Positions 1 to 64,000 of a stretch of DNA of 64,000 bases are shown here, one piece after another. Positions within the stretch are counted from its first letter, which is position 1. The number at the start of each line of letters is the position of its first letter. The notes under the pieces are model-generated. The model did no database searches. It was given only the letters and a program-made list of their open reading frames with translations, and was not told the origin of the DNA. The DNA is taken from positions 10,719 to 74,718 of IMG/VR virus record IMGVR_UViG_3300017912_004409, one strand, 5' to 3'. This stretch comes from a virus. Taxonomy: Duplodnaviria; Caudoviricetes. The position numbers were made by a program, and so were the translations under genes.

Positions 1-1
1 C

Positions 2-226
2 AATGATGATGATTACGATGATTGGGAATATGGCACTGAACCTCTTCCAGGGGAACCTTGGCTTAAAGGTGATGTCATGACAACAACTACCTTGCCAGAT
101 GGACAAATACGTGTTTGTTTAGCTAACTATGGAGAAATTGCTTGTTGTTATGTAAGCAGCATGCATTTAGTAGAAGATAAGATTCCACAGTTACGTCAAG
201 CAATTCAACGTAAACTAAAGAAATGA
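2..226 (+). CDS. hypothetical protein, 5'-partial (runs off window start)
   Basis: Open frame read by hand from position 2 (NDDDYDDWEYGTEPLPG...RKLKK) to TGA at 224-226; not in the ORF track. Confidence 0.65.
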   Translation, partial: NDDDYDDWEYGTEPLPGEPWLKGDVMTTTTLPDGQIRVCLANYGEIACCYVSSMHLVEDKIPQLRQAIQRKLKK

Positions 227-299
227 TGGGGGCTGCGAGGATCGAACTCGCCTTAGCCGAATTATGAGTGCGGAGCATTCACCAGATTGCTAAACCCCC
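227..299 (-). tRNA. tRNA with CAT anticodon (Ile2/lysidine type or elongator Met)
   Basis: Reverse complement GGGGGTT-TA-GCAATCTGGTGAATGC-T-CCGCA-CTCATAA-TTCGG-CTAAG-GCGAG-TTCGATC-CTCGC-AGCCCCC-A folds as a cloverleaf. G1-C72 pair (not initiator), one C.U mismatch in the anticodon stem, CCA not encoded. Confidence 0.85.
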
Positions 300-516
300 T
301 GGTATCTTCAGACGATACCACGCCTCCATGCTTCGTACCAGGCTCCTGCACAAAAGCACACAGAAAACCAGGAATTATAATCTTCCAAAAGATTTAAATC
401 AAACCATTCCATGAGTAAGTAGAAATGCTTACTCTTTTATTTTGGCGGCATAAATTTAAAGCGATGTGATATAAATTACATTGTTTTTACATCCGCACAA
501 TTATCAATTGTTTGAT

Positions 517-544
517 CGTCCTGAGCATGACGTTAAACTGCTTA
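517..544 (+). promoter_or_regulatory. pseudoknot-type leader element, copy A
   Basis: CGTC-CTGAGCAT-GACG-TTAAAC-TGCTTA. Stem 1 CGTC/GACG; loop TGAGCA can pair with downstream TGCTTA; 20 nt before ATG 565. Confidence 0.6.
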
Positions 545-564
545 CACCCAATCGCTATTTCATT

Positions 565-891
565 ATGACTCATTTCAGTAGCAAAATTGAATACAAGGTC
601 TTAGTCCATGGAGAATGGCAGTATCGATCTGTCTTCTTTGTTACATCCAACCAACTTTACAATTGGTTGTCTGATGATTGGGTTAAGATGGCAAATTCAA
701 AACCTGCTTTGATAATCTCTGTTGCCACCAACAACCCAATTGATTATCCTGACATCGATCCTCAAGATGTCATAGGATACGAGGACCCAACAGGGGACTT
801 GTATTTCTTTGTTGACATCAAACAGGAACATGTTAATTACAAACCTATGAACAAATCCCAATGCGAGACGACATTGAAAACTTCCGTGTAA
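565..891 (+). CDS. hypothetical protein
   Basis: Track ORF 481..891. ATG 565 preferred because the TTG extension runs through the leader element. Confidence 0.65.
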   Translation: MTHFSSKIEYKVLVHGEWQYRSVFFVTSNQLYNWLSDDWVKMANSKPALIISVATNNPIDYPDIDPQDVIGYEDPTGDLYFFVDIKQEHVNYKPMNKSQCETTLKTSV

Positions 892-1028
892 CAAAACTTC
901 CAAGATCAGGTCCCAAGCCTGGACAATCCACTGAGTCTTGGTTAAGACATAGGAAGCATAGCGACGATCAATTCGATGCTATGATTCGTTCCAAACGCAA
1001 ATCAACTATTCAGGATTCAAAACCATGA
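861..1028 (+). CDS. small hypothetical protein (55 aa, MRDDIENFRVTKLPRSGPKPGQSTESW...)
   Basis: Hand-translated ATG 861 to TGA 1028; stop overlaps next ATG (ATGA); below the track length cutoff. Confidence 0.6.
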   Translation: MRDDIENFRVTKLPRSGPKPGQSTESWLRHRKHSDDQFDAMIRSKRKSTIQDSKP

Positions 1029-1222
1029 ACAATTTTCGTTTCCATCGTGAGTTTTTAGGATTTCAAGTTGCCAAAGGTGGCGTAAAATCTTGGTCCAAAA
1101 CTTTTACTTTGCCTTTTGTTCCAGTAAGAATTACTGCGAACATTGATGGCAAAGGCGGTAATGCTACAGTATCCACCCCTTTAATCAAAGGGGCATCTAT
1201 TCGTAACATCAAGTTTTTCTAA
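1025..1222 (+). CDS. small hypothetical protein (weak DUF4236-like look)
   Basis: Track ORF coupled to the upstream stop; Gly/Lys/beta-rich. Confidence 0.6.
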   Translation: MNNFRFHREFLGFQVAKGGVKSWSKTFTLPFVPVRITANIDGKGGNATVSTPLIKGASIRNIKFF

Positions 1223-1224
1223 TC

Positions 1225-1452
1225 ATGGCTTACGAATTAACGATGTCTCTTGAGTTTGATAGTGCAGAAGAATGCTGGGATGCTGCTACAACACAATGGA
1301 AAAAAGCTGAGCGATATATGTCTGCTCATTTGAATGCTGCCAGTGGTGAATATCACTATTACATGAGTGAATATTCACGTTTGATGGCACAGTATCACAA
1401 CCTTAAACATAAAGAATTTAACTCTCAACTTGTTATTCCTTTTCCTAACTAA
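1225..1452 (+). CDS. hypothetical protein
   Basis: Track ORF, tightly packed in operon. Confidence 0.65.
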   Translation: MAYELTMSLEFDSAEECWDAATTQWKKAERYMSAHLNAASGEYHYYMSEYSRLMAQYHNLKHKEFNSQLVIPFPN

Positions 1453-1457
1453 TTCTT

Positions 1458-1733
1458 ATGTCACACTCTATCAACAAAATTATTGATGTCTTTATTGATG
1501 ACAATCAATGTTTCGTTACTGCAGATGTTGAAGACATGGTGCAAGTCACTCCTGGTGATGGCTGGAGTCATCCTCCTCAACCTCCTGAGTATGGTCCTGC
1601 AACTTGCATGGGAAGATTTTGTATTGATGATTATGTGTTACCTTCCGATTTATATGGCCCAGCAATGGAACTCTTATGCGAAAGCATAGACATGGATTGG
1701 GAGGTGGCATCTTCTGCCATCATTGATGATTAA
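1458..1733 (+). CDS. hypothetical acidic protein
   Basis: Track ORF, tightly packed in operon. Confidence 0.65.
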   Translation: MSHSINKIIDVFIDDNQCFVTADVEDMVQVTPGDGWSHPPQPPEYGPATCMGRFCIDDYVLPSDLYGPAMELLCESIDMDWEVASSAIIDD

Positions 1734-1747
1734 TCTTTAACTTATAT

Positions 1748-1779
1748 CACTGGGCATCTTTACAGTGTAAGTCCCAGTG
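1748..1779 (+). promoter_or_regulatory. 28-nt hairpin leader element, copy 1
   Basis: CACTGGG-CATCTTTACAGTGTAAGT-CCCAGTG with a 7-bp perfect stem; core 24/28 identical to 8566..8593; 28 nt before ATG 1808. Confidence 0.55.
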
Positions 1780-1807
1780 TTCTCTTTCCTCTACTATACT
1801 ATTCCAA

Positions 1808-3535
1808 ATGCAATTCCAACTTCCACAAAACCTTCAACAAGCGCTGCTCGATTACGATCCACAGCTTAAGAAGCTTGCGCAACAAGAGCAGACGAAAAAG
1901 AAGCCTAAGAAGAATACAAATCCTTTAGGTGTATTTGATCTTAACATTCCTCATGACATTATTTCACCCGAGGAACTTCAAAATGTCATGAAAGATCTGA
2001 ATGCAAAACCTGCACCAGAAAGAACGTTTTATAAGAATCAACCGGAGCCTGGGTCATGCTATTCATGTCTGGCTATTCTAAATGTCTCTGGTATTTGGTA
2101 TGCCGCTTGGACAGCTCCAAAAGGTGCTAACTATTTCTATGGTTATTCGTTTGCATTCAATGCCAATGAATCAACCTACAAGAAACTTGAAGGATATCTT
2201 AGAACTTATGCAGATCAAAACGAGCCAAACGTTAAGTGTGGTCGTAAATTATTTTATGTGCATTCTCATTGTGTAACTGCGCAAGATATTGTTAACAACA
2301 AACACTCTTGTCGCCGTCTTATTCATGAACCTATGTTAACTTATCGAGACAGTAATAGAGGTTACAAAAATGTTTTCGGCCAGATCAAGCGAGATATTAT
2401 TCAATGTTTGAAAGAAAAGAATTTATATTGGGAAGATGAACTTAATTGGCATGCCAAGATTGTTGCTATATCTAAAACTCCTGTGCAATTTATTCTGGAA
2501 TACCAAGGTCATGACTATAAATTCTTCCAGGGCATAATGCAACAAGCCAACGATATATGTTATGACGTTCCAGATAAAGTTGATATTGATGTTTTATCAT
2601 TCTTACTTAAACACAGATATAAGCATGAGACTTATAACCCTTCTTTTATTCTGGATAAACCTTTCATGAAGCAGTGGTTATCTCAGGCTGCAAATGATAT
2701 CAATAACAATATACATTCCGCAAAATTGAGGAGTAATGTTTTTGTTTCTTATGAGAGACTAAAACGTTTTATACAGTCTTACTGTGTTTTAGAAAGGATT
2801 TGGCCCAACTCTCCTATTGACTTTTATCAGAACAACAAAGAATTACTTTATAGTTTAGACACTTCTTTTCTGCATACTTATAGGTCTGATACTTATGTAA
2901 AAGTTTTTGAATGGCTTAGTGATAACATGTCAATCAAAACTTTTATTAACTTGCTTAGCAAAGAATATGATCTTCATTATGCACGAGCATTACGAAGCGA
3001 CAATACCTTGCGTCCTTATTACAAGTGTGTAAAGATGGATCACTTTGAATTTGTTCCTGAATCAATTAAAGATGCAATGTACATGACAAAAGATATTCTT
3101 AATAAAGATATGAAAATCGATCCACCTAAACGTTGGCGTGATTGGCATGATCATGTAATGTCAATCAGCTGGAAACTAAATCATCCTTGTATTTCATTGC
3201 CTCAGGATTTATTTCCTGAGCCAATCAAACAAGATGGTTATTGTTTCTTCCAGCCTATTGATACTCATCAGCTCGCTAACTGGGGTCGTGCTGTTCGTAA
3301 CTGTGTTGGTAATAGTAATTACTCAGATGCAATTAGAAAGAAGAAATGCTTTATTGTTCTTGCAATGCAAGATAACAAACCTAAATTTACTGTTCAGCTC
3401 AAGGTTGAACGCGGTCTCATGATTGTAGATCAGATTGTTGGTCTTAGTAATTCCAGGTTGTCCGTTGAAGAAAAAGAAATTTATACAAAGACCTTTGCTT
3501 CTGCCCTACAGAAGCGGTCTGAGCAGCTAAACTAA
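1808..3535 (+). CDS. PcfJ-like domain protein
   Basis: C-terminal LANWGRAVRNCVGNSNYSDAIRKKKCFIV...IVDQIVGLSNS matches the PcfJ-like pattern (HCVxxY-type, GxxN). Confidence 0.7.
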   Translation: MQFQLPQNLQQALLDYDPQLKKLAQQEQTKKKPKKNTNPLGVFDLNIPHDIISPEELQNVMKDLNAKPAPERTFYKNQPEPGSCYSCLAILNVSGIWYAAWTAPKGANYFYGYSFAFNANESTYKKLEGYLRTYADQNEPNVKCGRKLFYVHSHCVTAQDIVNNKHSCRRLIHEPMLTYRDSNRGYKNVFGQIKRDIIQCLKEKNLYWEDELNWHAKIVAISKTPVQFILEYQGHDYKFFQGIMQQANDICYDVPDKVDIDVLSFLLKHRYKHETYNPSFILDKPFMKQWLSQAANDINNNIHSAKLRSNVFVSYERLKRFIQSYCVLERIWPNSPIDFYQNNKELLYSLDTSFLHTYRSDTYVKVFEWLSDNMSIKTFINLLSKEYDLHYARALRSDNTLRPYYKCVKMDHFEFVPESIKDAMYMTKDILNKDMKIDPPKRWRDWHDHVMSISWKLNHPCISLPQDLFPEPIKQDGYCFFQPIDTHQLANWGRAVRNCVGNSNYSDAIRKKKCFIVLAMQDNKPKFTVQLKVERGLMIVDQIVGLSNSRLSVEEKEIYTKTFASALQKRSEQLN

Positions 3536-3550
3536 GCCTGCACGTCACCC

Positions 3551-3570
3551 ACCAGGTTCTACCTGGTTTT
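3551..3570 (+). terminator. possible intrinsic terminator / processing hairpin
   Basis: ACCAGG-TTCTA-CCTGGT followed by TTT, between the 3535 stop and tRNA-Leu. Confidence 0.4.
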
Positions 3571-3573
3571 CCT

Positions 3574-3649
3574 CGGCCTGTAGTCCAACGGTAGAGACAG
3601 AGGACTTAAAATCCTTCCAGTGTGAGTTCGAATCTCACCAGGCCGACCA
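3574..3649 (+). tRNA. trnL-UAA: tRNA-Leu(TAA), short variable region, CCA encoded
   Basis: CGGCCTG/CAGGCCG acceptor, A73, CCA; anticodon arm GAGGA-CTTAAAA-TCCTT; T arm GTGAG-TTCGAAT-CTCAC; 76 nt. Confidence 0.9.
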
Positions 3650-3679
3650 ACCACTTTGTTCCCTTTCTATTTCTCAATT

Positions 3680-4060
3680 ATGTCTGTTTTCGATTGCTTC
3701 AAGTCAATTATTCCTCAGCCCCATGGTTACATGGATGACACTGGTCTTTACAATGTTGGTCTGACTTGGATTGACCAAGATGGTTTGACTGATGTCCATA
3801 ATGTTCAGTTGCGTTATGTTCGTAACTCAGAACGTTTGGCAGTTCAATATGGTAAGCCCCAGCCTGATGGTAGCTGGGCTTATACAGAAGCTAACGGAGT
3901 AATTCACACCATGTCTGCCGAGCGTGTCAAAGCATTTATGGAAAAAACTCAAGAACAAGCCACTCTAATGTGTAGTATGCTTGATCGACTTAATGAATCT
4001 GGTCTTGTTGGTGCCATGGTTGATGCAACTGTGGCAGCTGAAGTTCCTGCTGTTTCTTAA
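3680..4060 (+). CDS. hypothetical protein
   Basis: Track ORF 3656..4060; ATG 3680 preferred. Confidence 0.75.
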   Translation: MSVFDCFKSIIPQPHGYMDDTGLYNVGLTWIDQDGLTDVHNVQLRYVRNSERLAVQYGKPQPDGSWAYTEANGVIHTMSAERVKAFMEKTQEQATLMCSMLDRLNESGLVGAMVDATVAAEVPAVS

Positions 4061-4064
4061 TCCA

Positions 4065-4235
4065 ATGGCACGTTTATTTGAAGGTGAAGTAGTGCTTCTT
4101 ATGAGAAGAGCTTGGTCACTGGGATTATTGTCAAGAAAAAATATGGCAACTTTATTTGGTTGTTCTGAAGATACAATATATCGATATTGTCTAGGTGTCA
4201 AAAGGAAACATAAATACCATAAATACCAAGATTAA
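4065..4235 (+). CDS. small helix-turn-helix protein
   Basis: SRKNMATLFGCSEDTIYRY is an HTH pattern; ATG 4065 within track ORF 3981..4235. Confidence 0.6.
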   Translation: MARLFEGEVVLLMRRAWSLGLLSRKNMATLFGCSEDTIYRYCLGVKRKHKYHKYQD

Positions 4236-4243
4236 ATTACAAG

Positions 4244-4275
4244 GCCAGGGTGTTATCAATTCACCCTGGCTTTTT
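4244..4275 (+). terminator. intrinsic terminator
   Basis: GCCAGGGTG-9 nt loop-CACCCTGGC followed by TTTTT, right after a stop codon. Confidence 0.8.
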
Positions 4276-4316
4276 ATTATTTATTAGTTATAATAATTAT
4301 TAACTAACCAATTCAA

Positions 4317-4544
4317 ATGGACCCTTTAGAAATCGAGCGTAAAATCGCAGATGATAAATGGCCTTTGTTTAAAAAGCGTGCAGTTGAACAAATAACAGAT
4401 CAACTGCCACAACAGTTGTTAATGACTATTGTTGATATTACTTTAAATAATTATTATGATGATTTTCCACATGAACTAGTACCGGATTATTTGGACTACT
4501 GTGGTGAGCCCGCAGTTTTAAGAGAACTAAAAGACTGCCAATAG
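4317..4544 (+). CDS. hypothetical protein
   Basis: Track ORF. Confidence 0.65.
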   Translation: MDPLEIERKIADDKWPLFKKRAVEQITDQLPQQLLMTIVDITLNNYYDDFPHELVPDYLDYCGEPAVLRELKDCQ

Positions 4545-4609
4545 TTACTTGCAAAGGGTTGAAAGCCATAAACCATAGGCTATACTACCTACGTAATTCA
4601 ACTTTTATT

Positions 4610-5071
4610 ATGGAAGAACAAACTGTCACTTACAAGGACAAGAAAACAGGCCGAGCTAAAACCTATCACATTGAACGCTTGCCGTGTCCTAAATGCAAAT
4701 GCCTTGATACTAAAGTTTGGGCTTGTGCAATTAGCAGTAAGAAAAAGGTTTTGATTAAATTTTATAATTGCAGAAAATGTGGATATGAATATACAACCAA
4801 AGAGCACGAATACCTTCCAAAGGGACCCGATGAAAATTTAAAAGGTTCAATGAATATCAGTGCTAAATTAAACGAAGAAAAGGTGCGAGAGATACGTTTA
4901 ACTTATCAACACTTTAGTGAAATCTTAAGTGCTAAACAAACCAGAACTAGTCCTACAGAAAAGGATGGTGCTTTATATCAAACAATTAAAGAATTAAAAC
5001 TTGAGCACCTTAGCAAAGATACTATCAAGCGTGTTATTAAATATAAAACATGGAAACATGTGACAGTTTAA
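4610..5071 (+). CDS. Zn-ribbon plus HTH DNA-binding protein
   Basis: CPKC...CRKC ribbon (NrdR N-terminus-like), then SAKLNEEKVREIR...TIKRVIKYKTWKHV, the HTH tail typical of HNH endonucleases; ATG 4610. Confidence 0.6.
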   Translation: MEEQTVTYKDKKTGRAKTYHIERLPCPKCKCLDTKVWACAISSKKKVLIKFYNCRKCGYEYTTKEHEYLPKGPDENLKGSMNISAKLNEEKVREIRLTYQHFSEILSAKQTRTSPTEKDGALYQTIKELKLEHLSKDTIKRVIKYKTWKHVTV

Positions 5072-5302
5072 ATGAAACTAGAACATTTTTACATTAAAGA
5101 TTCTTTGTGGATTGAACGTCAGCAAGATAAAGATGGGGCCATTTCATTTATTGCATGGAGGCCCCATCAATCCAGGGTTTTTACTGATGAGAAAGCACTT
5201 CTTAAATTCTGTAAATGGCCAATCAAAACTCCTACTGGAGACAAAATACGTGAATGGCTAAATGAATTCAAGAAGCCAGTTCATTTACCTGATAGCAAAT
5301 GA
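5072..5302 (+). CDS. hypothetical protein
   Basis: Track ORF directly after the preceding stop. Confidence 0.65.
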   Translation: MKLEHFYIKDSLWIERQQDKDGAISFIAWRPHQSRVFTDEKALLKFCKWPIKTPTGDKIREWLNEFKKPVHLPDSK

Positions 5303-5433
5303 TTAAAATCATGTGCTGTTTCTTTTTCTCTGCGTTCTTGCTGTTGTTTTTGTTTCATCAGATAAGCAATGAGAACAGAATCCATTCGGTTTACACCCCC
5401 GTCGTAAGGAACTCCCCTGTATACAAGATTCAT
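5281..5433 (-). CDS. DUF4278-like small protein (50 aa)
   Basis: Hand-translated MNLVYRGVPYDGGVNRMDSVLIAYLMKQKQQQERREKETAHDFNHLLSGK; the N-terminal LxYRGVxY is the DUF4278 signature; not in track. Confidence 0.6.
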   Translation of the reverse strand: MNLVYRGVPYDGGVNRMDSVLIAYLMKQKQQQERREKETAHDFNHLLSGK

Positions 5434-5438
5434 TTTTT

Positions 5439-5452
5439 GTATCAAATACTAC
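5439..5452. promoter_or_regulatory. possible NtcA box
   Basis: GTA-TCAAATAC-TAC = GTA-N8-TAC, 5 nt upstream of the DUF4278-like start; the motif is short and common in AT-rich DNA. Confidence 0.3.
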
Positions 5453-5501
5453 GGAAATATACTACACAATAGTATTTTATTTTGTAGTTCATATTGATAC
5501 A

Positions 5502-5531
5502 AACGACCTGGGATGTCGTTAAACTCATCCA
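5502..5531 (+). promoter_or_regulatory. pseudoknot-type leader element, copy B
   Basis: AACGAC-CTGGGAT-GTCGTT-AAACTCATCCA; 6-bp stem 1; loop TGGG pairs with TCCA; 21 nt before ATG 5553. Confidence 0.6.
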
Positions 5532-5552
5532 TTTCCAACTGCAACTCGACTT

Positions 5553-6320
5553 ATGTCTTCCCTTCTCAAGTTCAGCAAAGGCAACGCTAAACTCAGCAAG
5601 CGATTGATTTTCAATCTGCCATCTGGTTTCACTTGTCCTTTTGCAAAGTCTTGTCGAACATTTTCTGATCCTAAAACAGGAAAGATTACTGATGCCCAAA
5701 GGGGTGATGATCAAAATATCTTTCGTTGTTTTTCAGCTAGCTCTGAAGCTCGTTCGCCTTCTGCAAGAGCTTTACGTTGGCACAACTACGATTTATTGCG
5801 TAAAGAGAATGTGTACTCCATGCGGGATCTAATTGTTCAATCAATTCTCGCTGCTGGCAAAATGTTTAGTTCAGAAGGACTGTGTCGCATCCATGAGTCT
5901 GGTGATTTCTTTAGTCAGGATTACATGCATGCTTGGTTCTTAGTTGCAACTCAGTTCCCCAATATGAAATTCTATGCTTATACCAAAAGTTTGGATTATT
6001 GGTTTAATATGTATTGTCATATTCCTAGTAATTTATATTTAACTGCATCCCGTGGAGGTGCCTTAGATTATATGATTGATAAGTTTCCAGATATCTTTTA
6101 TCGTTATTCTCAAGTTGTTTATACTCAGCAAGAAGCAGATAGTCTAGGTTTAGAAGTTGATCATGATGATAGTCATTGCTTTGTTAATAAACCATTCGCT
6201 TTACTTGTTCATGGCACTCAACCAGCTGGTTCAATAGCTTCTCAACATCTTGCTCGTCGTAAAAAACAAGGAGATTGGACAGGATATAAAAATAAAAGTT
6301 CTAAACTTGTTGCAAAATAA
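5553..6320 (+). CDS. GP88-family protein
   Basis: NLPSGFTCPFAKSC...CFSAS...RIHESGDFFSQDY...FYAYTKS pattern of the phage gene product 88 family. Confidence 0.7.
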   Translation: MSSLLKFSKGNAKLSKRLIFNLPSGFTCPFAKSCRTFSDPKTGKITDAQRGDDQNIFRCFSASSEARSPSARALRWHNYDLLRKENVYSMRDLIVQSILAAGKMFSSEGLCRIHESGDFFSQDYMHAWFLVATQFPNMKFYAYTKSLDYWFNMYCHIPSNLYLTASRGGALDYMIDKFPDIFYRYSQVVYTQQEADSLGLEVDHDDSHCFVNKPFALLVHGTQPAGSIASQHLARRKKQGDWTGYKNKSSKLVAK

Positions 6321-6346
6321 ATAAAATTAGTTACTATCTAAAGTGA

Positions 6347-6382
6347 TTGGCTCCCCCCGAACCCCCCTGGGGGGAGTACCAA
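6347..6382 (+). other. GC homopolymer hairpin
   Basis: TTGG-CTCCCCCC-GAACCCCCCT-GGGGGGAG-TA-CCAA in an AT-rich intergenic region. Confidence 0.5.
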
Positions 6383-6409
6383 GAGAAAACCATTAGTGTT
6401 ATCAACAAC

Positions 6410-6643
6410 ATGTCATATGTAATCACCTGCATTATTGATGGTGTTCCCCATGGTGTTAAAGCCAATCAATCTTTAAAGAAGTTTGAACTTATGCCAATTC
6501 ATTCTGATACTGATGTTTCTAAAATTGTTTCACATCCACATAGAAATGGAATTAATGATCTATTAGACTGGATCAAACAAAATGATGCTGAGTTGGCCAA
6601 ACATGGCCTTAAGGTTAAAGATGAGCAACTCTACAGAAAATAG
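6410..6643 (+). CDS. hypothetical protein
   Basis: Track ORF 6347..6643; ATG 6410 preferred because the upstream part is the hairpin. Confidence 0.6.
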   Translation: MSYVITCIIDGVPHGVKANQSLKKFELMPIHSDTDVSKIVSHPHRNGINDLLDWIKQNDAELAKHGLKVKDEQLYRK

Positions 6644-8486
6644 TGTAAAACATTCTGTTTTTACTTCTGTTCCAACTAAAGGGAACTGGTTTGTTTTTGA
6701 CCTTGAAACCAACGGGCTTTATAAAGATGTTAAAGAAATCTTTTGTTTGGTTATCTACGATATCATCAGAGACAAAACTATTGTTTATCGGCCTGATACT
6801 ATTGTTGATGGTCTTAAACATTTGGCTACCGCTGATGTTTTAATAGGACACAATATATTGTTTTATGACATTCCAGTCATCAATAAGCTCTATCCAAATG
6901 TTAGTTTAGAAAATATTCATATCATTGATACTCTTGTTTGCACAAGATTGATATGGCCTAAAGAAGAACTTGAAACTCTAGATGAAGAAATTTATCCTGA
7001 TGTCCCACCAAAATTTAAAGGTTCTGCATCTTTAAAAGCATGGGGTTATCGATTATCTGACAATAAAATTGACTTCAAAGATTTTAGTTGCTGGTCTCCA
7101 GAGATGGAAACTTATTGTATTCAAGATGTTAATGTTACTAAAAAATTATTTGATCATATAAATGTAAAACAATATCCTCAAGCTTCATTGTATCTAGAAC
7201 ATCAATTTGCTATTGCAATAAGCAAACAAATTGTTTCTGGTTTTTCTTTTGATTTAGATGCTGCCTTAGATTTAGTTGATGTTTTAAATAACAAGAAAAA
7301 AGAATTAGAAGATCAGCTGCAACTTGCGTTTCCACCTATTGTCGAAGAAACTGTATTTGTTCCTAAAGTAAACAATAAAGCAAAAAACTATATTAAAGAT
7401 GTACCTTTTACAAAGAAAAGAGAAATCAAATTTAATCCTGGATCCAGGCAACAAACTGTAGAAAGATTATTTCAAAAATATAATTGGAGGCCTGAAGTTA
7501 AAACTAAAAAAGGAAATCCAATACTTAATGATGATGTTTTAGAATCTTTGCCATTTCCAGAAGCAAAACTTTTGGCTGAATACCAATTAGTTAAAAAACG
7601 TTTGGGGCAAATCAATGAAGGCAACAATGCATGGACTAAATTAGTTTGCCCAGAAGATGGCAAGATACATGGTGATGTGATTACAAATGGTTGTATTACA
7701 GGGCGCTGCGCTCATAGAAATCCTAATATGGGTCAAGTGCCAGCAGTCTACAGTTCGTACGGAAAAGAATGTAGATCTTTATTTCATGCACCTAAAGATT
7801 ATGTATTGATTGGTGTAGATGCTAAAGCTTTAGAGTTACGTTGTTTAGCTGGTTATTTATCTTATTGGGACAACGGCAAATATGGATCTGTTGTAATAGA
7901 TCCTGAACAAGATATTCATGTCTATAATCAAAAACTATTTAATGTTGAAACTAGAGACATAGCAAAAAGATTATTGTATGGAATCTTGTATGGTTGTGGT
8001 GCATCCAAGGCAGGTTCAATTGTTGATCCCAATTGCAAAAATTTACAACAACAAAAACAACTAGGACGTAATGCTATTAATTCTTTTATGAAGGGCGTTC
8101 CAGCTTTACAAGAATTAAAAAATCAAATTGAAGTGTGTATTAATCAACGTGGTTATTTAATTGGATTAGATCGTAGACAATTATTTTGTAGAGCTGCTTT
8201 CAAAGGATTAAATGTTTTATTGCAATCAGCTGGCGCAATTATTATGAAACAAGTTGTTGTAAATCTACATAAACAACTTGAATCTTGTGGTCTTATTTAT
8301 GACCAAGATTGGATGCAAGTTGCAATGATTCATGATGAAATTCAACTAGCATGCCGCCCAAATTGTCAAGAGATTGTTAAAGAACAAGCATTAAAAGCAT
8401 TTCCGAAAGCTCAAGAGTTTTTTAAATTTGGTTGTTTAATCGAAGGAGATGCAAAAATCGGATATACTTGGCTCGACTGCCATTAA
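6621..8486 (+). CDS. DNA polymerase, family A, T7-like, with 3'-5' exonuclease
   Basis: ExoI VFDLETNG, ExoII GHNILFYD, ExoIII YCIQDV, motif A GVDAKALELRCLA, motif B AKRLLYGILYG, motif C MIHDEIQ; start at ATG 6621 preferred over track start 6582. Confidence 0.95.
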   Translation: MSNSTENSVKHSVFTSVPTKGNWFVFDLETNGLYKDVKEIFCLVIYDIIRDKTIVYRPDTIVDGLKHLATADVLIGHNILFYDIPVINKLYPNVSLENIHIIDTLVCTRLIWPKEELETLDEEIYPDVPPKFKGSASLKAWGYRLSDNKIDFKDFSCWSPEMETYCIQDVNVTKKLFDHINVKQYPQASLYLEHQFAIAISKQIVSGFSFDLDAALDLVDVLNNKKKELEDQLQLAFPPIVEETVFVPKVNNKAKNYIKDVPFTKKREIKFNPGSRQQTVERLFQKYNWRPEVKTKKGNPILNDDVLESLPFPEAKLLAEYQLVKKRLGQINEGNNAWTKLVCPEDGKIHGDVITNGCITGRCAHRNPNMGQVPAVYSSYGKECRSLFHAPKDYVLIGVDAKALELRCLAGYLSYWDNGKYGSVVIDPEQDIHVYNQKLFNVETRDIAKRLLYGILYGCGASKAGSIVDPNCKNLQQQKQLGRNAINSFMKGVPALQELKNQIEVCINQRGYLIGLDRRQLFCRAAFKGLNVLLQSAGAIIMKQVVVNLHKQLESCGLIYDQDWMQVAMIHDEIQLACRPNCQEIVKEQALKAFPKAQEFFKFGCLIEGDAKIGYTWLDCH

Positions 8487-8487
8487 T

Positions 8488-8560
8488 GCTTCCTTAGCTC
8501 AGTGGATAGAGCAACCGCCTTCTAAGCGGTTGGTCGTTGGTTCGAATCCAACAGGAAGCG
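8488..8560 (+). tRNA. trnR-UCU: tRNA-Arg(TCT)
   Basis: GCTTCCT/AGGAAGC acceptor, GCTC/GAGC D arm, ACCGC-CTTCTAA-GCGGT anticodon arm, GTTGG-TTCGAAT-CCAAC T arm; CCA not encoded. Confidence 0.95.
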
Positions 8561-8565
8561 TTTGT

Positions 8566-8593
8566 CTGGGCATCTGAAAAGTGTAAGCCCCAG
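8566..8593 (+). promoter_or_regulatory. 28-nt hairpin leader element, copy 2
   Basis: CTGGG-CATCTGAAAAGTGTAAGC-CCCAG; 24/28 identical to 1750..1777; 21 nt before ATG 8615. Confidence 0.55.
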
Positions 8594-8614
8594 GTTGTTC
8601 TTTGTTTTCTAATC

Positions 8615-9394
8615 ATGGCTATTAATTCTTGTGATTTCAAACTACGTTTGGTAGATAAACCTAAACAAGTTTATATATCAGAAAGAAACTGTGCAGTTCA
8701 AGCAACTGCAATAATCCCTGCTCCTTATGATAAAGCAGTAAATACAGAAGTTAAATTAATTTATAGAGGTCCTCAAACTGCAAGAATACTTTCGTATGAA
8801 CCTGGTAATTATTTGTTTGCTTGTGATACAACACTACGACATGAATATGACAAACTAACTAAAACAGATTCTTGGCGGTTGGTTACTTACAATCCCATTG
8901 AATTAGTAGATGAGAATTTTTGTCCATACAACAATGTAATTCTATTTGGAAGAATAGCTAAAGACATTGATCCAAACAATTCCATGGATCTTAAATATAT
9001 TAATGATTTGATTATTTGTAATCGTCCAATCGTATGTAGTGTTGGTCCACAGCAGGGTGAATTTTTCAATATATTTGCAGTTACTAAAGTGGATTCTCCT
9101 GGTTATAATCTTGCACAGAATCTAGCTGATCAATATACCAAAGGAACTAATGTTGTAATTAAAGGTACATTGGTAACTGATGGGTGGATTGATAAAAATA
9201 CTAAAGAGCAAAGGACAAATACTAAAATCAAACTGTTAAGTATTAATAAAGCATATGTAAACAATGACAATAGTGCTGTCAATGCTTATGTGAACAACAA
9301 GAAACAAGAGGCTGCATCTGAGCCGGTTACCATGACAGCAGGTACAATGCCTGCGTGGTCGCCCACCCAATCCAATGACGAGGTTCCTTTCTGA
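8615..9394 (+). CDS. ssb: single-stranded DNA-binding protein, apparently two OB folds
   Basis: VILFGRIAKD...VVIKGTLVTDGWIDKNTKEQRTNTKIKL is an SSB OB-fold pattern; acidic C-terminal tail DEVPF; the track start 8537 overlaps the tRNA and was rejected. Confidence 0.75.
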   Translation: MAINSCDFKLRLVDKPKQVYISERNCAVQATAIIPAPYDKAVNTEVKLIYRGPQTARILSYEPGNYLFACDTTLRHEYDKLTKTDSWRLVTYNPIELVDENFCPYNNVILFGRIAKDIDPNNSMDLKYINDLIICNRPIVCSVGPQQGEFFNIFAVTKVDSPGYNLAQNLADQYTKGTNVVIKGTLVTDGWIDKNTKEQRTNTKIKLLSINKAYVNNDNSAVNAYVNNKKQEAASEPVTMTAGTMPAWSPTQSNDEVPF

Positions 9395-9579
9395 TGTCTG
9401 ATTATCCGTTCACTTACCTCTATGAGGAAGATGAAAAAAAAGTCTATGTATCATGTGGTTCAGCAGATTTAACTATTGTTTTGCATAATTACATGGACTT
9501 TCTCAAAGCTGTTGGTTATGACTATATAGATATAGTCCAAGAGCTAAAAGTACTTGCTTTTGAAAAGGCGGCCAAGTAA
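9394..9579 (+). CDS. hypothetical protein
   Basis: Track ORF coupled to the ssb stop. Confidence 0.6.
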   Translation: MSDYPFTYLYEEDEKKVYVSCGSADLTIVLHNYMDFLKAVGYDYIDIVQELKVLAFEKAAK

Positions 9580-9603
9580 TTCAGCTTTGTAACGATTGAT
9601 TCA

Positions 9604-9633
9604 GGGACCTGGGATGTCCCAATAAAAGCACCA
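9604..9633 (+). promoter_or_regulatory. pseudoknot-type leader element, copy D
   Basis: GGGAC-CTGGGAT-GTCCC-AATAAAAGCACCA; same loop as copy B with a compensated stem; loop TGG pairs with CCA; 26 nt before ATG 9660. Confidence 0.5.
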
Positions 9634-9659
9634 CTTAACATCTTTTGAACATCATTTAA

Positions 9660-10760
9660 ATGAAAACCAGCGAAGGTCTCATTCCCGCAACCACTGGCAA
9701 AGCAATTGTCAAACGTACACCTCGTACTGTTGATAGCTTTGCTCATCTGGTAACACCAGAATACATTGGTCAGGCTCCCAAGCTTGGTCAAGTTATTGCT
9801 ATCAATGCGCCTAGCGATGACAACTATCCTGCATCTAAATCTGGTTTCTTCTTATCAGAAGAACACTTTCTTAGTGCTGGATGGAATTGTGGTTTAGATG
9901 AACTAGAAAAAGGTAGCTTTCTGCAGCCTTATGTTCAACAACTAGGTTCTTCTGAACACAAAGGTATTATGTTCTTGCGTCCACGGATGCAGATTGTTTT
10001 TGAAACTGATGCTATCTTTGAAGAAAGAGAAGATAAAATCACAACTATTATTGGATCCGGAAATCGAAATGATAATGTAAATGACCTCGGACGTGTAAAC
10101 TATCTTTGGGAATATTACGACACCAATAAAAATAAAAAGGATCTAACAATTCGTTGTTGGTATTATTTCTACTTCATGACAAGTGAAGGTTATCGTGCTC
10201 ACACTAATCCATTAATTCTTTCTATTAAAGGTGTTACCAATGCAACGTTTAGAGAAAATCTTAGAAGGTTTCGCGACGATATGGCATCTTGCACAGCAAT
10301 TGCTCATGGAGAAGCAAAGAAACCTGGAAACTTTGACGCCTTTGGTCAGTACATCTTCACCCCCAGCCTTGCATGTAAGAAAGTTGAAAACTCAACAAAG
10401 GCTTCCACAGCTGTTCAAGTTTTAGAATATGATCAACCTGTTTATTCAAGCAAAGAAGCTGCTATTGCTTCTTTGGATCTAAATGTTATTCCAGATGAAC
10501 TTATGAAGGTAACTAAGAAAGAACAATACGATGAGTTTGCAAGGGGATGTATTTCTCGTTATGGAGATCAGATATCACAATATACACGCATGGCCCCAGG
10601 TGTTCAAATCACTCCTCTTCACATTGAGCCGCCGATGTTAAATGAAAACAATACGAATAAACTTTCTGGATCAGCCCCTACATTACCTAGTCTTCCTGGA
10701 ATTATTGATATTACAGATAAGAGAGATCCTAATACAGGAGAAGATTCAAGTCTCTTGTAA
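9660..10760 (+). CDS. DUF5895-like protein
   Basis: GFFLS...AGW...RPRMQIV...HTNPLILSIKG...F...FTPSL resembles my recollection of cyanobacterial DUF5895; adjacent to ssb. Confidence 0.45.
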   Translation: MKTSEGLIPATTGKAIVKRTPRTVDSFAHLVTPEYIGQAPKLGQVIAINAPSDDNYPASKSGFFLSEEHFLSAGWNCGLDELEKGSFLQPYVQQLGSSEHKGIMFLRPRMQIVFETDAIFEEREDKITTIIGSGNRNDNVNDLGRVNYLWEYYDTNKNKKDLTIRCWYYFYFMTSEGYRAHTNPLILSIKGVTNATFRENLRRFRDDMASCTAIAHGEAKKPGNFDAFGQYIFTPSLACKKVENSTKASTAVQVLEYDQPVYSSKEAAIASLDLNVIPDELMKVTKKEQYDEFARGCISRYGDQISQYTRMAPGVQITPLHIEPPMLNENNTNKLSGSAPTLPSLPGIIDITDKRDPNTGEDSSLL

Positions 10761-11012
10761 TTAGATTTCAGGATTATCAAGCTCGCTATCTGGAATTTTT
10801 ATATTCTTGGTAGCGAGCAATTCTTTTACTAATCCTCTAATACAACCTTGTCTTTGAGTAGCAAGCTGTAATAACAGCTCAGCATATTCTTTAACATTAT
10901 TTATTGAACTTTCTTCTTTAATGGCTCGTGAGATTTTTTCTTTCCAAAAAAGATCACTTGTTGTTGGAGATAATTCTAGCTTTTTCAAAGAAGATTTAAA
11001 TACAAATTCCAT
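10761..11012 (-). CDS. divergent NblA-like protein (second candidate)
   Basis: SDLFWKEKISRAIKEESSINNVKEYAELLLQLATQRQGCIRGLVK aligns by eye with the NblA helix-loop-helix pattern (F...S.DQAKDFL..L......R.....LLK). Confidence 0.4.
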   Translation of the reverse strand: MEFVFKSSLKKLELSPTTSDLFWKEKISRAIKEESSINNVKEYAELLLQLATQRQGCIRGLVKELLATKNIKIPDSELDNPEI

Positions 11013-11046
11013 AAATCCATTTGAGTTCTATTTAATCTATCACAAA

Positions 11047-11268
11047 ATGATTTCAATGAAACCCCATTCTTCTTCCACTAAAATCAAAAAATCAATTAAG
11101 AAAACAATTCCTTTTGCTGTTCTTGGTACAGCTGTAGCTATTACTATAGGAAATCCAGTGGCATGGGGTGCTCTTGCTTTTGGTTTGTTTCGAATTACTA
11201 AGAGAAACTACAACAGCCTTGATCCCTATGATACGCTTGGCTCAGACGAACAAAGCCTCTTCATCTGA
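11047..11268 (+). CDS. small membrane protein
   Basis: Basic N-terminus, hydrophobic segment IPFAVLGTAVAITIGNPVAWGALAFGLF; ATG 11047 in track ORF 10921..11268. Confidence 0.55.
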   Translation: MISMKPHSSSTKIKKSIKKTIPFAVLGTAVAITIGNPVAWGALAFGLFRITKRNYNSLDPYDTLGSDEQSLFI

Positions 11269-11272
11269 TCAT

Positions 11273-11300
11273 TGACCTGGGAAGTCATTAAACTCATCCG
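11273..11300 (+). promoter_or_regulatory. pseudoknot-type leader element, copy C
   Basis: TGAC-CTGGGAA-GTCA-TTAAACTCATCCG; shares GACCTGGGAWGTC and TTAAACTCATCC with copy B; 23 nt before ATG 11324. Confidence 0.6.
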
Positions 11301-11323
11301 CATTTCTTTTTGCAATTTTAATC

Positions 11324-12427
11324 ATGCTTTCTGTTCTTGGTAATCCAGCCAATGCTGCACAGTCTCTTATTTATGCTAAAACAAATATAAGAAGAGCTTT
11401 TCCTGATTTTGATGATTCTAATATTTATAAAATGTATCTTACTAATACATTTTTAGGAGTTTTAAAAGATGATGGAGGAATTGAAGAAACATACGATAAA
11501 ACCAAAGTAATAAATGCATTTAAAGAATTTACTACGCGTTGTCCTGATTTCTTTTCTTGTCTTGGTCCTGACTATTTAGGTTGTAGTTGGTGGCGTGATT
11601 GTTCTTATATAGTCTATAAGGGTTGGTATTATCAACATCAAAATTCAAAATCATCTATTGCTGCCCGTGCGCAGAAAATGCTTCATCAATATATTCGTAA
11701 CAATATAAATTATATGCATGCAAAGTATTCTTGTAATTTAGACTTTGCTGACTTTTTAGAAAACACAACTGTTCGTGATGACAATGGTGATGAACAAGAA
11801 ACATCAATTGGTCATTTAGTCGCGCCACATGGATTTAAGTATCCTGGAGATACAGAAGAAAAACCCTTTAATCAAACATATTGCAATCCAGAACTCATTG
11901 CTGTACCAGGGCCTGATAAACCTTTTTGTTCTTGTGCTTCATTTCAATATCAACTTAAAAACCTAAGTTATTTTCAAGATGAAATTCCTGACTATCAACC
12001 AACGTGTAAACACTTAACTTGGTACAACAAACATATTGAGTATTACTGTAAACGCACTAAACTTGCAGAACAAATAAGAGCAGGAAAAGCTCCTAACAAA
12101 GCAGTGGCCTGGTGGTATGCTCCTCCTGGTAGTGATCTAGAACATACACTAGAAAAGCTTTCTATAGATCGACCACGGCACATGAAGGGACAGGGAGACT
12201 TTGTAATGTTATATACCAATGATGCCATGGGGTCCAGTGCGCCCTATAAACTCTGGAAGCGGTACAAGCCTCAGGAGTTTTTTACACAGCATGATGTATG
12301 GGACTTGTTTGATCGCATGATTGACAATGGTTATTTACCATACGTAGGTAACAATCTTGGCCAGCTAAAACCTTCTAGTTTTTTTCCTCATCATTCTTGT
12401 CTTTTGAATCTTAAATCACATGTTTGA
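11324..12427 (+). CDS. SWIM zinc-finger protein
   Basis: FCSCASF...PTCKHL = CxC-Xn-CxH SWIM motif. Confidence 0.65.
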   Translation: MLSVLGNPANAAQSLIYAKTNIRRAFPDFDDSNIYKMYLTNTFLGVLKDDGGIEETYDKTKVINAFKEFTTRCPDFFSCLGPDYLGCSWWRDCSYIVYKGWYYQHQNSKSSIAARAQKMLHQYIRNNINYMHAKYSCNLDFADFLENTTVRDDNGDEQETSIGHLVAPHGFKYPGDTEEKPFNQTYCNPELIAVPGPDKPFCSCASFQYQLKNLSYFQDEIPDYQPTCKHLTWYNKHIEYYCKRTKLAEQIRAGKAPNKAVAWWYAPPGSDLEHTLEKLSIDRPRHMKGQGDFVMLYTNDAMGSSAPYKLWKRYKPQEFFTQHDVWDLFDRMIDNGYLPYVGNNLGQLKPSSFFPHHSCLLNLKSHV

Positions 12428-12531
12428 ATTTCTTTCTGCAATAGTTGTTCCTATTATTCAAGAATTGTTTTTTGTAGCAACAATAGTTGTTGCAAACAAA
12501 CTTATCAAACAAATCTATTCTCATCTAAATC

Positions 12532-13191
12532 ATGTCAACTCTATTTGAGCTAATCGATGCAGAGCAGCGTGCCGAAAGGAGTCTTGGCTTTGCAGGCCAA
12601 TCAGAAGCTCCATTACGTTCTGAACTCCTACGGGAGGCTGAACAGGAGCTTATGCAGAGCGCTGGCCTCCGAAGAGAAAAAGTTGATCGAATCTTTTTTA
12701 TTAGAGAAAAATTTATTTATGGACTAAAAATACTAGAAGAAGAAAAAGAACGTTTGCTTCTTGCAATGCAACGTGCAAAGAACGAATTAAAATCAATTGA
12801 TGATATTCTTTATTTAGGTAGAAATAGAATTAGAAAAACTAAACTTGAAGGAAATAAATATGTTTTTAATTTTAGAAAAAAGCCAAAAACAACTGTATCA
12901 GTTGAGGAGGGTGCTTGGGAGCTATGGTCAGAAAAAGAACGTAATGAATTTTTAATTCAGGAGGAGGTTACCATTTTGCAACGTAAACTGCTACGATCTA
13001 TGTCAGGTGAGATCATTGATCGCACCGTTACTAAAAAAACCAAAACTCAAGTTTATCCGAATCTCGATGCAATCCGAAACGCAGACAAAACAGGCAATCC
13101 TCTTCCCGATGGAATCAAAGTCGTTCAAGAATACAGCATCAAAACAACAAGAGCTATCCCAGCAGGATCCTTGGAATCCAGCATGGAATAG
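12532..13191 (+). CDS. Siphovirus Gp157-like coiled-coil protein
   Basis: MSTLFEL start, long coiled coil, KLEGNKYVFNFRK, and C-terminal NLDAIRNADKTGNPLPDGIKVVQEYSIKT follow the Gp157 pattern. Confidence 0.6.
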   Translation: MSTLFELIDAEQRAERSLGFAGQSEAPLRSELLREAEQELMQSAGLRREKVDRIFFIREKFIYGLKILEEEKERLLLAMQRAKNELKSIDDILYLGRNRIRKTKLEGNKYVFNFRKKPKTTVSVEEGAWELWSEKERNEFLIQEEVTILQRKLLRSMSGEIIDRTVTKKTKTQVYPNLDAIRNADKTGNPLPDGIKVVQEYSIKTTRAIPAGSLESSME

Positions 13192-13540
13192 ACAATATAA
13201 ACATCCTGCAATTCCTACTGAAATGTATTGGAAAATTTTACCTCCTAAAAACATTGAAGATGCAGAAGAGAAACAAGAAATTCATAACTATGCAATTAAA
13301 GACTGTGAGGTCCAGGTCCAAATTGTAGATACTGAAATATCAATTAAATTTGATCCTCTTGCTATTGAAGAATCAAATCTTTCAGCCAAGAAAGAAGAAG
13401 AGTATCTTCAGTGCCTTGATCGTAAAATTAAACTACTTAGGAAGAAACGTTTTCATTTGACTGCCGAGGGAGTTTACCGCTACTATATACAAAAGGTAGG
13501 TAAAACAAGTGGACGAACATCTGTACAAACTTTTATATGA
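13109..13540 (+). CDS. hypothetical protein (start uncertain)
   Basis: Track ORF 13007..13540 overlaps the Gp157-like gene; ATG 13109 or later is plausible. Confidence 0.5.
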   Translation: MESKSFKNTASKQQELSQQDPWNPAWNRQYKHPAIPTEMYWKILPPKNIEDAEEKQEIHNYAIKDCEVQVQIVDTEISIKFDPLAIEESNLSAKKEEEYLQCLDRKIKLLRKKRFHLTAEGVYRYYIQKVGKTSGRTSVQTFI

Positions 13541-13787
13541 TTTTACTTGCGGGGGGACATCTCTCCCCGCTTTAACAGGAACCAAACATGAAATGAGAGT
13601 AACCATTTTAGTGGCTGCTCTCATTTCTAATGAAAATGTTTGTTCTCAATCTGAACCAAGTGATTTAGTTGATGCTGCTATTGCTTACAACAAATTGATT
13701 GAAGAACGTTTGGGTTTTTATCAACAGAATCAAATGAATAATCTAGAAAATTTATTCAATAATGAAATAGCATCTAATGACGTATAA
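13509..13787 (+). CDS. hypothetical protein
   Basis: Track ORF. Confidence 0.6.
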   Translation: MDEHLYKLLYDFTCGGTSLPALTGTKHEMRVTILVAALISNENVCSQSEPSDLVDAAIAYNKLIEERLGFYQQNQMNNLENLFNNEIASNDV

Positions 13788-13809
13788 TTAATTCGACTAT
13801 TTAATTGCC

Positions 13810-13998
13810 GTGTCAAACATTACAATCTCTATGTATCTTGAACTTGATGTTGATTACGATCCTTTTAAAGGACGTACTCCGCAACAAATAAGCGAATTAA
13901 TTCAAGATAAATTAGATGATTTGCTTTTTGAAGCAGACAAAAATATAAAAGGGATCTATACTGACGTGACTAATGTTGTTTTGCTTGACGATGAATAA
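13810..13998 (+). CDS. hypothetical protein
   Basis: Track ORF, GTG start. Confidence 0.55.
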   Translation: MSNITISMYLELDVDYDPFKGRTPQQISELIQDKLDDLLFEADKNIKGIYTDVTNVVLLDDE

Positions 13999-14215
13999 CT
14001 TAACAAGTTGGGATGTCAAAGAACAACAAAGACGTGCTGATTTCATGGACCATCTTTATGAGGTTTATAAGCCAGCTAATCATTGCTTTACTGGACTTTG
14101 GCAAAAATTTTGTTTAGAAGAAGCTGGTCCTTATTGCAGAAACGAATACTTTGAACGTTTAAAATTTATAGAAAATTTTCAAAAAGAAATCGAAATGAGG
14201 GAGTTTGATAGGTAG
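13991..14215 (+). CDS. hypothetical protein
   Basis: Track ORF 13973..14215; ATG 13991. Confidence 0.6.
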   Translation: MNNLTSWDVKEQQRRADFMDHLYEVYKPANHCFTGLWQKFCLEEAGPYCRNEYFERLKFIENFQKEIEMREFDR

Positions 14216-14237
14216 AATACTACAAAGAAAAAAAATT

Positions 14238-14468
14238 ATGTTTGACAAACACCCTTGGATTAACAAGCTTTCTTTTTCAATGGAAAATGATAACAATACT
14301 GTTGATGTTCAATGGGATGAAAATGATCCTAGTTTAAAAGACTGGTGTTCATGGACTGATGACCAACAAAATGATTTTTTAATTGAGTTATTAAATTTTG
14401 TATTTAAAGAGAATAATGATTTAAAAGTAGTTCCTATAGATGAATCTGAGGATGAATCCAATGGATAG
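14238..14468 (+). CDS. hypothetical acidic protein
   Basis: Track ORF 14205..14468; ATG 14238. Confidence 0.55.
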   Translation: MFDKHPWINKLSFSMENDNNTVDVQWDENDPSLKDWCSWTDDQQNDFLIELLNFVFKENNDLKVVPIDESEDESNG

Positions 14469-14997
14469 TCAAATGTCTTCCTTGCAGATGCCAAATTTTG
14501 AGGTGCCAGAGTCTCCAACTGATTCAAAATCTAAACCTAAATCAAAACGAGGAAGTGTTCCTGATTTTATTAGAAACTTAATTAGTTTAGCTTCATATAT
14601 TAAACAATTAGAAGTTCAATCTCATTTGATTCATTTCAACTATGAAAAGTCTAATTTTTTTGGTGTCCATGCTTTCCTTAAAGATCAGTACCATGCTCAT
14701 GTTGATCAGTTTGATCGTATTGGAGAGTTTGTTAGATCCATGGATTATCTCATGCCAATGTGCAATCGTGGTTTAGAAGATGCTTGTCCTAAATTCAATC
14801 ACGTTAAAAGTTATGCAGCAGACAATATGTTGATTACTTATTACAAAAATTTAGAAGAACTTGGTTTAATGACTAAGAAAGTAGAGCAGGAGGCTGCTAG
14901 GGTTAAAGCTATTGATATCCAAAACTACATGGCTGAGCTTTGTGGTGAAGCATTTAAAGCGGCCTGGTTTATTAAAGCTAGTCTTCGTAGTGAATAA
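14461..14997 (+). CDS. dps: Dps / ferritin-like protein
   Basis: QSHLIHFNY...FFGVHAFLKDQY...FDRIGEFVRSMD...AAWFIKA matches the Dps H-W/F-N-V...H...Y...D..AE ferroxidase pattern. Confidence 0.85.
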   Translation: MDSQMSSLQMPNFEVPESPTDSKSKPKSKRGSVPDFIRNLISLASYIKQLEVQSHLIHFNYEKSNFFGVHAFLKDQYHAHVDQFDRIGEFVRSMDYLMPMCNRGLEDACPKFNHVKSYAADNMLITYYKNLEELGLMTKKVEQEAARVKAIDIQNYMAELCGEAFKAAWFIKASLRSE

Positions 14998-15232
14998 TCC
15001 TATGGCAATTACTGCATAGTGGAATACATTTATCAATTTCTTTTTTAATTGTTTCCCAGCAATAGCCCTTGCCTGGCATTTTAGCTATTACATATTTTTT
15101 ATCTTTTATATGATGGAACTCCATGACCCTATGGTCGTGGAGTCCACAACTGTTACAAGAAATATTTTTTTTATAGTCAAGAAGTTTCTTCTTTGTCTTC
15201 TCTATCTTTTCTTTTCGAGAATGCATTATCAA
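14978..15232 (-). CDS. HNH endonuclease
   Basis: CNSC...EFHH...KCIPLCSNCHRIIH. Confidence 0.8.
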   Translation of the reverse strand: MIMHSRKEKIEKTKKKLLDYKKNISCNSCGLHDHRVMEFHHIKDKKYVIAKMPGKGYCWETIKKEIDKCIPLCSNCHRIIHYED

Positions 15233-15353
15233 ATGGATCTACTTTATCTTTTACAATTGAACATGCTCTTTCATAAAAGAAAGAATTAGTTTTGCCTGCT
15301 TCTTTCAATGCGTTTTTTATCTTCTTCCAGTTTTCGTACGTGATTTGATCCAT
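15177..15353 (-). CDS. small hypothetical protein
   Basis: MDQITYENWKKIKNALKEAGKTNSFFYERA...; ATG 15353 in track ORF 15177..15416. Confidence 0.55.
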   Translation of the reverse strand: MDQITYENWKKIKNALKEAGKTNSFFYERACSIVKDKVDPFDNAFSKRKDREDKEETS

Positions 15354-16017
15354 CTTCTTGTGGTGTCCTCCAAAAGTAATCATCAGTTTGTCCAAGCCGA
15401 CCCCATTTTGGGGCATGCTCTACATTAAAATAGCGCGTTGAAACTTTAAAGTCTGGTGTTTTTAATTCATCATTAGTTAATGATGGATCAACCATCCGAC
15501 ATCTGTTGTTTGGATATGCTCCGATCTGACCATTTTCAAGCTCAACAATGTTGTGAGACTTATGTTCGTCAGGTGTTTCAGAAAAATAATAATCAGCCTC
15601 ATTACGATGAGGGTGATAGTTATCGATAGTAAATAAGTAAGAGCCTTTCATGTTGCCAGACTCTCTTGTCATTACCTCAAACTCCATATTAAAAATCAAA
15701 TTCTTTTCTACCACCGTAATTCCTGTATCAAAACCATTCCAGAACTGTAAGTCTGTCAAAGGTAAATCAGGAGTAGGAGCCACGGGACTATCGGGACTAT
15801 CGCTATCCCAAGAAAGAAAAGCACTAATAGGAAGTTTGTCATACAAAGCACCATACTCTGTTAAGTATGTTTCAAAATAAAGTGCGCGTCCACTGATGGA
15901 TTTACATGTTACCCAATAGCCAGGGGTATATTCTCCATGGCCATCGCGCAAGTCACGTAAATATTCACGTCGCACCCAAACTTTAACAGGAGGAATGTTT
16001 GCTACTAGAGTTGTCAT
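15286..16017 (-). CDS. conserved phage protein of unknown function
   Basis: LVANIPPVKVWVRREYL...YGALYDKLPISAF...PNNRCR, a sequence type I recall from aquatic phages. Confidence 0.75.
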   Translation of the reverse strand: MTTLVANIPPVKVWVRREYLRDLRDGHGEYTPGYWVTCKSISGRALYFETYLTEYGALYDKLPISAFLSWDSDSPDSPVAPTPDLPLTDLQFWNGFDTGITVVEKNLIFNMEFEVMTRESGNMKGSYLFTIDNYHPHRNEADYYFSETPDEHKSHNIVELENGQIGAYPNNRCRMVDPSLTNDELKTPDFKVSTRYFNVEHAPKWGRLGQTDDYFWRTPQEDGSNHVRKLEEDKKRIERSRQN

Positions 16018-16022
16018 TGTTA

Positions 16023-16217
16023 TTAAATGTTTGGTTTAATGTCGTTTAATTTACCCATGAATTCATCAATTGTTTCTAAAGCGTCTAGCTTTAAAAGAAT
16101 TTCTGATAAACCTTGAATAACAACAGGATGTTCATTTCTTGATGCAAAAGCCAATGCATTTCTAAGTTGTGAAGCTGCCTCTTGGATTGATTCTTTTACT
16201 TGTGATGATAGAGCCAT
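16023..16217 (-). CDS. hypothetical helical protein
   Basis: Track ORF 16023..16286; ATG 16217 preferred. Confidence 0.6.
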   Translation of the reverse strand: MALSSQVKESIQEAASQLRNALAFASRNEHPVVIQGLSEILLKLDALETIDEFMGKLNDIKPNI

Positions 16218-16282
16218 TTCAGATTCTTTGGGTTGACGAAAGATGGGAATTAATTTGATAAACATAAAATTTTTAGTTATTT

Positions 16283-16918
16283 TCAAACTTTACGAACAAC
16301 TAAAATTAAATCGTCATATCGACCAGTTGTTTCTCTAACATCATAAACTTCAATAACACCTACGTACTTGTTTTTATATTCTTCGGGTACACTTTCTTTT
16401 AACATTTCTAAGACATCAGTGCTTTCAATGTCTTCAATAATTAATATTCCATCATCTTCTAATAATTCTAAATAATTTTCTATTGTCCATTTTTGACTAT
16501 CTGGCGTATGTGGACCATCGTCAATGATTACATCAAACTTTCCCCAGTCTTCTTTTAAACTTTCTTTGCATTCATCTGTATATGCATCTCTGTTGTAAAA
16601 CAAATAACGGTCTCTATCTTTATTAAAGATATCAATAATATTTTTTCCAAAAGTAATAACGGGATCTACTAAAGCAAGTTGAAAATTCGGAAGATATTCC
16701 CACCACAACAAAGATGAACCACCATGGCGAACACCAATTTCTAAAAGAGTTCCGTATCTTCTATCTTTAAAAGGTTTTAATAAATGTTCATAAATACCCG
16801 TGTAATTATGAACGGTTGCTTTATCTGTACCTCCTTGAAGATCATATCCATTTACTTTATGCTTATCTAAGATTTTAACTAGGGTTTTAGATGGGGATTT
16901 CCAGGGGGGATTAGTCAT
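16283..16918 (-). CDS. class I SAM-dependent methyltransferase (sugar O-methyltransferase-like)
   Basis: DK..HNY...Y...LLEIGVRHGGS...FDVIIDDGPH...ILIIED. Confidence 0.8.
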   Translation of the reverse strand: MTNPPWKSPSKTLVKILDKHKVNGYDLQGGTDKATVHNYTGIYEHLLKPFKDRRYGTLLEIGVRHGGSSLLWWEYLPNFQLALVDPVITFGKNIIDIFNKDRDRYLFYNRDAYTDECKESLKEDWGKFDVIIDDGPHTPDSQKWTIENYLELLEDDGILIIEDIESTDVLEMLKESVPEEYKNKYVGVIEVYDVRETTGRYDDLILVVRKV

Positions 16919-16919
16919 C

Positions 16920-17663
16920 TTAGATCCAGCGTTGTTTTTCACTTCTTTCAGGACTGTACTTCCAATAGTCTAAAGGCAATTCTGAATTATTAAAGGGCCT
17001 TTTGTATTTTTCATTGCCAGGAAGACCTCCCCATTTTTCAACATAGTATTTTCCATTAGATGCAAATGTTTCTTTGTTTTTTAATTGGAAACTTACATCT
17101 CTTTTTAAAGTACTGCTAACAGCATGATTGTAAGTTAAAGGGAAATTTTCCCATTCTAAATTTGCCATTCTCATTCGATGGCGATGATCATTATCTTCAT
17201 AATATCCAGGGAAAAAGTTTTCATCAAAAGTTCCTACTTTATTAATTATTTCAGGCGTAAGCACCATGCAAGAATAAGCGTTTTGAGTTTCATCGCATAA
17301 AATTCCTGTAAATGATTTTTCTAAACGTTCTGCTAATTTTTCTAATTGATTTTTTCTAGGATGCCAATCGCATCCCATAATAATCCAATAGGGTACATCA
17401 GTATTTTGTTGAACAATTTGATTGCAGCTACCAGCAAAACCTACATTCATACGATTTTTTACCACAAATATTTCTTTGATGTTTTCATTACTAAGTCCTG
17501 TGGTGATTTGAGAAATAGTATTTTGAACAGAATAATCTTTACCCATTGAATTATCCAATATAAAATAACGATTAACTGGATAATCAATTGCATGATATTG
17601 TTTAAGTAAATCTTTGCCTCCATTGAGGATCATGGTGGCAATTATCTCAATGGGTTTTGACAT
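16920..17663 (-). CDS. glycosyltransferase family 2
   Basis: ILDNS...NVGFAGSCNQI...KVGTFDENFFPGYYEDNDH. Confidence 0.8.
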   Translation of the reverse strand: MSKPIEIIATMILNGGKDLLKQYHAIDYPVNRYFILDNSMGKDYSVQNTISQITTGLSNENIKEIFVVKNRMNVGFAGSCNQIVQQNTDVPYWIIMGCDWHPRKNQLEKLAERLEKSFTGILCDETQNAYSCMVLTPEIINKVGTFDENFFPGYYEDNDHRHRMRMANLEWENFPLTYNHAVSSTLKRDVSFQLKNKETFASNGKYYVEKWGGLPGNEKYKRPFNNSELPLDYWKYSPERSEKQRWI

Positions 17664-17687
17664 TTTAAAATTTTTTCTAACGTTAGC

Positions 17688-17834
17688 TCATAAATCTATC
17701 CGAAGATAGTCTTCTTTTCGTTCTTTAAGTTTTGCTTCATATTCATCGGCTTCGCATTTGTCAACGTCTTGAACGTAGCCGTCACATTCTTCTTCATCTA
17801 TACAAACATAAAAACGAGACACATCACAACTCAT
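17688..17834 (-). CDS. small acidic Cys-containing protein (48 aa)
   Basis: Hand-translated MSCDVSRFYVCIDEEECDGYVQDVDKCEADEYEAKLKERKEDYLRIDL; not in track. Confidence 0.5.
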   Translation of the reverse strand: MSCDVSRFYVCIDEEECDGYVQDVDKCEADEYEAKLKERKEDYLRIDL

Positions 17835-17883
17835 TGCAAAAAAAATTTAATGCTCTATAGTTATTTTAAATTGTGTAATTACA

Positions 17884-18717
17884 ATGCAATTAAAAAATAA
17901 TGAAGAGCTGACAAACAATATTATTGATTATTCGGAATTAAATTCTCTACCTTCTCGAATCCAGATCAATGGAAAAAGGCATTATAATACGCCTTTTTAT
18001 ACAGGACCTGCTCCTTCTGTAACAACAATCTTATCTGAAACTACAAGTGAAAAAAACAAAAAGAAATTGGAGATGTGGTCTAAGGCTAATCCAGGGGTAA
18101 AAGAAGAGGCAGCTCATCGTGGAACATATATCCATGCTGGTATGGAGCATTATCTTAAAAAAGAGCCTTATACCATCCCCGAAGAATATCAAAGTTTTTG
18201 GCAGGGCATGCCTAACATACTTGACCAGTTTGAAAAAGTTATTTGGGCAGAAACACCTTTTCTTGAAGAGCATCAATTTGCTTTAGCGTCTGATGGGGTA
18301 GGACGTGTTTGGGGTAAGGATAAAGAAGACAGGGCCTGGGCGGGCTCTCCTGACTTGATTGGTTATGTTAACAATAAACTAACACTTGCTGATTTAAAAA
18401 CTAGCGTCAAACCTTATTCAAGGTACTGGCCCAAGAATCATGAAAAAGGTTCCAAAGAATGGAGAGATCTTCTTGGTGGGTATATGAAATTCAAAAAAAC
18501 ATTAAAACAATTAGCTGCTTATGATATTGGCATAGAACAAACTTTAAATATGCAAGTAGAACAAGCTGCTATTTTGGTTTCTACTCCTGAAAAAACTCAA
18601 GTTTTTAAAATCTCTAGAAATTATTTAAATATCTTAAGAGAGGATTGGTTCAAAATTGTTAAAGAATATTATAGTCAAATCGAAAGATGTGTGATGCACG
18701 AAGAAGATTTGATTTAA
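17884..18717 (+). CDS. PD-(D/E)XK exonuclease (Cas4/MGME1-like phage exonuclease)
   Basis: PSVTTIL...RGTYIH...E...GSPDLIG...LADLKTS...QLAAY. Confidence 0.85.
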   Translation: MQLKNNEELTNNIIDYSELNSLPSRIQINGKRHYNTPFYTGPAPSVTTILSETTSEKNKKKLEMWSKANPGVKEEAAHRGTYIHAGMEHYLKKEPYTIPEEYQSFWQGMPNILDQFEKVIWAETPFLEEHQFALASDGVGRVWGKDKEDRAWAGSPDLIGYVNNKLTLADLKTSVKPYSRYWPKNHEKGSKEWRDLLGGYMKFKKTLKQLAAYDIGIEQTLNMQVEQAAILVSTPEKTQVFKISRNYLNILREDWFKIVKEYYSQIERCVMHEEDLI

Positions 18718-18736
18718 AATAAAAAACAAAACAAAA

Positions 18737-19018
18737 ATGTTGTTAAAAACTTTTCTTCCCCAATTGATTGATGAAATTATTAAATGGATAAAAAAATGGT
18801 GGTTTGAAACAAAACTCACTGCTCGTTTAAATCAATTAGAGGCTGAGGCTAAAGCTCAATATAATAAAGAGTTAAAATATTTTTATACCCCTGAGTTTAC
18901 AGAATATAAAATTAATACTCAAATTCAGACTGGCGAGTCTCAAAAATTAGGCGGGATGATGCAGCTCTCAGCTAAATGGCATAAAAATAAAGACAAGTCG
19001 ACAGGTAACTCAAATTAA
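18737..19018 (+). CDS. hypothetical protein
   Basis: Track ORF. Confidence 0.55.
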   Translation: MLLKTFLPQLIDEIIKWIKKWWFETKLTARLNQLEAEAKAQYNKELKYFYTPEFTEYKINTQIQTGESQKLGGMMQLSAKWHKNKDKSTGNSN

Positions 19019-19056
19019 CTCAAGCACTGTAAAATATTATTTGATGCACTCGTTTA

Positions 19057-19239
19057 ATGAATCTAAATGTTTCAAGCGGGCAGTGGATCACTTTTTTCAA
19101 ACAGCAAATGCAATCCTATCCTAATTTTCCAATTTGTTTTATAGTTCCTTCCTGTGCCCATGTTCATGCTTTTTTAATTGCTCAACAATCTTTTCCTGAA
19201 AACAATTTTACTTTTAAACTAAAACAACAGGCAAACTAA
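19057..19239 (+). CDS. hypothetical protein
   Basis: Track ORF ending 1 nt before the primase start. Confidence 0.45.
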   Translation: MNLNVSSGQWITFFKQQMQSYPNFPICFIVPSCAHVHAFLIAQQSFPENNFTFKLKQQAN

Positions 19240-19240
19240 C

Positions 19241-21844
19241 ATGAACACGAACCAAAAAAGTCTTAGGCCAGGGGACATCTGTTTAGACTATATCCCTATT
19301 GACTGGCCTTTAACTCCTTTAGGAAGCGAAAAAAATCCCTATACATTTGGATGGCAAAATAAACGGTTTACTCCTAATGAAATCAGAAAAGAATTAGAAA
19401 AAGGACAATGTAAAGCCGTTGGTTTACTTAGTGGCCCTGTCTACAACCAACCATACGGATTGGTTTGGGTCGATTTAGATGGTGAAAGTGTTATTGATTT
19501 AATAATTAATTTGTCTGGCGTTGATCCGGCTGAAGCTTTACCTTCTACTCTTACAATTCAAAGCGGTAAACCTGGCAGAGCGCGTAAATTATATAAGCTG
19601 GCAAAAAAACATTGGAATTGTTTTGCTCGTAATAAATACATATGGCATACAGATGTTAATCGTGAACAATTAGAAGTTCTATGGTCAAAGCATCAAGGTG
19701 CCTTAATGGGTGCTCACCCTGAAACAGAAGGTTATTTTACTTCTGAAAACTCTGGTTTTGAATGGGCTGACAATCTTCCTGATCTTCCTACTTGGATTTT
19801 AGATGAAATAATTAAAAAGAATATGCGCAATGGTAAACCAGCTGCAGAATATAGCAGATTTGTTGGTCCTGGATTTGCAATAAATACTTCAATATCTTTA
19901 GAGCGAGATATCAAGGTTGCAATTGAAGCTATAAATCAAATGCCCATCGAGGCTGCTGATGACTATGATATATGGATTACTGTTGGTCAAAGTTTACATT
20001 CTTTAGATGAATCATTGTTAGATGCTTGGGATGACTGGTCTAAAAAATCAGATAAATATAAAGAAGGAGAATGCCACAAAAGATGGAAATCTTTTTCAAA
20101 AGGAGGAGGAAGAGGCATTGGTAGTTTATTTCATTTAGCTCAAGAGTATGGCTGGAAACCTAGCCAGGAACACAAATACACTGGACCTAATGATCAAATG
20201 TTAGAAGAATTTGAATCAATCTTAAAAGAAATTTCAAATCAATCCCCTGAAGAAATTGCCAAACATGCAGCTTCTACTGAAAAAACAGTAGAAAAAGAAT
20301 CAAAAAAACAACGCAATCTTTCTTCTAATATTATTGTTGATTTACTTTTAAAAGAGTATTACAAAGATAATCTTTTGTTTAACCAAATAACAGGTCAATT
20401 TTATCAATACAATCGTGTTCATCCTGGTTTGTGGTCTCCAATGACACGCCTGGAAATGCTTGGTGATATTCGTTTAAAACTTCAACTACCTGCATTAAAA
20501 GAAATAATGCCAAATGGGTATACTTCTAATTTAATGAATGATTTATTTGCTCAATTACAAGCTATATTGGCTTTCGACAATTGGTATCAAGGTAATAATT
20601 ATCTTTTGTTTTCTAATGGAGTTTTAAGCATTGAAGAAAAAGAATTAATTGACTTTGATAAAAAACTTTTTCTTACTCAACGTATGCCTTATGCTTATGA
20701 TCCAGAGGCAAACTGTGATCAAATTATTGACTGGCTTAAATACACCCAAAGGAATGATTGGGATCGCGTACAAGTCCTCAGAGCATGGCTTAGAGCTGTA
20801 TTATTAAGTGCTTATGATATGCAAAAGTTTGTTGAAATCATTGGCCCTGGTAAATCTGGTAAATCAACTTATGCAAATTTATGTGTTGCATTAGTTGGTA
20901 AAAGCAATTCATATAGTACAGATTTTGCTAATCTTGAAACAAATAGATTTGAAACTATTGCTTTTATGAATAAAAAACTTCTATTATTCCAAGATATGGA
21001 TCGTTGGGGTGGTAGTGTTTCTAAACTAAAAGCAATTACAGGTGGTGACTGGATTCGTGTAGAACGTAAGTTTCAAGCAGAAAATCCTGAACCTTTTCAG
21101 TTTCATGGCTTAGTAATGATTACAGCCAACGAAGCAATTCAATCAACTGACTATACTTCTGGTTTAGCCCGTAGACGTTTAACAATTCCATTCGACAGAC
21201 CTTTCCAAGGTAATTTTAAACAGCAACGTGAGCTTATAAAATTTGATACACAAGGTAATCCGCGAGGTGAATTTGCATCTTTATTGCCAGGACTTGTTAA
21301 TTGGTTGTTGGAAATGAGTACTGATGAAATGCGAGCCTATTTAATGGAAACAGGTAATAAAGTTAAATTTTTTAAAGAGTACGAAAAAATACAAAGCTTA
21401 CGTTCCAGTCCTTTGCTTGACTGGATGGAACACAAGATTGTTTTTGCACCTGGTGAAAAATGTTCTATTGGTTTTGCTAAGCCTGCCCCTCCAGGGGGTA
21501 GTGGATCTTATGTCAATTGGGATAAATGGTTATATGCAAGTTATTGTGAATTTTGTAAAACATCTAATGTAAACATAATGTCTCGAAATCGTTTTGAGCC
21601 ATTGTTTTTTGATATCTGTAAACACCAACTTAAATTAAATATATTCCATGTACGTAATTCAAGAGGTCTATTAGTATTTAATGTTGCTATTAGAGATAGT
21701 GGTCCGGGTGTTTCAAAATACCCATCTATTGTTGAAGTATCTACTGATAAAGAAAAATTTAAAGAGTTTTATGGTAATGAGATAGAAGATTCAAACGAAA
21801 CAACAACAAACAAAAAAGAATGGGAAAATAAAGAATTGTTTTAA
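19241..21844 (+). CDS. primase-helicase (Prim-Pol, PriCT-2, D5/P4-type SF3 helicase)
   Basis: WPLTPL...VGLLSG...VWVDLDG; YDIWITVGQSLH...WDDWS...Y...C..RWKSF (PriCT-2); Walker A GPGKSGKST; KLKAITGGD; ITAN. Confidence 0.9.
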   Translation: MNTNQKSLRPGDICLDYIPIDWPLTPLGSEKNPYTFGWQNKRFTPNEIRKELEKGQCKAVGLLSGPVYNQPYGLVWVDLDGESVIDLIINLSGVDPAEALPSTLTIQSGKPGRARKLYKLAKKHWNCFARNKYIWHTDVNREQLEVLWSKHQGALMGAHPETEGYFTSENSGFEWADNLPDLPTWILDEIIKKNMRNGKPAAEYSRFVGPGFAINTSISLERDIKVAIEAINQMPIEAADDYDIWITVGQSLHSLDESLLDAWDDWSKKSDKYKEGECHKRWKSFSKGGGRGIGSLFHLAQEYGWKPSQEHKYTGPNDQMLEEFESILKEISNQSPEEIAKHAASTEKTVEKESKKQRNLSSNIIVDLLLKEYYKDNLLFNQITGQFYQYNRVHPGLWSPMTRLEMLGDIRLKLQLPALKEIMPNGYTSNLMNDLFAQLQAILAFDNWYQGNNYLLFSNGVLSIEEKELIDFDKKLFLTQRMPYAYDPEANCDQIIDWLKYTQRNDWDRVQVLRAWLRAVLLSAYDMQKFVEIIGPGKSGKSTYANLCVALVGKSNSYSTDFANLETNRFETIAFMNKKLLLFQDMDRWGGSVSKLKAITGGDWIRVERKFQAENPEPFQFHGLVMITANEAIQSTDYTSGLARRRLTIPFDRPFQGNFKQQRELIKFDTQGNPRGEFASLLPGLVNWLLEMSTDEMRAYLMETGNKVKFFKEYEKIQSLRSSPLLDWMEHKIVFAPGEKCSIGFAKPAPPGGSGSYVNWDKWLYASYCEFCKTSNVNIMSRNRFEPLFFDICKHQLKLNIFHVRNSRGLLVFNVAIRDSGPGVSKYPSIVEVSTDKEKFKEFYGNEIEDSNETTTNKKEWENKELF

Positions 21845-21847
21845 TGG

Positions 21848-22144
21848 TTACCACTTCACCTTGTGGGACCAATACCGTGCTGAAAATTTATCTGGTTTAG
21901 CATCTTGTGCATTATGTCTAGCATAATATGATTTTCTTCTAGCTTTGTCTTTGGCTGTTTTAGGATTTTTACCAGCTCCTTTAACACCCTGTTGGCCAAA
22001 ACGAATAATTTTTTCTTTGCCATCCTTGCAGGCTTTAACAACATGCGATTTAGTAGGATGTTTAGGTGTACGCCGTGGCTTATCACATGCCATCTTATCT
22101 TTAGCTAATTTCGCAGCACTTGCTGCTTTTTTATGTTTACTCAC
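21848..22144 (-). CDS. small very basic protein
   Basis: KPRRTP.HPTKSHVV...KIIRFGQQG...ARRKSYYARH...ARYWS; Lys/Arg-rich type I recall from aquatic phages. Confidence 0.7.
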   Translation of the reverse strand: MSKHKKAASAAKLAKDKMACDKPRRTPKHPTKSHVVKACKDGKEKIIRFGQQGVKGAGKNPKTAKDKARRKSYYARHNAQDAKPDKFSARYWSHKVKW

Positions 22145-22281
22145 TTAACCGAAGGAAAAATTTTCTTTAAAGCCTCAATAATAACCTGAGCAATCCCATT
22201 TCCTTTTAAAGGGGTGTAAGGAAGAATCTCAGAAATAGCTGCAATTGCAACAGCAATGATAGCGGCAGTTGAAGGATCCAT
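22141..22281 (-). CDS. small membrane protein, holin-like (46 aa)
   Basis: Hand-translated MDPSTAAIIAVAIAAISEILPYTPFKGNGIAQVIIEALKKIFPSVK; stop overlaps the next GTG. Confidence 0.55.
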   Translation of the reverse strand: MDPSTAAIIAVAIAAISEILPYTPLKGNGIAQVIIEALKKIFPSVK

Positions 22282-22358
22282 GAATTACATATTTAACTTC
22301 CAAAATTATAGCAATAGGTAAATATTTATGCTAATTTCTATACAGTGAATAACCACAC

Positions 22359-23621
22359 ATGTCTGATAAAAAACCCAAATTACTGTGGCTTGGCGATATT
22401 ATTGCTACTACAGGATTTGCTCGCGTTACTGAAAATGTGCTTGAGAGAATTTGTGATGACTGGGAAGTAGTTGTTTTAGGAAATAACTATTGGGGTGATC
22501 CTCATCCACTTCAAGCAAAATATAAAATCTATCCTTCAAGCAACCGTTTTCAAACTTCACCTTTTGGTGAACAACGTATTAGAGAAGTTGTTGAACGAGA
22601 ACGACCTGATATCGTTTTTTCAATGAATGATATCTGGATTATTAACGAACAATATCGGCAAATCGCTGATCTTCATAAACAAGATCTATTTAAATTCATT
22701 GGTTACTATCCCATGGATTCTTATGGGTGGACCGGTTGTATTGCAGACACCGCAAATGAATGGGATGAAGTTATTTGTTATACCGATTTTGGCGTAGAAG
22801 AAAGTAAGCGAGGAGGCATTACAAATAACAATATTCATTCAATTCCTCATGGAATTAACATGGGACAATTTTATCCTATGGATAAAAAAACTTGTAGAGA
22901 AAAACTTGGTTTACCTTTTGATGATCTGTTTATTGTTTTTAATGGTAATAGAAATCAATTTAGAAAACGTATTGATTTAACTATTACTACATTTGCAAAA
23001 TTTTGTGTAGACAAACCAGATACTAAACTTTATCTGCATATGGGCTTAAAAGATCAAGGGTGGGATATCATGCCTTTATTCCATAGAGAAATGCTTAAAT
23101 ATGGAGTAGATCCAAATAATAGAATTATCTTGACGGGCAATAGTGGTGGGGCTCCTGCCGTTCCTGTTGAGCTTTTAAATATCATCTATAATGCCTGTGA
23201 CGTTGGCATTAACACCTGTAAGGGCGAGGGCCATGGCTTGGTTAACCATGAGCATGCTGCTTGTCGCGTGGCTCAGGTGGTTCCTGATCACACCTCATGT
23301 AAGGAGATTTTTCAAGATGCTGCTCCCCTCATCGAATGTTATTCAACGGATGTGGATATTAATTATTCCAGAGAACTCCCCATTCCTGACGTTGATTACG
23401 CAGTTAAAATCCTTAATAATTTATATTACGACCGGGATTACCTTAATGAAGTAGCAGAAAAATGCTATGACAGAGCCACTTCAGAACGATATGACTGGGA
23501 TTATATTGCCCCTAAATTTAATGAACTCTTTAAAAATGCAATCAAAAAACCTGCTATAAACCTTGCATCTCTCGAGAAAAAAAATAATATTAAATTTAAA
23601 AAAACAAAGGCAAAAAAATAA
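22359..23621 (+). CDS. glycosyltransferase family 4 (GT-B)
   Basis: TGFARV...IPHG...NRNQFRKRIDL...LNIIYNACDVG...EGHGL...EHAAC. Confidence 0.85.
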   Translation: MSDKKPKLLWLGDIIATTGFARVTENVLERICDDWEVVVLGNNYWGDPHPLQAKYKIYPSSNRFQTSPFGEQRIREVVERERPDIVFSMNDIWIINEQYRQIADLHKQDLFKFIGYYPMDSYGWTGCIADTANEWDEVICYTDFGVEESKRGGITNNNIHSIPHGINMGQFYPMDKKTCREKLGLPFDDLFIVFNGNRNQFRKRIDLTITTFAKFCVDKPDTKLYLHMGLKDQGWDIMPLFHREMLKYGVDPNNRIILTGNSGGAPAVPVELLNIIYNACDVGINTCKGEGHGLVNHEHAACRVAQVVPDHTSCKEIFQDAAPLIECYSTDVDINYSRELPIPDVDYAVKILNNLYYDRDYLNEVAEKCYDRATSERYDWDYIAPKFNELFKNAIKKPAINLASLEKKNNIKFKKTKAKK

Positions 23622-23652
23622 AAACCTATTAATATAGCTGCGGAGACACGTT

Positions 23653-23680
23653 AAGGGGGCACTTCGGTGCTCCCTTTTTT
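23653..23680 (+). terminator. intrinsic terminator with cUUCGg tetraloop
   Basis: AAGGGGGCAC-TTCG-GTGCTCCCTT followed by TTTT. Confidence 0.85.
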
Positions 23681-23888
23681 TATCACCATAACCGGAATTG
23701 CTGTGGGACTAGTTTGCCGGTGCAGAGACTCAGACTTTTAGCCATTTTATTTTTTAGATCGCGTAACCTATAAAATGTAAAAAGCTTAGGCAACAAAAAT
23801 CTTAATCATTTTACTAAACTTTTAACAAAGTTGCGGTTAGCTCTTATAAAGAATAAAATAAGCTCAAGTCTGCAAGTCTGCATTTGCG

Positions 23889-24533
23889 ATGGCTAACATC
23901 CATGCCAATCCCAACTTCAAACGCTATAACACGGTTGTGTTGCCATCTGAGACTCAATTTAGATATATAAAAAGTATAGATTCTTTAACGGATGAAGAAC
24001 TAAATGATCATGGGTTTTACCACGGCTACACATGTGCTTATGGTCATACAATTCGAGATCAAATTAACCATTGGTGTTATCACTGTGTTGTAAAAATTAT
24101 CTCTAACAATTGTGGTTTCGATATTAACTTTTTACATCAACTTTATAAACTTAAATATTTTAAATTATGGGGTCAAGTTAATATAAAAAATTGGGACGAA
24201 TGCTGGGAAGCACCTAATAAAATGGTAACTTTTCCTTCTTACCGCTCTATGTATTCAAAAAAGAAAACTGAAAATGTTTCATTTCATAAAGCAATCTATC
24301 AATGTGCATGGGGAGATATTGGTAAAGGTTATGTAACTAGGTCCTGTGGAAATAAAAATTGTGTTAATCCTTTGCATTTAGTTTCTACTTGGAATAGAGC
24401 TGTTCCACCTCAAACAGTTTATCCATTTGAACTTGAATTTAAAGCAGATAAATTAATGAAAATGGCTACTAAAGCTAAAAATCATTTTGTTCGTCCCACC
24501 ATTTCTTACCCACAAGATGTATTAAATGAATAA
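23889..24533 (+). CDS. HNH-derived Zn-binding protein (degenerate)
   Basis: HKAIY...TRSCGNKNCVNPLHL resembles HNH_3 (HxCDNxxCVNPxHL) but lacks the first His; N-terminal C..GH...CxxC. Confidence 0.5.
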   Translation: MANIHANPNFKRYNTVVLPSETQFRYIKSIDSLTDEELNDHGFYHGYTCAYGHTIRDQINHWCYHCVVKIISNNCGFDINFLHQLYKLKYFKLWGQVNIKNWDECWEAPNKMVTFPSYRSMYSKKKTENVSFHKAIYQCAWGDIGKGYVTRSCGNKNCVNPLHLVSTWNRAVPPQTVYPFELEFKADKLMKMATKAKNHFVRPTISYPQDVLNE

Positions 24534-24560
24534 GAAGTAAAATAAATAAAAAGCTTAAAT

Positions 24561-25382
24561 ATGACTCGTAATCTTTTTTCTGATAAAAACCAAAGGAAAA
24601 GAACAGCCAAGGATCCTTTGTCTTTAGGAGAAGTATCTAGAACTACTGTTAAATATCTACGCGGAAAACTAGGTCCTCAGCATAAATTAATACAAGGAGG
24701 TTATGGTGGTGGAACATATAATCATTGGTTTAAAATTAAACTATTGCGCCCAGGGTGGTTAATACTTGCCAAGGATGGTAAAGATAAAAAAAAGTTTACT
24801 GTTAGTACTTACGACTTAAATAAAATCCCAATAGAACCAAGGGCAATCTTTCAACAAGATAGTTTATCTACCATTGGATCAAACGGAAAAGTAATTTATC
24901 CTTATTTTGCTCACATGATGGGTGCCCAGTCAGATTTATATAATACATATAATCCAGACACTCAAAGCAGGGGGGATAATTTATATCTTCCGCTTGATAG
25001 TGGTGAATATTTAATTTGTATATCTAGTACAAGAAATGAACTTATTGATTATGCACTTGCTTTGGTTGTTGAATTTGCTAATCCTGATTTTTTCTTGGCT
25101 TTAGAAGATTTCTTCTTATTTTTAACAACAAACGTTGGTTTCACAGATTTCTATGCTTTAGAAGATAATTTTTTATATCTATTTGAAGACGATACATTTA
25201 TTGCACTTCCTGTACAAGATGAACAAATAGAAGGTTTTATTGAATTAGAATTTGGTCCTAACTATGATATTGAAACTGAACATGAACATTCTTTAACAGA
25301 ATGGCAAACTGCCTGGAATCAAGAACACACACCTGATCAACCTTTTCCTTCTGTTCTAATACCATTAACTTCATTACCATGA
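24561..25382 (+). CDS. hypothetical protein with ALED-type acidic repeats
   Basis: Track ORF; FLALED/FYALED/LFEDD repeats. Confidence 0.7.
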   Translation: MTRNLFSDKNQRKRTAKDPLSLGEVSRTTVKYLRGKLGPQHKLIQGGYGGGTYNHWFKIKLLRPGWLILAKDGKDKKKFTVSTYDLNKIPIEPRAIFQQDSLSTIGSNGKVIYPYFAHMMGAQSDLYNTYNPDTQSRGDNLYLPLDSGEYLICISSTRNELIDYALALVVEFANPDFFLALEDFFLFLTTNVGFTDFYALEDNFLYLFEDDTFIALPVQDEQIEGFIELEFGPNYDIETEHEHSLTEWQTAWNQEHTPDQPFPSVLIPLTSLP

Positions 25383-25828
25383 CAAAATATCATTATCAAA
25401 GAAAACACAAAAAGAAAGTTAAAACATATAAATTAAATAATTTAATTATCAAAATGCGTTTAATTCCTTATGTTAAAAATAAAAATAATGTAATTTGGTT
25501 ATTTTCTTTCGTTTGTGGCTTTAGTATTAGACAAGTTAATGATTGGTTAGATGAAAGAAAAAATACAAGAGCTAAACAGCTAAAAAATAAAATTACAGGA
25601 AAACATTCTTTAACTCCTCATTTTCTTGCCCTACAAACTTTAAAAAAATGGCAAAATGAAATACCTAAAAACGATTCAATTTATTTCATCTGTGATTCTG
25701 TTAAACCAAGAAAACAATTTGAAATCTATAAAAAATGGTTTACAAAACATGAAAAAAATTGGTTAATTGATGTGCAGAATTATGCTTTTCTGTATCATCC
25801 AGGATTAAACAGAATCATCCAGGATTAA
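25379..25828 (+). CDS. hypothetical basic protein
   Basis: Track ORF coupled to the upstream stop. Confidence 0.6.
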   Translation: MTKYHYQRKHKKKVKTYKLNNLIIKMRLIPYVKNKNNVIWLFSFVCGFSIRQVNDWLDERKNTRAKQLKNKITGKHSLTPHFLALQTLKKWQNEIPKNDSIYFICDSVKPRKQFEIYKKWFTKHEKNWLIDVQNYAFLYHPGLNRIIQD

Positions 25829-26013
25829 ACAGGATTAAACCAATAAACAGTTCCTCCCATTTCTAAAATTTGTTTTTTCAGCATATATGCTTCTTCTTTT
25901 GAAAGAGTAGCGCATTTTCTTTTTTTATTTATTTCATAACAAATATTTACTAATATATTTTCTTTTCTCATGCTAATATACACCATCCTGTAGAAACGCC
26001 TTCTACCATCCAT
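25825..26013 (-). CDS. small hypothetical protein (start uncertain)
   Basis: Track ORF. Confidence 0.5.
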   Translation of the reverse strand: MDGRRRFYRMVYISMRKENILVNICYEINKKRKCATLSKEEAYMLKKQILEMGGTVYWFNPV

Positions 26014-27068
26014 CTAGGATTAAAATTTTTATAACTGTAATGTAAATGTATTCCTGTTGTATTTATATATTCTCCTGTTATTAAATCTAGTTCGCCCCAT
26101 GGATCATGGACAACAAAACCCTTATCATCATATCCAATAATGCACGCCCAGTGCCCTCCCCCTGAGGGAGATTTAACTGTTCCTTTATGTAAAAAACCTA
26201 CTGGCACAGGCTTGTTATTATTAATTTGAGTTTTAATTGTATTTACATTTGCTCCATTAAAAAATCTTGCTTCCAATCCATAATTAAATAAAGCTTTTAT
26301 TTGAGCGGTGCTTTCAGTACTATCTCCGTTATTAAAAACTTTACGGATATATTCATCATCAGAAACAATAGAACCTGGCTTTAAATATTTCAACATCATT
26401 GCACAACTTGAACTAAAACATGTTCGAGCTGCGTCTCTATAGTTATCTCTTTGACTCATATATTCAACATTTAACGGATTTGAATATTTTAATTTTTTAA
26501 TTTTAGTTTTAGATTTAGATTTAATTACTTCTATAAGTTTTTCTCCATATAAGGGATCTGTCGCATACCCCTCTTTTTGCAGTTGGTGGCAAGCGGCTTC
26601 CCAGGTTTTACAGTTATTGATTCCTTTCCATGTTTTGTAGTCTTTATACCACTTAGTAACCAAATAATCAACAGCACTATATAAGTCAGGAAAGTTAATA
26701 AATTTGTCTTTGATTTCAATCCATTTTTCATCTACAAACTCCTTTGTATTAACTTCTGAACCTTGTCCTTTTAATCCAAAGTAATTGTTTTTACCGGAAA
26801 CATGTTTGCCATTACCTGATTCTAATGCCCATTGTGCAGCTACAACTTCAGGATATTTAGCTCCTGAATCCCTTGCTGCTTCTAATATACCTTCCCATGA
26901 ATTTTTATATTCTTTATTTTCTATTTCTTTGATGTTTTTTTCTCTGTATTTAGCTGCAAAAATATTTAAAATTTCTGGACTTACTTTTGTTTGTAGCCAG
27001 TCCCAAGCTTCATCTTGATGCTTTAATTCTCTATAATATTTAGCAGCATTTTTAAATTTAATCGACAT
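25968..27068 (-). CDS. endolysin: glucosaminidase (GH73-like) plus C39-like peptidase
   Basis: AAQWALESG...NNYFGLKG...GYATDP.Y, then YMSQRDN...CFSSSCAM...GGGHW..IIGYD...VHDPWG. Confidence 0.85.
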   Translation of the reverse strand: MSIKFKNAAKYYRELKHQDEAWDWLQTKVSPEILNIFAAKYREKNIKEIENKEYKNSWEGILEAARDSGAKYPEVVAAQWALESGNGKHVSGKNNYFGLKGQGSEVNTKEFVDEKWIEIKDKFINFPDLYSAVDYLVTKWYKDYKTWKGINNCKTWEAACHQLQKEGYATDPLYGEKLIEVIKSKSKTKIKKLKYSNPLNVEYMSQRDNYRDAARTCFSSSCAMMLKYLKPGSIVSDDEYIRKVFNNGDSTESTAQIKALFNYGLEARFFNGANVNTIKTQINNNKPVPVGFLHKGTVKSPSGGGHWACIIGYDDKGFVVHDPWGELDLITGEYINTTGIHLHYSYKNFNPRWMVEGVSTGWCILA

Positions 27069-27774
27069 GATTAAGGACTGTTTTTTTGTAATCTCCTTTA
27101 TATATTTTAGGGCCTATATGTACACAAGTGCTAGAAAAATCAATCCAAATTTTAAAACCCAGATCACGTAATTTTTCACAAAGAAAAATATCTTCTCCCA
27201 TAAAAACTTCTCCTTCAAAATCATATTGGCAAATATTTTTTATTTTATTTTCTCTGAAATATGTATCTACACTATTTTTAGCTAATGCTTGTAAACTTTT
27301 TCTGCTTAATTTTAAACAACTTGTGCTAACAGCATTAACTAATTGTAAATTATTTTCAATTGTTTCAAATTGTTTTTCATCTTCAAACCAAAAATCGTAT
27401 TCTTCTTTGTTGTCATTTTTTTTAATTGTTGGAATTGCAATAACATCTTCTGGGTTTTTAATTATATTAATTAAAGCATTTGGATCACAACCAACATCTG
27501 AATCAATAAATATCATACAATCTACATTTTTTTCAATAGCTATAGTTAATAATTGATTTCTTGCCATTGGTAAAATACTTTCATATGAAAGCATGCAAAT
27601 ATTAATATCAATATTATTCAAAACTCCTAATTTAGAAACTTGATTTACCATGCTGGCGTAATGAACATCTACTCGCCCGTCTAATGCAGGTGTAGCAATC
27701 AATGCGGTAATTTGTTGTTTTTGATTTGGTTTAAAACTTTTTGCCATTGAGGAATTCTTTTTTGCCATGTCCAA
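27058..27774 (-). CDS. GT-A fold glycosyltransferase (start uncertain)
   Basis: LIATP...ESILPMARN...IFIDSD...GEDIFLC..LRDLGFKIWID. Confidence 0.75.
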   Translation of the reverse strand: MDMAKKNSSMAKSFKPNQKQQITALIATPALDGRVDVHYASMVNQVSKLGVLNNIDINICMLSYESILPMARNQLLTIAIEKNVDCMIFIDSDVGCDPNALINIIKNPEDVIAIPTIKKNDNKEEYDFWFEDEKQFETIENNLQLVNAVSTSCLKLSRKSLQALAKNSVDTYFRENKIKNICQYDFEGEVFMGEDIFLCEKLRDLGFKIWIDFSSTCVHIGPKIYKGDYKKTVLNHVD

Positions 27775-28625
27775 TTTTCGTTATAGAATTTAGTTTGTTT
27801 TTCAAGCTTTAATTGGTTTTCTGGTGTCCAATAAGCGTCAATTACTTCGTTCAATACGATAGCATATTTTTCAGCCAATCGCAGATGATCAGAATCATAA
27901 CAAATAAAATCAGCATATTCTCCGCATGTTTCTAGTAATGCCCCATAATTAGTAACTACCGCCTGGCATCCAGCACACATAGCTTCTATTGCTGCAATGC
28001 AAGATGTTTCTTCAAAAACACTTGGATACGCAAAAATATGTGCCTCTTGCAAAGCTTCTCGTATTTTTTGATTTGTTGCATATCCTTTATAGTTAATTCC
28101 GGGAGTATTTTTTAATTGATTAAACAAAGGCTCAAATCTATTTCCTAACATTTTTTCAAATACAGAGCCATAGATTTTGGTAGAAGAATATACATCTAAT
28201 TCAATATCATCACGATCTAAAATTTGAAATGCTTTTAATAATACTTGTAAACCTCGCCAGGGAGTTGAAGTATGTATTAATTTTAACTTTTTTCCTTTAG
28301 GTTTTGGTTTGGGTAAAAATTCTGTTGTTGCATTTTTTATAACAATTGATTTCCAAGGGGGAGTATTAAACTTTTCTCTAAATTTTTCATAGCACCAATG
28401 CGAATTATAAATAAAACAATCAATTTTATTTACAAAACTACCACTTTTCATTCCTTGTACATTTTCTTGATCATAACTTAATTGTTGTAATAGAATATTT
28501 TTTTGTCCTGGTACTATTAAATTTTTATTACAATTGCAAACAATTAAATTTATCCCTTCAAAGTCAAGATGACTACGAAGGGATTCAACTAAAATTTCAG
28601 TTCCACCTTTAGGTGTACTTGGCAT
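27699..28625 (-). CDS. glycosyltransferase family 4 (GT-B)
   Basis: KGGTE...HTSTPWRGL...FAYPSVFEETSCIAAIEAMCAG. Confidence 0.85.
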   Translation of the reverse strand: MPSTPKGGTEILVESLRSHLDFEGINLIVCNCNKNLIVPGQKNILLQQLSYDQENVQGMKSGSFVNKIDCFIYNSHWCYEKFREKFNTPPWKSIVIKNATTEFLPKPKPKGKKLKLIHTSTPWRGLQVLLKAFQILDRDDIELDVYSSTKIYGSVFEKMLGNRFEPLFNQLKNTPGINYKGYATNQKIREALQEAHIFAYPSVFEETSCIAAIEAMCAGCQAVVTNYGALLETCGEYADFICYDSDHLRLAEKYAIVLNEVIDAYWTPENQLKLEKQTKFYNENWTWQKRIPQWQKVLNQIKNNKLPH

Positions 28626-28659
28626 TTAAAAAATTAATCTATAACGATTATAGATAATT

Positions 28660-31600
28660 TTAAGTACTTTGCAATTCAGCAATTGCTTGTTCAGCTGCTT
28701 CTAAACGATTAATTAATTCTTTAACAGCTTGAACAAGAATTGGATATGTTTTAAGCGGAGCTGCTTCTAATTTATCAGGATTTTTATCAAGAACTAGATT
28801 TGTATATTCAGCAGTATTTAATTCGTTTTCTACTGCTTGTAACTCCTGAGCAATAAAACCATAATCTTTTTTGCCTTCAAGACTACCATCTCTACGTGCC
28901 CAATCAAACTTAACAGGTCTTAACCGTCTAATAAAATTAACGCCATGGTCAAGATCTGTAATATTTGTTTTATCTCTTTCATCAGAAAGAGAAGTAATGC
29001 TTGTTTGATTACATCTTAATGTAGCAACAGAAGAATTACCTAATGTAAACTCATTGTCAACACTTGATGCACTACTAGTAGCAGAATAACCAATAAGAGT
29101 ATTGTTATTACCTGAAGCTAAAGTTCCACCTGCAAAATATCCAAGAGCAGTATTGTTTGATCCCGTTTGTAAATCCATAAAAGAATATGCTCCAACTGCC
29201 GTACCGTTGGTAGAATAATTTAGAGACCTAGCAGTTGCATTATATCCAACAAAAACACTATAACCGCCGCCACCATAAATCTCTCTGCCTGCGCTATGAC
29301 CAATGGCAACACATCCATTAGGATTTCCACCAGCAAAATTATTGCCACCAATTAAAGTGTTGTGGTTAATAGATGCAGAACCAAAATAATTGAGTATATC
29401 ATTACCTATACATACATTATGAGAACCGCTATGTGTTACGCCTGTCGGACTGGCTATATCAGAGCCGATTAGTACATTGTTCTGCCCATTCATTGGGTGA
29501 CCAACATTCGAACCTATATAAACACATTCGGATCTATATTCATTCTGTCGGGCTACAAATTGACCTATTGCAGTTACTTCACTCCAACCATTGGTCCAGT
29601 AACCATTTGGATCAAAAAAATTATAATTATCAGCTATAAATGAACCTACTACAGTATTATACGAACCACTATATAGGTAAGTCGCACAATTAGAACCACC
29701 CACAATAGTGTTGTGCTGAAGTTGACCGTTAGTAAGATTTGCAGTTCTATTACCAATTATGCAATTGTCAGTAGAAACACCAGCGCCTGATGAAAATGCG
29801 TCATGTCCAATAACTAAATTAAGATATGAAGTAGTTTGTGTTGATCCTGCATTATTTCCAATATAAATACCACTCTGAACCGGCTGAGAACCAGAAATTG
29901 CTGAGTGCCCTATAGCAATACTATCAAATAGTTGTCCACCAGCACCATTCAGTGCTGTTTTATGACCTACAATTATACTGCGATTGCCATCCGAAATGTC
30001 CCTCAAGGCCTCATGGCCAATAACTATATTACTTTCATTATTAGTAGCACCAACAGCCCCTGTGCCGATACTTGTATTATCGCCTATATGTATAGAATTG
30101 ATATGCGGCATTTTTACCGAAGCATTGTAAGAACGACCTGCATTTCTACCAATAAATATTACGCCTGATGGTGTAGTATCTGCGCCTGCAGCAAATCCAA
30201 TAGCTATATTACTAGTGTCTTGATTACCGATTCCTGGACCACACCCTGATAAAGCATAACTACCAACAGCAACACCGCTTCGTAAGGCTTGAGGTGCAGA
30301 AGGTGAAGTCCAGCCTGCTCCTGCTTGATAACCTATAAAAGTAGAACCACTTGCCCCGAATGTCCCTGTAATAACAGCTGTATCAATACCTAATGCAGTT
30401 GTGCCTGTAAGTGTTGCACCACTTAAGCTACTGCCACCGCCACCGCCACCGCCTGCTGACCAACTTAATCTACCAGCACCATCAGTGGTTAATACATCGC
30501 CAGATGTACTATCACCGCTAGGCAATCTAAACGTAGTACTAGTACCATCTAATGTTACTGGTGCTCTAAATGCAACATATTGTGTATTATCTCCTTGATA
30601 AAATTTAAGCGATCTAGTTTCATAACTACCTCTACTCTCATAACCTCTTAAATCAGTAAATGTACCACTTTGGTGTACAACATCACCACTAATTGATAAG
30701 TAACCACCAATAATATTTTCACCTGTAATATTTGTAAACTGTGCATTTGTACCAGTAACTGTTGCACCTGACACAGTAGCTGTGCCGACAATTGTACTGC
30801 CAGTAATATTTGTAAATTGAGCATTAGTACCAGTTATGGTTGCAACATTTGTAATATTTGTAAGAGTAGTGTTAGCACTATTTAAATTGGTAAAATTACC
30901 AGTTCCACCAGTAACTATTGTACCGCTTAAACCAATTGCATTTAAATAGTTTGTTGCAGCATTATAATATAAAGCACCAGTTGAATAGGCAACACCACTT
31001 CCAGCATCTTGTCCCTTTAAAACAACATAAACAGTTCCTTCTCCTGGAAGTGCTGTTGAATTAATACCTGTTGAATAAAGTTGTTCACTTCCTACAGGTG
31101 CCCAGCCTAAATTTAAAGATGCGTCACTAACCAATGCATAACCAGAAACAGGTGCATCAGCAGCTGGTAATGTCCATCTTATATTGGTAAACTCTCCAAT
31201 ACCAGTTGGTGCTTTAAAACCAACTGAACCAATTCCTCCACTTTCAACAAAATCTACTACTGCTCCGTTCCTAAATTGCTGCCTACCAAAAAAACCGGGC
31301 TGATATGAAACTACAGTCAGAACCTCCATGTTGCCTTGTGTAAAATTACCATATGAACCGGTAACTGTTGTACCGCTTAAACCAATTGCATTTAAGTAAT
31401 TTGTTGAATTACTGTAATATAAACTACTAGTTGAATAAGCAAGACCGCTTCCTGTTGCATTTGCTTTTAAAACAATATAATTAGTTCCTTGTTCTGGATT
31501 AGCTGTTGAATTAATACCTGTTGAGTAAAGTTGTGTACCTCCTACAGGTGCCCAGCTTAAATTTAAAGATGCGTCACTAACTAAGGCATAACCAGAAACA

Positions 31601-34392
31601 GTTGCATCGGTAGCTGGTAATGTCCATCTTATATTGTTTTCTCCAATACCAGTTGGTGCTTTAAAACCAACTGAACCAGCTTGTCCACTTTCATAAAAAT
31701 CTACGACTGCTCCGTCCGTAAGTTGAATAGCACCAAAAGCAGGAAATGGTGATCTAGTATTACTTACAGTCAGATATCCATAGCCACCATTTGCAAAATT
31801 ACCAGTGTTCCCAGTAACTGTTGCACCTGACACAGTAGTCGTGCCGACTATTGTGCCACCTGTAATATTAGTAAACTGTGCATTCGTACCAGTTACCGTT
31901 GCACCTGATACTGTAGTAGTTCCGACAACAGTGTCACCAGTAATGTTTGTAAATTGTGCATTTGTGCCTGTAACAGTTGCACCTGATATAGTTGTTGTGC
32001 CGACTATTGTGCCACCTGTAATATTAGTAAATTGAGCATTAGTACCAGTTACCGTTGCACCCGACACAGTAGTTGTGCCGACTATCGTTGTGCCTGTTAT
32101 CGTTGCACCTGAAATACTAGTTGTACCAACTATTGTGCTTCCTGTTAAAGTTATAAATCGCCCAACATCACCGGTAATAATTGCACCACTAATCGTTCCA
32201 GTAACTGTTAAATTAGGTACGTCAAGACTGGTAATACTAAGTGTTCCAAAGTTACCAGTGTCCCCAGTTATAGTTGTACCTGAAATAGTAGTGCTTTTAG
32301 CTAAAACAAAATTACCTGTTCCAAAATTGCCAGTATTACCAGTTACAGTTGCACCTGACACAGTGGTTGTACCGACTATTGTGCCACCTGTAATATTAGT
32401 AAATTGAGCATCAGTACCGGTTACGGTTGCACCTGAGACAGTGGTTGTGCCAACAATCGTACTTCCAGTAATATTTGCAAACTGTGCATTTGTACCAGTT
32501 ACCGTTGCACCCGATACAGTAGTCGTGCCAACTATCTCACTGCCAGTAATATTAGTAAATTGAGCATTTGTACCAGTTACCGTTGCACCTGATACGATAG
32601 TCGTACCAACAATCGTATTTCCAGTAATATTTGTAAACTGTGCATTTGTACCAGTTACAGTTGCACCTGAAATACTAGTTGTACCAACTATTGTTGCGCC
32701 TGTTAAAGTTGTAAATCTACCGATATCACCAGTAATAATTGCACCACTAATCGTTCCGGTAACAGTTAAATCGGGTACGTTAAGACCAGTAACACTAAGT
32801 GTTCCAAAATCACCTGTTTGACTTGTTATTGTAATGCCTGAAATAACAGATGACTCACCCGTAACATATAGTCCTGAGTTGAAAATTCCTGATCCTGTAA
32901 CAAAAATATCTTCAACGAAATAAGCATCACCCGTTACAGTTAATCTTTCTTTTACGATTCCTGTAACAACATAAGCGGTATTTGCATTTAGGATATCAAA
33001 ATTACCAATTTCACCGGTAACTGTTCCACCGGATACGGTAGTCGTACCAACTATTGTTGTTCCTGTTAAGGTTGTAAATCTCCCAACATTGCCAGTGATG
33101 ATGGCACCACTAATTGTTCCCGTGACCGTAAGGTCAGGTACGTCAATACCAGTAACAGTAAGTGTACCAAAGTTACCAGTGTCGCCAGTAACCGTTGCCC
33201 CAGATACAGTAGTAGTACCAATTATTGAGTTGCCGGTAATATTGGTAAATTGAGCATTATTACCAGTAACCGTTGCACCTGAAATACTAGTAGTACCAAT
33301 TACTGAACTACCAGTAATATTGGCAAATTGAGCATTGGTACCAGTAACAGTTGCACCTGAGATAGTAGTTGTGCCGACTATTGAACTACCAGTAATATTG
33401 GTAAATTGAGCATTAGTACCAGTTACGGTTGCACCTGAAATACTAGTTGTACCAACTAATGTTGCCCCTGTTAATGTTGTAAATCGCCCAACATCACCAG
33501 TAATAATTGCACCACTAATCGTTCCAGTGACCGTAAGATCAGGTACGTCAAGACCAGTAACAGTAAGTGTACCAAAATTACCGGTGTCGCCAGTAACCGT
33601 TGCTCCAGATAAGCTGGTCGTACCGACTAATGTTGCTCCTGTTAATGTTGTAAATCTACCGACATCACCGGTAATAATTGCACCACTAATCGTTCCAGTA
33701 ACAGTTAAATCAGGTATGTCAAGACCGGTGACCGTAAGTGTACCAAAATTACCAGTGTCGCCAGTAACAGTTGCACCTGAAATACTAGTTGTACCAACCA
33801 ATGTTGTGCCTGTTAAAGTTGTAAAACTACCTGTATTACCAGTTACAACTGCACCTGATACACTATTTGTTCCGACTACATTTTGACCTGTAATATTGGT
33901 AAATTGAGCATTAGTACCGGTTACCGTTGCACCTGATACGATAGTCGTACCAACAACTGTTGCTCCCGTGATATTAGTAAATTGAGCATTGGTACCAGTA
34001 ACTGTTGTACCAGATAAAGTACCTTGTATTTCTACGCCTGAAAGAAAATAACCACTTCCTCTGACTACTAATGTTCCGCTAACATTTAAATTTCCACTAT
34101 GCGTTGTGCCGCTAGTAACTAAAGTGCTAAAGATACCTGTTGTAAATTCAGCTGTTCTACCAGTAACAGTATTACCGCTGATGGTGTTAGTAACAGTTAA
34201 ATCACCACTAATAGTACCGCCAGTTATAGGAAAGTATATTGTGTTTAAATAATTTATAAATCCTGATACTTCTAGTTTTTTATTTTTAATAGTAGGATCT
34301 ACTTCGTCGGTACGAACGACGGTAAACAAATCATTACCGTTTAAATCAGTACCAAGTATTAAAGGTAAATCTGAAATTTTACGGTTTGCCAC
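28660..34392 (-). CDS. long tail fibre/spike with Thr/Gly repeats and C-terminal S74 intramolecular chaperone
   Basis: MANRKISDL N-terminus typical of phage fibres; 26-aa repeats; xIAIGxxA beta-roll repeats; SDERDKTNITDL...IRRLRPVKFDW...YGFIAQE (peptidase S74). Confidence 0.9.
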   Translation of the reverse strand: MANRKISDLPLILGTDLNGNDLFTVVRTDEVDPTIKNKKLEVSGFINYLNTIYFPITGGTISGDLTVTNTISGNTVTGRTAEFTTGIFSTLVTSGTTHSGNLNVSGTLVVRGSGYFLSGVEIQGTLSGTTVTGTNAQFTNITGATVVGTTIVSGATVTGTNAQFTNITGQNVVGTNSVSGAVVTGNTGSFTTLTGTTLVGTTSISGATVTGDTGNFGTLTVTGLDIPDLTVTGTISGAIITGDVGRFTTLTGATLVGTTSLSGATVTGDTGNFGTLTVTGLDVPDLTVTGTISGAIITGDVGRFTTLTGATLVGTTSISGATVTGTNAQFTNITGSSIVGTTTISGATVTGTNAQFANITGSSVIGTTSISGATVTGNNAQFTNITGNSIIGTTTVSGATVTGDTGNFGTLTVTGIDVPDLTVTGTISGAIITGNVGRFTTLTGTTIVGTTTVSGGTVTGEIGNFDILNANTAYVVTGIVKERLTVTGDAYFVEDIFVTGSGIFNSGLYVTGESSVISGITITSQTGDFGTLSVTGLNVPDLTVTGTISGAIITGDIGRFTTLTGATIVGTTSISGATVTGTNAQFTNITGNTIVGTTIVSGATVTGTNAQFTNITGSEIVGTTTVSGATVTGTNAQFANITGSTIVGTTTVSGATVTGTDAQFTNITGGTIVGTTTVSGATVTGNTGNFGTGNFVLAKSTTISGTTITGDTGNFGTLSITSLDVPNLTVTGTISGAIITGDVGRFITLTGSTIVGTTSISGATITGTTIVGTTTVSGATVTGTNAQFTNITGGTIVGTTTISGATVTGTNAQFTNITGDTVVGTTTVSGATVTGTNAQFTNITGGTIVGTTTVSGATVTGNTGNFANGGYGYLTVSNTRSPFPAFGAIQLTDGAVVDFYESGQAGSVGFKAPTGIGENNIRWTLPATDATVSGYALVSDASLNLSWAPVGGTQLYSTGINSTANPEQGTNYIVLKANATGSGLAYSTSSLYYSNSTNYLNAIGLSGTTVTGSYGNFTQGNMEVLTVVSYQPGFFGRQQFRNGAVVDFVESGGIGSVGFKAPTGIGEFTNIRWTLPAADAPVSGYALVSDASLNLGWAPVGSEQLYSTGINSTALPGEGTVYVVLKGQDAGSGVAYSTGALYYNAATNYLNAIGLSGTIVTGGTGNFTNLNSANTTLTNITNVATITGTNAQFTNITGSTIVGTATVSGATVTGTNAQFTNITGENIIGGYLSISGDVVHQSGTFTDLRGYESRGSYETRSLKFYQGDNTQYVAFRAPVTLDGTSTTFRLPSGDSTSGDVLTTDGAGRLSWSAGGGGGGGSSLSGATLTGTTALGIDTAVITGTFGASGSTFIGYQAGAGWTSPSAPQALRSGVAVGSYALSGCGPGIGNQDTSNIAIGFAAGADTTPSGVIFIGRNAGRSYNASVKMPHINSIHIGDNTSIGTGAVGATNNESNIVIGHEALRDISDGNRSIIVGHKTALNGAGGQLFDSIAIGHSAISGSQPVQSGIYIGNNAGSTQTTSYLNLVIGHDAFSSGAGVSTDNCIIGNRTANLTNGQLQHNTIVGGSNCATYLYSGSYNTVVGSFIADNYNFFDPNGYWTNGWSEVTAIGQFVARQNEYRSECVYIGSNVGHPMNGQNNVLIGSDIASPTGVTHSGSHNVCIGNDILNYFGSASINHNTLIGGNNFAGGNPNGCVAIGHSAGREIYGGGGYSVFVGYNATARSLNYSTNGTAVGAYSFMDLQTGSNNTALGYFAGGTLASGNNNTLIGYSATSSASSVDNEFTLGNSSVATLRCNQTSITSLSDERDKTNITDLDHGVNFIRRLRPVKFDWARRDGSLEGKKDYGFIAQELQAVENELNTAEYTNLVLDKNPDKLEAAPLKTYPILVQAVKELINRLEAAEQAIAELQST
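30908..31713 (-). repeat. duplicated ~119-aa module in the tail fibre
   Basis: GAVVDF.ESG..GSVGFKAPTGIGE..IRWTLPA.DA.VSGYALVSDASLNL.WAPVG...TNYLNAIGLSGT.VTG occurs at ~31358..31713 and ~30908..31266. Confidence 0.9.
31800..34020 (-). repeat. 78-nt (26-aa) coding tandem repeats in the tail fibre, approximate limits
   Basis: 12 AQF(T/A)N-type units here (14 in the gene) interleaved with 5 P(D/N)LTVTGTISGAIITG units; variation mainly at third codon positions. Confidence 0.9.
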
Positions 34393-34438
34393 TATTTTAA
34401 ATCAACTTTTTGTATATCAATTATAATCCCACCTAAAT

Positions 34439-34795
34439 CTATCTAGCCTCCCATTTTATTTCTATTTTTGGTAAATTAGTTGCAAAACCCCAAAGACTTT
34501 GTACACCAAATACAAGTCCGCAAGACAATGCAAATATAACTATTATTTCTGCTACTGTTAAATTTCTTCTTACATATTGAATTTTGGGTTGCTGATTTAC
34601 GATTGGCGTCTGCTGCAACGGTTGTTGAGGCAGTTGTTGCAATGGTAAAGGTTGTTGCATTAACGGTTTTTGCTGTAACCTTGCCCTGGCTTCCTTTAAT
34701 TTTTCTAACTCAAGAGAAAATTGTCCATTTATTTCATTAATTTGATCCGCTGTTAAATTATTAGTCGTGTTGCTAGGCGGAATTTGGGAATCCAT
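34439..34795 (-). CDS. Gln-rich protein with C-terminal membrane segment
   Basis: Track ORF 34439..34837; ATG 34795; VRRNLTVAEIIVIFALSCGLVFGV. Confidence 0.65.
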   Translation of the reverse strand: MDSQIPPSNTTNNLTADQINEINGQFSLELEKLKEARARLQQKPLMQQPLPLQQLPQQPLQQTPIVNQQPKIQYVRRNLTVAEIIVIFALSCGLVFGVQSLWGFATNLPKIEIKWEAR

Positions 34796-34842
34796 GTTTG
34801 AAATTAATTTTTTTAAGGCTAGCATAAAAGAAAACAAAAAAC

Positions 34843-35241
34843 ATGACAGACAAATTTTTAGAAGAAGTAGTTTATGAATTGAGAGGCATCAAAACAATCC
34901 TTGGATCAATGTGGCATTCTAGGTATAAAAACGATGAGACAGATCGAATAAATCCAGAGGCCTATGCTGATGAATATATTTCTACAGAAGAATGCGCAAA
35001 AAGATTAAATATATCAGATCAAACAATTCGCAACTGGATTGCTAAAGCCAAAACACATAAAGACAAAGGATGGATAGAAGGTATTCATTATGTTAATGTC
35101 TGTCCTAACTTTAAATCAAAGCCAGTTATTCGTATTCCTTGGAACGAATTAATTAGAAGCTTTGCTAAAAATAAATCAACTGAAATTGTTGATTTAAGAG
35201 AAAAACGCATGTACCAACCTCAAAATACGGTTCGCCTCTAA
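34843..35241 (+). CDS. HTH (excisionase/MerR-like) DNA-binding protein
   Basis: EYISTEECAKRLNISDQTIRNWI. Confidence 0.75.
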   Translation: MTDKFLEEVVYELRGIKTILGSMWHSRYKNDETDRINPEAYADEYISTEECAKRLNISDQTIRNWIAKAKTHKDKGWIEGIHYVNVCPNFKSKPVIRIPWNELIRSFAKNKSTEIVDLREKRMYQPQNTVRL

Positions 35242-35738
35242 TGTCTAATCTATTAAAAAATATCGATATCTCAGAAGTAACAATTGAGAATAGTTTTGAG
35301 ACACTTCCTTCAAATTTATTTGAGCAGGTTTCAATTTTTTTTCCGCCCTCAGGTTCCTTTGATGATTCTTGTCTTCAAAGATATTTAAAAAATTTAATTG
35401 AATATGAAGAAGAGGATTGTAGTTCTTCTATGTCTTTAACAAATCAACTAAGACTAGCTTTTTCTGATATGAATCCAGATACAATTTGTGGCAAATTTCC
35501 ACAGGCAGAATTGGCTTTAAAAAGAAGGTTGCGTTGTGTTGCTGAGTATTTAATTAGATCTAAAGAATTTGATAAATTAAAGAATGAAAACGGTCAATTA
35601 ATCAAAAAACGAGGAGTTATAGGTAAACTAGTGTGTGTGTACAAGCCACTGCCAAAACTTTTAGAATCATTAAAAAAACAAGGACTTTTAAACAATGAAC
35701 AGACAAGAAAAACTGTTGTCAACCCTTTTGAGAAATAA
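35241..35738 (+). CDS. hypothetical protein
   Basis: Track ORF coupled by TAATG. Confidence 0.7.
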   Translation: MSNLLKNIDISEVTIENSFETLPSNLFEQVSIFFPPSGSFDDSCLQRYLKNLIEYEEEDCSSSMSLTNQLRLAFSDMNPDTICGKFPQAELALKRRLRCVAEYLIRSKEFDKLKNENGQLIKKRGVIGKLVCVYKPLPKLLESLKKQGLLNNEQTRKTVVNPFEK

Positions 35739-36087
35739 ACATGATTCAACTGAAGCGCACATGATTGATACAACTGTGCGCTTTATCTTAAATGATATGG
35801 CTAATATCTATATAGAATTTTGGAAAAACGAGGGTCCAGGGATAATGGTATTTCAGCCTGATAGTCCTGATAGAAGCATGTTTTATTGGACCCTGGAAGA
35901 ACTTCATAATGCTAAAGAAAGTTGCGAAAAAGAAAACAATGGAGATTTAGCTGAAAGTTTTAGACGCATTTTAGAAGCTGCTTCAAAAATCAAACCAGAT
36001 GAAAAAGCAGGTTATTTGATAAATGATAATGAAGGTATAAGATATTTTGAAATAGATTATAACAAAGCTGAGGATGGGAATAACTAA
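35695..36087 (+). CDS. hypothetical protein
   Basis: Track ORF. Confidence 0.7.
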   Translation: MNRQEKLLSTLLRNKHDSTEAHMIDTTVRFILNDMANIYIEFWKNEGPGIMVFQPDSPDRSMFYWTLEELHNAKESCEKENNGDLAESFRRILEAASKIKPDEKAGYLINDNEGIRYFEIDYNKAEDGNN

Positions 36088-36658
36088 AGACTATCGTCGT
36101 GAAGATCAAGAGTTAATTACCAATCCTGATTTGGTTCAATCGGCTCATGCTTTGATGGGTGATATTGATTTAGATGTTGCCAGTTCAGCTGTTGCTAATA
36201 AATATGTTCAAGCTAAGGAATTTTTTAGTCCTCAAGATGATGGTTTAAACGAACAAGAATGGTATGGCAAATGTTATTTATTCCCACCCAGTGGCACATA
36301 CTTCTTTGATAAAAAGAAAGATAAATGGCGTATGACTCGTTGTAATGCAACTGTTATTAATTCTTCTCATTCAGTTTGGTTTCAAAAATTATATCGTTCA
36401 TGGTTAAAAGGCAGTATAGAGCAAGCAATTTTCTTTACAAATTGTACAGATATCATTAGGTATGAACAAAAAATTTTTGATTTTCCTGTTTGTATTTTAA
36501 GGACAGCTCCTGAATTAATTAAAAATTCTAGTAAAGGAATCACAAAACATAGAACCTCTACTTCATTAGTTGTGTATTTGCAACCTAAACATAATTCTGG
36601 AGAGGCTACACAAAATTTTTTAGATATTTATTCCGAAAAAGGTCGCATTTTATATTAA
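36074..36658 (+). CDS. phage N6-adenine methyltransferase homolog with altered catalytic motif
   Basis: GDIDLDVASS..AN..V.A..FFSPQDDGL.EQEW.G matches the phage Dam family, but motif IV reads YLFPPS instead of WLNPPY. Confidence 0.7.
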   Translation: MGITKDYRREDQELITNPDLVQSAHALMGDIDLDVASSAVANKYVQAKEFFSPQDDGLNEQEWYGKCYLFPPSGTYFFDKKKDKWRMTRCNATVINSSHSVWFQKLYRSWLKGSIEQAIFFTNCTDIIRYEQKIFDFPVCILRTAPELIKNSSKGITKHRTSTSLVVYLQPKHNSGEATQNFLDIYSEKGRILY

Positions 36659-36691
36659 ACTGATTAAAGTAATTAAACCTAGAACAGATCA

Positions 36692-37279
36692 ATGACTCTT
36701 TTGTGTGATAAGGAAATTTCTGATTTGGCTATTAATGAAAATATGATCAATCCTTTTACTCCTAAAATTATTAGAGAAGAAAATGGTAGAAAAATTTTAA
36801 GCTATGGTTTGGGTTCTTATGGTTATGATATTAGGCTTTCTCCTTCTCAGTGTGTTGTTTTTGGGCGTATTGGTGTTGGTGAAACAGATCCTAAAAATTT
36901 TAATCAAGATATTTTGCGTCCTATAGAACTCTTAAAGGATGAACGTGGGGAATATTTTTTAATTCCTCCTTATGGTTATTGTTTAGGAGTTGCAGAAGAG
37001 CGTTTAGAGCTACCAGATGATGTTACTGTTGTTGCAATGGGTAAAAGTTCTTATGCAAGAACAGGTATCATTGCCAATATCACCCCGGCAGAAGCTGGTT
37101 GGTGCGGCCATCTTACTTTAGAAATTAGTAATGCTACTCCTTTATTTAACAGAATTTATGCAAATGAAGGCATAATTCAGTTGTTATTTTATAGAGGTAA
37201 TCCTTGTAATATTACTTATCATCAACGCCAGGGTAAATATCAAGACCAGGCAAAGGAAGTAGTTACTTCTAAAGTTTAA
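36692..37279 (+). CDS. dcd: dCTP deaminase
   Basis: SYGLGSYGYDIRL...GKSSYAR.GII...TP.EAGW.GHLTLEISN...IYANEGI.QLLF...YQ.Q. Confidence 0.95.
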   Translation: MTLLCDKEISDLAINENMINPFTPKIIREENGRKILSYGLGSYGYDIRLSPSQCVVFGRIGVGETDPKNFNQDILRPIELLKDERGEYFLIPPYGYCLGVAEERLELPDDVTVVAMGKSSYARTGIIANITPAEAGWCGHLTLEISNATPLFNRIYANEGIIQLLFYRGNPCNITYHQRQGKYQDQAKEVVTSKV

Positions 37280-37650
37280 AAGAAAAAATTACCAAAACTA
37301 GCTTTTTCTGGTTTTTGTGCATAAGCTGTTGATCCTACAGGTCCAAATGATGCTCCTTCATTTGCACTTGTAGGTTCTTTTATAGCTTGACTTTTTAATC
37401 TTCTTCCAGCTGCTTTTGCTGCTCTTAAAAATTTAGCTACACTACTTTGTTTTCTCTCTCCTCTTAAGTTTCCAAACTTAGCGGCAACTCCTTCTTCTTT
37501 TCCAGGGACTCTTCTTAAATCAACATCATAAGCTTGTTCAGGATTTAAATCTGATGACTCAGCTCCTGATGTTCCCGAATCAATTCTTGGGTCGTAAGTT
37601 TGTCTTACTCTACCCGAAAAAGCCTGTTCTGGTTGATATGTTTTTGCCAT
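37276..37650 (-). CDS. hypothetical protein
   Basis: Track ORF 37276..37674; ATG 37650. Confidence 0.65.
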   Translation of the reverse strand: MAKTYQPEQAFSGRVRQTYDPRIDSGTSGAESSDLNPEQAYDVDLRRVPGKEEGVAAKFGNLRGERKQSSVAKFLRAAKAAGRRLKSQAIKEPTSANEGASFGPVGSTAYAQKPEKASFGNFFF

Positions 37651-37683
37651 GTTAATATTGTAAGCGACAGACATCTTAGTAAA

Positions 37684-38052
37684 ATGAAAACCGATTTATT
37701 TTTAGATGGATATTTAAATGAAAATGGTGATGAGCTAACACGTAGAGCTTTATCTATATGTGATTTTGGTCAGCCTTTAGATAATGAAGAAAATGATGTT
37801 CCGCTCTATGATCAATACAATACGGGTTTAGCTCTTACTGAACAAGGGCGCGAACGTATTAATTTAGCTCTGGAGGGAAATCAATGTCCAATGAAAGCAA
37901 GTCGTCCGGGTGTAACAGGAATTATTCCGAGCATGGAGCAGGGTGTTTTGATGGGAGCAATGCCAATGCCCAGGACTTTAGCAACCATACCTTTAATGGG
38001 TATGCCTGTTCAGGAACAAATGCTTGCCATGCAGCGCCAGGGGAAAATGTAA
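37684..38052 (+). CDS. hypothetical protein
   Basis: Track ORF 37600..38052; ATG 37684. Confidence 0.65.
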   Translation: MKTDLFLDGYLNENGDELTRRALSICDFGQPLDNEENDVPLYDQYNTGLALTEQGRERINLALEGNQCPMKASRPGVTGIIPSMEQGVLMGAMPMPRTLATIPLMGMPVQEQMLAMQRQGKM

Positions 38053-38093
38053 TTTCTCAAACTTATCCACCTGTTAGTTTTGAAGCGGTATCA

Positions 38094-38369
38094 ATGAATG
38101 ATATCAACTTTAAAGAATGGGAACGGGCTTGGGAACCACCTATTATTCTTAAATTAGAAAAGGATTCCAACGTAAACAATCCTTCTCATTATCAATCTGA
38201 AAAAATGGAGTGTATTGATGCTATTGAAGCGCAATTAACTTCTGAAGAATTTATGGGATTTTTAAAAGGTAATATTGCTAAATATCTGTGGCGTGAAAAA
38301 GCAAAAGGCGGCGCAGAGTCTTTAAAAAAAGCTAAATGGTATTTAGATAAATTAATTGAAATTAGATGA
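38094..38369 (+). CDS. DUF3310 family protein (T7 gp1.7/SaV-like)
   Basis: VNNPSHY...ECIDAI...GFLKGNIAKYLWRE..KGG.ESLKKAKWYL. Confidence 0.85.
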   Translation: MNDINFKEWERAWEPPIILKLEKDSNVNNPSHYQSEKMECIDAIEAQLTSEEFMGFLKGNIAKYLWREKAKGGAESLKKAKWYLDKLIEIR

Positions 38370-38649
38370 GTTGTGTATCATCTTCATCATCTTCTGTTTC
38401 ATTCTCCTGTGTCATATGAGTAAGTTCTTCTAATTCAAGTTCAGTGGGGATGTCAAATTCAATATTGACACCCTCACTGGCCATGATGTCTTTTACTGCT
38501 GTAATTTCTACTAACCTTTGATGATAGAGATTCAATAATGTATGATATAACTGATCTCGCGTCATATCTGCAGCATGTAATTCAGCTTTGCGCATCGCAA
38601 ATTTGAATTCCAATGGCAGCTCTAATTCGGTAGGTTCTATATAATCCAT
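38362..38649 (-). CDS. nblA: NblA-like phycobilisome degradation adaptor with acidic C-terminal tail
   Basis: LPLEFKFAMRKAELHAADMTRDQLYHTLLNLYHQRLV aligns gap-free by eye with the NblA core LSLEQQF.IR.......MS.DQ....L..LY.Q. Confidence 0.6.
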   Translation of the reverse strand: MDYIEPTELELPLEFKFAMRKAELHAADMTRDQLYHTLLNLYHQRLVEITAVKDIMASEGVNIEFDIPTELELEELTHMTQENETEDDEDDTQLI

Positions 38650-38707
38650 GAAATACTAAATTTTTTTCTATAACTATTTTATCGTTTATTTTAAAAATTA
38701 CACCTTA

Positions 38708-38818
38708 CTATCCCTGTCCTTTTTTTAATTTCTTGTTATGTTTTGGCTTTGAATGCTGACCGTTTCCTTGTCTTGTTTTCTTAGGAGAACCTATGACGTA
38801 GCCACTGCCTTTTTTCAT
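38708..38818 (-). CDS. small basic peptide (36 aa)
   Basis: Hand-translated MKKGSGYVIGSPKKTRQGNGQHSKPKHNKKLKKGQG; a PKKTRQG...GQG type I recall from aquatic phages. Confidence 0.55.
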   Translation of the reverse strand: MKKGSGYVIGSPKKTRQGNGQHSKPKHNKKLKKGQG

Positions 38819-38848
38819 GATCTTGAAAAACTCTTCTTATTATATCTA

Positions 38849-41800
38849 CTATCTCCAGGTAAACAAGTTTCCTAGGTTTCCAAAGGTACTTTCGATACTG
38901 TCTTCTGGGTCTTCTTCGTCTTCATCAAGACTAAAGCTGAATAAACTATCCTCGTCGGTTGTGGCATCTTTTTGTTCCTCGATTGAATCATCAAATACAT
39001 TTTCTAAAGATGTCAATGATGTAAATGGATCAGACAAATCAATTTCAAAATCAGGTATTTTTCCTTGAATAATTTTATCTAAGACTTGCATATCTTCTAA
39101 GCTTTCACCTTCTAAGAAGGTATCAAAAAATTCTTCTTGTGATCCTTGGTAGCCTGTATCTTGAAACAGTTTATAGATTGCAGTAAAGTCTTCTTCATTA
39201 ACTGTGTTATCTTCATCTCTTTCAATATAGGTAGCGCCAAGGCGAGCTTGTGTTGGTTTCAATTCTTTCTTATTTAATAATTCAATTGTTTCTCTAATTT
39301 CAGCTGCTTCAGCTGTTCTTAACACTTCTGCCGCATAGTCTGATAATTCTTCAAAAGTTGTATCACTTCCTAATCCAAAACTTTCTAATAACTCTTTCCA
39401 GGTTTCAGGATTGTCTTCTGGATTTACTCCTCCTAATAAATATTTAATTGCATCATCAGGTGAAACAAACTCACTAAAAACAGTTGGAATTGATGCTGCT
39501 TTATCCGCAATAGTATTTCGTAATATTGTAGCTGATATATTCTGTGGATTTTCAGAACCTGAAAGCATTACTAATCTTGTGTTACCATCTTCGTCAGTTA
39601 CATTAATTCCTTTTGATCCAATCAATTGATAATGCAGTCTCGCAAAAGTATCTAAATCATTAATGGCGTTTTCAATAGTTGTATCATCTAGTCTATTAAT
39701 ATAACCATAATAATAAAGATTTTCTACCCATGTTCCCAAAGAGGGGTTATTGGGGTCAACCAAGCTGGTTGGATCATTGACTGCACGCTCTAAATCTTCT
39801 TGTATTAAATTCTTCTGATTTATATTTTCTGTTCGTTTATTTTCTTGCCATGCTTTTATTTCTTCTTCTGTATTTAAATTCACAGGAGCATATAAATGAT
39901 CATATGGATTTAAATAATAATTTGGATTAAAATCTTTATCGTATTTACCTTCTATTATATTTTGAAATTGTTCTTTTGCTGATTCAAAAGCAGCAATTTT
40001 AACTTCTTCTAAACGGTTAATTGTTTGGAATATATTTTCTTCTCCTTCTTCAACATCCATATAACTAACAAATTCTTCCATTGATTTTGAATAATCAAAT
40101 CTAGGTTTTAAATATGTATTAATAAATTCATTTGCAAAATCATATTCTATTTTTATTTCTTCTCCTTCGCTGTCTTCAAGTTTTAATCCTTGTTTTGCTT
40201 GTGAATACAAAGTATTGTATAAACCATCAAATGTTGATTTAATATCAAATAATTCTTGTTCTTCTTCATCTGTATATCCTGATTTATTTAAAACATAAGT
40301 ATTTCCTTCTTCGTCTTCTATTTCTTGATTAATATCTTTATAAAACATCAATGGTAATAAATTTGGATTATTTAAATCTTCTTCTGTTCTTAATGATGGA
40401 TTATTCATGTAATCTGTAGACAACCCAGTTGCAGCACTTTGAACTAGGTCCAATTTCAAGGTTCCGAACATAGTTTCAGCATCTTGTGCTCTAGACGGCA
40501 ATGATGTTTTCCCTGTCAAGATATTTAATAAAAGTTGTGCTGTGTCTTGTAGTGTTTGATCTGATGACGAAAGAGCCGTTTCGGTTTGCCAACTTTTATC
40601 TACTTCTTTTTTTTGATCTGATGTTAAATATGCATAATCTCTTCTGTATAAATGTTTTGCCCAATCATTTTTATTATCAATGCCCAAAATATTTTTTCTA
40701 TTATTTAATTTTATTTCATACGGTTGATCAATAATCTGTTGTAAAAAATCAGTAAGCTCATTTGCAGTGTTAAATCCAGTTCGATCTACTATTGCTTGAT
40801 GTGGTCGTTTTGTACCATCTGCATTAGTGCGCAATATATCGCTTGGCTCCTTCCAGTATCTTTTTGTTTGTCCATAAGTGTAATAAGGATACTGTTTACT
40901 GTAATCAATTAATTGTCTTCCTATATTAGTAAGCACATTTAATGTTCCTATTCCAATTGATTGAAATGGTGTTTTTTGTTTATCCATATAATCTTTAATT
41001 ACACTTCCCTCTGTTGAACTAAAATAAGTAGATAAATTTTCTTCATCATTTAAAAGGGCATCTTCTTTTAAGCGATCAATAAATTCTTGAGAAAATAAAA
41101 CATCATCTCCTTCATCTAATAAACCTTCCCTATCGCCTCTTTCTTGTTCTATTGTTTCAATAGTTTCTAGTATTTTTTCATTTACTTTGTTTAACATTTC
41201 GTCTGATACATTTCCTGTATATTCATTAATAAAAGTTGAACCTTTTAAATTTTGTTTTGCTAGCTCTTGTTCTTCTTGTAGTGTATTTGCAAAAGCTTGA
41301 GATCTAATTGTTTCAATAAATCTATCTGCCTCCACTTCTGCATATTTAGTTGTTAAAGTTTCATCAAACCATTTTTGCCAATTGTATGTAACATTATTTG
41401 AAATGCCTGATAAATCTTGAAATTTATTTGCCCAATCAGTTTTTAAATCATTAATACTCGTATCACCTCCAAAGGCCATAACCATTCCAAGGCCATCTCC
41501 TAATAAATTATCTGCTAATACCTCACCTAAATTAAATACTTCTTTTAATCCGCCGATATTCATTAATGTATCAAATTCTAGTTCTTGTTTTCTTATGGTT
41601 TCTAATTGTTTTATTGTTTCATTTCTTGCATCTTTAAATAAGACATCAAATTTTTTATTTTCTGTTATTTCATTTGGAGCCAAATATTTTAATGCTTCTA
41701 TCTCTCTATACTCATCTCCTGCTTCCATTAAGTATGTATTTTTTTCATCTTCTTCCAAATTGACAACAGCTTCAGATAACATTGTTTTTAATTGATCAAA

Positions 41801-44104
41801 ATCAATTTCTTCATCTTCTGGAATTTGAGGTAAATCTAAATCTTCTAAAATTTGAGGTAAACTGTCAGGATCACTTATTACTCTATTAATTAAAGATTCT
41901 GAAATTATTGAGTTTGCAAAGTCAGGATCAGATTCTAATAAACTTGAAGTATCTGCACCCAGTGATAAATTTCTAAGCATTTGATATTCATAATCTGTTG
42001 GGGCAATGTTTCGATTGTAATTATCTACATTTGTTGGAGTGTCCCCTTTATATCCTCTTATGCCATTTAAATATCCATATTTTCTATAATGTGCTTTCCA
42101 ATAATTAGTTTGACCTTCTGCTAGCATTTCTGCTGCTAATTCTTGATTTTCTGGGCTTTGACTTCCCATTAATGCAATCATTTGTGTTGCAGGTAATGGG
42201 GTAAATCTAAATATGGTATCCCAGTCTCCTTTTTCTAACGCTTCTTCCCATAAATCATTTCCTGAGTCAGCAAAAACTTGATCTGGTTCATATAAAGCTA
42301 ATTGACCTTTATAAAAAATAGGATCAAATTCTGTATCTACTGCTTCTCCTGTTTTAAATTTTATTGGGTCAATTTCTAAATCATCTCTCCATTGATTGGG
42401 TTGAATAATTTCATTAGCCCAAAATAATTGTGCAGCTTGTAAAATATCTCTTTTTTGTCGTTCTGAAAAAAAGTTTGATGAGCGATCAAATATACTACTA
42501 TCTACATAATTGTTACCCGTTGCTGCAACAAGATTGTCTAGATCAAAAATCCAAAAATCAATGTCTTTCCATTGAACATCGTAACCCTGTTCTGCTTTTT
42601 GTTTTAATACAAGTAATCTTCTTTCTATTTCTTTAATTGCTTTTGTTTGTTGTGCTGCCAAAGTATGACTGTCAATATGCATTGCTTTATTATCATGAGT
42701 TCTAACTCTTAAATTTCCTTCTCCAGTATCTTTATCATATCCATAAAAAATCCCAACAACATCTGGATCGGATTCAGGTTGAAATTCATCAGGCAGTGCG
42801 CCCCCGGGGAATTGTTCTACAAAATCCCAATAAGGATGGTCTGGATCGTATCTATATGACAGTTTCCCTTCTCCAAATATTTCCTTTTGTTTTTGGCGCA
42901 TATCATTAATTGTTTTTTGCATCTGTTGTTGATACTCTGCATACACGACATCATATGGCGTTAATATGGCTGTCGGACTTTGGTACGTTGGAGCTTGTGA
43001 TACTTTGGACCCGATTGATCTTGATAAACGTTGAGGACTAATAATAAAAGATTCATCAAAATTTAAAATATTTGGATTATCATTTGTTCTTGACATAGAA
43101 TTTAATCTAGGAAAATCTTTAGCACTATAAAGACGATCCGACTCAGGTATATTTTCTATATCTTCTCTTGGTGGTGTTACACTGCCATTTTCAATCGCTT
43201 GTGCTAAGTCAAAATGGCCACCATAACCTGCACTTAAAAATATCTTTGTTGCTTTAAGTTTTCCATCATTTTTATCTTTATATATTAAATATTTATCATT
43301 ATCAATTTCTGATCCACGGTAAACTTGTCCGTCTGGAGCTAATACATTTGTAGCATCTCTTTGGTCAGGTGGTAATGCTGAACCCCAAGAAGGTAGATTT
43401 TTATTATATTCTTCCCAAATTTTATCATTAGCTCTATGTGTTCTTAACCAATAAAGATCGCTCTTTGCTCCATATTTATACGTACCTTCGTCAATCATCC
43501 ATTTATTTTTTCTAATATTTTCTATAAGCGGTCCTGCATAGCTCATCTCTAAATTTTCTGGCATTGTAAAATTAGGTTCATATTGTTGTATCCAAGCTTC
43601 TAACTCTTTATCATTCATTACTGGGTTACCCCATCGATCTAATTCTCCTTCACTTGTTGGATCTGTGCCATATAATCTTTCCATTTGAGCAGAAAGCTCA
43701 GCTGGAGTGTTATTAAATGTAGTAGTACCATCTGGTTGAATTGTAGTTTCATCCAGGGGTAAATCTCCTTCTGAGTTTAAATCTATTTCTGATTCAGCCT
43801 GATTATTTTCTGAATCGTTATTATTTATATTTGGTATCGTTTCTTCTGTATCGTTTTTTGCTTCTTCTGTTTGTTTGAAATAATCTTGTACTTGAGCTGT
43901 TTCAGTCGAATTTAATTGTCTGCCTAACGCTTCTTCTGCTAAATCTTGTAATTGATTAATCCATTCTTCAGTATATGGACCCTCATTAAATAAATTTTGA
44001 CCACCTACGTTCATATAGGGATCAACCAATCCCATTTTATTATTCTCATTTAACCAATTTAAAATTTCACCATAAACAGAAGGTATAGAAGGTGTTTGTG
44101 CCAT
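38849..44104 (-). CDS. very large acidic protein (1751 aa), probably virion-associated
   Basis: Long uninterrupted ORF in the late arm; D/E-rich; no catalytic motif recognised. Confidence 0.8.
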   Translation of the reverse strand: MAQTPSIPSVYGEILNWLNENNKMGLVDPYMNVGGQNLFNEGPYTEEWINQLQDLAEEALGRQLNSTETAQVQDYFKQTEEAKNDTEETIPNINNNDSENNQAESEIDLNSEGDLPLDETTIQPDGTTTFNNTPAELSAQMERLYGTDPTSEGELDRWGNPVMNDKELEAWIQQYEPNFTMPENLEMSYAGPLIENIRKNKWMIDEGTYKYGAKSDLYWLRTHRANDKIWEEYNKNLPSWGSALPPDQRDATNVLAPDGQVYRGSEIDNDKYLIYKDKNDGKLKATKIFLSAGYGGHFDLAQAIENGSVTPPREDIENIPESDRLYSAKDFPRLNSMSRTNDNPNILNFDESFIISPQRLSRSIGSKVSQAPTYQSPTAILTPYDVVYAEYQQQMQKTINDMRQKQKEIFGEGKLSYRYDPDHPYWDFVEQFPGGALPDEFQPESDPDVVGIFYGYDKDTGEGNLRVRTHDNKAMHIDSHTLAAQQTKAIKEIERRLLVLKQKAEQGYDVQWKDIDFWIFDLDNLVAATGNNYVDSSIFDRSSNFFSERQKRDILQAAQLFWANEIIQPNQWRDDLEIDPIKFKTGEAVDTEFDPIFYKGQLALYEPDQVFADSGNDLWEEALEKGDWDTIFRFTPLPATQMIALMGSQSPENQELAAEMLAEGQTNYWKAHYRKYGYLNGIRGYKGDTPTNVDNYNRNIAPTDYEYQMLRNLSLGADTSSLLESDPDFANSIISESLINRVISDPDSLPQILEDLDLPQIPEDEEIDFDQLKTMLSEAVVNLEEDEKNTYLMEAGDEYREIEALKYLAPNEITENKKFDVLFKDARNETIKQLETIRKQELEFDTLMNIGGLKEVFNLGEVLADNLLGDGLGMVMAFGGDTSINDLKTDWANKFQDLSGISNNVTYNWQKWFDETLTTKYAEVEADRFIETIRSQAFANTLQEEQELAKQNLKGSTFINEYTGNVSDEMLNKVNEKILETIETIEQERGDREGLLDEGDDVLFSQEFIDRLKEDALLNDEENLSTYFSSTEGSVIKDYMDKQKTPFQSIGIGTLNVLTNIGRQLIDYSKQYPYYTYGQTKRYWKEPSDILRTNADGTKRPHQAIVDRTGFNTANELTDFLQQIIDQPYEIKLNNRKNILGIDNKNDWAKHLYRRDYAYLTSDQKKEVDKSWQTETALSSSDQTLQDTAQLLLNILTGKTSLPSRAQDAETMFGTLKLDLVQSAATGLSTDYMNNPSLRTEEDLNNPNLLPLMFYKDINQEIEDEEGNTYVLNKSGYTDEEEQELFDIKSTFDGLYNTLYSQAKQGLKLEDSEGEEIKIEYDFANEFINTYLKPRFDYSKSMEEFVSYMDVEEGEENIFQTINRLEEVKIAAFESAKEQFQNIIEGKYDKDFNPNYYLNPYDHLYAPVNLNTEEEIKAWQENKRTENINQKNLIQEDLERAVNDPTSLVDPNNPSLGTWVENLYYYGYINRLDDTTIENAINDLDTFARLHYQLIGSKGINVTDEDGNTRLVMLSGSENPQNISATILRNTIADKAASIPTVFSEFVSPDDAIKYLLGGVNPEDNPETWKELLESFGLGSDTTFEELSDYAAEVLRTAEAAEIRETIELLNKKELKPTQARLGATYIERDEDNTVNEEDFTAIYKLFQDTGYQGSQEEFFDTFLEGESLEDMQVLDKIIQGKIPDFEIDLSDPFTSLTSLENVFDDSIEEQKDATTDEDSLFSFSLDEDEEDPEDSIESTFGNLGNLFTWR

Positions 44105-44481
44105 TATGCGCTTACGTTTTTATTTATATAATTACTAGTATACTGAAAAAGATCAATTACTTCTTTTTTTATCCATTCTTGAATTTTATTTAATTTTTCT
44201 TCAGTAAAAAATTTTTGTTTGCTATACCACTCGATCATGTCAAGAGAGCCTTTATTTGAATTACAACGTTGGCAACAGGGCAATAAATTGTTACGATTAC
44301 TAGAGCCAGATTTAAAACGTGGGACTATGTGGTCTAATGATGTTGCTGGTTCCCCGCAATATCCACAACAATGATCCCAGGACTTGTATATTTCTTCTCT
44401 AAATCGTTTTTTTGCAAGTTTTGGCGTTATCTCAACTAGTAGTGCAAGGGCATCGGTTTCCGTTGCGAACATAGTATTCAA
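44104..44481 (-). CDS. HNH endonuclease
   Basis: CGYCG...LDHIVPR..SG.S.RNNLLPCC..CN..KGS. Confidence 0.85.
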   Translation of the reverse strand: MNTMFATETDALALLVEITPKLAKKRFREEIYKSWDHCCGYCGEPATSLDHIVPRFKSGSSNRNNLLPCCQRCNSNKGSLDMIEWYSKQKFFTEEKLNKIQEWIKKEVIDLFQYTSNYINKNVSA

Positions 44482-44588
44482 TTGCCATTATCTTATTTTA
44501 ATATGTGCTAAATCTAACAAAAGAAACCGGGTGCCCTATTGACTTTTGTTTCCATACGCTTAGCTTATATATGCACCAGGTTTTTCCA

Positions 44589-44825
44589 ATGTCAAGAACT
44601 CATGGCTGGGTCACCGCCAACCAAATGTCAAAAGAGCTTAACATTGATAAAAAGGAACTTTTTAAGCTAAGGGATAACGGTACATTTAATCTTGGTGCCC
44701 ACTATGCTGCTTTCGATAAAATTACTTTTTCCAGAGACAGCTATCTTTGGAATAAAAATGCCGTCAAGAATGACTGGGAGAAAGCTCGGGCGTACGAACA
44801 AACTTCTTATTCAGCTTCTGTTTAG
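44589..44825 (+). CDS. winged-HTH / excisionase-like protein
   Basis: WVTANQMSKELNIDKKELFKLR...G.F..G.HY; ATG 44589 in track ORF 44505..44825. Confidence 0.55.
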   Translation: MSRTHGWVTANQMSKELNIDKKELFKLRDNGTFNLGAHYAAFDKITFSRDSYLWNKNAVKNDWEKARAYEQTSYSASV

Positions 44826-45204
44826 GTGAATAGAATGCTTTACGCATTTTATAAGCAATTAATAATTCAATAATATTACATTCAATTTCTTTGCATGCCA
44901 TGGCTTGGTAAATTAAAAGCCATGCATTATTCCAACAGTCTTCTACATTAGAAGGCTGTTTTTCTTTTAAACTAAACAAGAAAACCCATTGAGGGTGCAT
45001 GGGCCGAACAGGTCTTTTTCTAGACGGTATATTAATTGTTCCGTCTTCATTCCACTTGAATTGTTTTAATTGGTCGGGCTTTACTCCAAAGGTTGCTAAC
45101 ATGCCGTAAAACCATGCTAGTTTATTATTTTTTTTGCTTTTACAAAGTTTAAAATAATCATCAACAATGCGTTGATCAACAGGCGGAGAAACGTGATGAG
45201 TCAT
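44764..45204 (-). CDS. truncated tyrosine-recombinase-like protein lacking catalytic residues
   Basis: WFYGMLATFGVKPDQL...R.VRPMHPQWV.LF.L resembles the cyanobacterial integrase W..GMLATYGLRPHE...PLHPEWV..F.L; Arg replaced by Lys; no HxxR or Tyr box seen. Confidence 0.5.
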   Translation of the reverse strand: MTHHVSPPVDQRIVDDYFKLCKSKKNNKLAWFYGMLATFGVKPDQLKQFKWNEDGTINIPSRKRPVRPMHPQWVFLFSLKEKQPSNVEDCWNNAWLLIYQAMACKEIECNIIELLIAYKMRKAFYSPKQKLNKKFVRTPELSPSHS

Positions 45205-45296
45205 AAAACCATAAAGCGAACTTCAGTTAGGCAAAGACTAGCAAAGCAAACACCGGTAACGCAGCCATATATTTGCTTATAAGTATATACTATACA

Positions 45297-46967
45297 TCAA
45301 GGTTTATATTCCTGATTGTTCTTATCAAACATTGTGAAATTTTCAATTTTAATATCATTCGTAGCAATATTAAATATTTTTTGCATCATTGGAAATAATA
45401 TAGGAGACTGACAATTATACGGAGGTACATCCATTTTTGATAAACCTCTTTCATTTAATAACATGTTATATGCGGACATTTCCTCTTTTTCGGTTTTTAA
45501 AACTAAGTTCTGTTCCCATTCAACCATGCCCATTACACCTACTGGAAAGTCAGAAGGCTCTGGCGGAAACAAGGAATCTTTAAATTTCAATGCATAAATA
45601 TGTTTGCAATAACGCATCTCATCTAGTAAAGGTGTCCAAACATCGGTTAATTCTATAAGTTCATCTTGAGCTACAGAACTAGAATCAGGTCTTGTTACTG
45701 ATGTTTTATAATCTTCAAATTTTGGATAACCTTCTGGTCTTGAACCAGCTATTGATATATCTGTTGTACTTCTCAAATAAGTAGAGCCAAATTCTACATA
45801 CACACCAGGATTATCTCTAGGTGTTAATCTATTCTCTTGAGTTAAATTTGTAACTTCATAATCAATATCAAATCCTTCTGGATATGTAATTTTTAAGCCT
45901 CTATTAACATCTGCTTTTGTCATTGCCCTATTATCTGTATTGCCATTGTTTTCAACAATATCAACACGACCGGGCTTAACACTTGCTATTTTATTTCTAG
46001 GGAATAATTTTTTATTACTCTGCTTAACAGTTGTTTCTAAAAATGCATAATCTCTTCTAGTAAAATCTTGACAAGTACAACTATATCTAGGTCCTGTTAT
46101 TAAAAATCTACCCGTTTCAAATGGTACAGGAGAAGGTGTTAAGAAAACAGCATCAGGAGTTACATATACTGAACCTGCTTTTTTAAAAGTTAAAATACCT
46201 GTTTCTTCTGCAATGTTAATAACAATAGCTTGCATATAGCCATATCTTTTTTGATTTGCTGGATTAATAGTATTTTTATCAATAATTTCTCCACCTTTTT
46301 CTACAATTCGATCTTCAAAAATTTCAGTATTGGCAGGTTTACTACCTGAGGGTTGACCCTCTACCTCAATAAAGAAAGGTGCCGGAAGTTTATTGTCTGG
46401 CCCCCAATTACCGGCCAGTTTTACATACCAATAATTTTGATCTTCAGTTACACTTTCAATGAATAAATTCTTTCCTGTATTCGGATCTGTGAATTGATCA
46501 CATCTAATAGATCCTGCATAACGCCATAATGCCCAATGTATTCCAAATTCTTTGTTTTTTGTTGGAAATCCAACAAAAGCTCCTGAGATAATTGGAACAG
46601 GATTTGTTACCGTGCCAGGGCCTACTGAATCTTCTAAAGCAAAAAATTCTAAATCTTCATACAATAAAACGTCATTATTATCTTCAAGCGCCATAAAAAT
46701 ACCACTAACTGGTATAGGCGACAATGGATCAGGAATTTGGTATCTAAACGGATATGTAATATCGTAATTATAAGCTTCTGCTGTAGCAATCTCATAGCCT
46801 CTGCGCCAACGCGCCCAGGCAGATTCTCTATTGGCAGTTGCAATAGAGTTTGGAACCGAGCCTTTAGAAAACTCAGTGGTTATAGCATTTACTTCTTGTG
46901 GTTTAAATTTTTCGGCTTTTGAAAAAGAGTCAAAAGAACCAAAAGAACTTCCACTCTTTTTAGGCAT
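45297..46967 (-). CDS. hypothetical late protein with split SWIM-like Zn motif
   Basis: YSCTCQDF ... RYCKHIYAL with a long insertion; ALED repeats near the N-terminus. Confidence 0.75.
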   Translation of the reverse strand: MPKKSGSSFGSFDSFSKAEKFKPQEVNAITTEFSKGSVPNSIATANRESAWARWRRGYEIATAEAYNYDITYPFRYQIPDPLSPIPVSGIFMALEDNNDVLLYEDLEFFALEDSVGPGTVTNPVPIISGAFVGFPTKNKEFGIHWALWRYAGSIRCDQFTDPNTGKNLFIESVTEDQNYWYVKLAGNWGPDNKLPAPFFIEVEGQPSGSKPANTEIFEDRIVEKGGEIIDKNTINPANQKRYGYMQAIVINIAEETGILTFKKAGSVYVTPDAVFLTPSPVPFETGRFLITGPRYSCTCQDFTRRDYAFLETTVKQSNKKLFPRNKIASVKPGRVDIVENNGNTDNRAMTKADVNRGLKITYPEGFDIDYEVTNLTQENRLTPRDNPGVYVEFGSTYLRSTTDISIAGSRPEGYPKFEDYKTSVTRPDSSSVAQDELIELTDVWTPLLDEMRYCKHIYALKFKDSLFPPEPSDFPVGVMGMVEWEQNLVLKTEKEEMSAYNMLLNERGLSKMDVPPYNCQSPILFPMMQKIFNIATNDIKIENFTMFDKNNQEYKP

Positions 46968-46969
46968 TT

Positions 46970-47752
46970 TTAGAATAGGCCACCCTGGGCGTAAACGTGC
47001 GCTCCTTGTGTATAACCTGAAATATTTACAGTATCTGCAAATACTCCTACATACAGACGATCTCCTCTTTCCAAGTAAATGCCTTTATTTCTCATTGGAG
47101 CAGTTTCACCTAGTCCTGTAGTGTTTCCTGCAGTGGGAATTGGTGCAGCCAATGGGGGCATAATATCTGAACAATCAACTTTATCTGTATTTGCTGGAAC
47201 AGTTTTTGCAAATAAAACTTTGTAATCACCACTTGCAGGAATTGGTGTTGTGGTTCCTCGCGTTTGATAAAACACAAATGTAACAGCAGGCATATAGCCA
47301 TGAGCTACACCGCTATAAGCAAAGCCATCAGCTGTACCACCTGTATAGTGAATTGCTGTATTAACACCAGTCAAAGCTGATGCACCTGTATAAAAATAAT
47401 AACCATAACCACTGGCTGCAGCGGTGCCTGTAATAACAGTTGCGTCTTCAACAAATACGCTTTGTCCACTAGTTAAATACAATACATCTCCTGATGTACT
47501 TGCATTTACAGTGTAATCAGGCGCACTATAAAATTGATTTCTAACAATTGAAATAGAATCTATAACACCGCCGTTGTTATTGTCATCTTCTAAGTTGGCG
47601 TCCATATCAACTAAGACAGATGGAGCTTGTCCACCTTGGACAAAAAGAGTTGCGCCGTCTCTAGATCCTACTGTCTGAGTTGTGACTCTTACAGCGTCAA
47701 ATAATGGACGATCTACAAATACTGGCTGTTTGTTTGAAGATGTAGAAGACAC
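46970..47752 (-). CDS. putative virion structural protein
   Basis: Beta-rich T/G/S/A composition, located in the late arm. Confidence 0.7.
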   Translation of the reverse strand: MSSTSSNKQPVFVDRPLFDAVRVTTQTVGSRDGATLFVQGGQAPSVLVDMDANLEDDNNNGGVIDSISIVRNQFYSAPDYTVNASTSGDVLYLTSGQSVFVEDATVITGTAAASGYGYYFYTGASALTGVNTAIHYTGGTADGFAYSGVAHGYMPAVTFVFYQTRGTTTPIPASGDYKVLFAKTVPANTDKVDCSDIMPPLAAPIPTAGNTTGLGETAPMRNKGIYLERGDRLYVGVFADTVNISGYTQGAHVYAQGGLF

Positions 47753-47787
47753 TTTTGATTTCTCTTAGTAAAACAATTTTAACTTAT

Positions 47788-48474
47788 TTATCTTGATAAA
47801 AACCTTAATGGATCAAACCCTTGTAAAAAATTTGGAACCATTGGTGTTATAGGAACACCAGGGATTATTGAACTATTTTTCTTTATTGCATCCATCAAAA
47901 AATTACTCAAAAATTTGCCAGTTGATCTATTGCTAGTAGAAACAGGCTTTGTTTTAATTGTGGGTTTTGGTTGATTATCACTTAAAGAAACAATTGTTTT
48001 AGGATTTCCTAATTCCATTTCATATCTTTTTTGTAAATCTTTTAAAGATTTAACAGGTTGATCATAAAAACTTTTACCTTCTTCTGTTGGCAAAGAAGCC
48101 CATTCAGGCGCAAGAGCAGGAAGAACCTCTTGTAAAGATGCTCCTTCCATTATTTTGCTAATAGGATATCTTTTATCAATTAAATAACTTGCTGCAAGAT
48201 CTTGATTTGTTGGACCAAAATCACTTAAATTTAATGCTTTTTGTGCCATGCCCCATGTATTAGGCATGAATTGATATGCTCCTGCAGCGGCACTAGCATA
48301 ACCACCTGAACGATTTACAACATCTGGATGTTTACTAAAGTCATCAAAATAGTCATATCCAAATATTGTTTTATAGCCTTTATCACCTGTTGTTCCTTCT
48401 GCGTAACGAATTGTATTCAAGAGGGCTCTTCCTCTTGGTGATTGAACAAAACTAATGTATTTATCTTGGTTCAT
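47788..48474 (-). CDS. lambda-type lysozyme / GH104 muramidase
   Basis: RALLNTI.YAEGT...Y.TIFG...F.DFS.HP...SAAAGAYQFMP.TW...DF.P.NQD...LAPEWASLP. Confidence 0.9.
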   Translation of the reverse strand: MNQDKYISFVQSPRGRALLNTIRYAEGTTGDKGYKTIFGYDYFDDFSKHPDVVNRSGGYASAAAGAYQFMPNTWGMAQKALNLSDFGPTNQDLAASYLIDKRYPISKIMEGASLQEVLPALAPEWASLPTEEGKSFYDQPVKSLKDLQKRYEMELGNPKTIVSLSDNQPKPTIKTKPVSTSNRSTGKFLSNFLMDAIKKNSSIIPGVPITPMVPNFLQGFDPLRFLSR

Positions 48475-49553
48475 TCTTTATTTGCCTCCATGAGTTTTTT
48501 ATATTTTTGCATAAAATCTTGAGCTTCGATTGCTAATTCTTCTTGTTGAGCATCTCTTTGTAATGCTTCTGGAGACAATGGAGAACCTGCAAGCCCAGGG
48601 AAATTAGCTCTCCATTGTGCTAAACCTAAATCAGTTACTCTATTTAGATCTTGTTGTGTTCCTTGTTGTATAGCTGCTTGTCTTGCTTGATCATATAAAT
48701 TATTACCCGCAATATTGCCCATTTCCTGTCCGGGGACTGAAGGAGCTGTGACAATTACTGGCGCGTTATTTTGTAAAATGAAACTGTCACTAAGTTGTGA
48801 AAGTGAAGAAGTATCTACTGCAGGAGGAACAGGATCTAATACAGGAGGAACAGGATCTACTGCATCTTGTAATTGTTGGCCAAATACAGTATTAGCTGCT
48901 TGTTCAAGTGTTATACCTTGGGGCATAGTTGGTTGAACTTGTTCTAAACGAACAGGAGGACTAACCATGTTTTGATATTGTCGTTGTAAAAATCCAATTG
49001 GATTTGCAAAGTTTTCTTTAATTTGTTCGCCTTGAGGTGTACGAAGATATTTTCCTAAAGCAACTGCACGTTCCCCTATAATTGGTCCAAGTGTAAGTCC
49101 TGTCCCTACAGCTCCGCCCATTAAAGCCATAGGTCCACGTAGAAGACCTCCGAAATTTCTTACAGGTACATTTCTTGGTAGACCACCTTTCATGAATTGC
49201 CTTGTTAAGGCAGGATCTCCAACATAAGGACCTGATGTTGGAGCCGGACCTGTAATAGTTGGTGGAATAATATTACGAGATGTAGGATTTCCGATGGTTG
49301 GTGCCGTGACACCACTACCTAAACGATTGATAGGATTTGCTGGTCCAACTCCTCTTTGTCTTGCTGCATCGATATTGAGAACCCCTTGTGCTCTTGCACG
49401 ATCTAATGATGCTCTTCCACTTGGATCACTAACGATATCGCTAAGAGCACCAGTGGCACTGGTTGACATCTGACCAGGATTAAACCCTGCAGGAGGTTTA
49501 ATTCCTAATCTTGCAAAAGCATCTGTAAGAAATCGATAATCTTGATAAGGCAT
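48471..49553 (-). CDS. Pro/Gln/Gly-rich hypothetical virion protein
   Basis: Track ORF, coupled to the lysozyme start. Confidence 0.7.
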   Translation of the reverse strand: MPYQDYRFLTDAFARLGIKPPAGFNPGQMSTSATGALSDIVSDPSGRASLDRARAQGVLNIDAARQRGVGPANPINRLGSGVTAPTIGNPTSRNIIPPTITGPAPTSGPYVGDPALTRQFMKGGLPRNVPVRNFGGLLRGPMALMGGAVGTGLTLGPIIGERAVALGKYLRTPQGEQIKENFANPIGFLQRQYQNMVSPPVRLEQVQPTMPQGITLEQAANTVFGQQLQDAVDPVPPVLDPVPPAVDTSSLSQLSDSFILQNNAPVIVTAPSVPGQEMGNIAGNNLYDQARQAAIQQGTQQDLNRVTDLGLAQWRANFPGLAGSPLSPEALQRDAQQEELAIEAQDFMQKYKKLMEANKE

Positions 49554-49565
49554 TGGTGGGCAACC

Positions 49566-50027
49566 TCAACGTAAATTGTCTCTTAAGTACAGGCGAGAAC
49601 CAACAGCAGTGTCAGCTGGTCCGGGTAATGCCTGAATAAATTCAGCACCAGATCGATCAAACCGATAACGCGCCTGGAATGGATCCTTGTAGTTTGGAAC
49701 GTACAGGATGCCAGCAAGACGATTGGTTTCGTATAAATAGATTTCATCCCAAACCTTTAAGGCTTCCTTGGCATTACTAGATCTGATCGTTCTATCAACG
49801 TCACCTAGAATACTTTCGATTCTTGTTGATGGTGAAGTTGCAACTTCTGTCTTTTTCTCTGCCGTATCACAACGACTAATTTGTATTGTAATTTTATCGT
49901 AAAAGAATGAATCAGGAATAGTGTTCATCGCTTCTTCCAAGCGGGCATAATCACCGGCTGGAACAGAAACAGTAAAATATCCTAAGTGATATCTTACTCT
50001 GCTTTTATCAAAATCTGATAACTCCAC
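49566..50027 (-). CDS. putative head completion / adaptor protein
   Basis: Helical 153-aa ORF downstream of the capsid genes; function inferred from position only. Confidence 0.45.
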   Translation of the reverse strand: MELSDFDKSRVRYHLGYFTVSVPAGDYARLEEAMNTIPDSFFYDKITIQISRCDTAEKKTEVATSPSTRIESILGDVDRTIRSSNAKEALKVWDEIYLYETNRLAGILYVPNYKDPFQARYRFDRSGAEFIQALPGPADTAVGSRLYLRDNLR

Positions 50028-50051
50028 TAGTTCTTGACATCCGTTTTATTA

Positions 50052-50462
50052 TTATACTCTCACTAAATCAGCAGCAAAAACCGCTCCCCAATCTACGCGT
50101 TTTATTTGCTTCAATTGTTCAAGATTTGTGAATCTTTCTCCTTGTAAACTCATTTGTAAATCTTTAATTTCTTTTGCTGTTTTAATGCCAATCCCTTTAA
50201 TATGATCTGCAATCATTTGAGGAGTTGCACCGTTAATATTTAAACGCATATCAGGGGGAAAATTTCTTGGCTCTTCTTTTGAAGCCTTATCTTTTACTTG
50301 CAATGTTTTGACTTTTTTTGTTGCAGGTTCATCTGCTTTTAATTCTGTTTTATAAACGTGAGAAAGGCGACCGTCCTGGTCTTCGACCAGGAACCAATCG
50401 CCTTCATCTAACTCACTAATAATTCTAACCCGAGCGCCTGTTTTAATATGTTGATAGAGCAT
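50052..50462 (-). CDS. helix-hairpin-helix (ComEA-like) DNA-binding protein
   Basis: RLNINGAT...IKGIGIKTAKEI...RFTNLEQL. Confidence 0.75.
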   Translation of the reverse strand: MLYQHIKTGARVRIISELDEGDWFLVEDQDGRLSHVYKTELKADEPATKKVKTLQVKDKASKEEPRNFPPDMRLNINGATPQMIADHIKGIGIKTAKEIKDLQMSLQGERFTNLEQLKQIKRVDWGAVFAADLVRV

Positions 50463-50512
50463 GAACCCAGAATGATTTGTTCTGGTCCATATTCTAGCCT
50501 AACAAATTAACT

Positions 50513-51310
50513 TCAGGAAACAGTTCGGTTGGCTAAATATTCTTCAAGATCAGAGTAATCCGGTGCATTGTCAGGAACAATGTAGCAGATTTCTACAAGC
50601 AGATAACCTTTTAAACCTGCGTTGTAATCAGCATCAGAGATGTAGAAACCACCGGAGGTACTAGTTCCATTGGCTGTGCCTTTTGCAAACACTTTCATGG
50701 TGGTTGCATCAGTTGCTTCGTAATGAACCTTGCCGGGGGCCACACCAGTTGCGCCGGTTGCAGTCAGGAAAGGATGAGTACCGAAAGCTTGGGAAGTGCC
50801 GGAGAAGAAAATCTTCGTAGCAGCATCGCCAGAAACAGTAGAAGTCAGGTTAGCCTGAATAACACCCTCGCCAACCCCAGAGGCAGCAGTAGGACCACTG
50901 GAATCACGGCCGAAAGAAATGACGTTACCAGTAGCTGCATACACACCTGAAGAAACACGGCCATCGTTCCAGCCTTGGGCTACGGAGATTGCGGTGCGGT
51001 AAACGTAAGCAGGTTGAGTGCTGCTGCCAGAGATCACCATACCGGTGATATCAGGACGGGTATCGTCGTTTCTATAGGGAGAAGGAACGATCACATTGCC
51101 AGTTGCAATAGCGTCGCCTGAAGCAACAGCCACTTCAACATAGCCTCTTTGTTGATAGTAACGATAACCAGGGGTGGCTAAAACAGAAGTAGGACCGCCC
51201 TTGGAAGCGTTGTTGGTGCCATCATCGTTGGTATCAATGTTTTTATACCAACCGTTGAGTGCTTCTACCCAGTTACCAGGGTAAATTCTTTTGGTGGACA
51301 GGTAGCTCAT
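50513..51310 (-). CDS. putative minor capsid / decoration protein
   Basis: Directly downstream of the major capsid gene; GGAG RBS; same C-ending high-expression codon bias. Confidence 0.55.
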   Translation of the reverse strand: MSYLSTKRIYPGNWVEALNGWYKNIDTNDDGTNNASKGGPTSVLATPGYRYYQQRGYVEVAVASGDAIATGNVIVPSPYRNDDTRPDITGMVISGSSTQPAYVYRTAISVAQGWNDGRVSSGVYAATGNVISFGRDSSGPTAASGVGEGVIQANLTSTVSGDAATKIFFSGTSQAFGTHPFLTATGATGVAPGKVHYEATDATTMKVFAKGTANGTSTSGGFYISDADYNAGLKGYLLVEICYIVPDNAPDYSDLEEYLANRTVS

Positions 51311-51341
51311 TTATGGTCTCCTATATAAGGTTTACTAAAAA

Positions 51342-52508
51342 TCAAAGTATACCGTCATCAGCCACAAAGCTGAAGCCAGTGGTAACGAAATCCTTATTCA
51401 GAATTTCAAAACCAGCATAAAGCTGCCAAATCAGGATGATGAAGCGGCTGAAGTCATCGTTATTGTTGATGAGAACCTGAGCATTAGGGCCGCCAACGCC
51501 AACGCCAACCGATTGAGGACCGAAGAAGAAACCTTGAGCAACTTCTTGGGAAGAAAATGCACCGCCATCATCGAAAGAAGCAGTGATGTTCTTGGTCGGG
51601 AAGTTGGTAGACTCGAAGAACTTAACACCTTCAAACTGGACACCAGTAGGCATCACAGGCTCGCCAGCAAGGAAGTAACCTTGACCAGCCTGGGGACCCA
51701 TGTAGAAGCTGGAGTTGTTAGGCATCATGGGGTTGCCGCCCATGTACATGCCCTGCCCGGGATTGCCTGCATAACGAGCAATCTCGCGGAAGTCGGGATC
51801 ACGACGCAGGTGCAGCATAAACACGGGATCGCAGATGCAACGATACATACCATCAGAGAAGGTAGGAACGTTACGCTTACGCAGATCCTTAACAACATTC
51901 AGCAGGTCAGTACGCACAGAGAACTGCTGAGTTTGAGCGGCATATTCAATAGCAGTGTAGGAAACACGACCGCTAGAATCCTTGACTTTGCCGCCAGCAA
52001 AATAGTAACCGCCTTGGCTGGTTGAAGCAGCGCCATTAGCTTCGGCTTTGGCCAGTTCGTCGATGAAGACGCGATCACGCCAACGACGATAGTCGTCCAG
52101 GAGCGTCAGAGAACCGATTGACTGGTGGAACATATTCAGATTACCGGTGTCCAGCAGCAAGCGCTGAGCGGTAATCAGGGTTTCACGAGCAATCTTAAAG
52201 GTGGAAGGTTGGGTGGGATCACCCGGATCTGCGGGACCGGTGTATTCCTTCAGCACAACAAGCACCTTCTCTTTGGTGATGTTACGGCTGTTGGCGGTAC
52301 CGATGGTCTGGTCAGCAATACGCTCGCGGCTGTCCTTCGTGCCGGGGGCACCCCAGAACTTGTAGCGATCTAATTGAACAGTTTGACCAGGTTGGCGTGA
52401 GAAGTCGTGAACCACAACCGGCTCAACGGCCATTTCACAGATATAAGCCGGGTGGGGACGATAAAGTTCCGCACCTAGAATCTTTGGGAAATCGTTATCA
52501 ATGAACAC
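51342..52508 (-). CDS. major capsid protein
   Basis: 388 aa; GGAGG RBS 10 nt upstream; strongest codon bias; DF...PGQTVQL...WG...; position after portal/scaffold; N4-gp56-like by recollection. Confidence 0.8.
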   Translation of the reverse strand: MFIDNDFPKILGAELYRPHPAYICEMAVEPVVVHDFSRQPGQTVQLDRYKFWGAPGTKDSRERIADQTIGTANSRNITKEKVLVVLKEYTGPADPGDPTQPSTFKIARETLITAQRLLLDTGNLNMFHQSIGSLTLLDDYRRWRDRVFIDELAKAEANGAASTSQGGYYFAGGKVKDSSGRVSYTAIEYAAQTQQFSVRTDLLNVVKDLRKRNVPTFSDGMYRCICDPVFMLHLRRDPDFREIARYAGNPGQGMYMGGNPMMPNNSSFYMGPQAGQGYFLAGEPVMPTGVQFEGVKFFESTNFPTKNITASFDDGGAFSSQEVAQGFFFGPQSVGVGVGGPNAQVLINNNDDFSRFIILIWQLYAGFEILNKDFVTTGFSFVADDGIL

Positions 52509-52602
52509 TTTAGTTTATCCTCCAGTGTCTCAGTGTGTGTAATTGATCAAAAGATTAAGACCGTTGTGTCTATATCTATTGAAATTTTACCAGGCGTTAA
52601 TT

Positions 52603-53157
52603 TTAGTAATAGCCTAGCGTTGTTTGGGCAGCTCTTGCCCCCCTGGTGTTACTTGAGCCGTAGTTTTCAGGATCAATAGATTGTTGGAATCCAGGTACAC
52701 CTAAAGAACCTGGAATAGCACCTGCAGCAACACCTCCTAAACCAGCAACAAGTGCTGATGCTGGAACTGCCATACCTGCTATGCCTTTGCCGACTGCTCT
52801 GTCACTTAAGTTCATTTGAGCAATTCGATCAGCAACATTAGTTGCTTGGTTAGCCAGTTGTCTGCCAGCTGTTGCTCTGATGCCTTTTTCTCTATTTGCT
52901 GGTAAATTTCCAACCATATCTTCAAGTCTTATTCCGCCTTGAAGAATTCTTTCAGTTGCATCTTTTTGTGCATTTCGTATGGCAGGGGCATATTTACCAG
53001 CAAGTTCTCTAGCTCCAAGTAAACCAGCTGCACCGCCTAATGTTCCAGCTACGCCTGCTAAAAATGCGGAGCCAGGATCTTCGCCTTGCATTAAGGCGTA
53101 GCCTCCTGTACCTATGCCTGCAACAGCTGGAATACCATATTTAAGTAGGCCGCGCAT
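52603..53157 (-). CDS. Gly/Ala-rich hypothetical protein with hydrophobic segments
   Basis: Track ORF between scaffold and capsid genes. Confidence 0.65.
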   Translation of the reverse strand: MRGLLKYGIPAVAGIGTGGYALMQGEDPGSAFLAGVAGTLGGAAGLLGARELAGKYAPAIRNAQKDATERILQGGIRLEDMVGNLPANREKGIRATAGRQLANQATNVADRIAQMNLSDRAVGKGIAGMAVPASALVAGLGGVAAGAIPGSLGVPGFQQSIDPENYGSSNTRGARAAQTTLGYY

Positions 53158-53161
53158 AACC

Positions 53162-54175
53162 TCACTCCATTACAAACAATTTGTTAGCAACAGTATTGGG
53201 CTGAGCTTGATTAAGGATCCTCCAGGCTTGCTGAGGATCTCTATTCATTTGTTCACTAAAAGTATTCCAGAAATTCTGGGGTTGTTGAGGAGCAGTTTGT
53301 GCAGCTGCGGGGGGAGCAGGGAACTGCGCCGTTGCACCAGGATTTACAGGAGCTGTCTGATAACCAGGTGTTTCTAATTCACCTTCGTTTTCGTAGACAG
53401 GGCAAGGACCTTCAGGGCCAAAGAATTTTAAAGTGTAATCGCTGAGAGTATCAGGATTGGTTAAAATCTCGTTGTAAGCAAGATTTTCACTGTGCTCGTT
53501 AACGGCAAACTGAGCATACCGATTTAAAAGCATGCTTTTTGCATTGCTTTCAAAGTGCTCGTTAACACCAAACGCAGCCCAGTTAGTTAGTACCTCCTTT
53601 GCCTTTTGCCCCCATGCCAGGGCGCTGTCTACTATTCCTTCCAGCTGGAGGGCGTACTGGTTTAGTACCGCTGGGGCCTCTACCCCGTACGCTTCTACCA
53701 CCTGGCGGCTTTCTGGGCTCAGATTCAGCGAGTCCGCGACCTGCGCCAAGTGCTCCGGCGAGGAGGTTTGGGAATAGCTGGGCGAGAATGTCGGGTTGGC
53801 TTGCGAGGTCTGCGTCGCCCAACTCGGCGTACCTGGGTTGCTGACTCCGTAATTGGCTGGACTGTACGTTGCCGGCGCTGAGGGTGCTCCCTGGAACGGG
53901 GATTGGACTGGACTGCTCAGGAGCCCCACCACCCTGTTGAACGCCGATTCCCAGGGGTTGTTGCTCCCCGGTTGGGATTGGGGGGCGTACTGAGTAGGGC
54001 TGGATTGGTAGCTGGTAGCCGCCTGAGCTGGGGCGGGCACTGCCTGCGGATATTGCGTTCCGACTTGATAATTGATCGGTCCCTGAGGAGCCTGCTGCGG
54101 GGCGGGTGCGGCGTATTGGCTGGGGGCCACGCTCGGGCTCGTCTGTGGGATCGATTGGACGGTAGCGTCCTGCAT
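53162..54175 (-). CDS. putative capsid scaffold protein
   Basis: AAGGAG RBS at 54183..54188, 7 nt upstream of ATG; P/Q/A-rich; lies between portal and capsid genes. Confidence 0.65.
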   Translation of the reverse strand: MQDATVQSIPQTSPSVAPSQYAAPAPQQAPQGPINYQVGTQYPQAVPAPAQAATSYQSSPTQYAPQSQPGSNNPWESAFNRVVGLLSSPVQSPFQGAPSAPATYSPANYGVSNPGTPSWATQTSQANPTFSPSYSQTSSPEHLAQVADSLNLSPESRQVVEAYGVEAPAVLNQYALQLEGIVDSALAWGQKAKEVLTNWAAFGVNEHFESNAKSMLLNRYAQFAVNEHSENLAYNEILTNPDTLSDYTLKFFGPEGPCPVYENEGELETPGYQTAPVNPGATAQFPAPPAAAQTAPQQPQNFWNTFSEQMNRDPQQAWRILNQAQPNTVANKLFVME

Positions 54176-55925
54176 AACTCATCTCCTTTTGTAACGCTTC
54201 TAGAGTTCGATACAGATATGGTGTTAAATCCAATCTGGGGTCCGCAGCCATTGGAAGATCCGGTGATTGCGGGTGGGGAGTCTGCATCATTCCCCCTACT
54301 AAGCGAGCAAATGCAGAGTAAGCACCCTGCAATTCGTTCACCATTCTGAATGGGAACCCCGATAACATCGCGGCCCGTTCCTCATCCGTTTTAGCAGGAA
54401 AGAGGTATTTCAGTGCTTCAATACTATCAACACCTAATTCTTGCAGGTTTCTAACAACAATTGAATTGTTAAGAATGTCTTGAGTTGTGTCTTCGTAGAC
54501 AGGCCCAAGCCATCTCCATAACACTGTAACATCTCCATCAGGAACCAAACCTTTAACTCCCGGTGGAATTAACTGTGTTTTGACACAAGCAATCATGATT
54601 TGTTCAACTTTCTCGTTAAACATTTGCATTGCTTCTGCATATAAATTTTTTGCCTCTTCACTTGAATCTGGCGGCAAATCAATTGGTTTTTCAATTCCAA
54701 CAGCAGCAGCAAGAGTGTCTCTGAATAATTTTTCTTCTTGAAAAATAATCAATTCTAAACAACGGCAAATACCATGCTCATAAATAGCATTCGATTTTTT
54801 CTTAGCGGTTGCAGCAACTCGACCAAATATAGATTTATATTCAGTTGCCGTTACACTTGCAGAAATTGATAGCTCGTCTACGCCGCCTAAAGATGTTCTT
54901 ATTTCTTCTCTATATTGTCTAGCAAATACATTTTGATCGCCTGTAATTGCATCAGGAACAATGTATCCAACTCGATCATTAGGTTCTAAATTAGCAATAA
55001 CTCTGGGAACGCGAATTTGTCCATCAACACCACCCCTATAGATGGGATCAGCTTTAAATTTAGATTGGCTTAAAGGGCCTAAACCACTAAAGCCTGAATT
55101 AGCTGCAATAGATGGTCTTTGAACTGCACCACCATCAGAACCAGATTCCATTAAATCTGTTTTTGGTCTAGAAGAAAGTAAGGTGGGATTACCAAAAAAC
55201 TGAACATTTTTACGCATCGTCTTAACCATTTCATCATGAATGATGATGTGATTGGCCAATGCATCAAACTCTCCTACACCTTCATTAGAAAAACCTTTGG
55301 GATTGTTTAAAATTTCAACACAAGGAACAAAACCTAATGTGTTTTTAAAAACTTTGGTCTGACCTGGAGCAGCGGTAACTGGCATATCAAAAGACAATTC
55401 TCCATCGCTATGTAGTTCTTCTATTTCATTAGCTTTAATAGTCAAACGAATATATTTTTTAGCTCCTTGTGCATTTAAATAATTCTTACCTGACATTTCA
55501 GATATATTTACATCTTGATTAAAACCAGTACCTTCTTTTACTTTATAGCTATAAATGATTACAACTTCATCAAGCTCTCCGTCTGTTCCGTAATAAGAGC
55601 GGTACTCATGTTTTCTAAAATAATATAAACGATAATTTTTTTCTGTTGGTCTGATATAAAAAATACCTTGTCCGTCACATAAAAAATATTCCCAAATAGA
55701 ATCTAGCCTTGTGTCTAACTTGTTGTATTTTGCAACACGATCTAAAAAGTCTTTTCTTTGGTTTCCAAAATTATCTTGACTTGGAAAGAATTCAACACCC
55801 TGACGGATGCCAAATAATTTCATCTGAGCAATATGAGACGCAACAATACCTGTATCTATATTGTCGCCACCATCTTTTTCAAGATAAGCATTAACAATTT
55901 CTTGTAATCTGTTTTTTGCGTCCAC
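53583..55925 (-). CDS. portal protein with long C-terminal extension
   Basis: About 580-aa helical/beta core downstream of terminase, plus a ~197-aa disordered tail overlapping the scaffold gene. Confidence 0.75.
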   Translation of the reverse strand: MDAKNRLQEIVNAYLEKDGGDNIDTGIVASHIAQMKLFGIRQGVEFFPSQDNFGNQRKDFLDRVAKYNKLDTRLDSIWEYFLCDGQGIFYIRPTEKNYRLYYFRKHEYRSYYGTDGELDEVVIIYSYKVKEGTGFNQDVNISEMSGKNYLNAQGAKKYIRLTIKANEIEELHSDGELSFDMPVTAAPGQTKVFKNTLGFVPCVEILNNPKGFSNEGVGEFDALANHIIIHDEMVKTMRKNVQFFGNPTLLSSRPKTDLMESGSDGGAVQRPSIAANSGFSGLGPLSQSKFKADPIYRGGVDGQIRVPRVIANLEPNDRVGYIVPDAITGDQNVFARQYREEIRTSLGGVDELSISASVTATEYKSIFGRVAATAKKKSNAIYEHGICRCLELIIFQEEKLFRDTLAAAVGIEKPIDLPPDSSEEAKNLYAEAMQMFNEKVEQIMIACVKTQLIPPGVKGLVPDGDVTVLWRWLGPVYEDTTQDILNNSIVVRNLQELGVDSIEALKYLFPAKTDEERAAMLSGFPFRMVNELQGAYSAFARLVGGMMQTPHPQSPDLPMAADPRLDLTPYLYRTLEALQKEMSYAGRYRPIDPTDEPERGPQPIRRTRPAAGSSGTDQLSSRNAISAGSARPSSGGYQLPIQPYSVRPPIPTGEQQPLGIGVQQGGGAPEQSSPIPVPGSTLSAGNVQSSQLRSQQPRYAELGDADLASQPDILAQLFPNLLAGALGAGRGLAESEPRKPPGGRSVRGRGPSGTKPVRPPAGRNSRQRPGMGAKGKGGTN

Positions 55926-55933
55926 TTTATTGT

Positions 55934-56134
55934 CTATTTTGTTTTGTACATTCTAGCAGCTTTGCTTGCCTTTTTTGCTTTTTCTGTGTTAGGAACAAAT
56001 TGTTTTCCTTTACGGCTAGCTTCTTTTTTCTTGTTGTCAGTTTCTTCTCTTTCCTCTTTAGAAAGCTTGGCCCATGCTTTCTTGGGAAGATAACGCTTGG
56101 TTGTACCGTCTTTTTGGATTGCTTTATCTGCCAT
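55934..56134 (-). CDS. small basic protein
   Basis: KRYLPKKAWAKLS...KGKQFVPNT; TAATG-coupled. Confidence 0.7.
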   Translation of the reverse strand: MADKAIQKDGTTKRYLPKKAWAKLSKEEREETDNKKKEASRKGKQFVPNTEKAKKASKAARMYKTK

Positions 56135-56256
56135 TATTTTTTATCCATATACTTACCAGCAAGCTTAGTAAGTTTTTTGGCTTGGCTAGCGTGCATCTTT
56201 GCACTACCCCTTAACTGTTTAGCAATTTTTTCTAAGTCTTTTTTACCTTGTTTCAT
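56134..56256 (-). CDS. small Lys-rich peptide (40 aa)
   Basis: Hand-translated MKQGKKDLEKIAKQLRGSAKMHASQAKKLTKLAGKYMDKK; ATGA and TAATG overlaps on both sides. Confidence 0.6.
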   Translation of the reverse strand: MKQGKKDLEKIAKQLRGSAKMHASQAKKLTKLAGKYMDKK

Positions 56257-56546
56257 GATCTTTTCTCCTTGGCTTTTTTGGCTGCAGTAGCTGCTTTTTT
56301 TGCTTTGCTTTTCTCATACTCATCTTTTGTTTGCCAATCTTCCTTGCCCCATTTCTTTAATGACTTTTGCTTTTTGCCTTCACCACCCTTATATCCACCA
56401 CCAGCTTTTTTATATTCTGACGCGACTAGCTGCGCTTTACGCGCAGACCATTGACCCGGTTTGCCCCCCTTGGAACCAGCTTTAATACGATTAAAAATTC
56501 GTTTTCTTAATGCTGGTTTGGTGTATTTACTGTCTTCTTGAGCCAT
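56253..56546 (-). CDS. DUF5872-like basic protein
   Basis: YTKP.LRKRI...IKAGSKGGKPGQWSARKAQL...YKKAGGGY. Confidence 0.7.
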   Translation of the reverse strand: MAQEDSKYTKPALRKRIFNRIKAGSKGGKPGQWSARKAQLVASEYKKAGGGYKGGEGKKQKSLKKWGKEDWQTKDEYEKSKAKKAATAAKKAKEKRS

Positions 56547-56550
56547 TAAC

Positions 56551-56862
56551 TTACACCTGATTTAGAGTTGTATAAAATAAAGGCTGTGAACTCAATGGAT
56601 TTGAAGTACTAGCCATCATGCCAGCCATATTGCCTACGCCACCCGGCAAACCAAAACTTGTTGTCGCAGGTGGAACAATCATATACATCTGTTTATCTAA
56701 CTCTTGAGGAGTTTTATCAAATGGCAGAAAGGGTTGATTATATGGAGTCTCACCCCCTCGGATTTTAAATCTAGGATCTAATAATGGGTTTTGAGCTTGC
56801 GCTACTTCACTCCCCCCAGGAGCACCAGGGACATTGAGCATTCCCGCAAAGTAGTTAGCCAT
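56551..56862 (-). CDS. hypothetical protein
   Basis: Track ORF. Confidence 0.6.
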   Translation of the reverse strand: MANYFAGMLNVPGAPGGSEVAQAQNPLLDPRFKIRGGETPYNQPFLPFDKTPQELDKQMYMIVPPATTSFGLPGGVGNMAGMMASTSNPLSSQPLFYTTLNQV

Positions 56863-56964
56863 TTTTTTCTTTTTTATTATATTACATGATTATTTATTAT
56901 AACGTCTACGCCAGCTGGCTGGTGACACTAGCGCAGCTAGTAAGCCCCGCAGGGAAATTATCAT

Positions 56965-57162
56965 CTATTCATCAATCACTTCGTAACCGGAGGGGTCATT
57001 TAATTTCGTTATATGAATCCCTCCTTCTTTGATTTTGCAATTCAATATATCGCCTTCCAGCCAATTTAAATTGTCGAGTAAATCGTCGGGAAATTGCAAA
57101 TAACACATCCCACTTTCATCTTCAAGAACTTCTAAAACATGCATTTTTCTACAGCTTTTCAA
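56965..57162 (-). CDS. AbrB/MazE-like DNA-binding protein
   Basis: EDESG...LQFPDDLL..LNW.EGD.L..KIKEG.I.ITK swapped-hairpin pattern. Confidence 0.6.
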   Translation of the reverse strand: MKSCRKMHVLEVLEDESGMCYLQFPDDLLDNLNWLEGDILNCKIKEGGIHITKLNDPSGYEVIDE

Positions 57163-57424
57163 TTAGCTTATCAAGCTTTATGTTAATTTGTTTAAAATTA
57201 TCCTGCATCTGTTGCATTTCTCTTATAAAATCTGCTTTTAGGACATATTCTATTGGCATTTTATGGTACATATAATTAATATGTTCATCTAAATCGTCTA
57301 CTCGTTTTCTTAGTCTTTCGATGCGTAAATAAAAATTATTTAGTAATTTACTAGCTCCCCACCCGCCACCTGTAACTACCGGGACCGCTACACCAATAAT
57401 TAAAAGCAGGAGGTCTGGTCCCAC
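57149..57424 (-). CDS. membrane-anchored coiled-coil protein (holin/spanin-like?)
   Basis: N-terminal TM segment followed by a coiled coil ending KLDKLIEKL. Confidence 0.6.
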   Translation of the reverse strand: MGPDLLLLIIGVAVPVVTGGGWGASKLLNNFYLRIERLRKRVDDLDEHINYMYHKMPIEYVLKADFIREMQQMQDNFKQINIKLDKLIEKL

Positions 57425-57457
57425 AGAGTTGATTTAGTTCCTTCTTTTATATTATAC

Positions 57458-58984
57458 TCAATAATCCAGGTGTAATTTTCCTTTTCTAGATAACCCATTA
57501 ACTAACCAAACCAAGGCATCAACACAATCATCATGGCTGCTAACACCAAAATTAGTAAGCTCTTCAAATAAATGTGTGAAATTTCTAAATCTATTAAAAA
57601 TAATTTTTCTCTCTTCAAACATTCCTATAATTCCTCTAAATCTTGCTAGTTTATCGGCGCGGAAGCCTTTAACTGGATGCCAAATAAGATTATGAAGTCC
57701 TTCATCATTTAGGCAAATTCTTTTAAAGTCTGCTTCCAATGAAGCCTGATACTGTACTGCCTCTGACCAAATATCACAATTAGAATACGTCGGATAATAA
57801 TTTTGATTTTCGTCTAAACCAATAATTGACCAATCATTTAACAGTTCTTTTAAGGCATTTAATTTATCAATATTACCCATTACCCTTAGTCTTCGATAGT
57901 CAATAATATGAATGCGATCATCAATTCTTCCACCCAAAACCATTACTGTGTAATCATTTTTTTCTTTCATACCAGCTGATAGGTCAATGCCCACGCCTAA
58001 TGTATCGAATTCTGTTGCAATCTCAGCTTTTACAATTAGTTCAGGAGCAAGGGATAATTCTCCGACTCTGACAATTTGATTCATATATTGAAAAGAAAAA
58101 GCAACTGGTGCTTGCCGTTTTTTTTCTTTTAAATAATCTAATGACCACATCTCGGGCCAATAAGACATTTCTTCTCCTGTTTTGGGGTCTGTTTCAATAG
58201 CAGATAAAACAACTTGTCTCCAGTTGTTTTGTTCGTTAAATGTTGTTGCGTGAATATCATCGTGTCTAAATCTAGTTCCTAAGCAGATTGCTCTTCCACC
58301 TTCAAACATGGTTGGTGCAATAACTGCATTCCAGTTATCGTCCATTGATTTTCTAATATCTGGATTAGCAATATCAGAAGCACTCTTAATACAGTCATCA
58401 ATAATAACAAGATGAGAACGCTTTGAAGTCACCGAACCCTTAAGGCCGGCTGCGCAAAGGGTAAACATCTCATCGCCAACCGTATCAATACCTGCAAATT
58501 TGTGGTCAATTGACCAATATTCGTTACTGGTTACATTTTTTAATAAACGAACTTTTGGAAAAACTTCTTGATATTTACGGCTTTCAATAATTCTCTTGAT
58601 AGCAGCTGATTTTGGTCGCGCAATTTCGACCGTATATGAAAGGTACAGAATCTGCAATGGCATCTTTGCAGTCGTATGGATTCCTATAGCCCAAGCAGTA
58701 AATAAGCCAAGTACAGTTGATTTTGCAGATCCTCTGGGGCCTAACAAGTCAATGTTTGGTCCGGCTATTCTTTTGAGACATGTGCTGTCTTCATCTGTAA
58801 CAAAATGCCGATGCCATTCTTTATGGTGTGCTGCTGGGGGTTTATTAGCTACATAATCACAGAAAAAACCAAAATCAGATCGTGCTTTTTCAACTGCTTC
58901 TGTATCGTTAGCTTTAGTAACAGCAAAGTTTTTTGCTGCTGCTCTTGCATTGCGTCGATATGCAAGATGAAGATATGAAGGCAC
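57458..58984 (-). CDS. terL: terminase large subunit
   Basis: Walker A GPRGSAKST, Walker B IIDD, coupling GTR, nuclease GIDLS...DY...HDDCVDAL. Confidence 0.95.
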   Translation of the reverse strand: MPSYLHLAYRRNARAAAKNFAVTKANDTEAVEKARSDFGFFCDYVANKPPAAHHKEWHRHFVTDEDSTCLKRIAGPNIDLLGPRGSAKSTVLGLFTAWAIGIHTTAKMPLQILYLSYTVEIARPKSAAIKRIIESRKYQEVFPKVRLLKNVTSNEYWSIDHKFAGIDTVGDEMFTLCAAGLKGSVTSKRSHLVIIDDCIKSASDIANPDIRKSMDDNWNAVIAPTMFEGGRAICLGTRFRHDDIHATTFNEQNNWRQVVLSAIETDPKTGEEMSYWPEMWSLDYLKEKKRQAPVAFSFQYMNQIVRVGELSLAPELIVKAEIATEFDTLGVGIDLSAGMKEKNDYTVMVLGGRIDDRIHIIDYRRLRVMGNIDKLNALKELLNDWSIIGLDENQNYYPTYSNCDIWSEAVQYQASLEADFKRICLNDEGLHNLIWHPVKGFRADKLARFRGIIGMFEERKIIFNRFRNFTHLFEELTNFGVSSHDDCVDALVWLVNGLSRKGKLHLDY

Positions 58985-59013
58985 TTTATTTAAAAGACTA
59001 CTTTAAATATAAG

Positions 59014-59163
59014 TTAATCTTTTGATTTTTGTTTCTTATACTTACGAGCTTTTTCTAAAGCGGCTGCACGCTTTTCCTTTGGACTCATTTCAGATCCATC
59101 TTCTTTTTTAGCGTTCTTTTTCTTAAAATGAGCAAGAACTTCCGGGGGCATTTTTTTAGACAT
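59014..59163 (-). CDS. small Lys-rich peptide (49 aa)
   Basis: Hand-translated MSKKMPPEVLAHFKKKNAKKEDGSEMSPKEKRAAALEKARKYKKQKSKD; TAATG-coupled. Confidence 0.6.
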   Translation of the reverse strand: MSKKMPPEVLAHFKKKNAKKEDGSEMSPKEKRAAALEKARKYKKQKSKD

Positions 59164-59732
59164 TAGTAAAAAGAACCTCTTTTGGTTTCTACAGGAGTGG
59201 TATTAAGACTTAACATATCTGTTAGTCTAATATCATCATCCGCTATTTGTGCTGGTTTGTTTGTATATTCATCAAGAAACTCTTTTATCGCTCTAGGTTG
59301 CGGCTTTCTAGTTTTTCTTGGAATTTCAATATCAGGATTATTATTATCAAAATAATCTTTATTTAATTGGTAGCCTCCAGTGGGGGCATTAAATGTTTCT
59401 CCTGTTATTGGATTTGTAATTGATGTAAATGCCTGCGACCTAAATAAATTTTTATCGGGTGCAGATACCCATTCAGGTATTTCTTCTCTAAAATTTCTTC
59501 TAATATCTGGAACATTAAATTCAACAGGATTAAAGTTTTGCTGCTGCTGTTGGCTCACAACACTAGCATATTGTTTAGCGCGATCTTGTTGCTGCTGCAA
59601 TAAAGTATTTTGACTAAACTCATCTATAAAAGATGAATTTGGTGGCATAAAAACATTTTCCTGATCTGCAGTAGGCTTATATCTTGCTATTGCAGGAACT
59701 TTGTTTCTACTTGATGTTCTACCTGCACCCAT
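59163..59732 (-). CDS. hypothetical protein
   Basis: Track ORF. Confidence 0.6.
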   Translation of the reverse strand: MGAGRTSSRNKVPAIARYKPTADQENVFMPPNSSFIDEFSQNTLLQQQQDRAKQYASVVSQQQQQNFNPVEFNVPDIRRNFREEIPEWVSAPDKNLFRSQAFTSITNPITGETFNAPTGGYQLNKDYFDNNNPDIEIPRKTRKPQPRAIKEFLDEYTNKPAQIADDDIRLTDMLSLNTTPVETKRGSFY

Positions 59733-59759
59733 AACTTTAAATGTTTTAAAAATATTTTA

Positions 59760-60053
59760 TCACAATCCATAGTTGCTGTATGGACCTAAATGTGCTTGTG
59801 CAGGCATTTGACTAAGACCCCCTGGAGTCATCCCTCTATAGCGTGCATTGTAATCTCCTTCTCTTTGATATAAGCCGGGGCGAGGAGTTTGCGTTGGATC
59901 TCCTCCATAGCTTTCCTTGCCGAAAGACATGCCGCCTATCATCTCGGGCATTGTATTATAAGAATTTTGTTTCCTTATATCATTTTTTCTTTGAATAGCA
60001 GCTCTAGAAGCAGCTCTCGCTCTTCTTAAGCGATTCATATCAGCTGCATTCAT
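59760..60053 (-). CDS. hypothetical protein
   Basis: Track ORF. Confidence 0.55.
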   Translation of the reverse strand: MNAADMNRLRRARAASRAAIQRKNDIRKQNSYNTMPEMIGGMSFGKESYGGDPTQTPRPGLYQREGDYNARYRGMTPGGLSQMPAQAHLGPYSNYGL

Positions 60054-60104
60054 TTTTTATAACCCTATTAAAGTGTTTTATCAATTTAATCAATATATCA
60101 TTAT

Positions 60105-60638
60105 CTATTCTTCAAGCTGCATACGTGCCCATACACTCATGCAAGCTTCTTTTAGAGGGTTTTCTATTGGATCGTCTTTAAAAATAAAAGTTAATTCTCT
60201 AATAGCACGATCAGCTCCTGCCATCAATAGACCTTTTTTATCTTTATTGTTTGTGTATTGTTCAACTTGATTAATAGTACCGCGTAACTCTTTTTCCATG
60301 GCTGCAATCCTTGCAACTCCACTATCTCTTTTGACACCAAAATCTTCGATATCAGCTCTAAGAAGTCTAATGTCTTCTTGCATGTGAGCTATTTCTTCTA
60401 GCAAAAGCTTACGATGATCAGGTTTTGGATAACGCTCTTTGACCCATTCATCACATGCTGAAATACAGCCCATGTAGCCCAAAAAACGAGCATACAAAAA
60501 GCACTCTATTATAGAGTAATTATCCGAACAAAAAGAACAGAAAGATTCGTGTGTGCTTGGATCTAAACCGTCAGCCCAAGAATCAAAGACTTCAGAATTT
60601 GTAGCCCTCTCGGGCTTGACGGTAGTCCCTTGCTTCAT
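60105..60638 (-). CDS. helical protein, candidate terminase small subunit
   Basis: N-terminal helical domain plus coiled coil, upstream of terL; the TerS role is inferred from position and size only. Confidence 0.35.
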   Translation of the reverse strand: MKQGTTVKPERATNSEVFDSWADGLDPSTHESFCSFCSDNYSIIECFLYARFLGYMGCISACDEWVKERYPKPDHRKLLLEEIAHMQEDIRLLRADIEDFGVKRDSGVARIAAMEKELRGTINQVEQYTNNKDKKGLLMAGADRAIRELTFIFKDDPIENPLKEACMSVWARMQLEE

Positions 60639-60819
60639 CTTTCTCTGCGAACTCTTGTTGTTGTGCAGCAGTCTTACGTTGTTCGCCAGCTTGATCTTCT
60701 AGTTTCTTCTTGCTAAATTCGTAAGCAACACCAGCTGCCTGGCGATATTTATCAATATCAAACCAGTCATCCGGATCAGTAGAGTCAACCGGATCATTAA
60801 CAAGGCTGGAGCTTGCCAT
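60592..60819 (-). CDS. hypothetical protein
   Basis: Track ORF with high-expression codon bias. Confidence 0.65.
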   Translation of the reverse strand: MASSSLVNDPVDSTDPDDWFDIDKYRQAAGVAYEFSKKKLEDQAGEQRKTAAQQQEFAEKDEARDYRQAREGYKF

Positions 60820-60830
60820 TGGTCTTTAGA

Positions 60831-61106
60831 TCAGAAGTTAGTCATCATGTTGGCGATACCTTGAGCGAAGATATCTTGACGACCCAAGTTGGAACGTTGT
60901 CTTTGCTGACGCATTTTAGAACCTTCCAGCTTCTCCAGTAGGGTTTCAAACTGAGAAAGATCCTGACCGGGGGAGTATTGACGGTTAGCCAGTAAATTCA
61001 GTAAATCAGCCTTTTGATCATCTGTCAGATTCGCGTCGCCGGTGACGCCAGAAACAGCTGCCGCGTAACTATTGTAATTACCGAAAGCGCCGGGGGAGGA
61101 GGTCAT
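60831..61106 (-). CDS. hypothetical protein
   Basis: Track ORF with high-expression codon bias; TATAAT 24 nt upstream. Confidence 0.65.
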   Translation of the reverse strand: MTSSPGAFGNYNSYAAAVSGVTGDANLTDDQKADLLNLLANRQYSPGQDLSQFETLLEKLEGSKMRQQRQRSNLGRQDIFAQGIANMMTNF

Positions 61107-61140
61107 GTCTTGATAAATTAGACTAGGAATATTATAACAG

Positions 61141-61287
61141 TTAGTAATTTAGTTTATCTAAACCCATTTCTCTGTATTGTTTCATCTCTTCCAAACGTTT
61201 CAAAAGATTTTTAAAACGATCAGCATCAAGAGAATACTTCTCCATGGTTTGTTTTGTTTCTTCTGAATTGTTTTCTTCGTTATTCAT
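61141..61287 (-). CDS. small hypothetical protein (48 aa)
   Basis: Hand-translated MNNEENNSEETKQTMEKYSLDADRFKNLLKRLEEMKQYREMGLDKLNY; TGATG-coupled. Confidence 0.5.
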   Translation of the reverse strand: MNNEENNSEETKQTMEKYSLDADRFKNLLKRLEEMKQYREMGLDKLNY

Positions 61288-62249
61288 CAAAATGCACTGA
61301 TTATTGTATTCATTAAGCCAAACTCATTGTTCATTTTAGACAATCTCATTTGGGCTTCGTTGTTTAGTTTATTTTGTTCTTTTCTAATATTACCTTCTAA
61401 TTGTGCTAAACCAGAACTGTACAGAAAAGAATCGTATGCATTCAAACGTCCTTTAGCCATTTCAATGGCATCTGATGAACCTTCAATTATACCCGTTTTA
61501 AAAAAGTCAGGCGCTTTAATACCGGTTAAGCCTTCAAGTTTTTCTGCATCTTGTTGCGAAGGTAAAAAACTTGCACCTAAATTTAAACGATATTGGTTTG
61601 TGTATATTCCATCTCGATCTTTAACACCCTCACCATATTTAGCAATATTTTCTTGCTGCTGTGCAGTAGGCTTATCTGCTTTATATTCTGTAAGTCCTTT
61701 AATATAATTTTCTAAATCACCTTTACCTTCTGATTCCCATGAATCAAGACTATATTGCCCTAAACCAAGCTCACCGCCTCTAAGCCCATAATCAGTTTCT
61801 AACGTCTGTAATTCACCTGTGGTTGGATTCCGCCCTAATAAATTTCTCCATGTTCTGGAAATTTGATTATCACGAATCTGCGGTGCATATTCTGCTTCTA
61901 CATCACGAAAAGTTTGAAAGTCTGCATTGCTCATCTCCATGCCAGGATACTGGCCATAGAAACTCTGCATTCTTGCAGCAGCATCTGCAGAACTAAGTTC
62001 ACCTCTTTGAACTTTCTTGCTTAAATCATCAACAAGCTGTCCTCTATAGTTCTCACCAATGCTTAAATACTGTTTATCTTTTTCCCTTATATATTGCTCA
62101 GATTGCTCATATCTTCGATTTGCAGTAGCAAGTAATTGATCTTGAAAATTTCTTTGCATATTAAGCATTTCTCTGTCTAGCGCACTAGACTGACCCACCA
62201 AATTGGTCATCCAATTCATTAACCATGCATTAGATTTAGACATTTTCAA
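61287..62249 (-). CDS. putative internal virion (ejection) protein
   Basis: Helical Q/N/G-rich ORF in a run of similar late genes. Confidence 0.55.
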   Translation of the reverse strand: MKMSKSNAWLMNWMTNLVGQSSALDREMLNMQRNFQDQLLATANRRYEQSEQYIREKDKQYLSIGENYRGQLVDDLSKKVQRGELSSADAAARMQSFYGQYPGMEMSNADFQTFRDVEAEYAPQIRDNQISRTWRNLLGRNPTTGELQTLETDYGLRGGELGLGQYSLDSWESEGKGDLENYIKGLTEYKADKPTAQQQENIAKYGEGVKDRDGIYTNQYRLNLGASFLPSQQDAEKLEGLTGIKAPDFFKTGIIEGSSDAIEMAKGRLNAYDSFLYSSGLAQLEGNIRKEQNKLNNEAQMRLSKMNNEFGLMNTIISAF

Positions 62250-62776
62250 CTAACTCCTGGGAAACGAAGAGGTACGCCTGCAGCAAGTTGCATGCGAGCT
62301 TGCATATCTCTAAGATTTTCTCGATTTTCTGCTCTTTTTAGTTTAGCAATATTAGATCTTGCCTTTTCTGAACCACGTAACAATTGCTCAAATTCAGCCA
62401 TACTCGCTTGTCGTCCTGCTTGTTGCGCTCCGCCAATACCACTTTGCAGTAAACCGGTGCGTAAATTATTAGCTGAACTAACAGTAGATAAACTGAAAGG
62501 CGCTGTAGCGTTTAAAACATTAGTGCTAAAACTCATAGCATCACGCGCCCTACTTCTATCCATGCCAGCTTGCATGCCAAGAAGATTGCCAAACGCTGCC
62601 ATTCTATTATCATTTTTAATAGTAGCCATCAGGTCTCTGTTAGAAGAGCCCTGCAATATTGAACTTAAGCCACCAAGGCCCATGGCAAGGCCAAAGGGGC
62701 TGCTCACTGCACCACCAATGCCACGTAAAATATTACCGAAATTAAAACCTCCGCCGCCAAAAGGAACTTGTGCCAT
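62246..62776 (-). CDS. putative internal virion protein with Gly-rich hydrophobic N-terminus
   Basis: GGGGFNFG...GLAMGLGGLSSILQG pattern like ejection/pilot proteins. Confidence 0.55.
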   Translation of the reverse strand: MAQVPFGGGGFNFGNILRGIGGAVSSPFGLAMGLGGLSSILQGSSNRDLMATIKNDNRMAAFGNLLGMQAGMDRSRARDAMSFSTNVLNATAPFSLSTVSSANNLRTGLLQSGIGGAQQAGRQASMAEFEQLLRGSEKARSNIAKLKRAENRENLRDMQARMQLAAGVPLRFPGVS

Positions 62777-62808
62777 CTGTATTAATTATTATTATTTACT
62801 ATCATAAC

Positions 62809-63417
62809 CTATCTGAGACCTACTTGATATCCTTGCATAAGGCTACCAGCTATTCTCATAGGTCCTTGTGCTTTATACATAAGGATACTAGGGTCACCAC
62901 CTTGAATATATGTTTGGAGGCCACCAAATAAAGCATTTGCACCACCCATCAACAGGTCGCGCTTAAACTTTTTATTTGCTGCACGAGATGCATATTCTTC
63001 TTGTATTTGTGCTTGTGTTTTCATTAAACCAGGGAGAGCTTTTATATAATCAGCTTGTTGTTGTTTCTGATCCTTTCTTTGGTTTTCAAGAAAACTAATA
63101 AACCTGTCTTCAGTACTTAATGGACTAATTTGACTATTAACTGATGGTGTTTTTCCATAGAAACTACCGATATTAAAAGGAGCTTTTTTATTAAGTGGTG
63201 TTCCAAAAGCATTTTTAGTTGATGGTGCAAGAGCATTGGATTGATCAACAGTTTTTAAAAAACTATCAAAAAACAATGAATTATCAAATCCTGTTGCGTT
63301 AGGTCTTTCAGCAATAGTAGGAACTGTAAAATTACCCGAATTAATATTACTAGGATATTGTCCTGGGAAACGGTAAGTGGGAATCCCTAAAAGTCCTGCA
63401 AGATTTGTATTGAACAT
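62809..63417 (-). CDS. putative internal virion protein
   Basis: Track ORF. Confidence 0.55.
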   Translation of the reverse strand: MFNTNLAGLLGIPTYRFPGQYPSNINSGNFTVPTIAERPNATGFDNSLFFDSFLKTVDQSNALAPSTKNAFGTPLNKKAPFNIGSFYGKTPSVNSQISPLSTEDRFISFLENQRKDQKQQQADYIKALPGLMKTQAQIQEEYASRAANKKFKRDLLMGGANALFGGLQTYIQGGDPSILMYKAQGPMRIAGSLMQGYQVGLR

Positions 63418-63425
63418 GATGTTAA

Positions 63426-63998
63426 TTACCTCAAGGCTGCGGCGTAAGGATTGCTAGTTGCCATGGATGACAGGATTTGTGCAGAAGCAGCCATGCCTTG
63501 TCTAGCCAGAGCACCTTGGTTTTGAAGCAAGGTTAAACCAGCATCAATACCATATTGCTGATTCATCAACTGAGCAGTTCTATTTCGGTCTAAATCTTTA
63601 CTTCTTTCTATTAATGGACTGATTTGATAATTAAACTGCATAGTTGATTGATTTGTCGCTCGAAGAAGCTCTTTCTGTAATTCTAAATCTAACTTCTTCA
63701 TTCTTTCAGTTTCTCGCAGCTGCTGCTGAAACTGTTGTTCTCTTCGTTTGTCTTGTCTAGCAGCTTCATTAAAAGAATACGTTCCAAGGCCAAAAGGAAG
63801 CTGAACTTGCTTAGCTACTTGTGTTTTAGGAGTATTAGGAGGTCCACCTGCAACGCCTTGAGCTATATTTGAAGCAGCTGTACCACCCAAACCGGTGCCT
63901 AGCATACTACCACCCACTGTAAGTGCAACTTTTGCCCACGGTGGGATAGGTAGGCCCTGAACAGCACGTTGAGTTAAAAACTGACCGCTTAAGCCACC
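63426..63998 (-). CDS. putative internal virion protein, 5'-partial
   Basis: The frame of track ORF 63426..63917 stays open to the window end; Gly-rich segment then Gln-rich coiled coil. Confidence 0.6.
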   Translation of the reverse strand, partial: GGLSGQFLTQRAVQGLPIPPWAKVALTVGGSMLGTGLGGTAASNIAQGVAGGPPNTPKTQVAKQVQLPFGLGTYSFNEAARQDKRREQQFQQQLRETERMKKLDLELQKELLRATNQSTMQFNYQISPLIERSKDLDRNRTAQLMNQQYGIDAGLTLLQNQGALARQGMAASAQILSSMATSNPYAAALR

Positions 63999-64000
63999 TA

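Follow-up and report, generated by a model that had tools for sequence, protein, structure and literature searches.

Why does a 74.7-kb S-EIV1-like cyanophage carry the same short repeat in front of several of its genes? In the 64,000-nt stretch of this genome that we analyzed (the window), four intergenic copies had been predicted, from the DNA letters, to form an RNA H-type pseudoknot that controls a phage regulon. We found all four copies on the + strand, with the sequences that the original prediction had quoted. Each has a first stem (S1), whose loop pairs with a segment downstream to form a second stem (S2):

517–544, + strand: copy A, a type I pseudoknot with an 8-nt loop (S1, 517–520 with 529–532; loop 521–528, CUGAGCAU; linker 533–538, UUAAAC; S2, 522–527 with 539–544).
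5502–5531, + strand: copy B, a type II pseudoknot with the 7-nt loop CUGGGAU (S1, 5502–5507 with 5515–5520; linker 5521–5527, AAACUCA; S2, 5509–5512 with 5528–5531).
9604–9633, + strand: copy D, a type II pseudoknot of the AAAAGCACCA subtype (S1, 9604–9608 with 9616–9620; loop 9609–9615; S2 of just three pairs, 9610–9612 with 9631–9633).
11273–11300, + strand: copy C, a type II pseudoknot (S1, 11273–11276 with 11284–11287; loop 11277–11283, CUGGGAA; S2, 11278–11281 with 11297–11300, two G-C and two wobble pairs).

As predicted, S1 changes its letters and keeps its pairing (CGUC/GACG in A, AACGAC/GUCGUU in B, GGGAC/GUCCC in D, and UGAC/GUCA in C). The pairing of the loop with the downstream segment also holds, with six pairs in copy A (UGAGCA/UGCUUA, one of them G-U) and four each in copies B and C (UGGG with UCCA or UCCG), and S2 is weakest in copy D (UGG/CCA). 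The distances to the next start codons are 20 nt for copy A (ATG 565), 21 nt for copy B (ATG 5553), 26 nt for copy D (ATG 9660), and 23 nt for copy C (ATG 11324), with no visible Shine-Dalgarno sequence. We confirmed that the genes behind copies B and D belong to the GP88 and DUF5895 families, but ORF 11324–12427, which had been labeled SWIM, has no Pfam match at E ≤ 1e-3. On the upstream side, copy A lies about 70 nt 3' of a terminator-like hairpin (413–446), copy D is 24 nt past the stop of ORF 9394–9579, and copy C is 4 nt past the stop codon at 11266–11268. S-EIV1 has a type I copy at the orthologous place of copy B.

The four repeats are members of a very large phage RNA family that is in no RNA catalogue we searched. 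Our collection has about 160 type I copies, in which the loop is 8 nt long as in copy A, and about 60 type II copies, whose loop has 7 nt as in copies B, C, and D. The family consensus is GUC-CUGRGYAU-GAC-GUUAAACU-GCYCA. The fold has a 4-bp S1, a first loop of 1 nt, an S2 of 4–6 bp, and an A-rich third loop (UUAAAC). In a covariance-model search of the 75-kb genome with filters off, copies A, B, D, and C scored 49.6, 31.1, 19.9, and 25.1 bits (E from 3e-12 for copy A to 2e-3), scores that are partly self-matches because the 150 copies in the model comprise 146 from other phages and these four. The next-best match in the genome was a doubtful fragment at 17.8 bits.

The carriers include viral contigs of 20–216 kb; cultured phages of Firmicutes, Actinobacteria, Cyanobacteria, and Proteobacteria; and bacterial genomes or metagenome-assembled genomes (MAGs) of many phyla. 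Staphylococcus Phietavirus, Mycobacterium Patiencevirus, T4-like cyanophages, Vibrio phages (one group of which has a variant of the knot), and MAGs of candidate phyla all carry it and have no common gene set. A regulon signal private to this phage is not supported: the family is found in hundreds of unrelated phages and also before tRNA genes. When the window was searched against Rfam 15, at the gathering threshold and permissively (E ≤ 10), it matched only at tRNAs and not at the copies, and none of the eight copies in L096 had an Rfam match. Literature searches for the motif sequence, and for coremin (a pseudoknot of eukaryotic RNA viruses) together with phage, returned no description of it; nor did the accessible portions of a survey of 10,006 candidate viral RNAs (PMC10690425) or of a genome-language-model preprint.

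The fold and its conservation are clear from the large alignments, in which both stems covary strongly. Across 150 copies, the proportion of paired cells was 82.9%, as compared to 76.7 ± 0.5% in shuffles (0 of 500 reached the observed value), and it fell to 24–41% if the partners were slid. The outer pair of S1 is CG in 55 copies, UA in 22, AU in 19, GC in 19, and UG in 16; the middle pair, which the search did not require to be paired, is UA in 133, AU in 17, and never unpaired. One pair of S2 is AU in 102 copies, GC in 35, and GU in 7, and every S2 position shows further double compensations. The loop pair that was reported to covary among the four copies (A-U in A; G-C in B, C, and D) holds on the large alignments, and in type II it is G-C in 30 copies and A-U in 11, versus 8 others. 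(For type II we considered two other registers of S2, with CUCA right after AAA or with GGAUG/CAUCC, but the covariation prefers UGRG with the four letters past CUCA.) Furthermore, a structural descriptor found 158 copies, as compared to 0.8 in shuffled loci. Many of the G-U pairs are valid on the gene-sense strand only, which implies an RNA pseudoknot rather than a promoter. The unpaired positions C10, A16, U17, and UUAAAC are very highly conserved, and the third loop UUAAAC probably lies in the minor groove of S1.

None of the collected copies was found within a long ORF, and 116 of 163 lie between co-directional genes. In 59 of 158 copies, the S1 core follows a stop triplet at a distance of exactly 6 nt (the background is about 10), and the distance is almost never shorter; the stop codon is 6–7 nt upstream in about half of the copies. 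Start codons follow S2 by 19–22 or 26–29 nt, and in 14 cases a tRNA gene begins 1–11 nt downstream of the knot, as compared to one case upstream. The stretch of 30 nt past the knot is unstructured and contains little G (14%). Distances to the start codon are spread over all three frames, and the reading frame across the knot has no fixed relation to the next gene. Terminators or U-tracts were at background (two upstream and two downstream among 152 copies). Copy A and some other copies open transcription units with no gene in front of them; our counts of copies at operon starts and operon ends (18 versus 6) are unreliable because crude gene calls miss small ORFs with stops 6 nt upstream. We also considered a leader peptide that would begin at an AUG inside the knot (A16–G18) and, in copy A, would end in an ATGA overlap with ORF 565; we rejected it because start codons follow in any of the three frames and this AUG is frequently missing from type II copies.

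The closest known system is coremin (xrRNA-C), which is found in beny-, cucumo-, and many other eukaryotic RNA viruses and has a Watson-Crick variant, xrRNA-WCC; according to three reports, it stalls the exonuclease Xrn1 and scanning ribosomes and, placed in a reporter in E. coli, causes frameshifting (PMC6546385, PMC10520033, PMC10321173). Both RNAs have a 3–4-bp GUC...GAC hairpin with a closing C-G pair and a pyrimidine first in the loop; in both, the linker GUUAAACU directly follows the hairpin and its 3' part pairs with the loop; and both tolerate loops of 4–8 nt and occupy intergenic or untranslated sites, often in several copies. The first hairpin of coremin (hp1) is defined by a 3–5-bp stem of the GUC/GAC type with a C-G pair that closes the loop (PMC6546385). 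The phage family has this feature: of 158 copies, G7-C20 is present in 147, U8-A19 in 145 (A-U in 13), and C9-G18 in all, although C9 and G18 were fixed by the descriptor.

Other features differ in whole or in part. The coremin loop rule, YGAD/YGNNAD (Y first, G second, last not C), does not describe the phage loop CUGRGYAU, whose first letter is C, whose second is U in 148 of 158 copies, and whose last is U in 143, A in 10, and C in 5. One report states that coremin with CCGAAA-type loops loses resistance (PMC10520033). Coremin has a 10-nt spacer, GUUAAACUAC, in which A16–A20 are essential, and the phage linker shares its first eight letters, (G/N)UUAAACU (C27 in 135 and U28 in 136 of 158 copies, with AAA fixed by the search), but the end of the spacer is replaced by the S2 strand; 22 copies have an AAAAG variant. 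In coremin, S2 consists of three pairs or of non-canonical contacts, whereas the phage S2 has 4–6 Watson-Crick pairs and its start is shifted by one nucleotide in the 3' direction, to the U of ACU. The xrRNA-WCC of the SPlV5 type has an antiparallel S2 of three pairs between loop nucleotides 6–8 and spacer nucleotides 18–20; the phage knot has the same topology and covaries strongly, but its S2 has 4–6 pairs, starting from the U equivalent to spacer nucleotide 19. The type II linker AAACUCA reads like SPlV5, yet covariation prefers pairing with the following four letters. To stall Xrn1, coremin needs a second hairpin (hp2) of at least 4 bp immediately behind the spacer. This hairpin is absent from the phage family: a hairpin starts within 3 nt past the knot in only 18 of 158 copies, and the 30 nt that come next fold with a mean energy of −1.7 kcal/mol, as compared to −1.45 in shuffles (p = 0.77). 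Finally, coremin is carried by eukaryotic RNA viruses and the phage knot by DNA phages of bacteria, whose hosts lack Xrn1.

Of the functions that were originally listed for the knot, a block to 5' exonucleases fits best. A gene-specific translational operator or a ligand sensor is unlikely, as the family occurs in unrelated phages and directly before tRNA genes. We tentatively prefer the explanation that the knot is a protein-independent barrier or insulator for the message downstream. Each element would be transcribed within an early polycistronic RNA and would fold into a compact knot, as near to the upstream stop codon as it can be without entering the terminating ribosome and just beyond the footprint of a ribosome initiating on the next gene. 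This position suggests that it would stay folded while both flanking genes are translated. Standing on the 5' side of the following cistron or tRNA precursor, the knot could then obstruct enzymes mechanically, with no protein needed: it would halt decay that depends on 5' ends and arrives from upstream (the 5'–3' exonuclease RNase J, or scanning by RNase E) and would keep the G-poor leader, which has no Shine-Dalgarno sequence, from pairing with upstream sequence. The outcome would be that every gene is expressed as a context-independent cassette.

A flaviviral xrRNA is known to block bacterial RNase J1 (PMC5760640). We found RNase J in motif-carrying Synechococcus and Chamaesiphon genomes; it was above the cut-off in three of five sampled genomes, and the other two are small MAGs. 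The absence of hp2, a loop that departs from the YG rule, and the weak S2 of copies B, C, and D count against a barrier. So does the variant in Vibrio phages, as Vibrio, to our knowledge, lacks RNase J. The RNase III sites between T7 early genes are long hairpins, and the PeSL of T4-type phages are promoter-plus-hairpin units. Like the knot, these are repeated structured elements at the boundaries of early polycistronic genes and might define stable units, but the knot has neither a promoter nor a long duplex.

At two other places in the window, the knot is replaced by a related, unknotted element:

1750–1777, + strand: a bulged hairpin comprising CUGGGCAU, a mini-hairpin, and then GUAAGUCCCAG, 30 nt before ATG 1808 of a PcfJ-like ORF.
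8566–8593, + strand: a second copy of the bulged hairpin, 4 nt past tRNA-Arg (8487–8561) and 21 nt before the in-frame ATG 8615 of an SSB-like ORF.

Relatives have a pseudoknot at the position of the first element, and S-EIV1 has one at the orthologous place of the second. Thus, within the S-EIV1-like lineage, a nested hairpin that shares CUGGGCAU...CCCAG, and that has long G+C-rich stems, stands in for the knot at orthologous positions. This also counts against the barrier, since being knotted may be dispensable.

An alternative that accounts just as well for the close coupling to stop codons is a 3'-end role for the upstream gene: after processing, or in the absence of termination, the knot might be the 3' terminus of the upstream message and block 3'–5' exonucleases, or it might mark where long early transcripts are cut into units. 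The nested hairpin resembles a 3' stabilizer, and where a tRNA follows 1–11 nt downstream, the upstream RNA would end with the knot once RNase P has cleaved. Nevertheless, we consider this unlikely, because copy A and others open transcription units with no preceding gene, the knot is not associated with terminators or U-tracts, and the next start codon is at an equally tight distance. Also, coremin-type folds block enzymes that come from the 5' side.

Could a trans-acting factor bind the knot and co-regulate the genes behind it, be it a conserved host protein or, as with T4 gene 32 or RegA, a translational repressor or activator from the phage? The conservation of the unpaired letters, the retention of CUGGGCAU and CCCAG in the unknotted variant, and the location 20–29 nt ahead of start codons would fit. 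The leader of T4 gene 32 also places an H-type pseudoknot 5' of a phage gene, but it is a single autoregulatory site bound by the gene's own product, while this family has multiple copies before unrelated genes and tRNAs. So wide a range of hosts speaks against a phage-specific protein partner, the carriers share no gene set, and tRNA genes are not translated. The fold of coremin itself depends on the linker letters that the two RNAs share (PMC6546385). We therefore think that a trans-acting factor is decidedly unlikely.

It is also improbable that the knot acts on the ribosome that is finishing the upstream gene, by slowing or securing termination, preventing reinitiation or sliding, or promoting recoding. 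The 6 nt between stop codon and knot match the spacing at which stimulators of frameshifting and read-through lie. H pseudoknots of the frameshift type whose third loop is A-rich, such as that of the luteovirus BWYV, resemble the phage knot in their size (about 28 nt), short stems, 1-nt first loop, and adenines available for minor-groove triples; the phage knot, however, lies outside any coding overlap, has no slippery site, follows stops, and precedes tRNAs. Coremin promotes −1 frameshifting and blocks scanning ribosomes, according to two reports (PMC10321173, PMC10520033). But some copies, such as copy A, have no upstream ORF, the frame across the knot is unrelated to the next gene, and compaction would give the same minimal spacing if the knot must merely avoid the ribosome.

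A small-ligand sensor or a self-cleaving ribozyme is very improbable: in size and architecture (a hairpin, an A-rich tail, and loop-tail pairing) the knot is similar to preQ1-I aptamers and to the 5' part of pistol ribozymes, but it matches no Rfam family, including these two, lacks the P2 and P3 stems of pistol, and occurs in several copies per genome before unrelated genes and tRNAs, where we found no expression platform. We reject the alternative that the repeat is a DNA promoter, with TAAACT (which fits TAnnnT) as a −10 box for the host polymerase: although TTGAT-like words lie upstream of all four copies, and the family lies upstream of genes and tRNAs, the spacing from TTGAT to TAAACT varies (16, 18, 20, and 20 nt), the last T is G in 22 of 158 copies and in copy D, the would-be spacer covaries with the region past the −10 with G-U pairs on the sense strand only, the upstream stop codon is usually 6 nt ahead and inside polycistronic units, the hosts have different promoter types, and a sigma-70 scan (−35 and −10 hexamers at 16–18 bp, with invariant A2 and T6 of the −10) found no site at the copies. 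An N4-like DNA hairpin promoter for a phage polymerase was rejected because the wobble pairs are sense-strand only and the family crosses unrelated phages.

Returning to the barrier, a broader version of it is possible but rather doubtful: these may be the first exoribonuclease- and ribosome-resistant RNAs of bacterial viruses, a protein-free "bulkhead" with which phages of many phyla would stop RNase J or RNase E and partition polycistronic RNA into stable, independently expressed cassettes. Its basis would be the same small fold with which RNA viruses of eukaryotes resist Xrn1, reached by convergence or through a very old common design. In S-EIV1-like cyanophages, it might be one of several interchangeable boundary modules.

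Even with its function left aside, the motif is among the most widespread uncatalogued structured RNAs of phage genomes. It is easy to annotate and marks gene boundaries as well as start sites that lack a Shine-Dalgarno sequence, and it is small enough for direct structural work and for use in synthetic biology as an insulator part. If the proposed function is correct, then a 28-nt RNA would be a general phage tool for protein-free message stability and gene-by-gene expression, and it would link bacterial RNA decay by RNase J and RNase E to the concept of the xrRNA, which is known only from eukaryotic viruses.

The original prediction placed four pseudoknot elements in the window, and all four were found at those positions:

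517-544, plus strand: copy A, 8-nt-loop form, loop letters CUGAGCAU
5502-5531, plus strand: copy B, 7-nt-loop form, loop letters CUGGGAU
9604-9633, plus strand: copy D, 7-nt-loop form, loop letters CUGGGAU
11273-11300, plus strand: copy C, 7-nt-loop form, loop letters CUGGGAA

As predicted, stem 1 (the hairpin stem) has 4-6 pairs and a sequence of its own in each copy; a short stretch with complementarity to the loop lies 3' of the A-rich linker; and each copy is followed at 20-26 nt by an ATG that lacks a Shine-Dalgarno sequence. The tail of copy D (AAAAGCACCA) is a recurrent subtype of the 7-nt-loop form. We built a covariance model from 150 copies (these four and 146 from other phages), and a search of the whole genome with this model returned exactly the four copies (E values from 3e-12 to 2e-3) and one doubtful fragment. 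(The fragment, at 37942-37982 of the window on the minus strand, scores 17.8 bits and reads GUCCUGGGCAU ... UGCUCCCA; it has neither the 3' arm of stem 1 nor the AAA run, it lies within overlapping plus-strand ORFs, and it is probably a chance match or a decayed copy.)

The 150 distinct copies show strong covariation in both stems, which confirms the proposed RNA pseudoknot. The search behind this alignment had fixed only the inner letters of stem 1 and two loop letters. Overall, 82.9% of the cells are paired, versus 76.7 ± 0.5% in shuffles (0 of 500 reached 82.9%) and 24-41% with the partners slid. The outer pair of stem 1 takes all four Watson-Crick types (CG 55, UA 22, AU 19, GC 19) as well as UG (16), and the middle pair, formed in every copy, is A-U instead of U-A in 17 of them. 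In stem 2 (the loop-to-downstream pairing), which was outside the search pattern, one pair is AU in 102 copies, GC in 35, and GU in 7, and another is CG in 81, UG in 37, and UA in 16. Copies B, C, and D belong to the 7-nt-loop type, in which the partner of the purine at loop position 4 is the second letter past AAACUCA (G-C 30, A-U 11, other 8). Matches found with the covariance model have compensation at each position of stem 2, for example CAAGCA/UGCUUG, UGGACA/UGUCCA, and UGGUCA/UGACCA, and include the stem-1 variants AUC/GAU and CUC/GAG. Finally, a structure descriptor found 158 copies in the loci, versus 0.8 after shuffling.

These elements had been viewed as a private regulon of this phage; instead, they belong to a very widespread family of phage RNAs. 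Synechococcus phage S-EIVl and two relatives from IMG/VR carry the same element repeatedly; a single locus of 20 kb has 8 copies. The exact pattern occurs in at least 117 loci of viral contigs, which range from 1.4 to 216 kb, and the longer contigs (20-216 kb) are clearly unrelated among themselves; the 7-nt-loop form is likewise common among the matches listed. A short blastn search detected the element, or close variants of it, in cultured phages of Staphylococcus (87 records, with a site between Phietavirus head-morphogenesis genes), in Mycobacterium Patiencevirus, in one group of Vibrio phages, in T4-like cyanophages, and in phages of Lactobacillus, Paracoccus, Rhizobium, Nostoc, Moorella, and a thermophile. 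The motif is also present in species-representative genomes of Bacillota, Saccharibacteria, Omnitrophota, Planctomycetota, Desulfobacterota, Bacteroidota, Cyanobacteria, and others. Among the ~80 matches listed, no genome name points to Enterobacterales, Pseudomonas, or Vibrio, and one entry is an unclassified MAG from Pseudomonadota.

Staphylococcus phage StauST398-3 has a variant knot, CGAC-CUUAGCAU-GUCG-UUAAACUGCUU, at 20709-20742 (1500-1533 of its locus, L136). It is flanked on the 5' side by a small gene that follows the portal and minor-head genes and on the 3' side by a gene pair that ends in the major head protein. Downstream of the knot lie a U-rich tract and a conserved leader of ~50 nt, which is also found in several uncultured contigs.

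The window covers positions 10719-74718 of a virus record of 74.7 kb. The family-A DNA polymerase of the window phage is 64% identical to its S-EIVl counterpart, and the first 22 kb encode, on the plus strand, a PcfJ-like protein, GP88, DNA polymerase, SSB, a DUF5895 protein, and primase. The window has 3 tRNA genes. Upstream of copy A are:

227-299, minus strand: tRNA-Met gene; the T4-like cyanophages P-RSM4 and S-TIM4 have tRNA genes with 95% identity to it
413-446, plus strand: terminator-like hairpin and T-run, ~70 nt upstream of copy A

Given this terminator-like hairpin, copy A heads a new transcription unit, for which no promoter was found. The "SWIM" label for the ORF at 11324-12427 was not borne out, as neither Pfam nor PHROG gave a match to this ORF at E ≤ 1e-3.

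Across the family, no copies lie inside long ORFs, and 116 of 163 are between co-directional genes that share their orientation. A stop triplet precedes the G of GUC by exactly 6 nt in 59 of 158 copies and by 7 nt in 24 (background ~10), and almost never by less than 6 nt. The mRNA channel of the ribosome covers ~6 nt past the A-site codon, so we infer that the 6-nt mode is the nearest place where the ribosome would leave the knot folded. On the other side, start codons follow stem 2 by 19-22 or 26-29 nt. The first 30 nt 3' of the knot are poor in G (14%), and their folding does not exceed that of shuffles. Terminators are not associated with family copies. A tRNA gene lies 1-11 nt downstream of a copy in 14 cases, with the reverse order in 1. 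The most likely function, at somewhat less than even odds, is a putative barrier or insulator that would work without proteins at the 5' edge of the cistron or tRNA behind it. The main rival, in which the element would serve the upstream gene in 3'-end formation or processing, seems unlikely to us. The alternative that the elements are DNA promoters is rejected: G-U pairs are numerous and would be C-A mismatches on the opposite strand, so the fold belongs to the sense-strand transcript.

A possible precedent for an RNA barrier is coremin, the xrRNA-C motif of eukaryotic RNA viruses. Coremin (GUCCGAAGACGUUAAACUAC) combines a 3-4-bp hairpin, whose loop reads YGAD or YGNNAD, with a spacer of 10 nt in which AACUA is essential; to stall Xrn1, it also needs a second hairpin (PMC6546385). 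Loops of 6-8 nt are functional, and coremin blocks scanning ribosomes (PMC10520033). A Watson-Crick variant has pairing between loop and spacer, and in E. coli a reporter carrying coremin underwent frameshifting (PMC10321173). A flaviviral xrRNA stops the bacterial RNase J1 (PMC5760640); RNase J is found in motif-carrying genomes of Synechococcus, Chamaesiphon, and Saccharimonadales. Like coremin, the phage element has GUC/GAC, a pyrimidine first in the loop, and GUUAAACU. However, its loop breaks the second-letter rule, its stem 2 is longer and shifted by one nucleotide, and it has no second hairpin, so it is coremin-like in architecture and at most a candidate member. The element has no match in Rfam 15, and the literature that we searched includes no paper that brings coremin and phages together or that has the core sequence in this sense.

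A second repeated element, the bulged hairpin, consists of CUGGGCAU, a variable covarying hairpin (down to CC-GNRA-GG), and then GUAAGUCCCAG / GUAAG(U/C)CCCAG. It has the loop letters and the stem-2 pairing in common with the knot, with the hairpin nested and unknotted. Examples on this phage genome are:

1750-1777 of the window: bulged hairpin before the PcfJ-like ORF
8566-8593 of the window: bulged hairpin between tRNA-Arg and the SSB-like ORF
~7077-7110 of the full virus record (G000:C1; locus L135): bulged hairpin

The bulged hairpin is found in more than 120 viral loci, 3-7 nt 3' of stop codons and 21-35 nt 5' of ATGs without Shine-Dalgarno sequences. (The listed TTG start of the SSB-like ORF, 8537, overlaps tRNA-Arg (site 8487-8617); the in-frame ATG at 8615, 21 nt past the bulged hairpin, is more likely the start.) At orthologous gene boundaries in relatives, bulged hairpin and pseudoknot swap in both directions. 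Furthermore, a descriptor scan found three knot-like elements before the window start (G000:C1 7020-7050, 9421-9450, and 10233-10262), none of which was detected by the covariance model. They have the same hairpin-UAAAC-tail plan with other loops (CGUC-AAGCUG-GACG-UUAAACG-CAGC, and GGGG-CUGCGCA-UCCU-AUAAA-CGCAG twice). In loci of more distant relatives (L008-L013), another conserved leader lies ~60-110 nt upstream of GP88 homologues and consists of (C)UGGCACAAG, a G+C-rich hairpin, and then a UAAUCG...UAAUCUUAG-like sequence; this may be another boundary element. The exchange of hairpin and knot, together with the further knot-like elements, weakens models that require the knot topology itself and favours a general role for these elements as gene-boundary modules.
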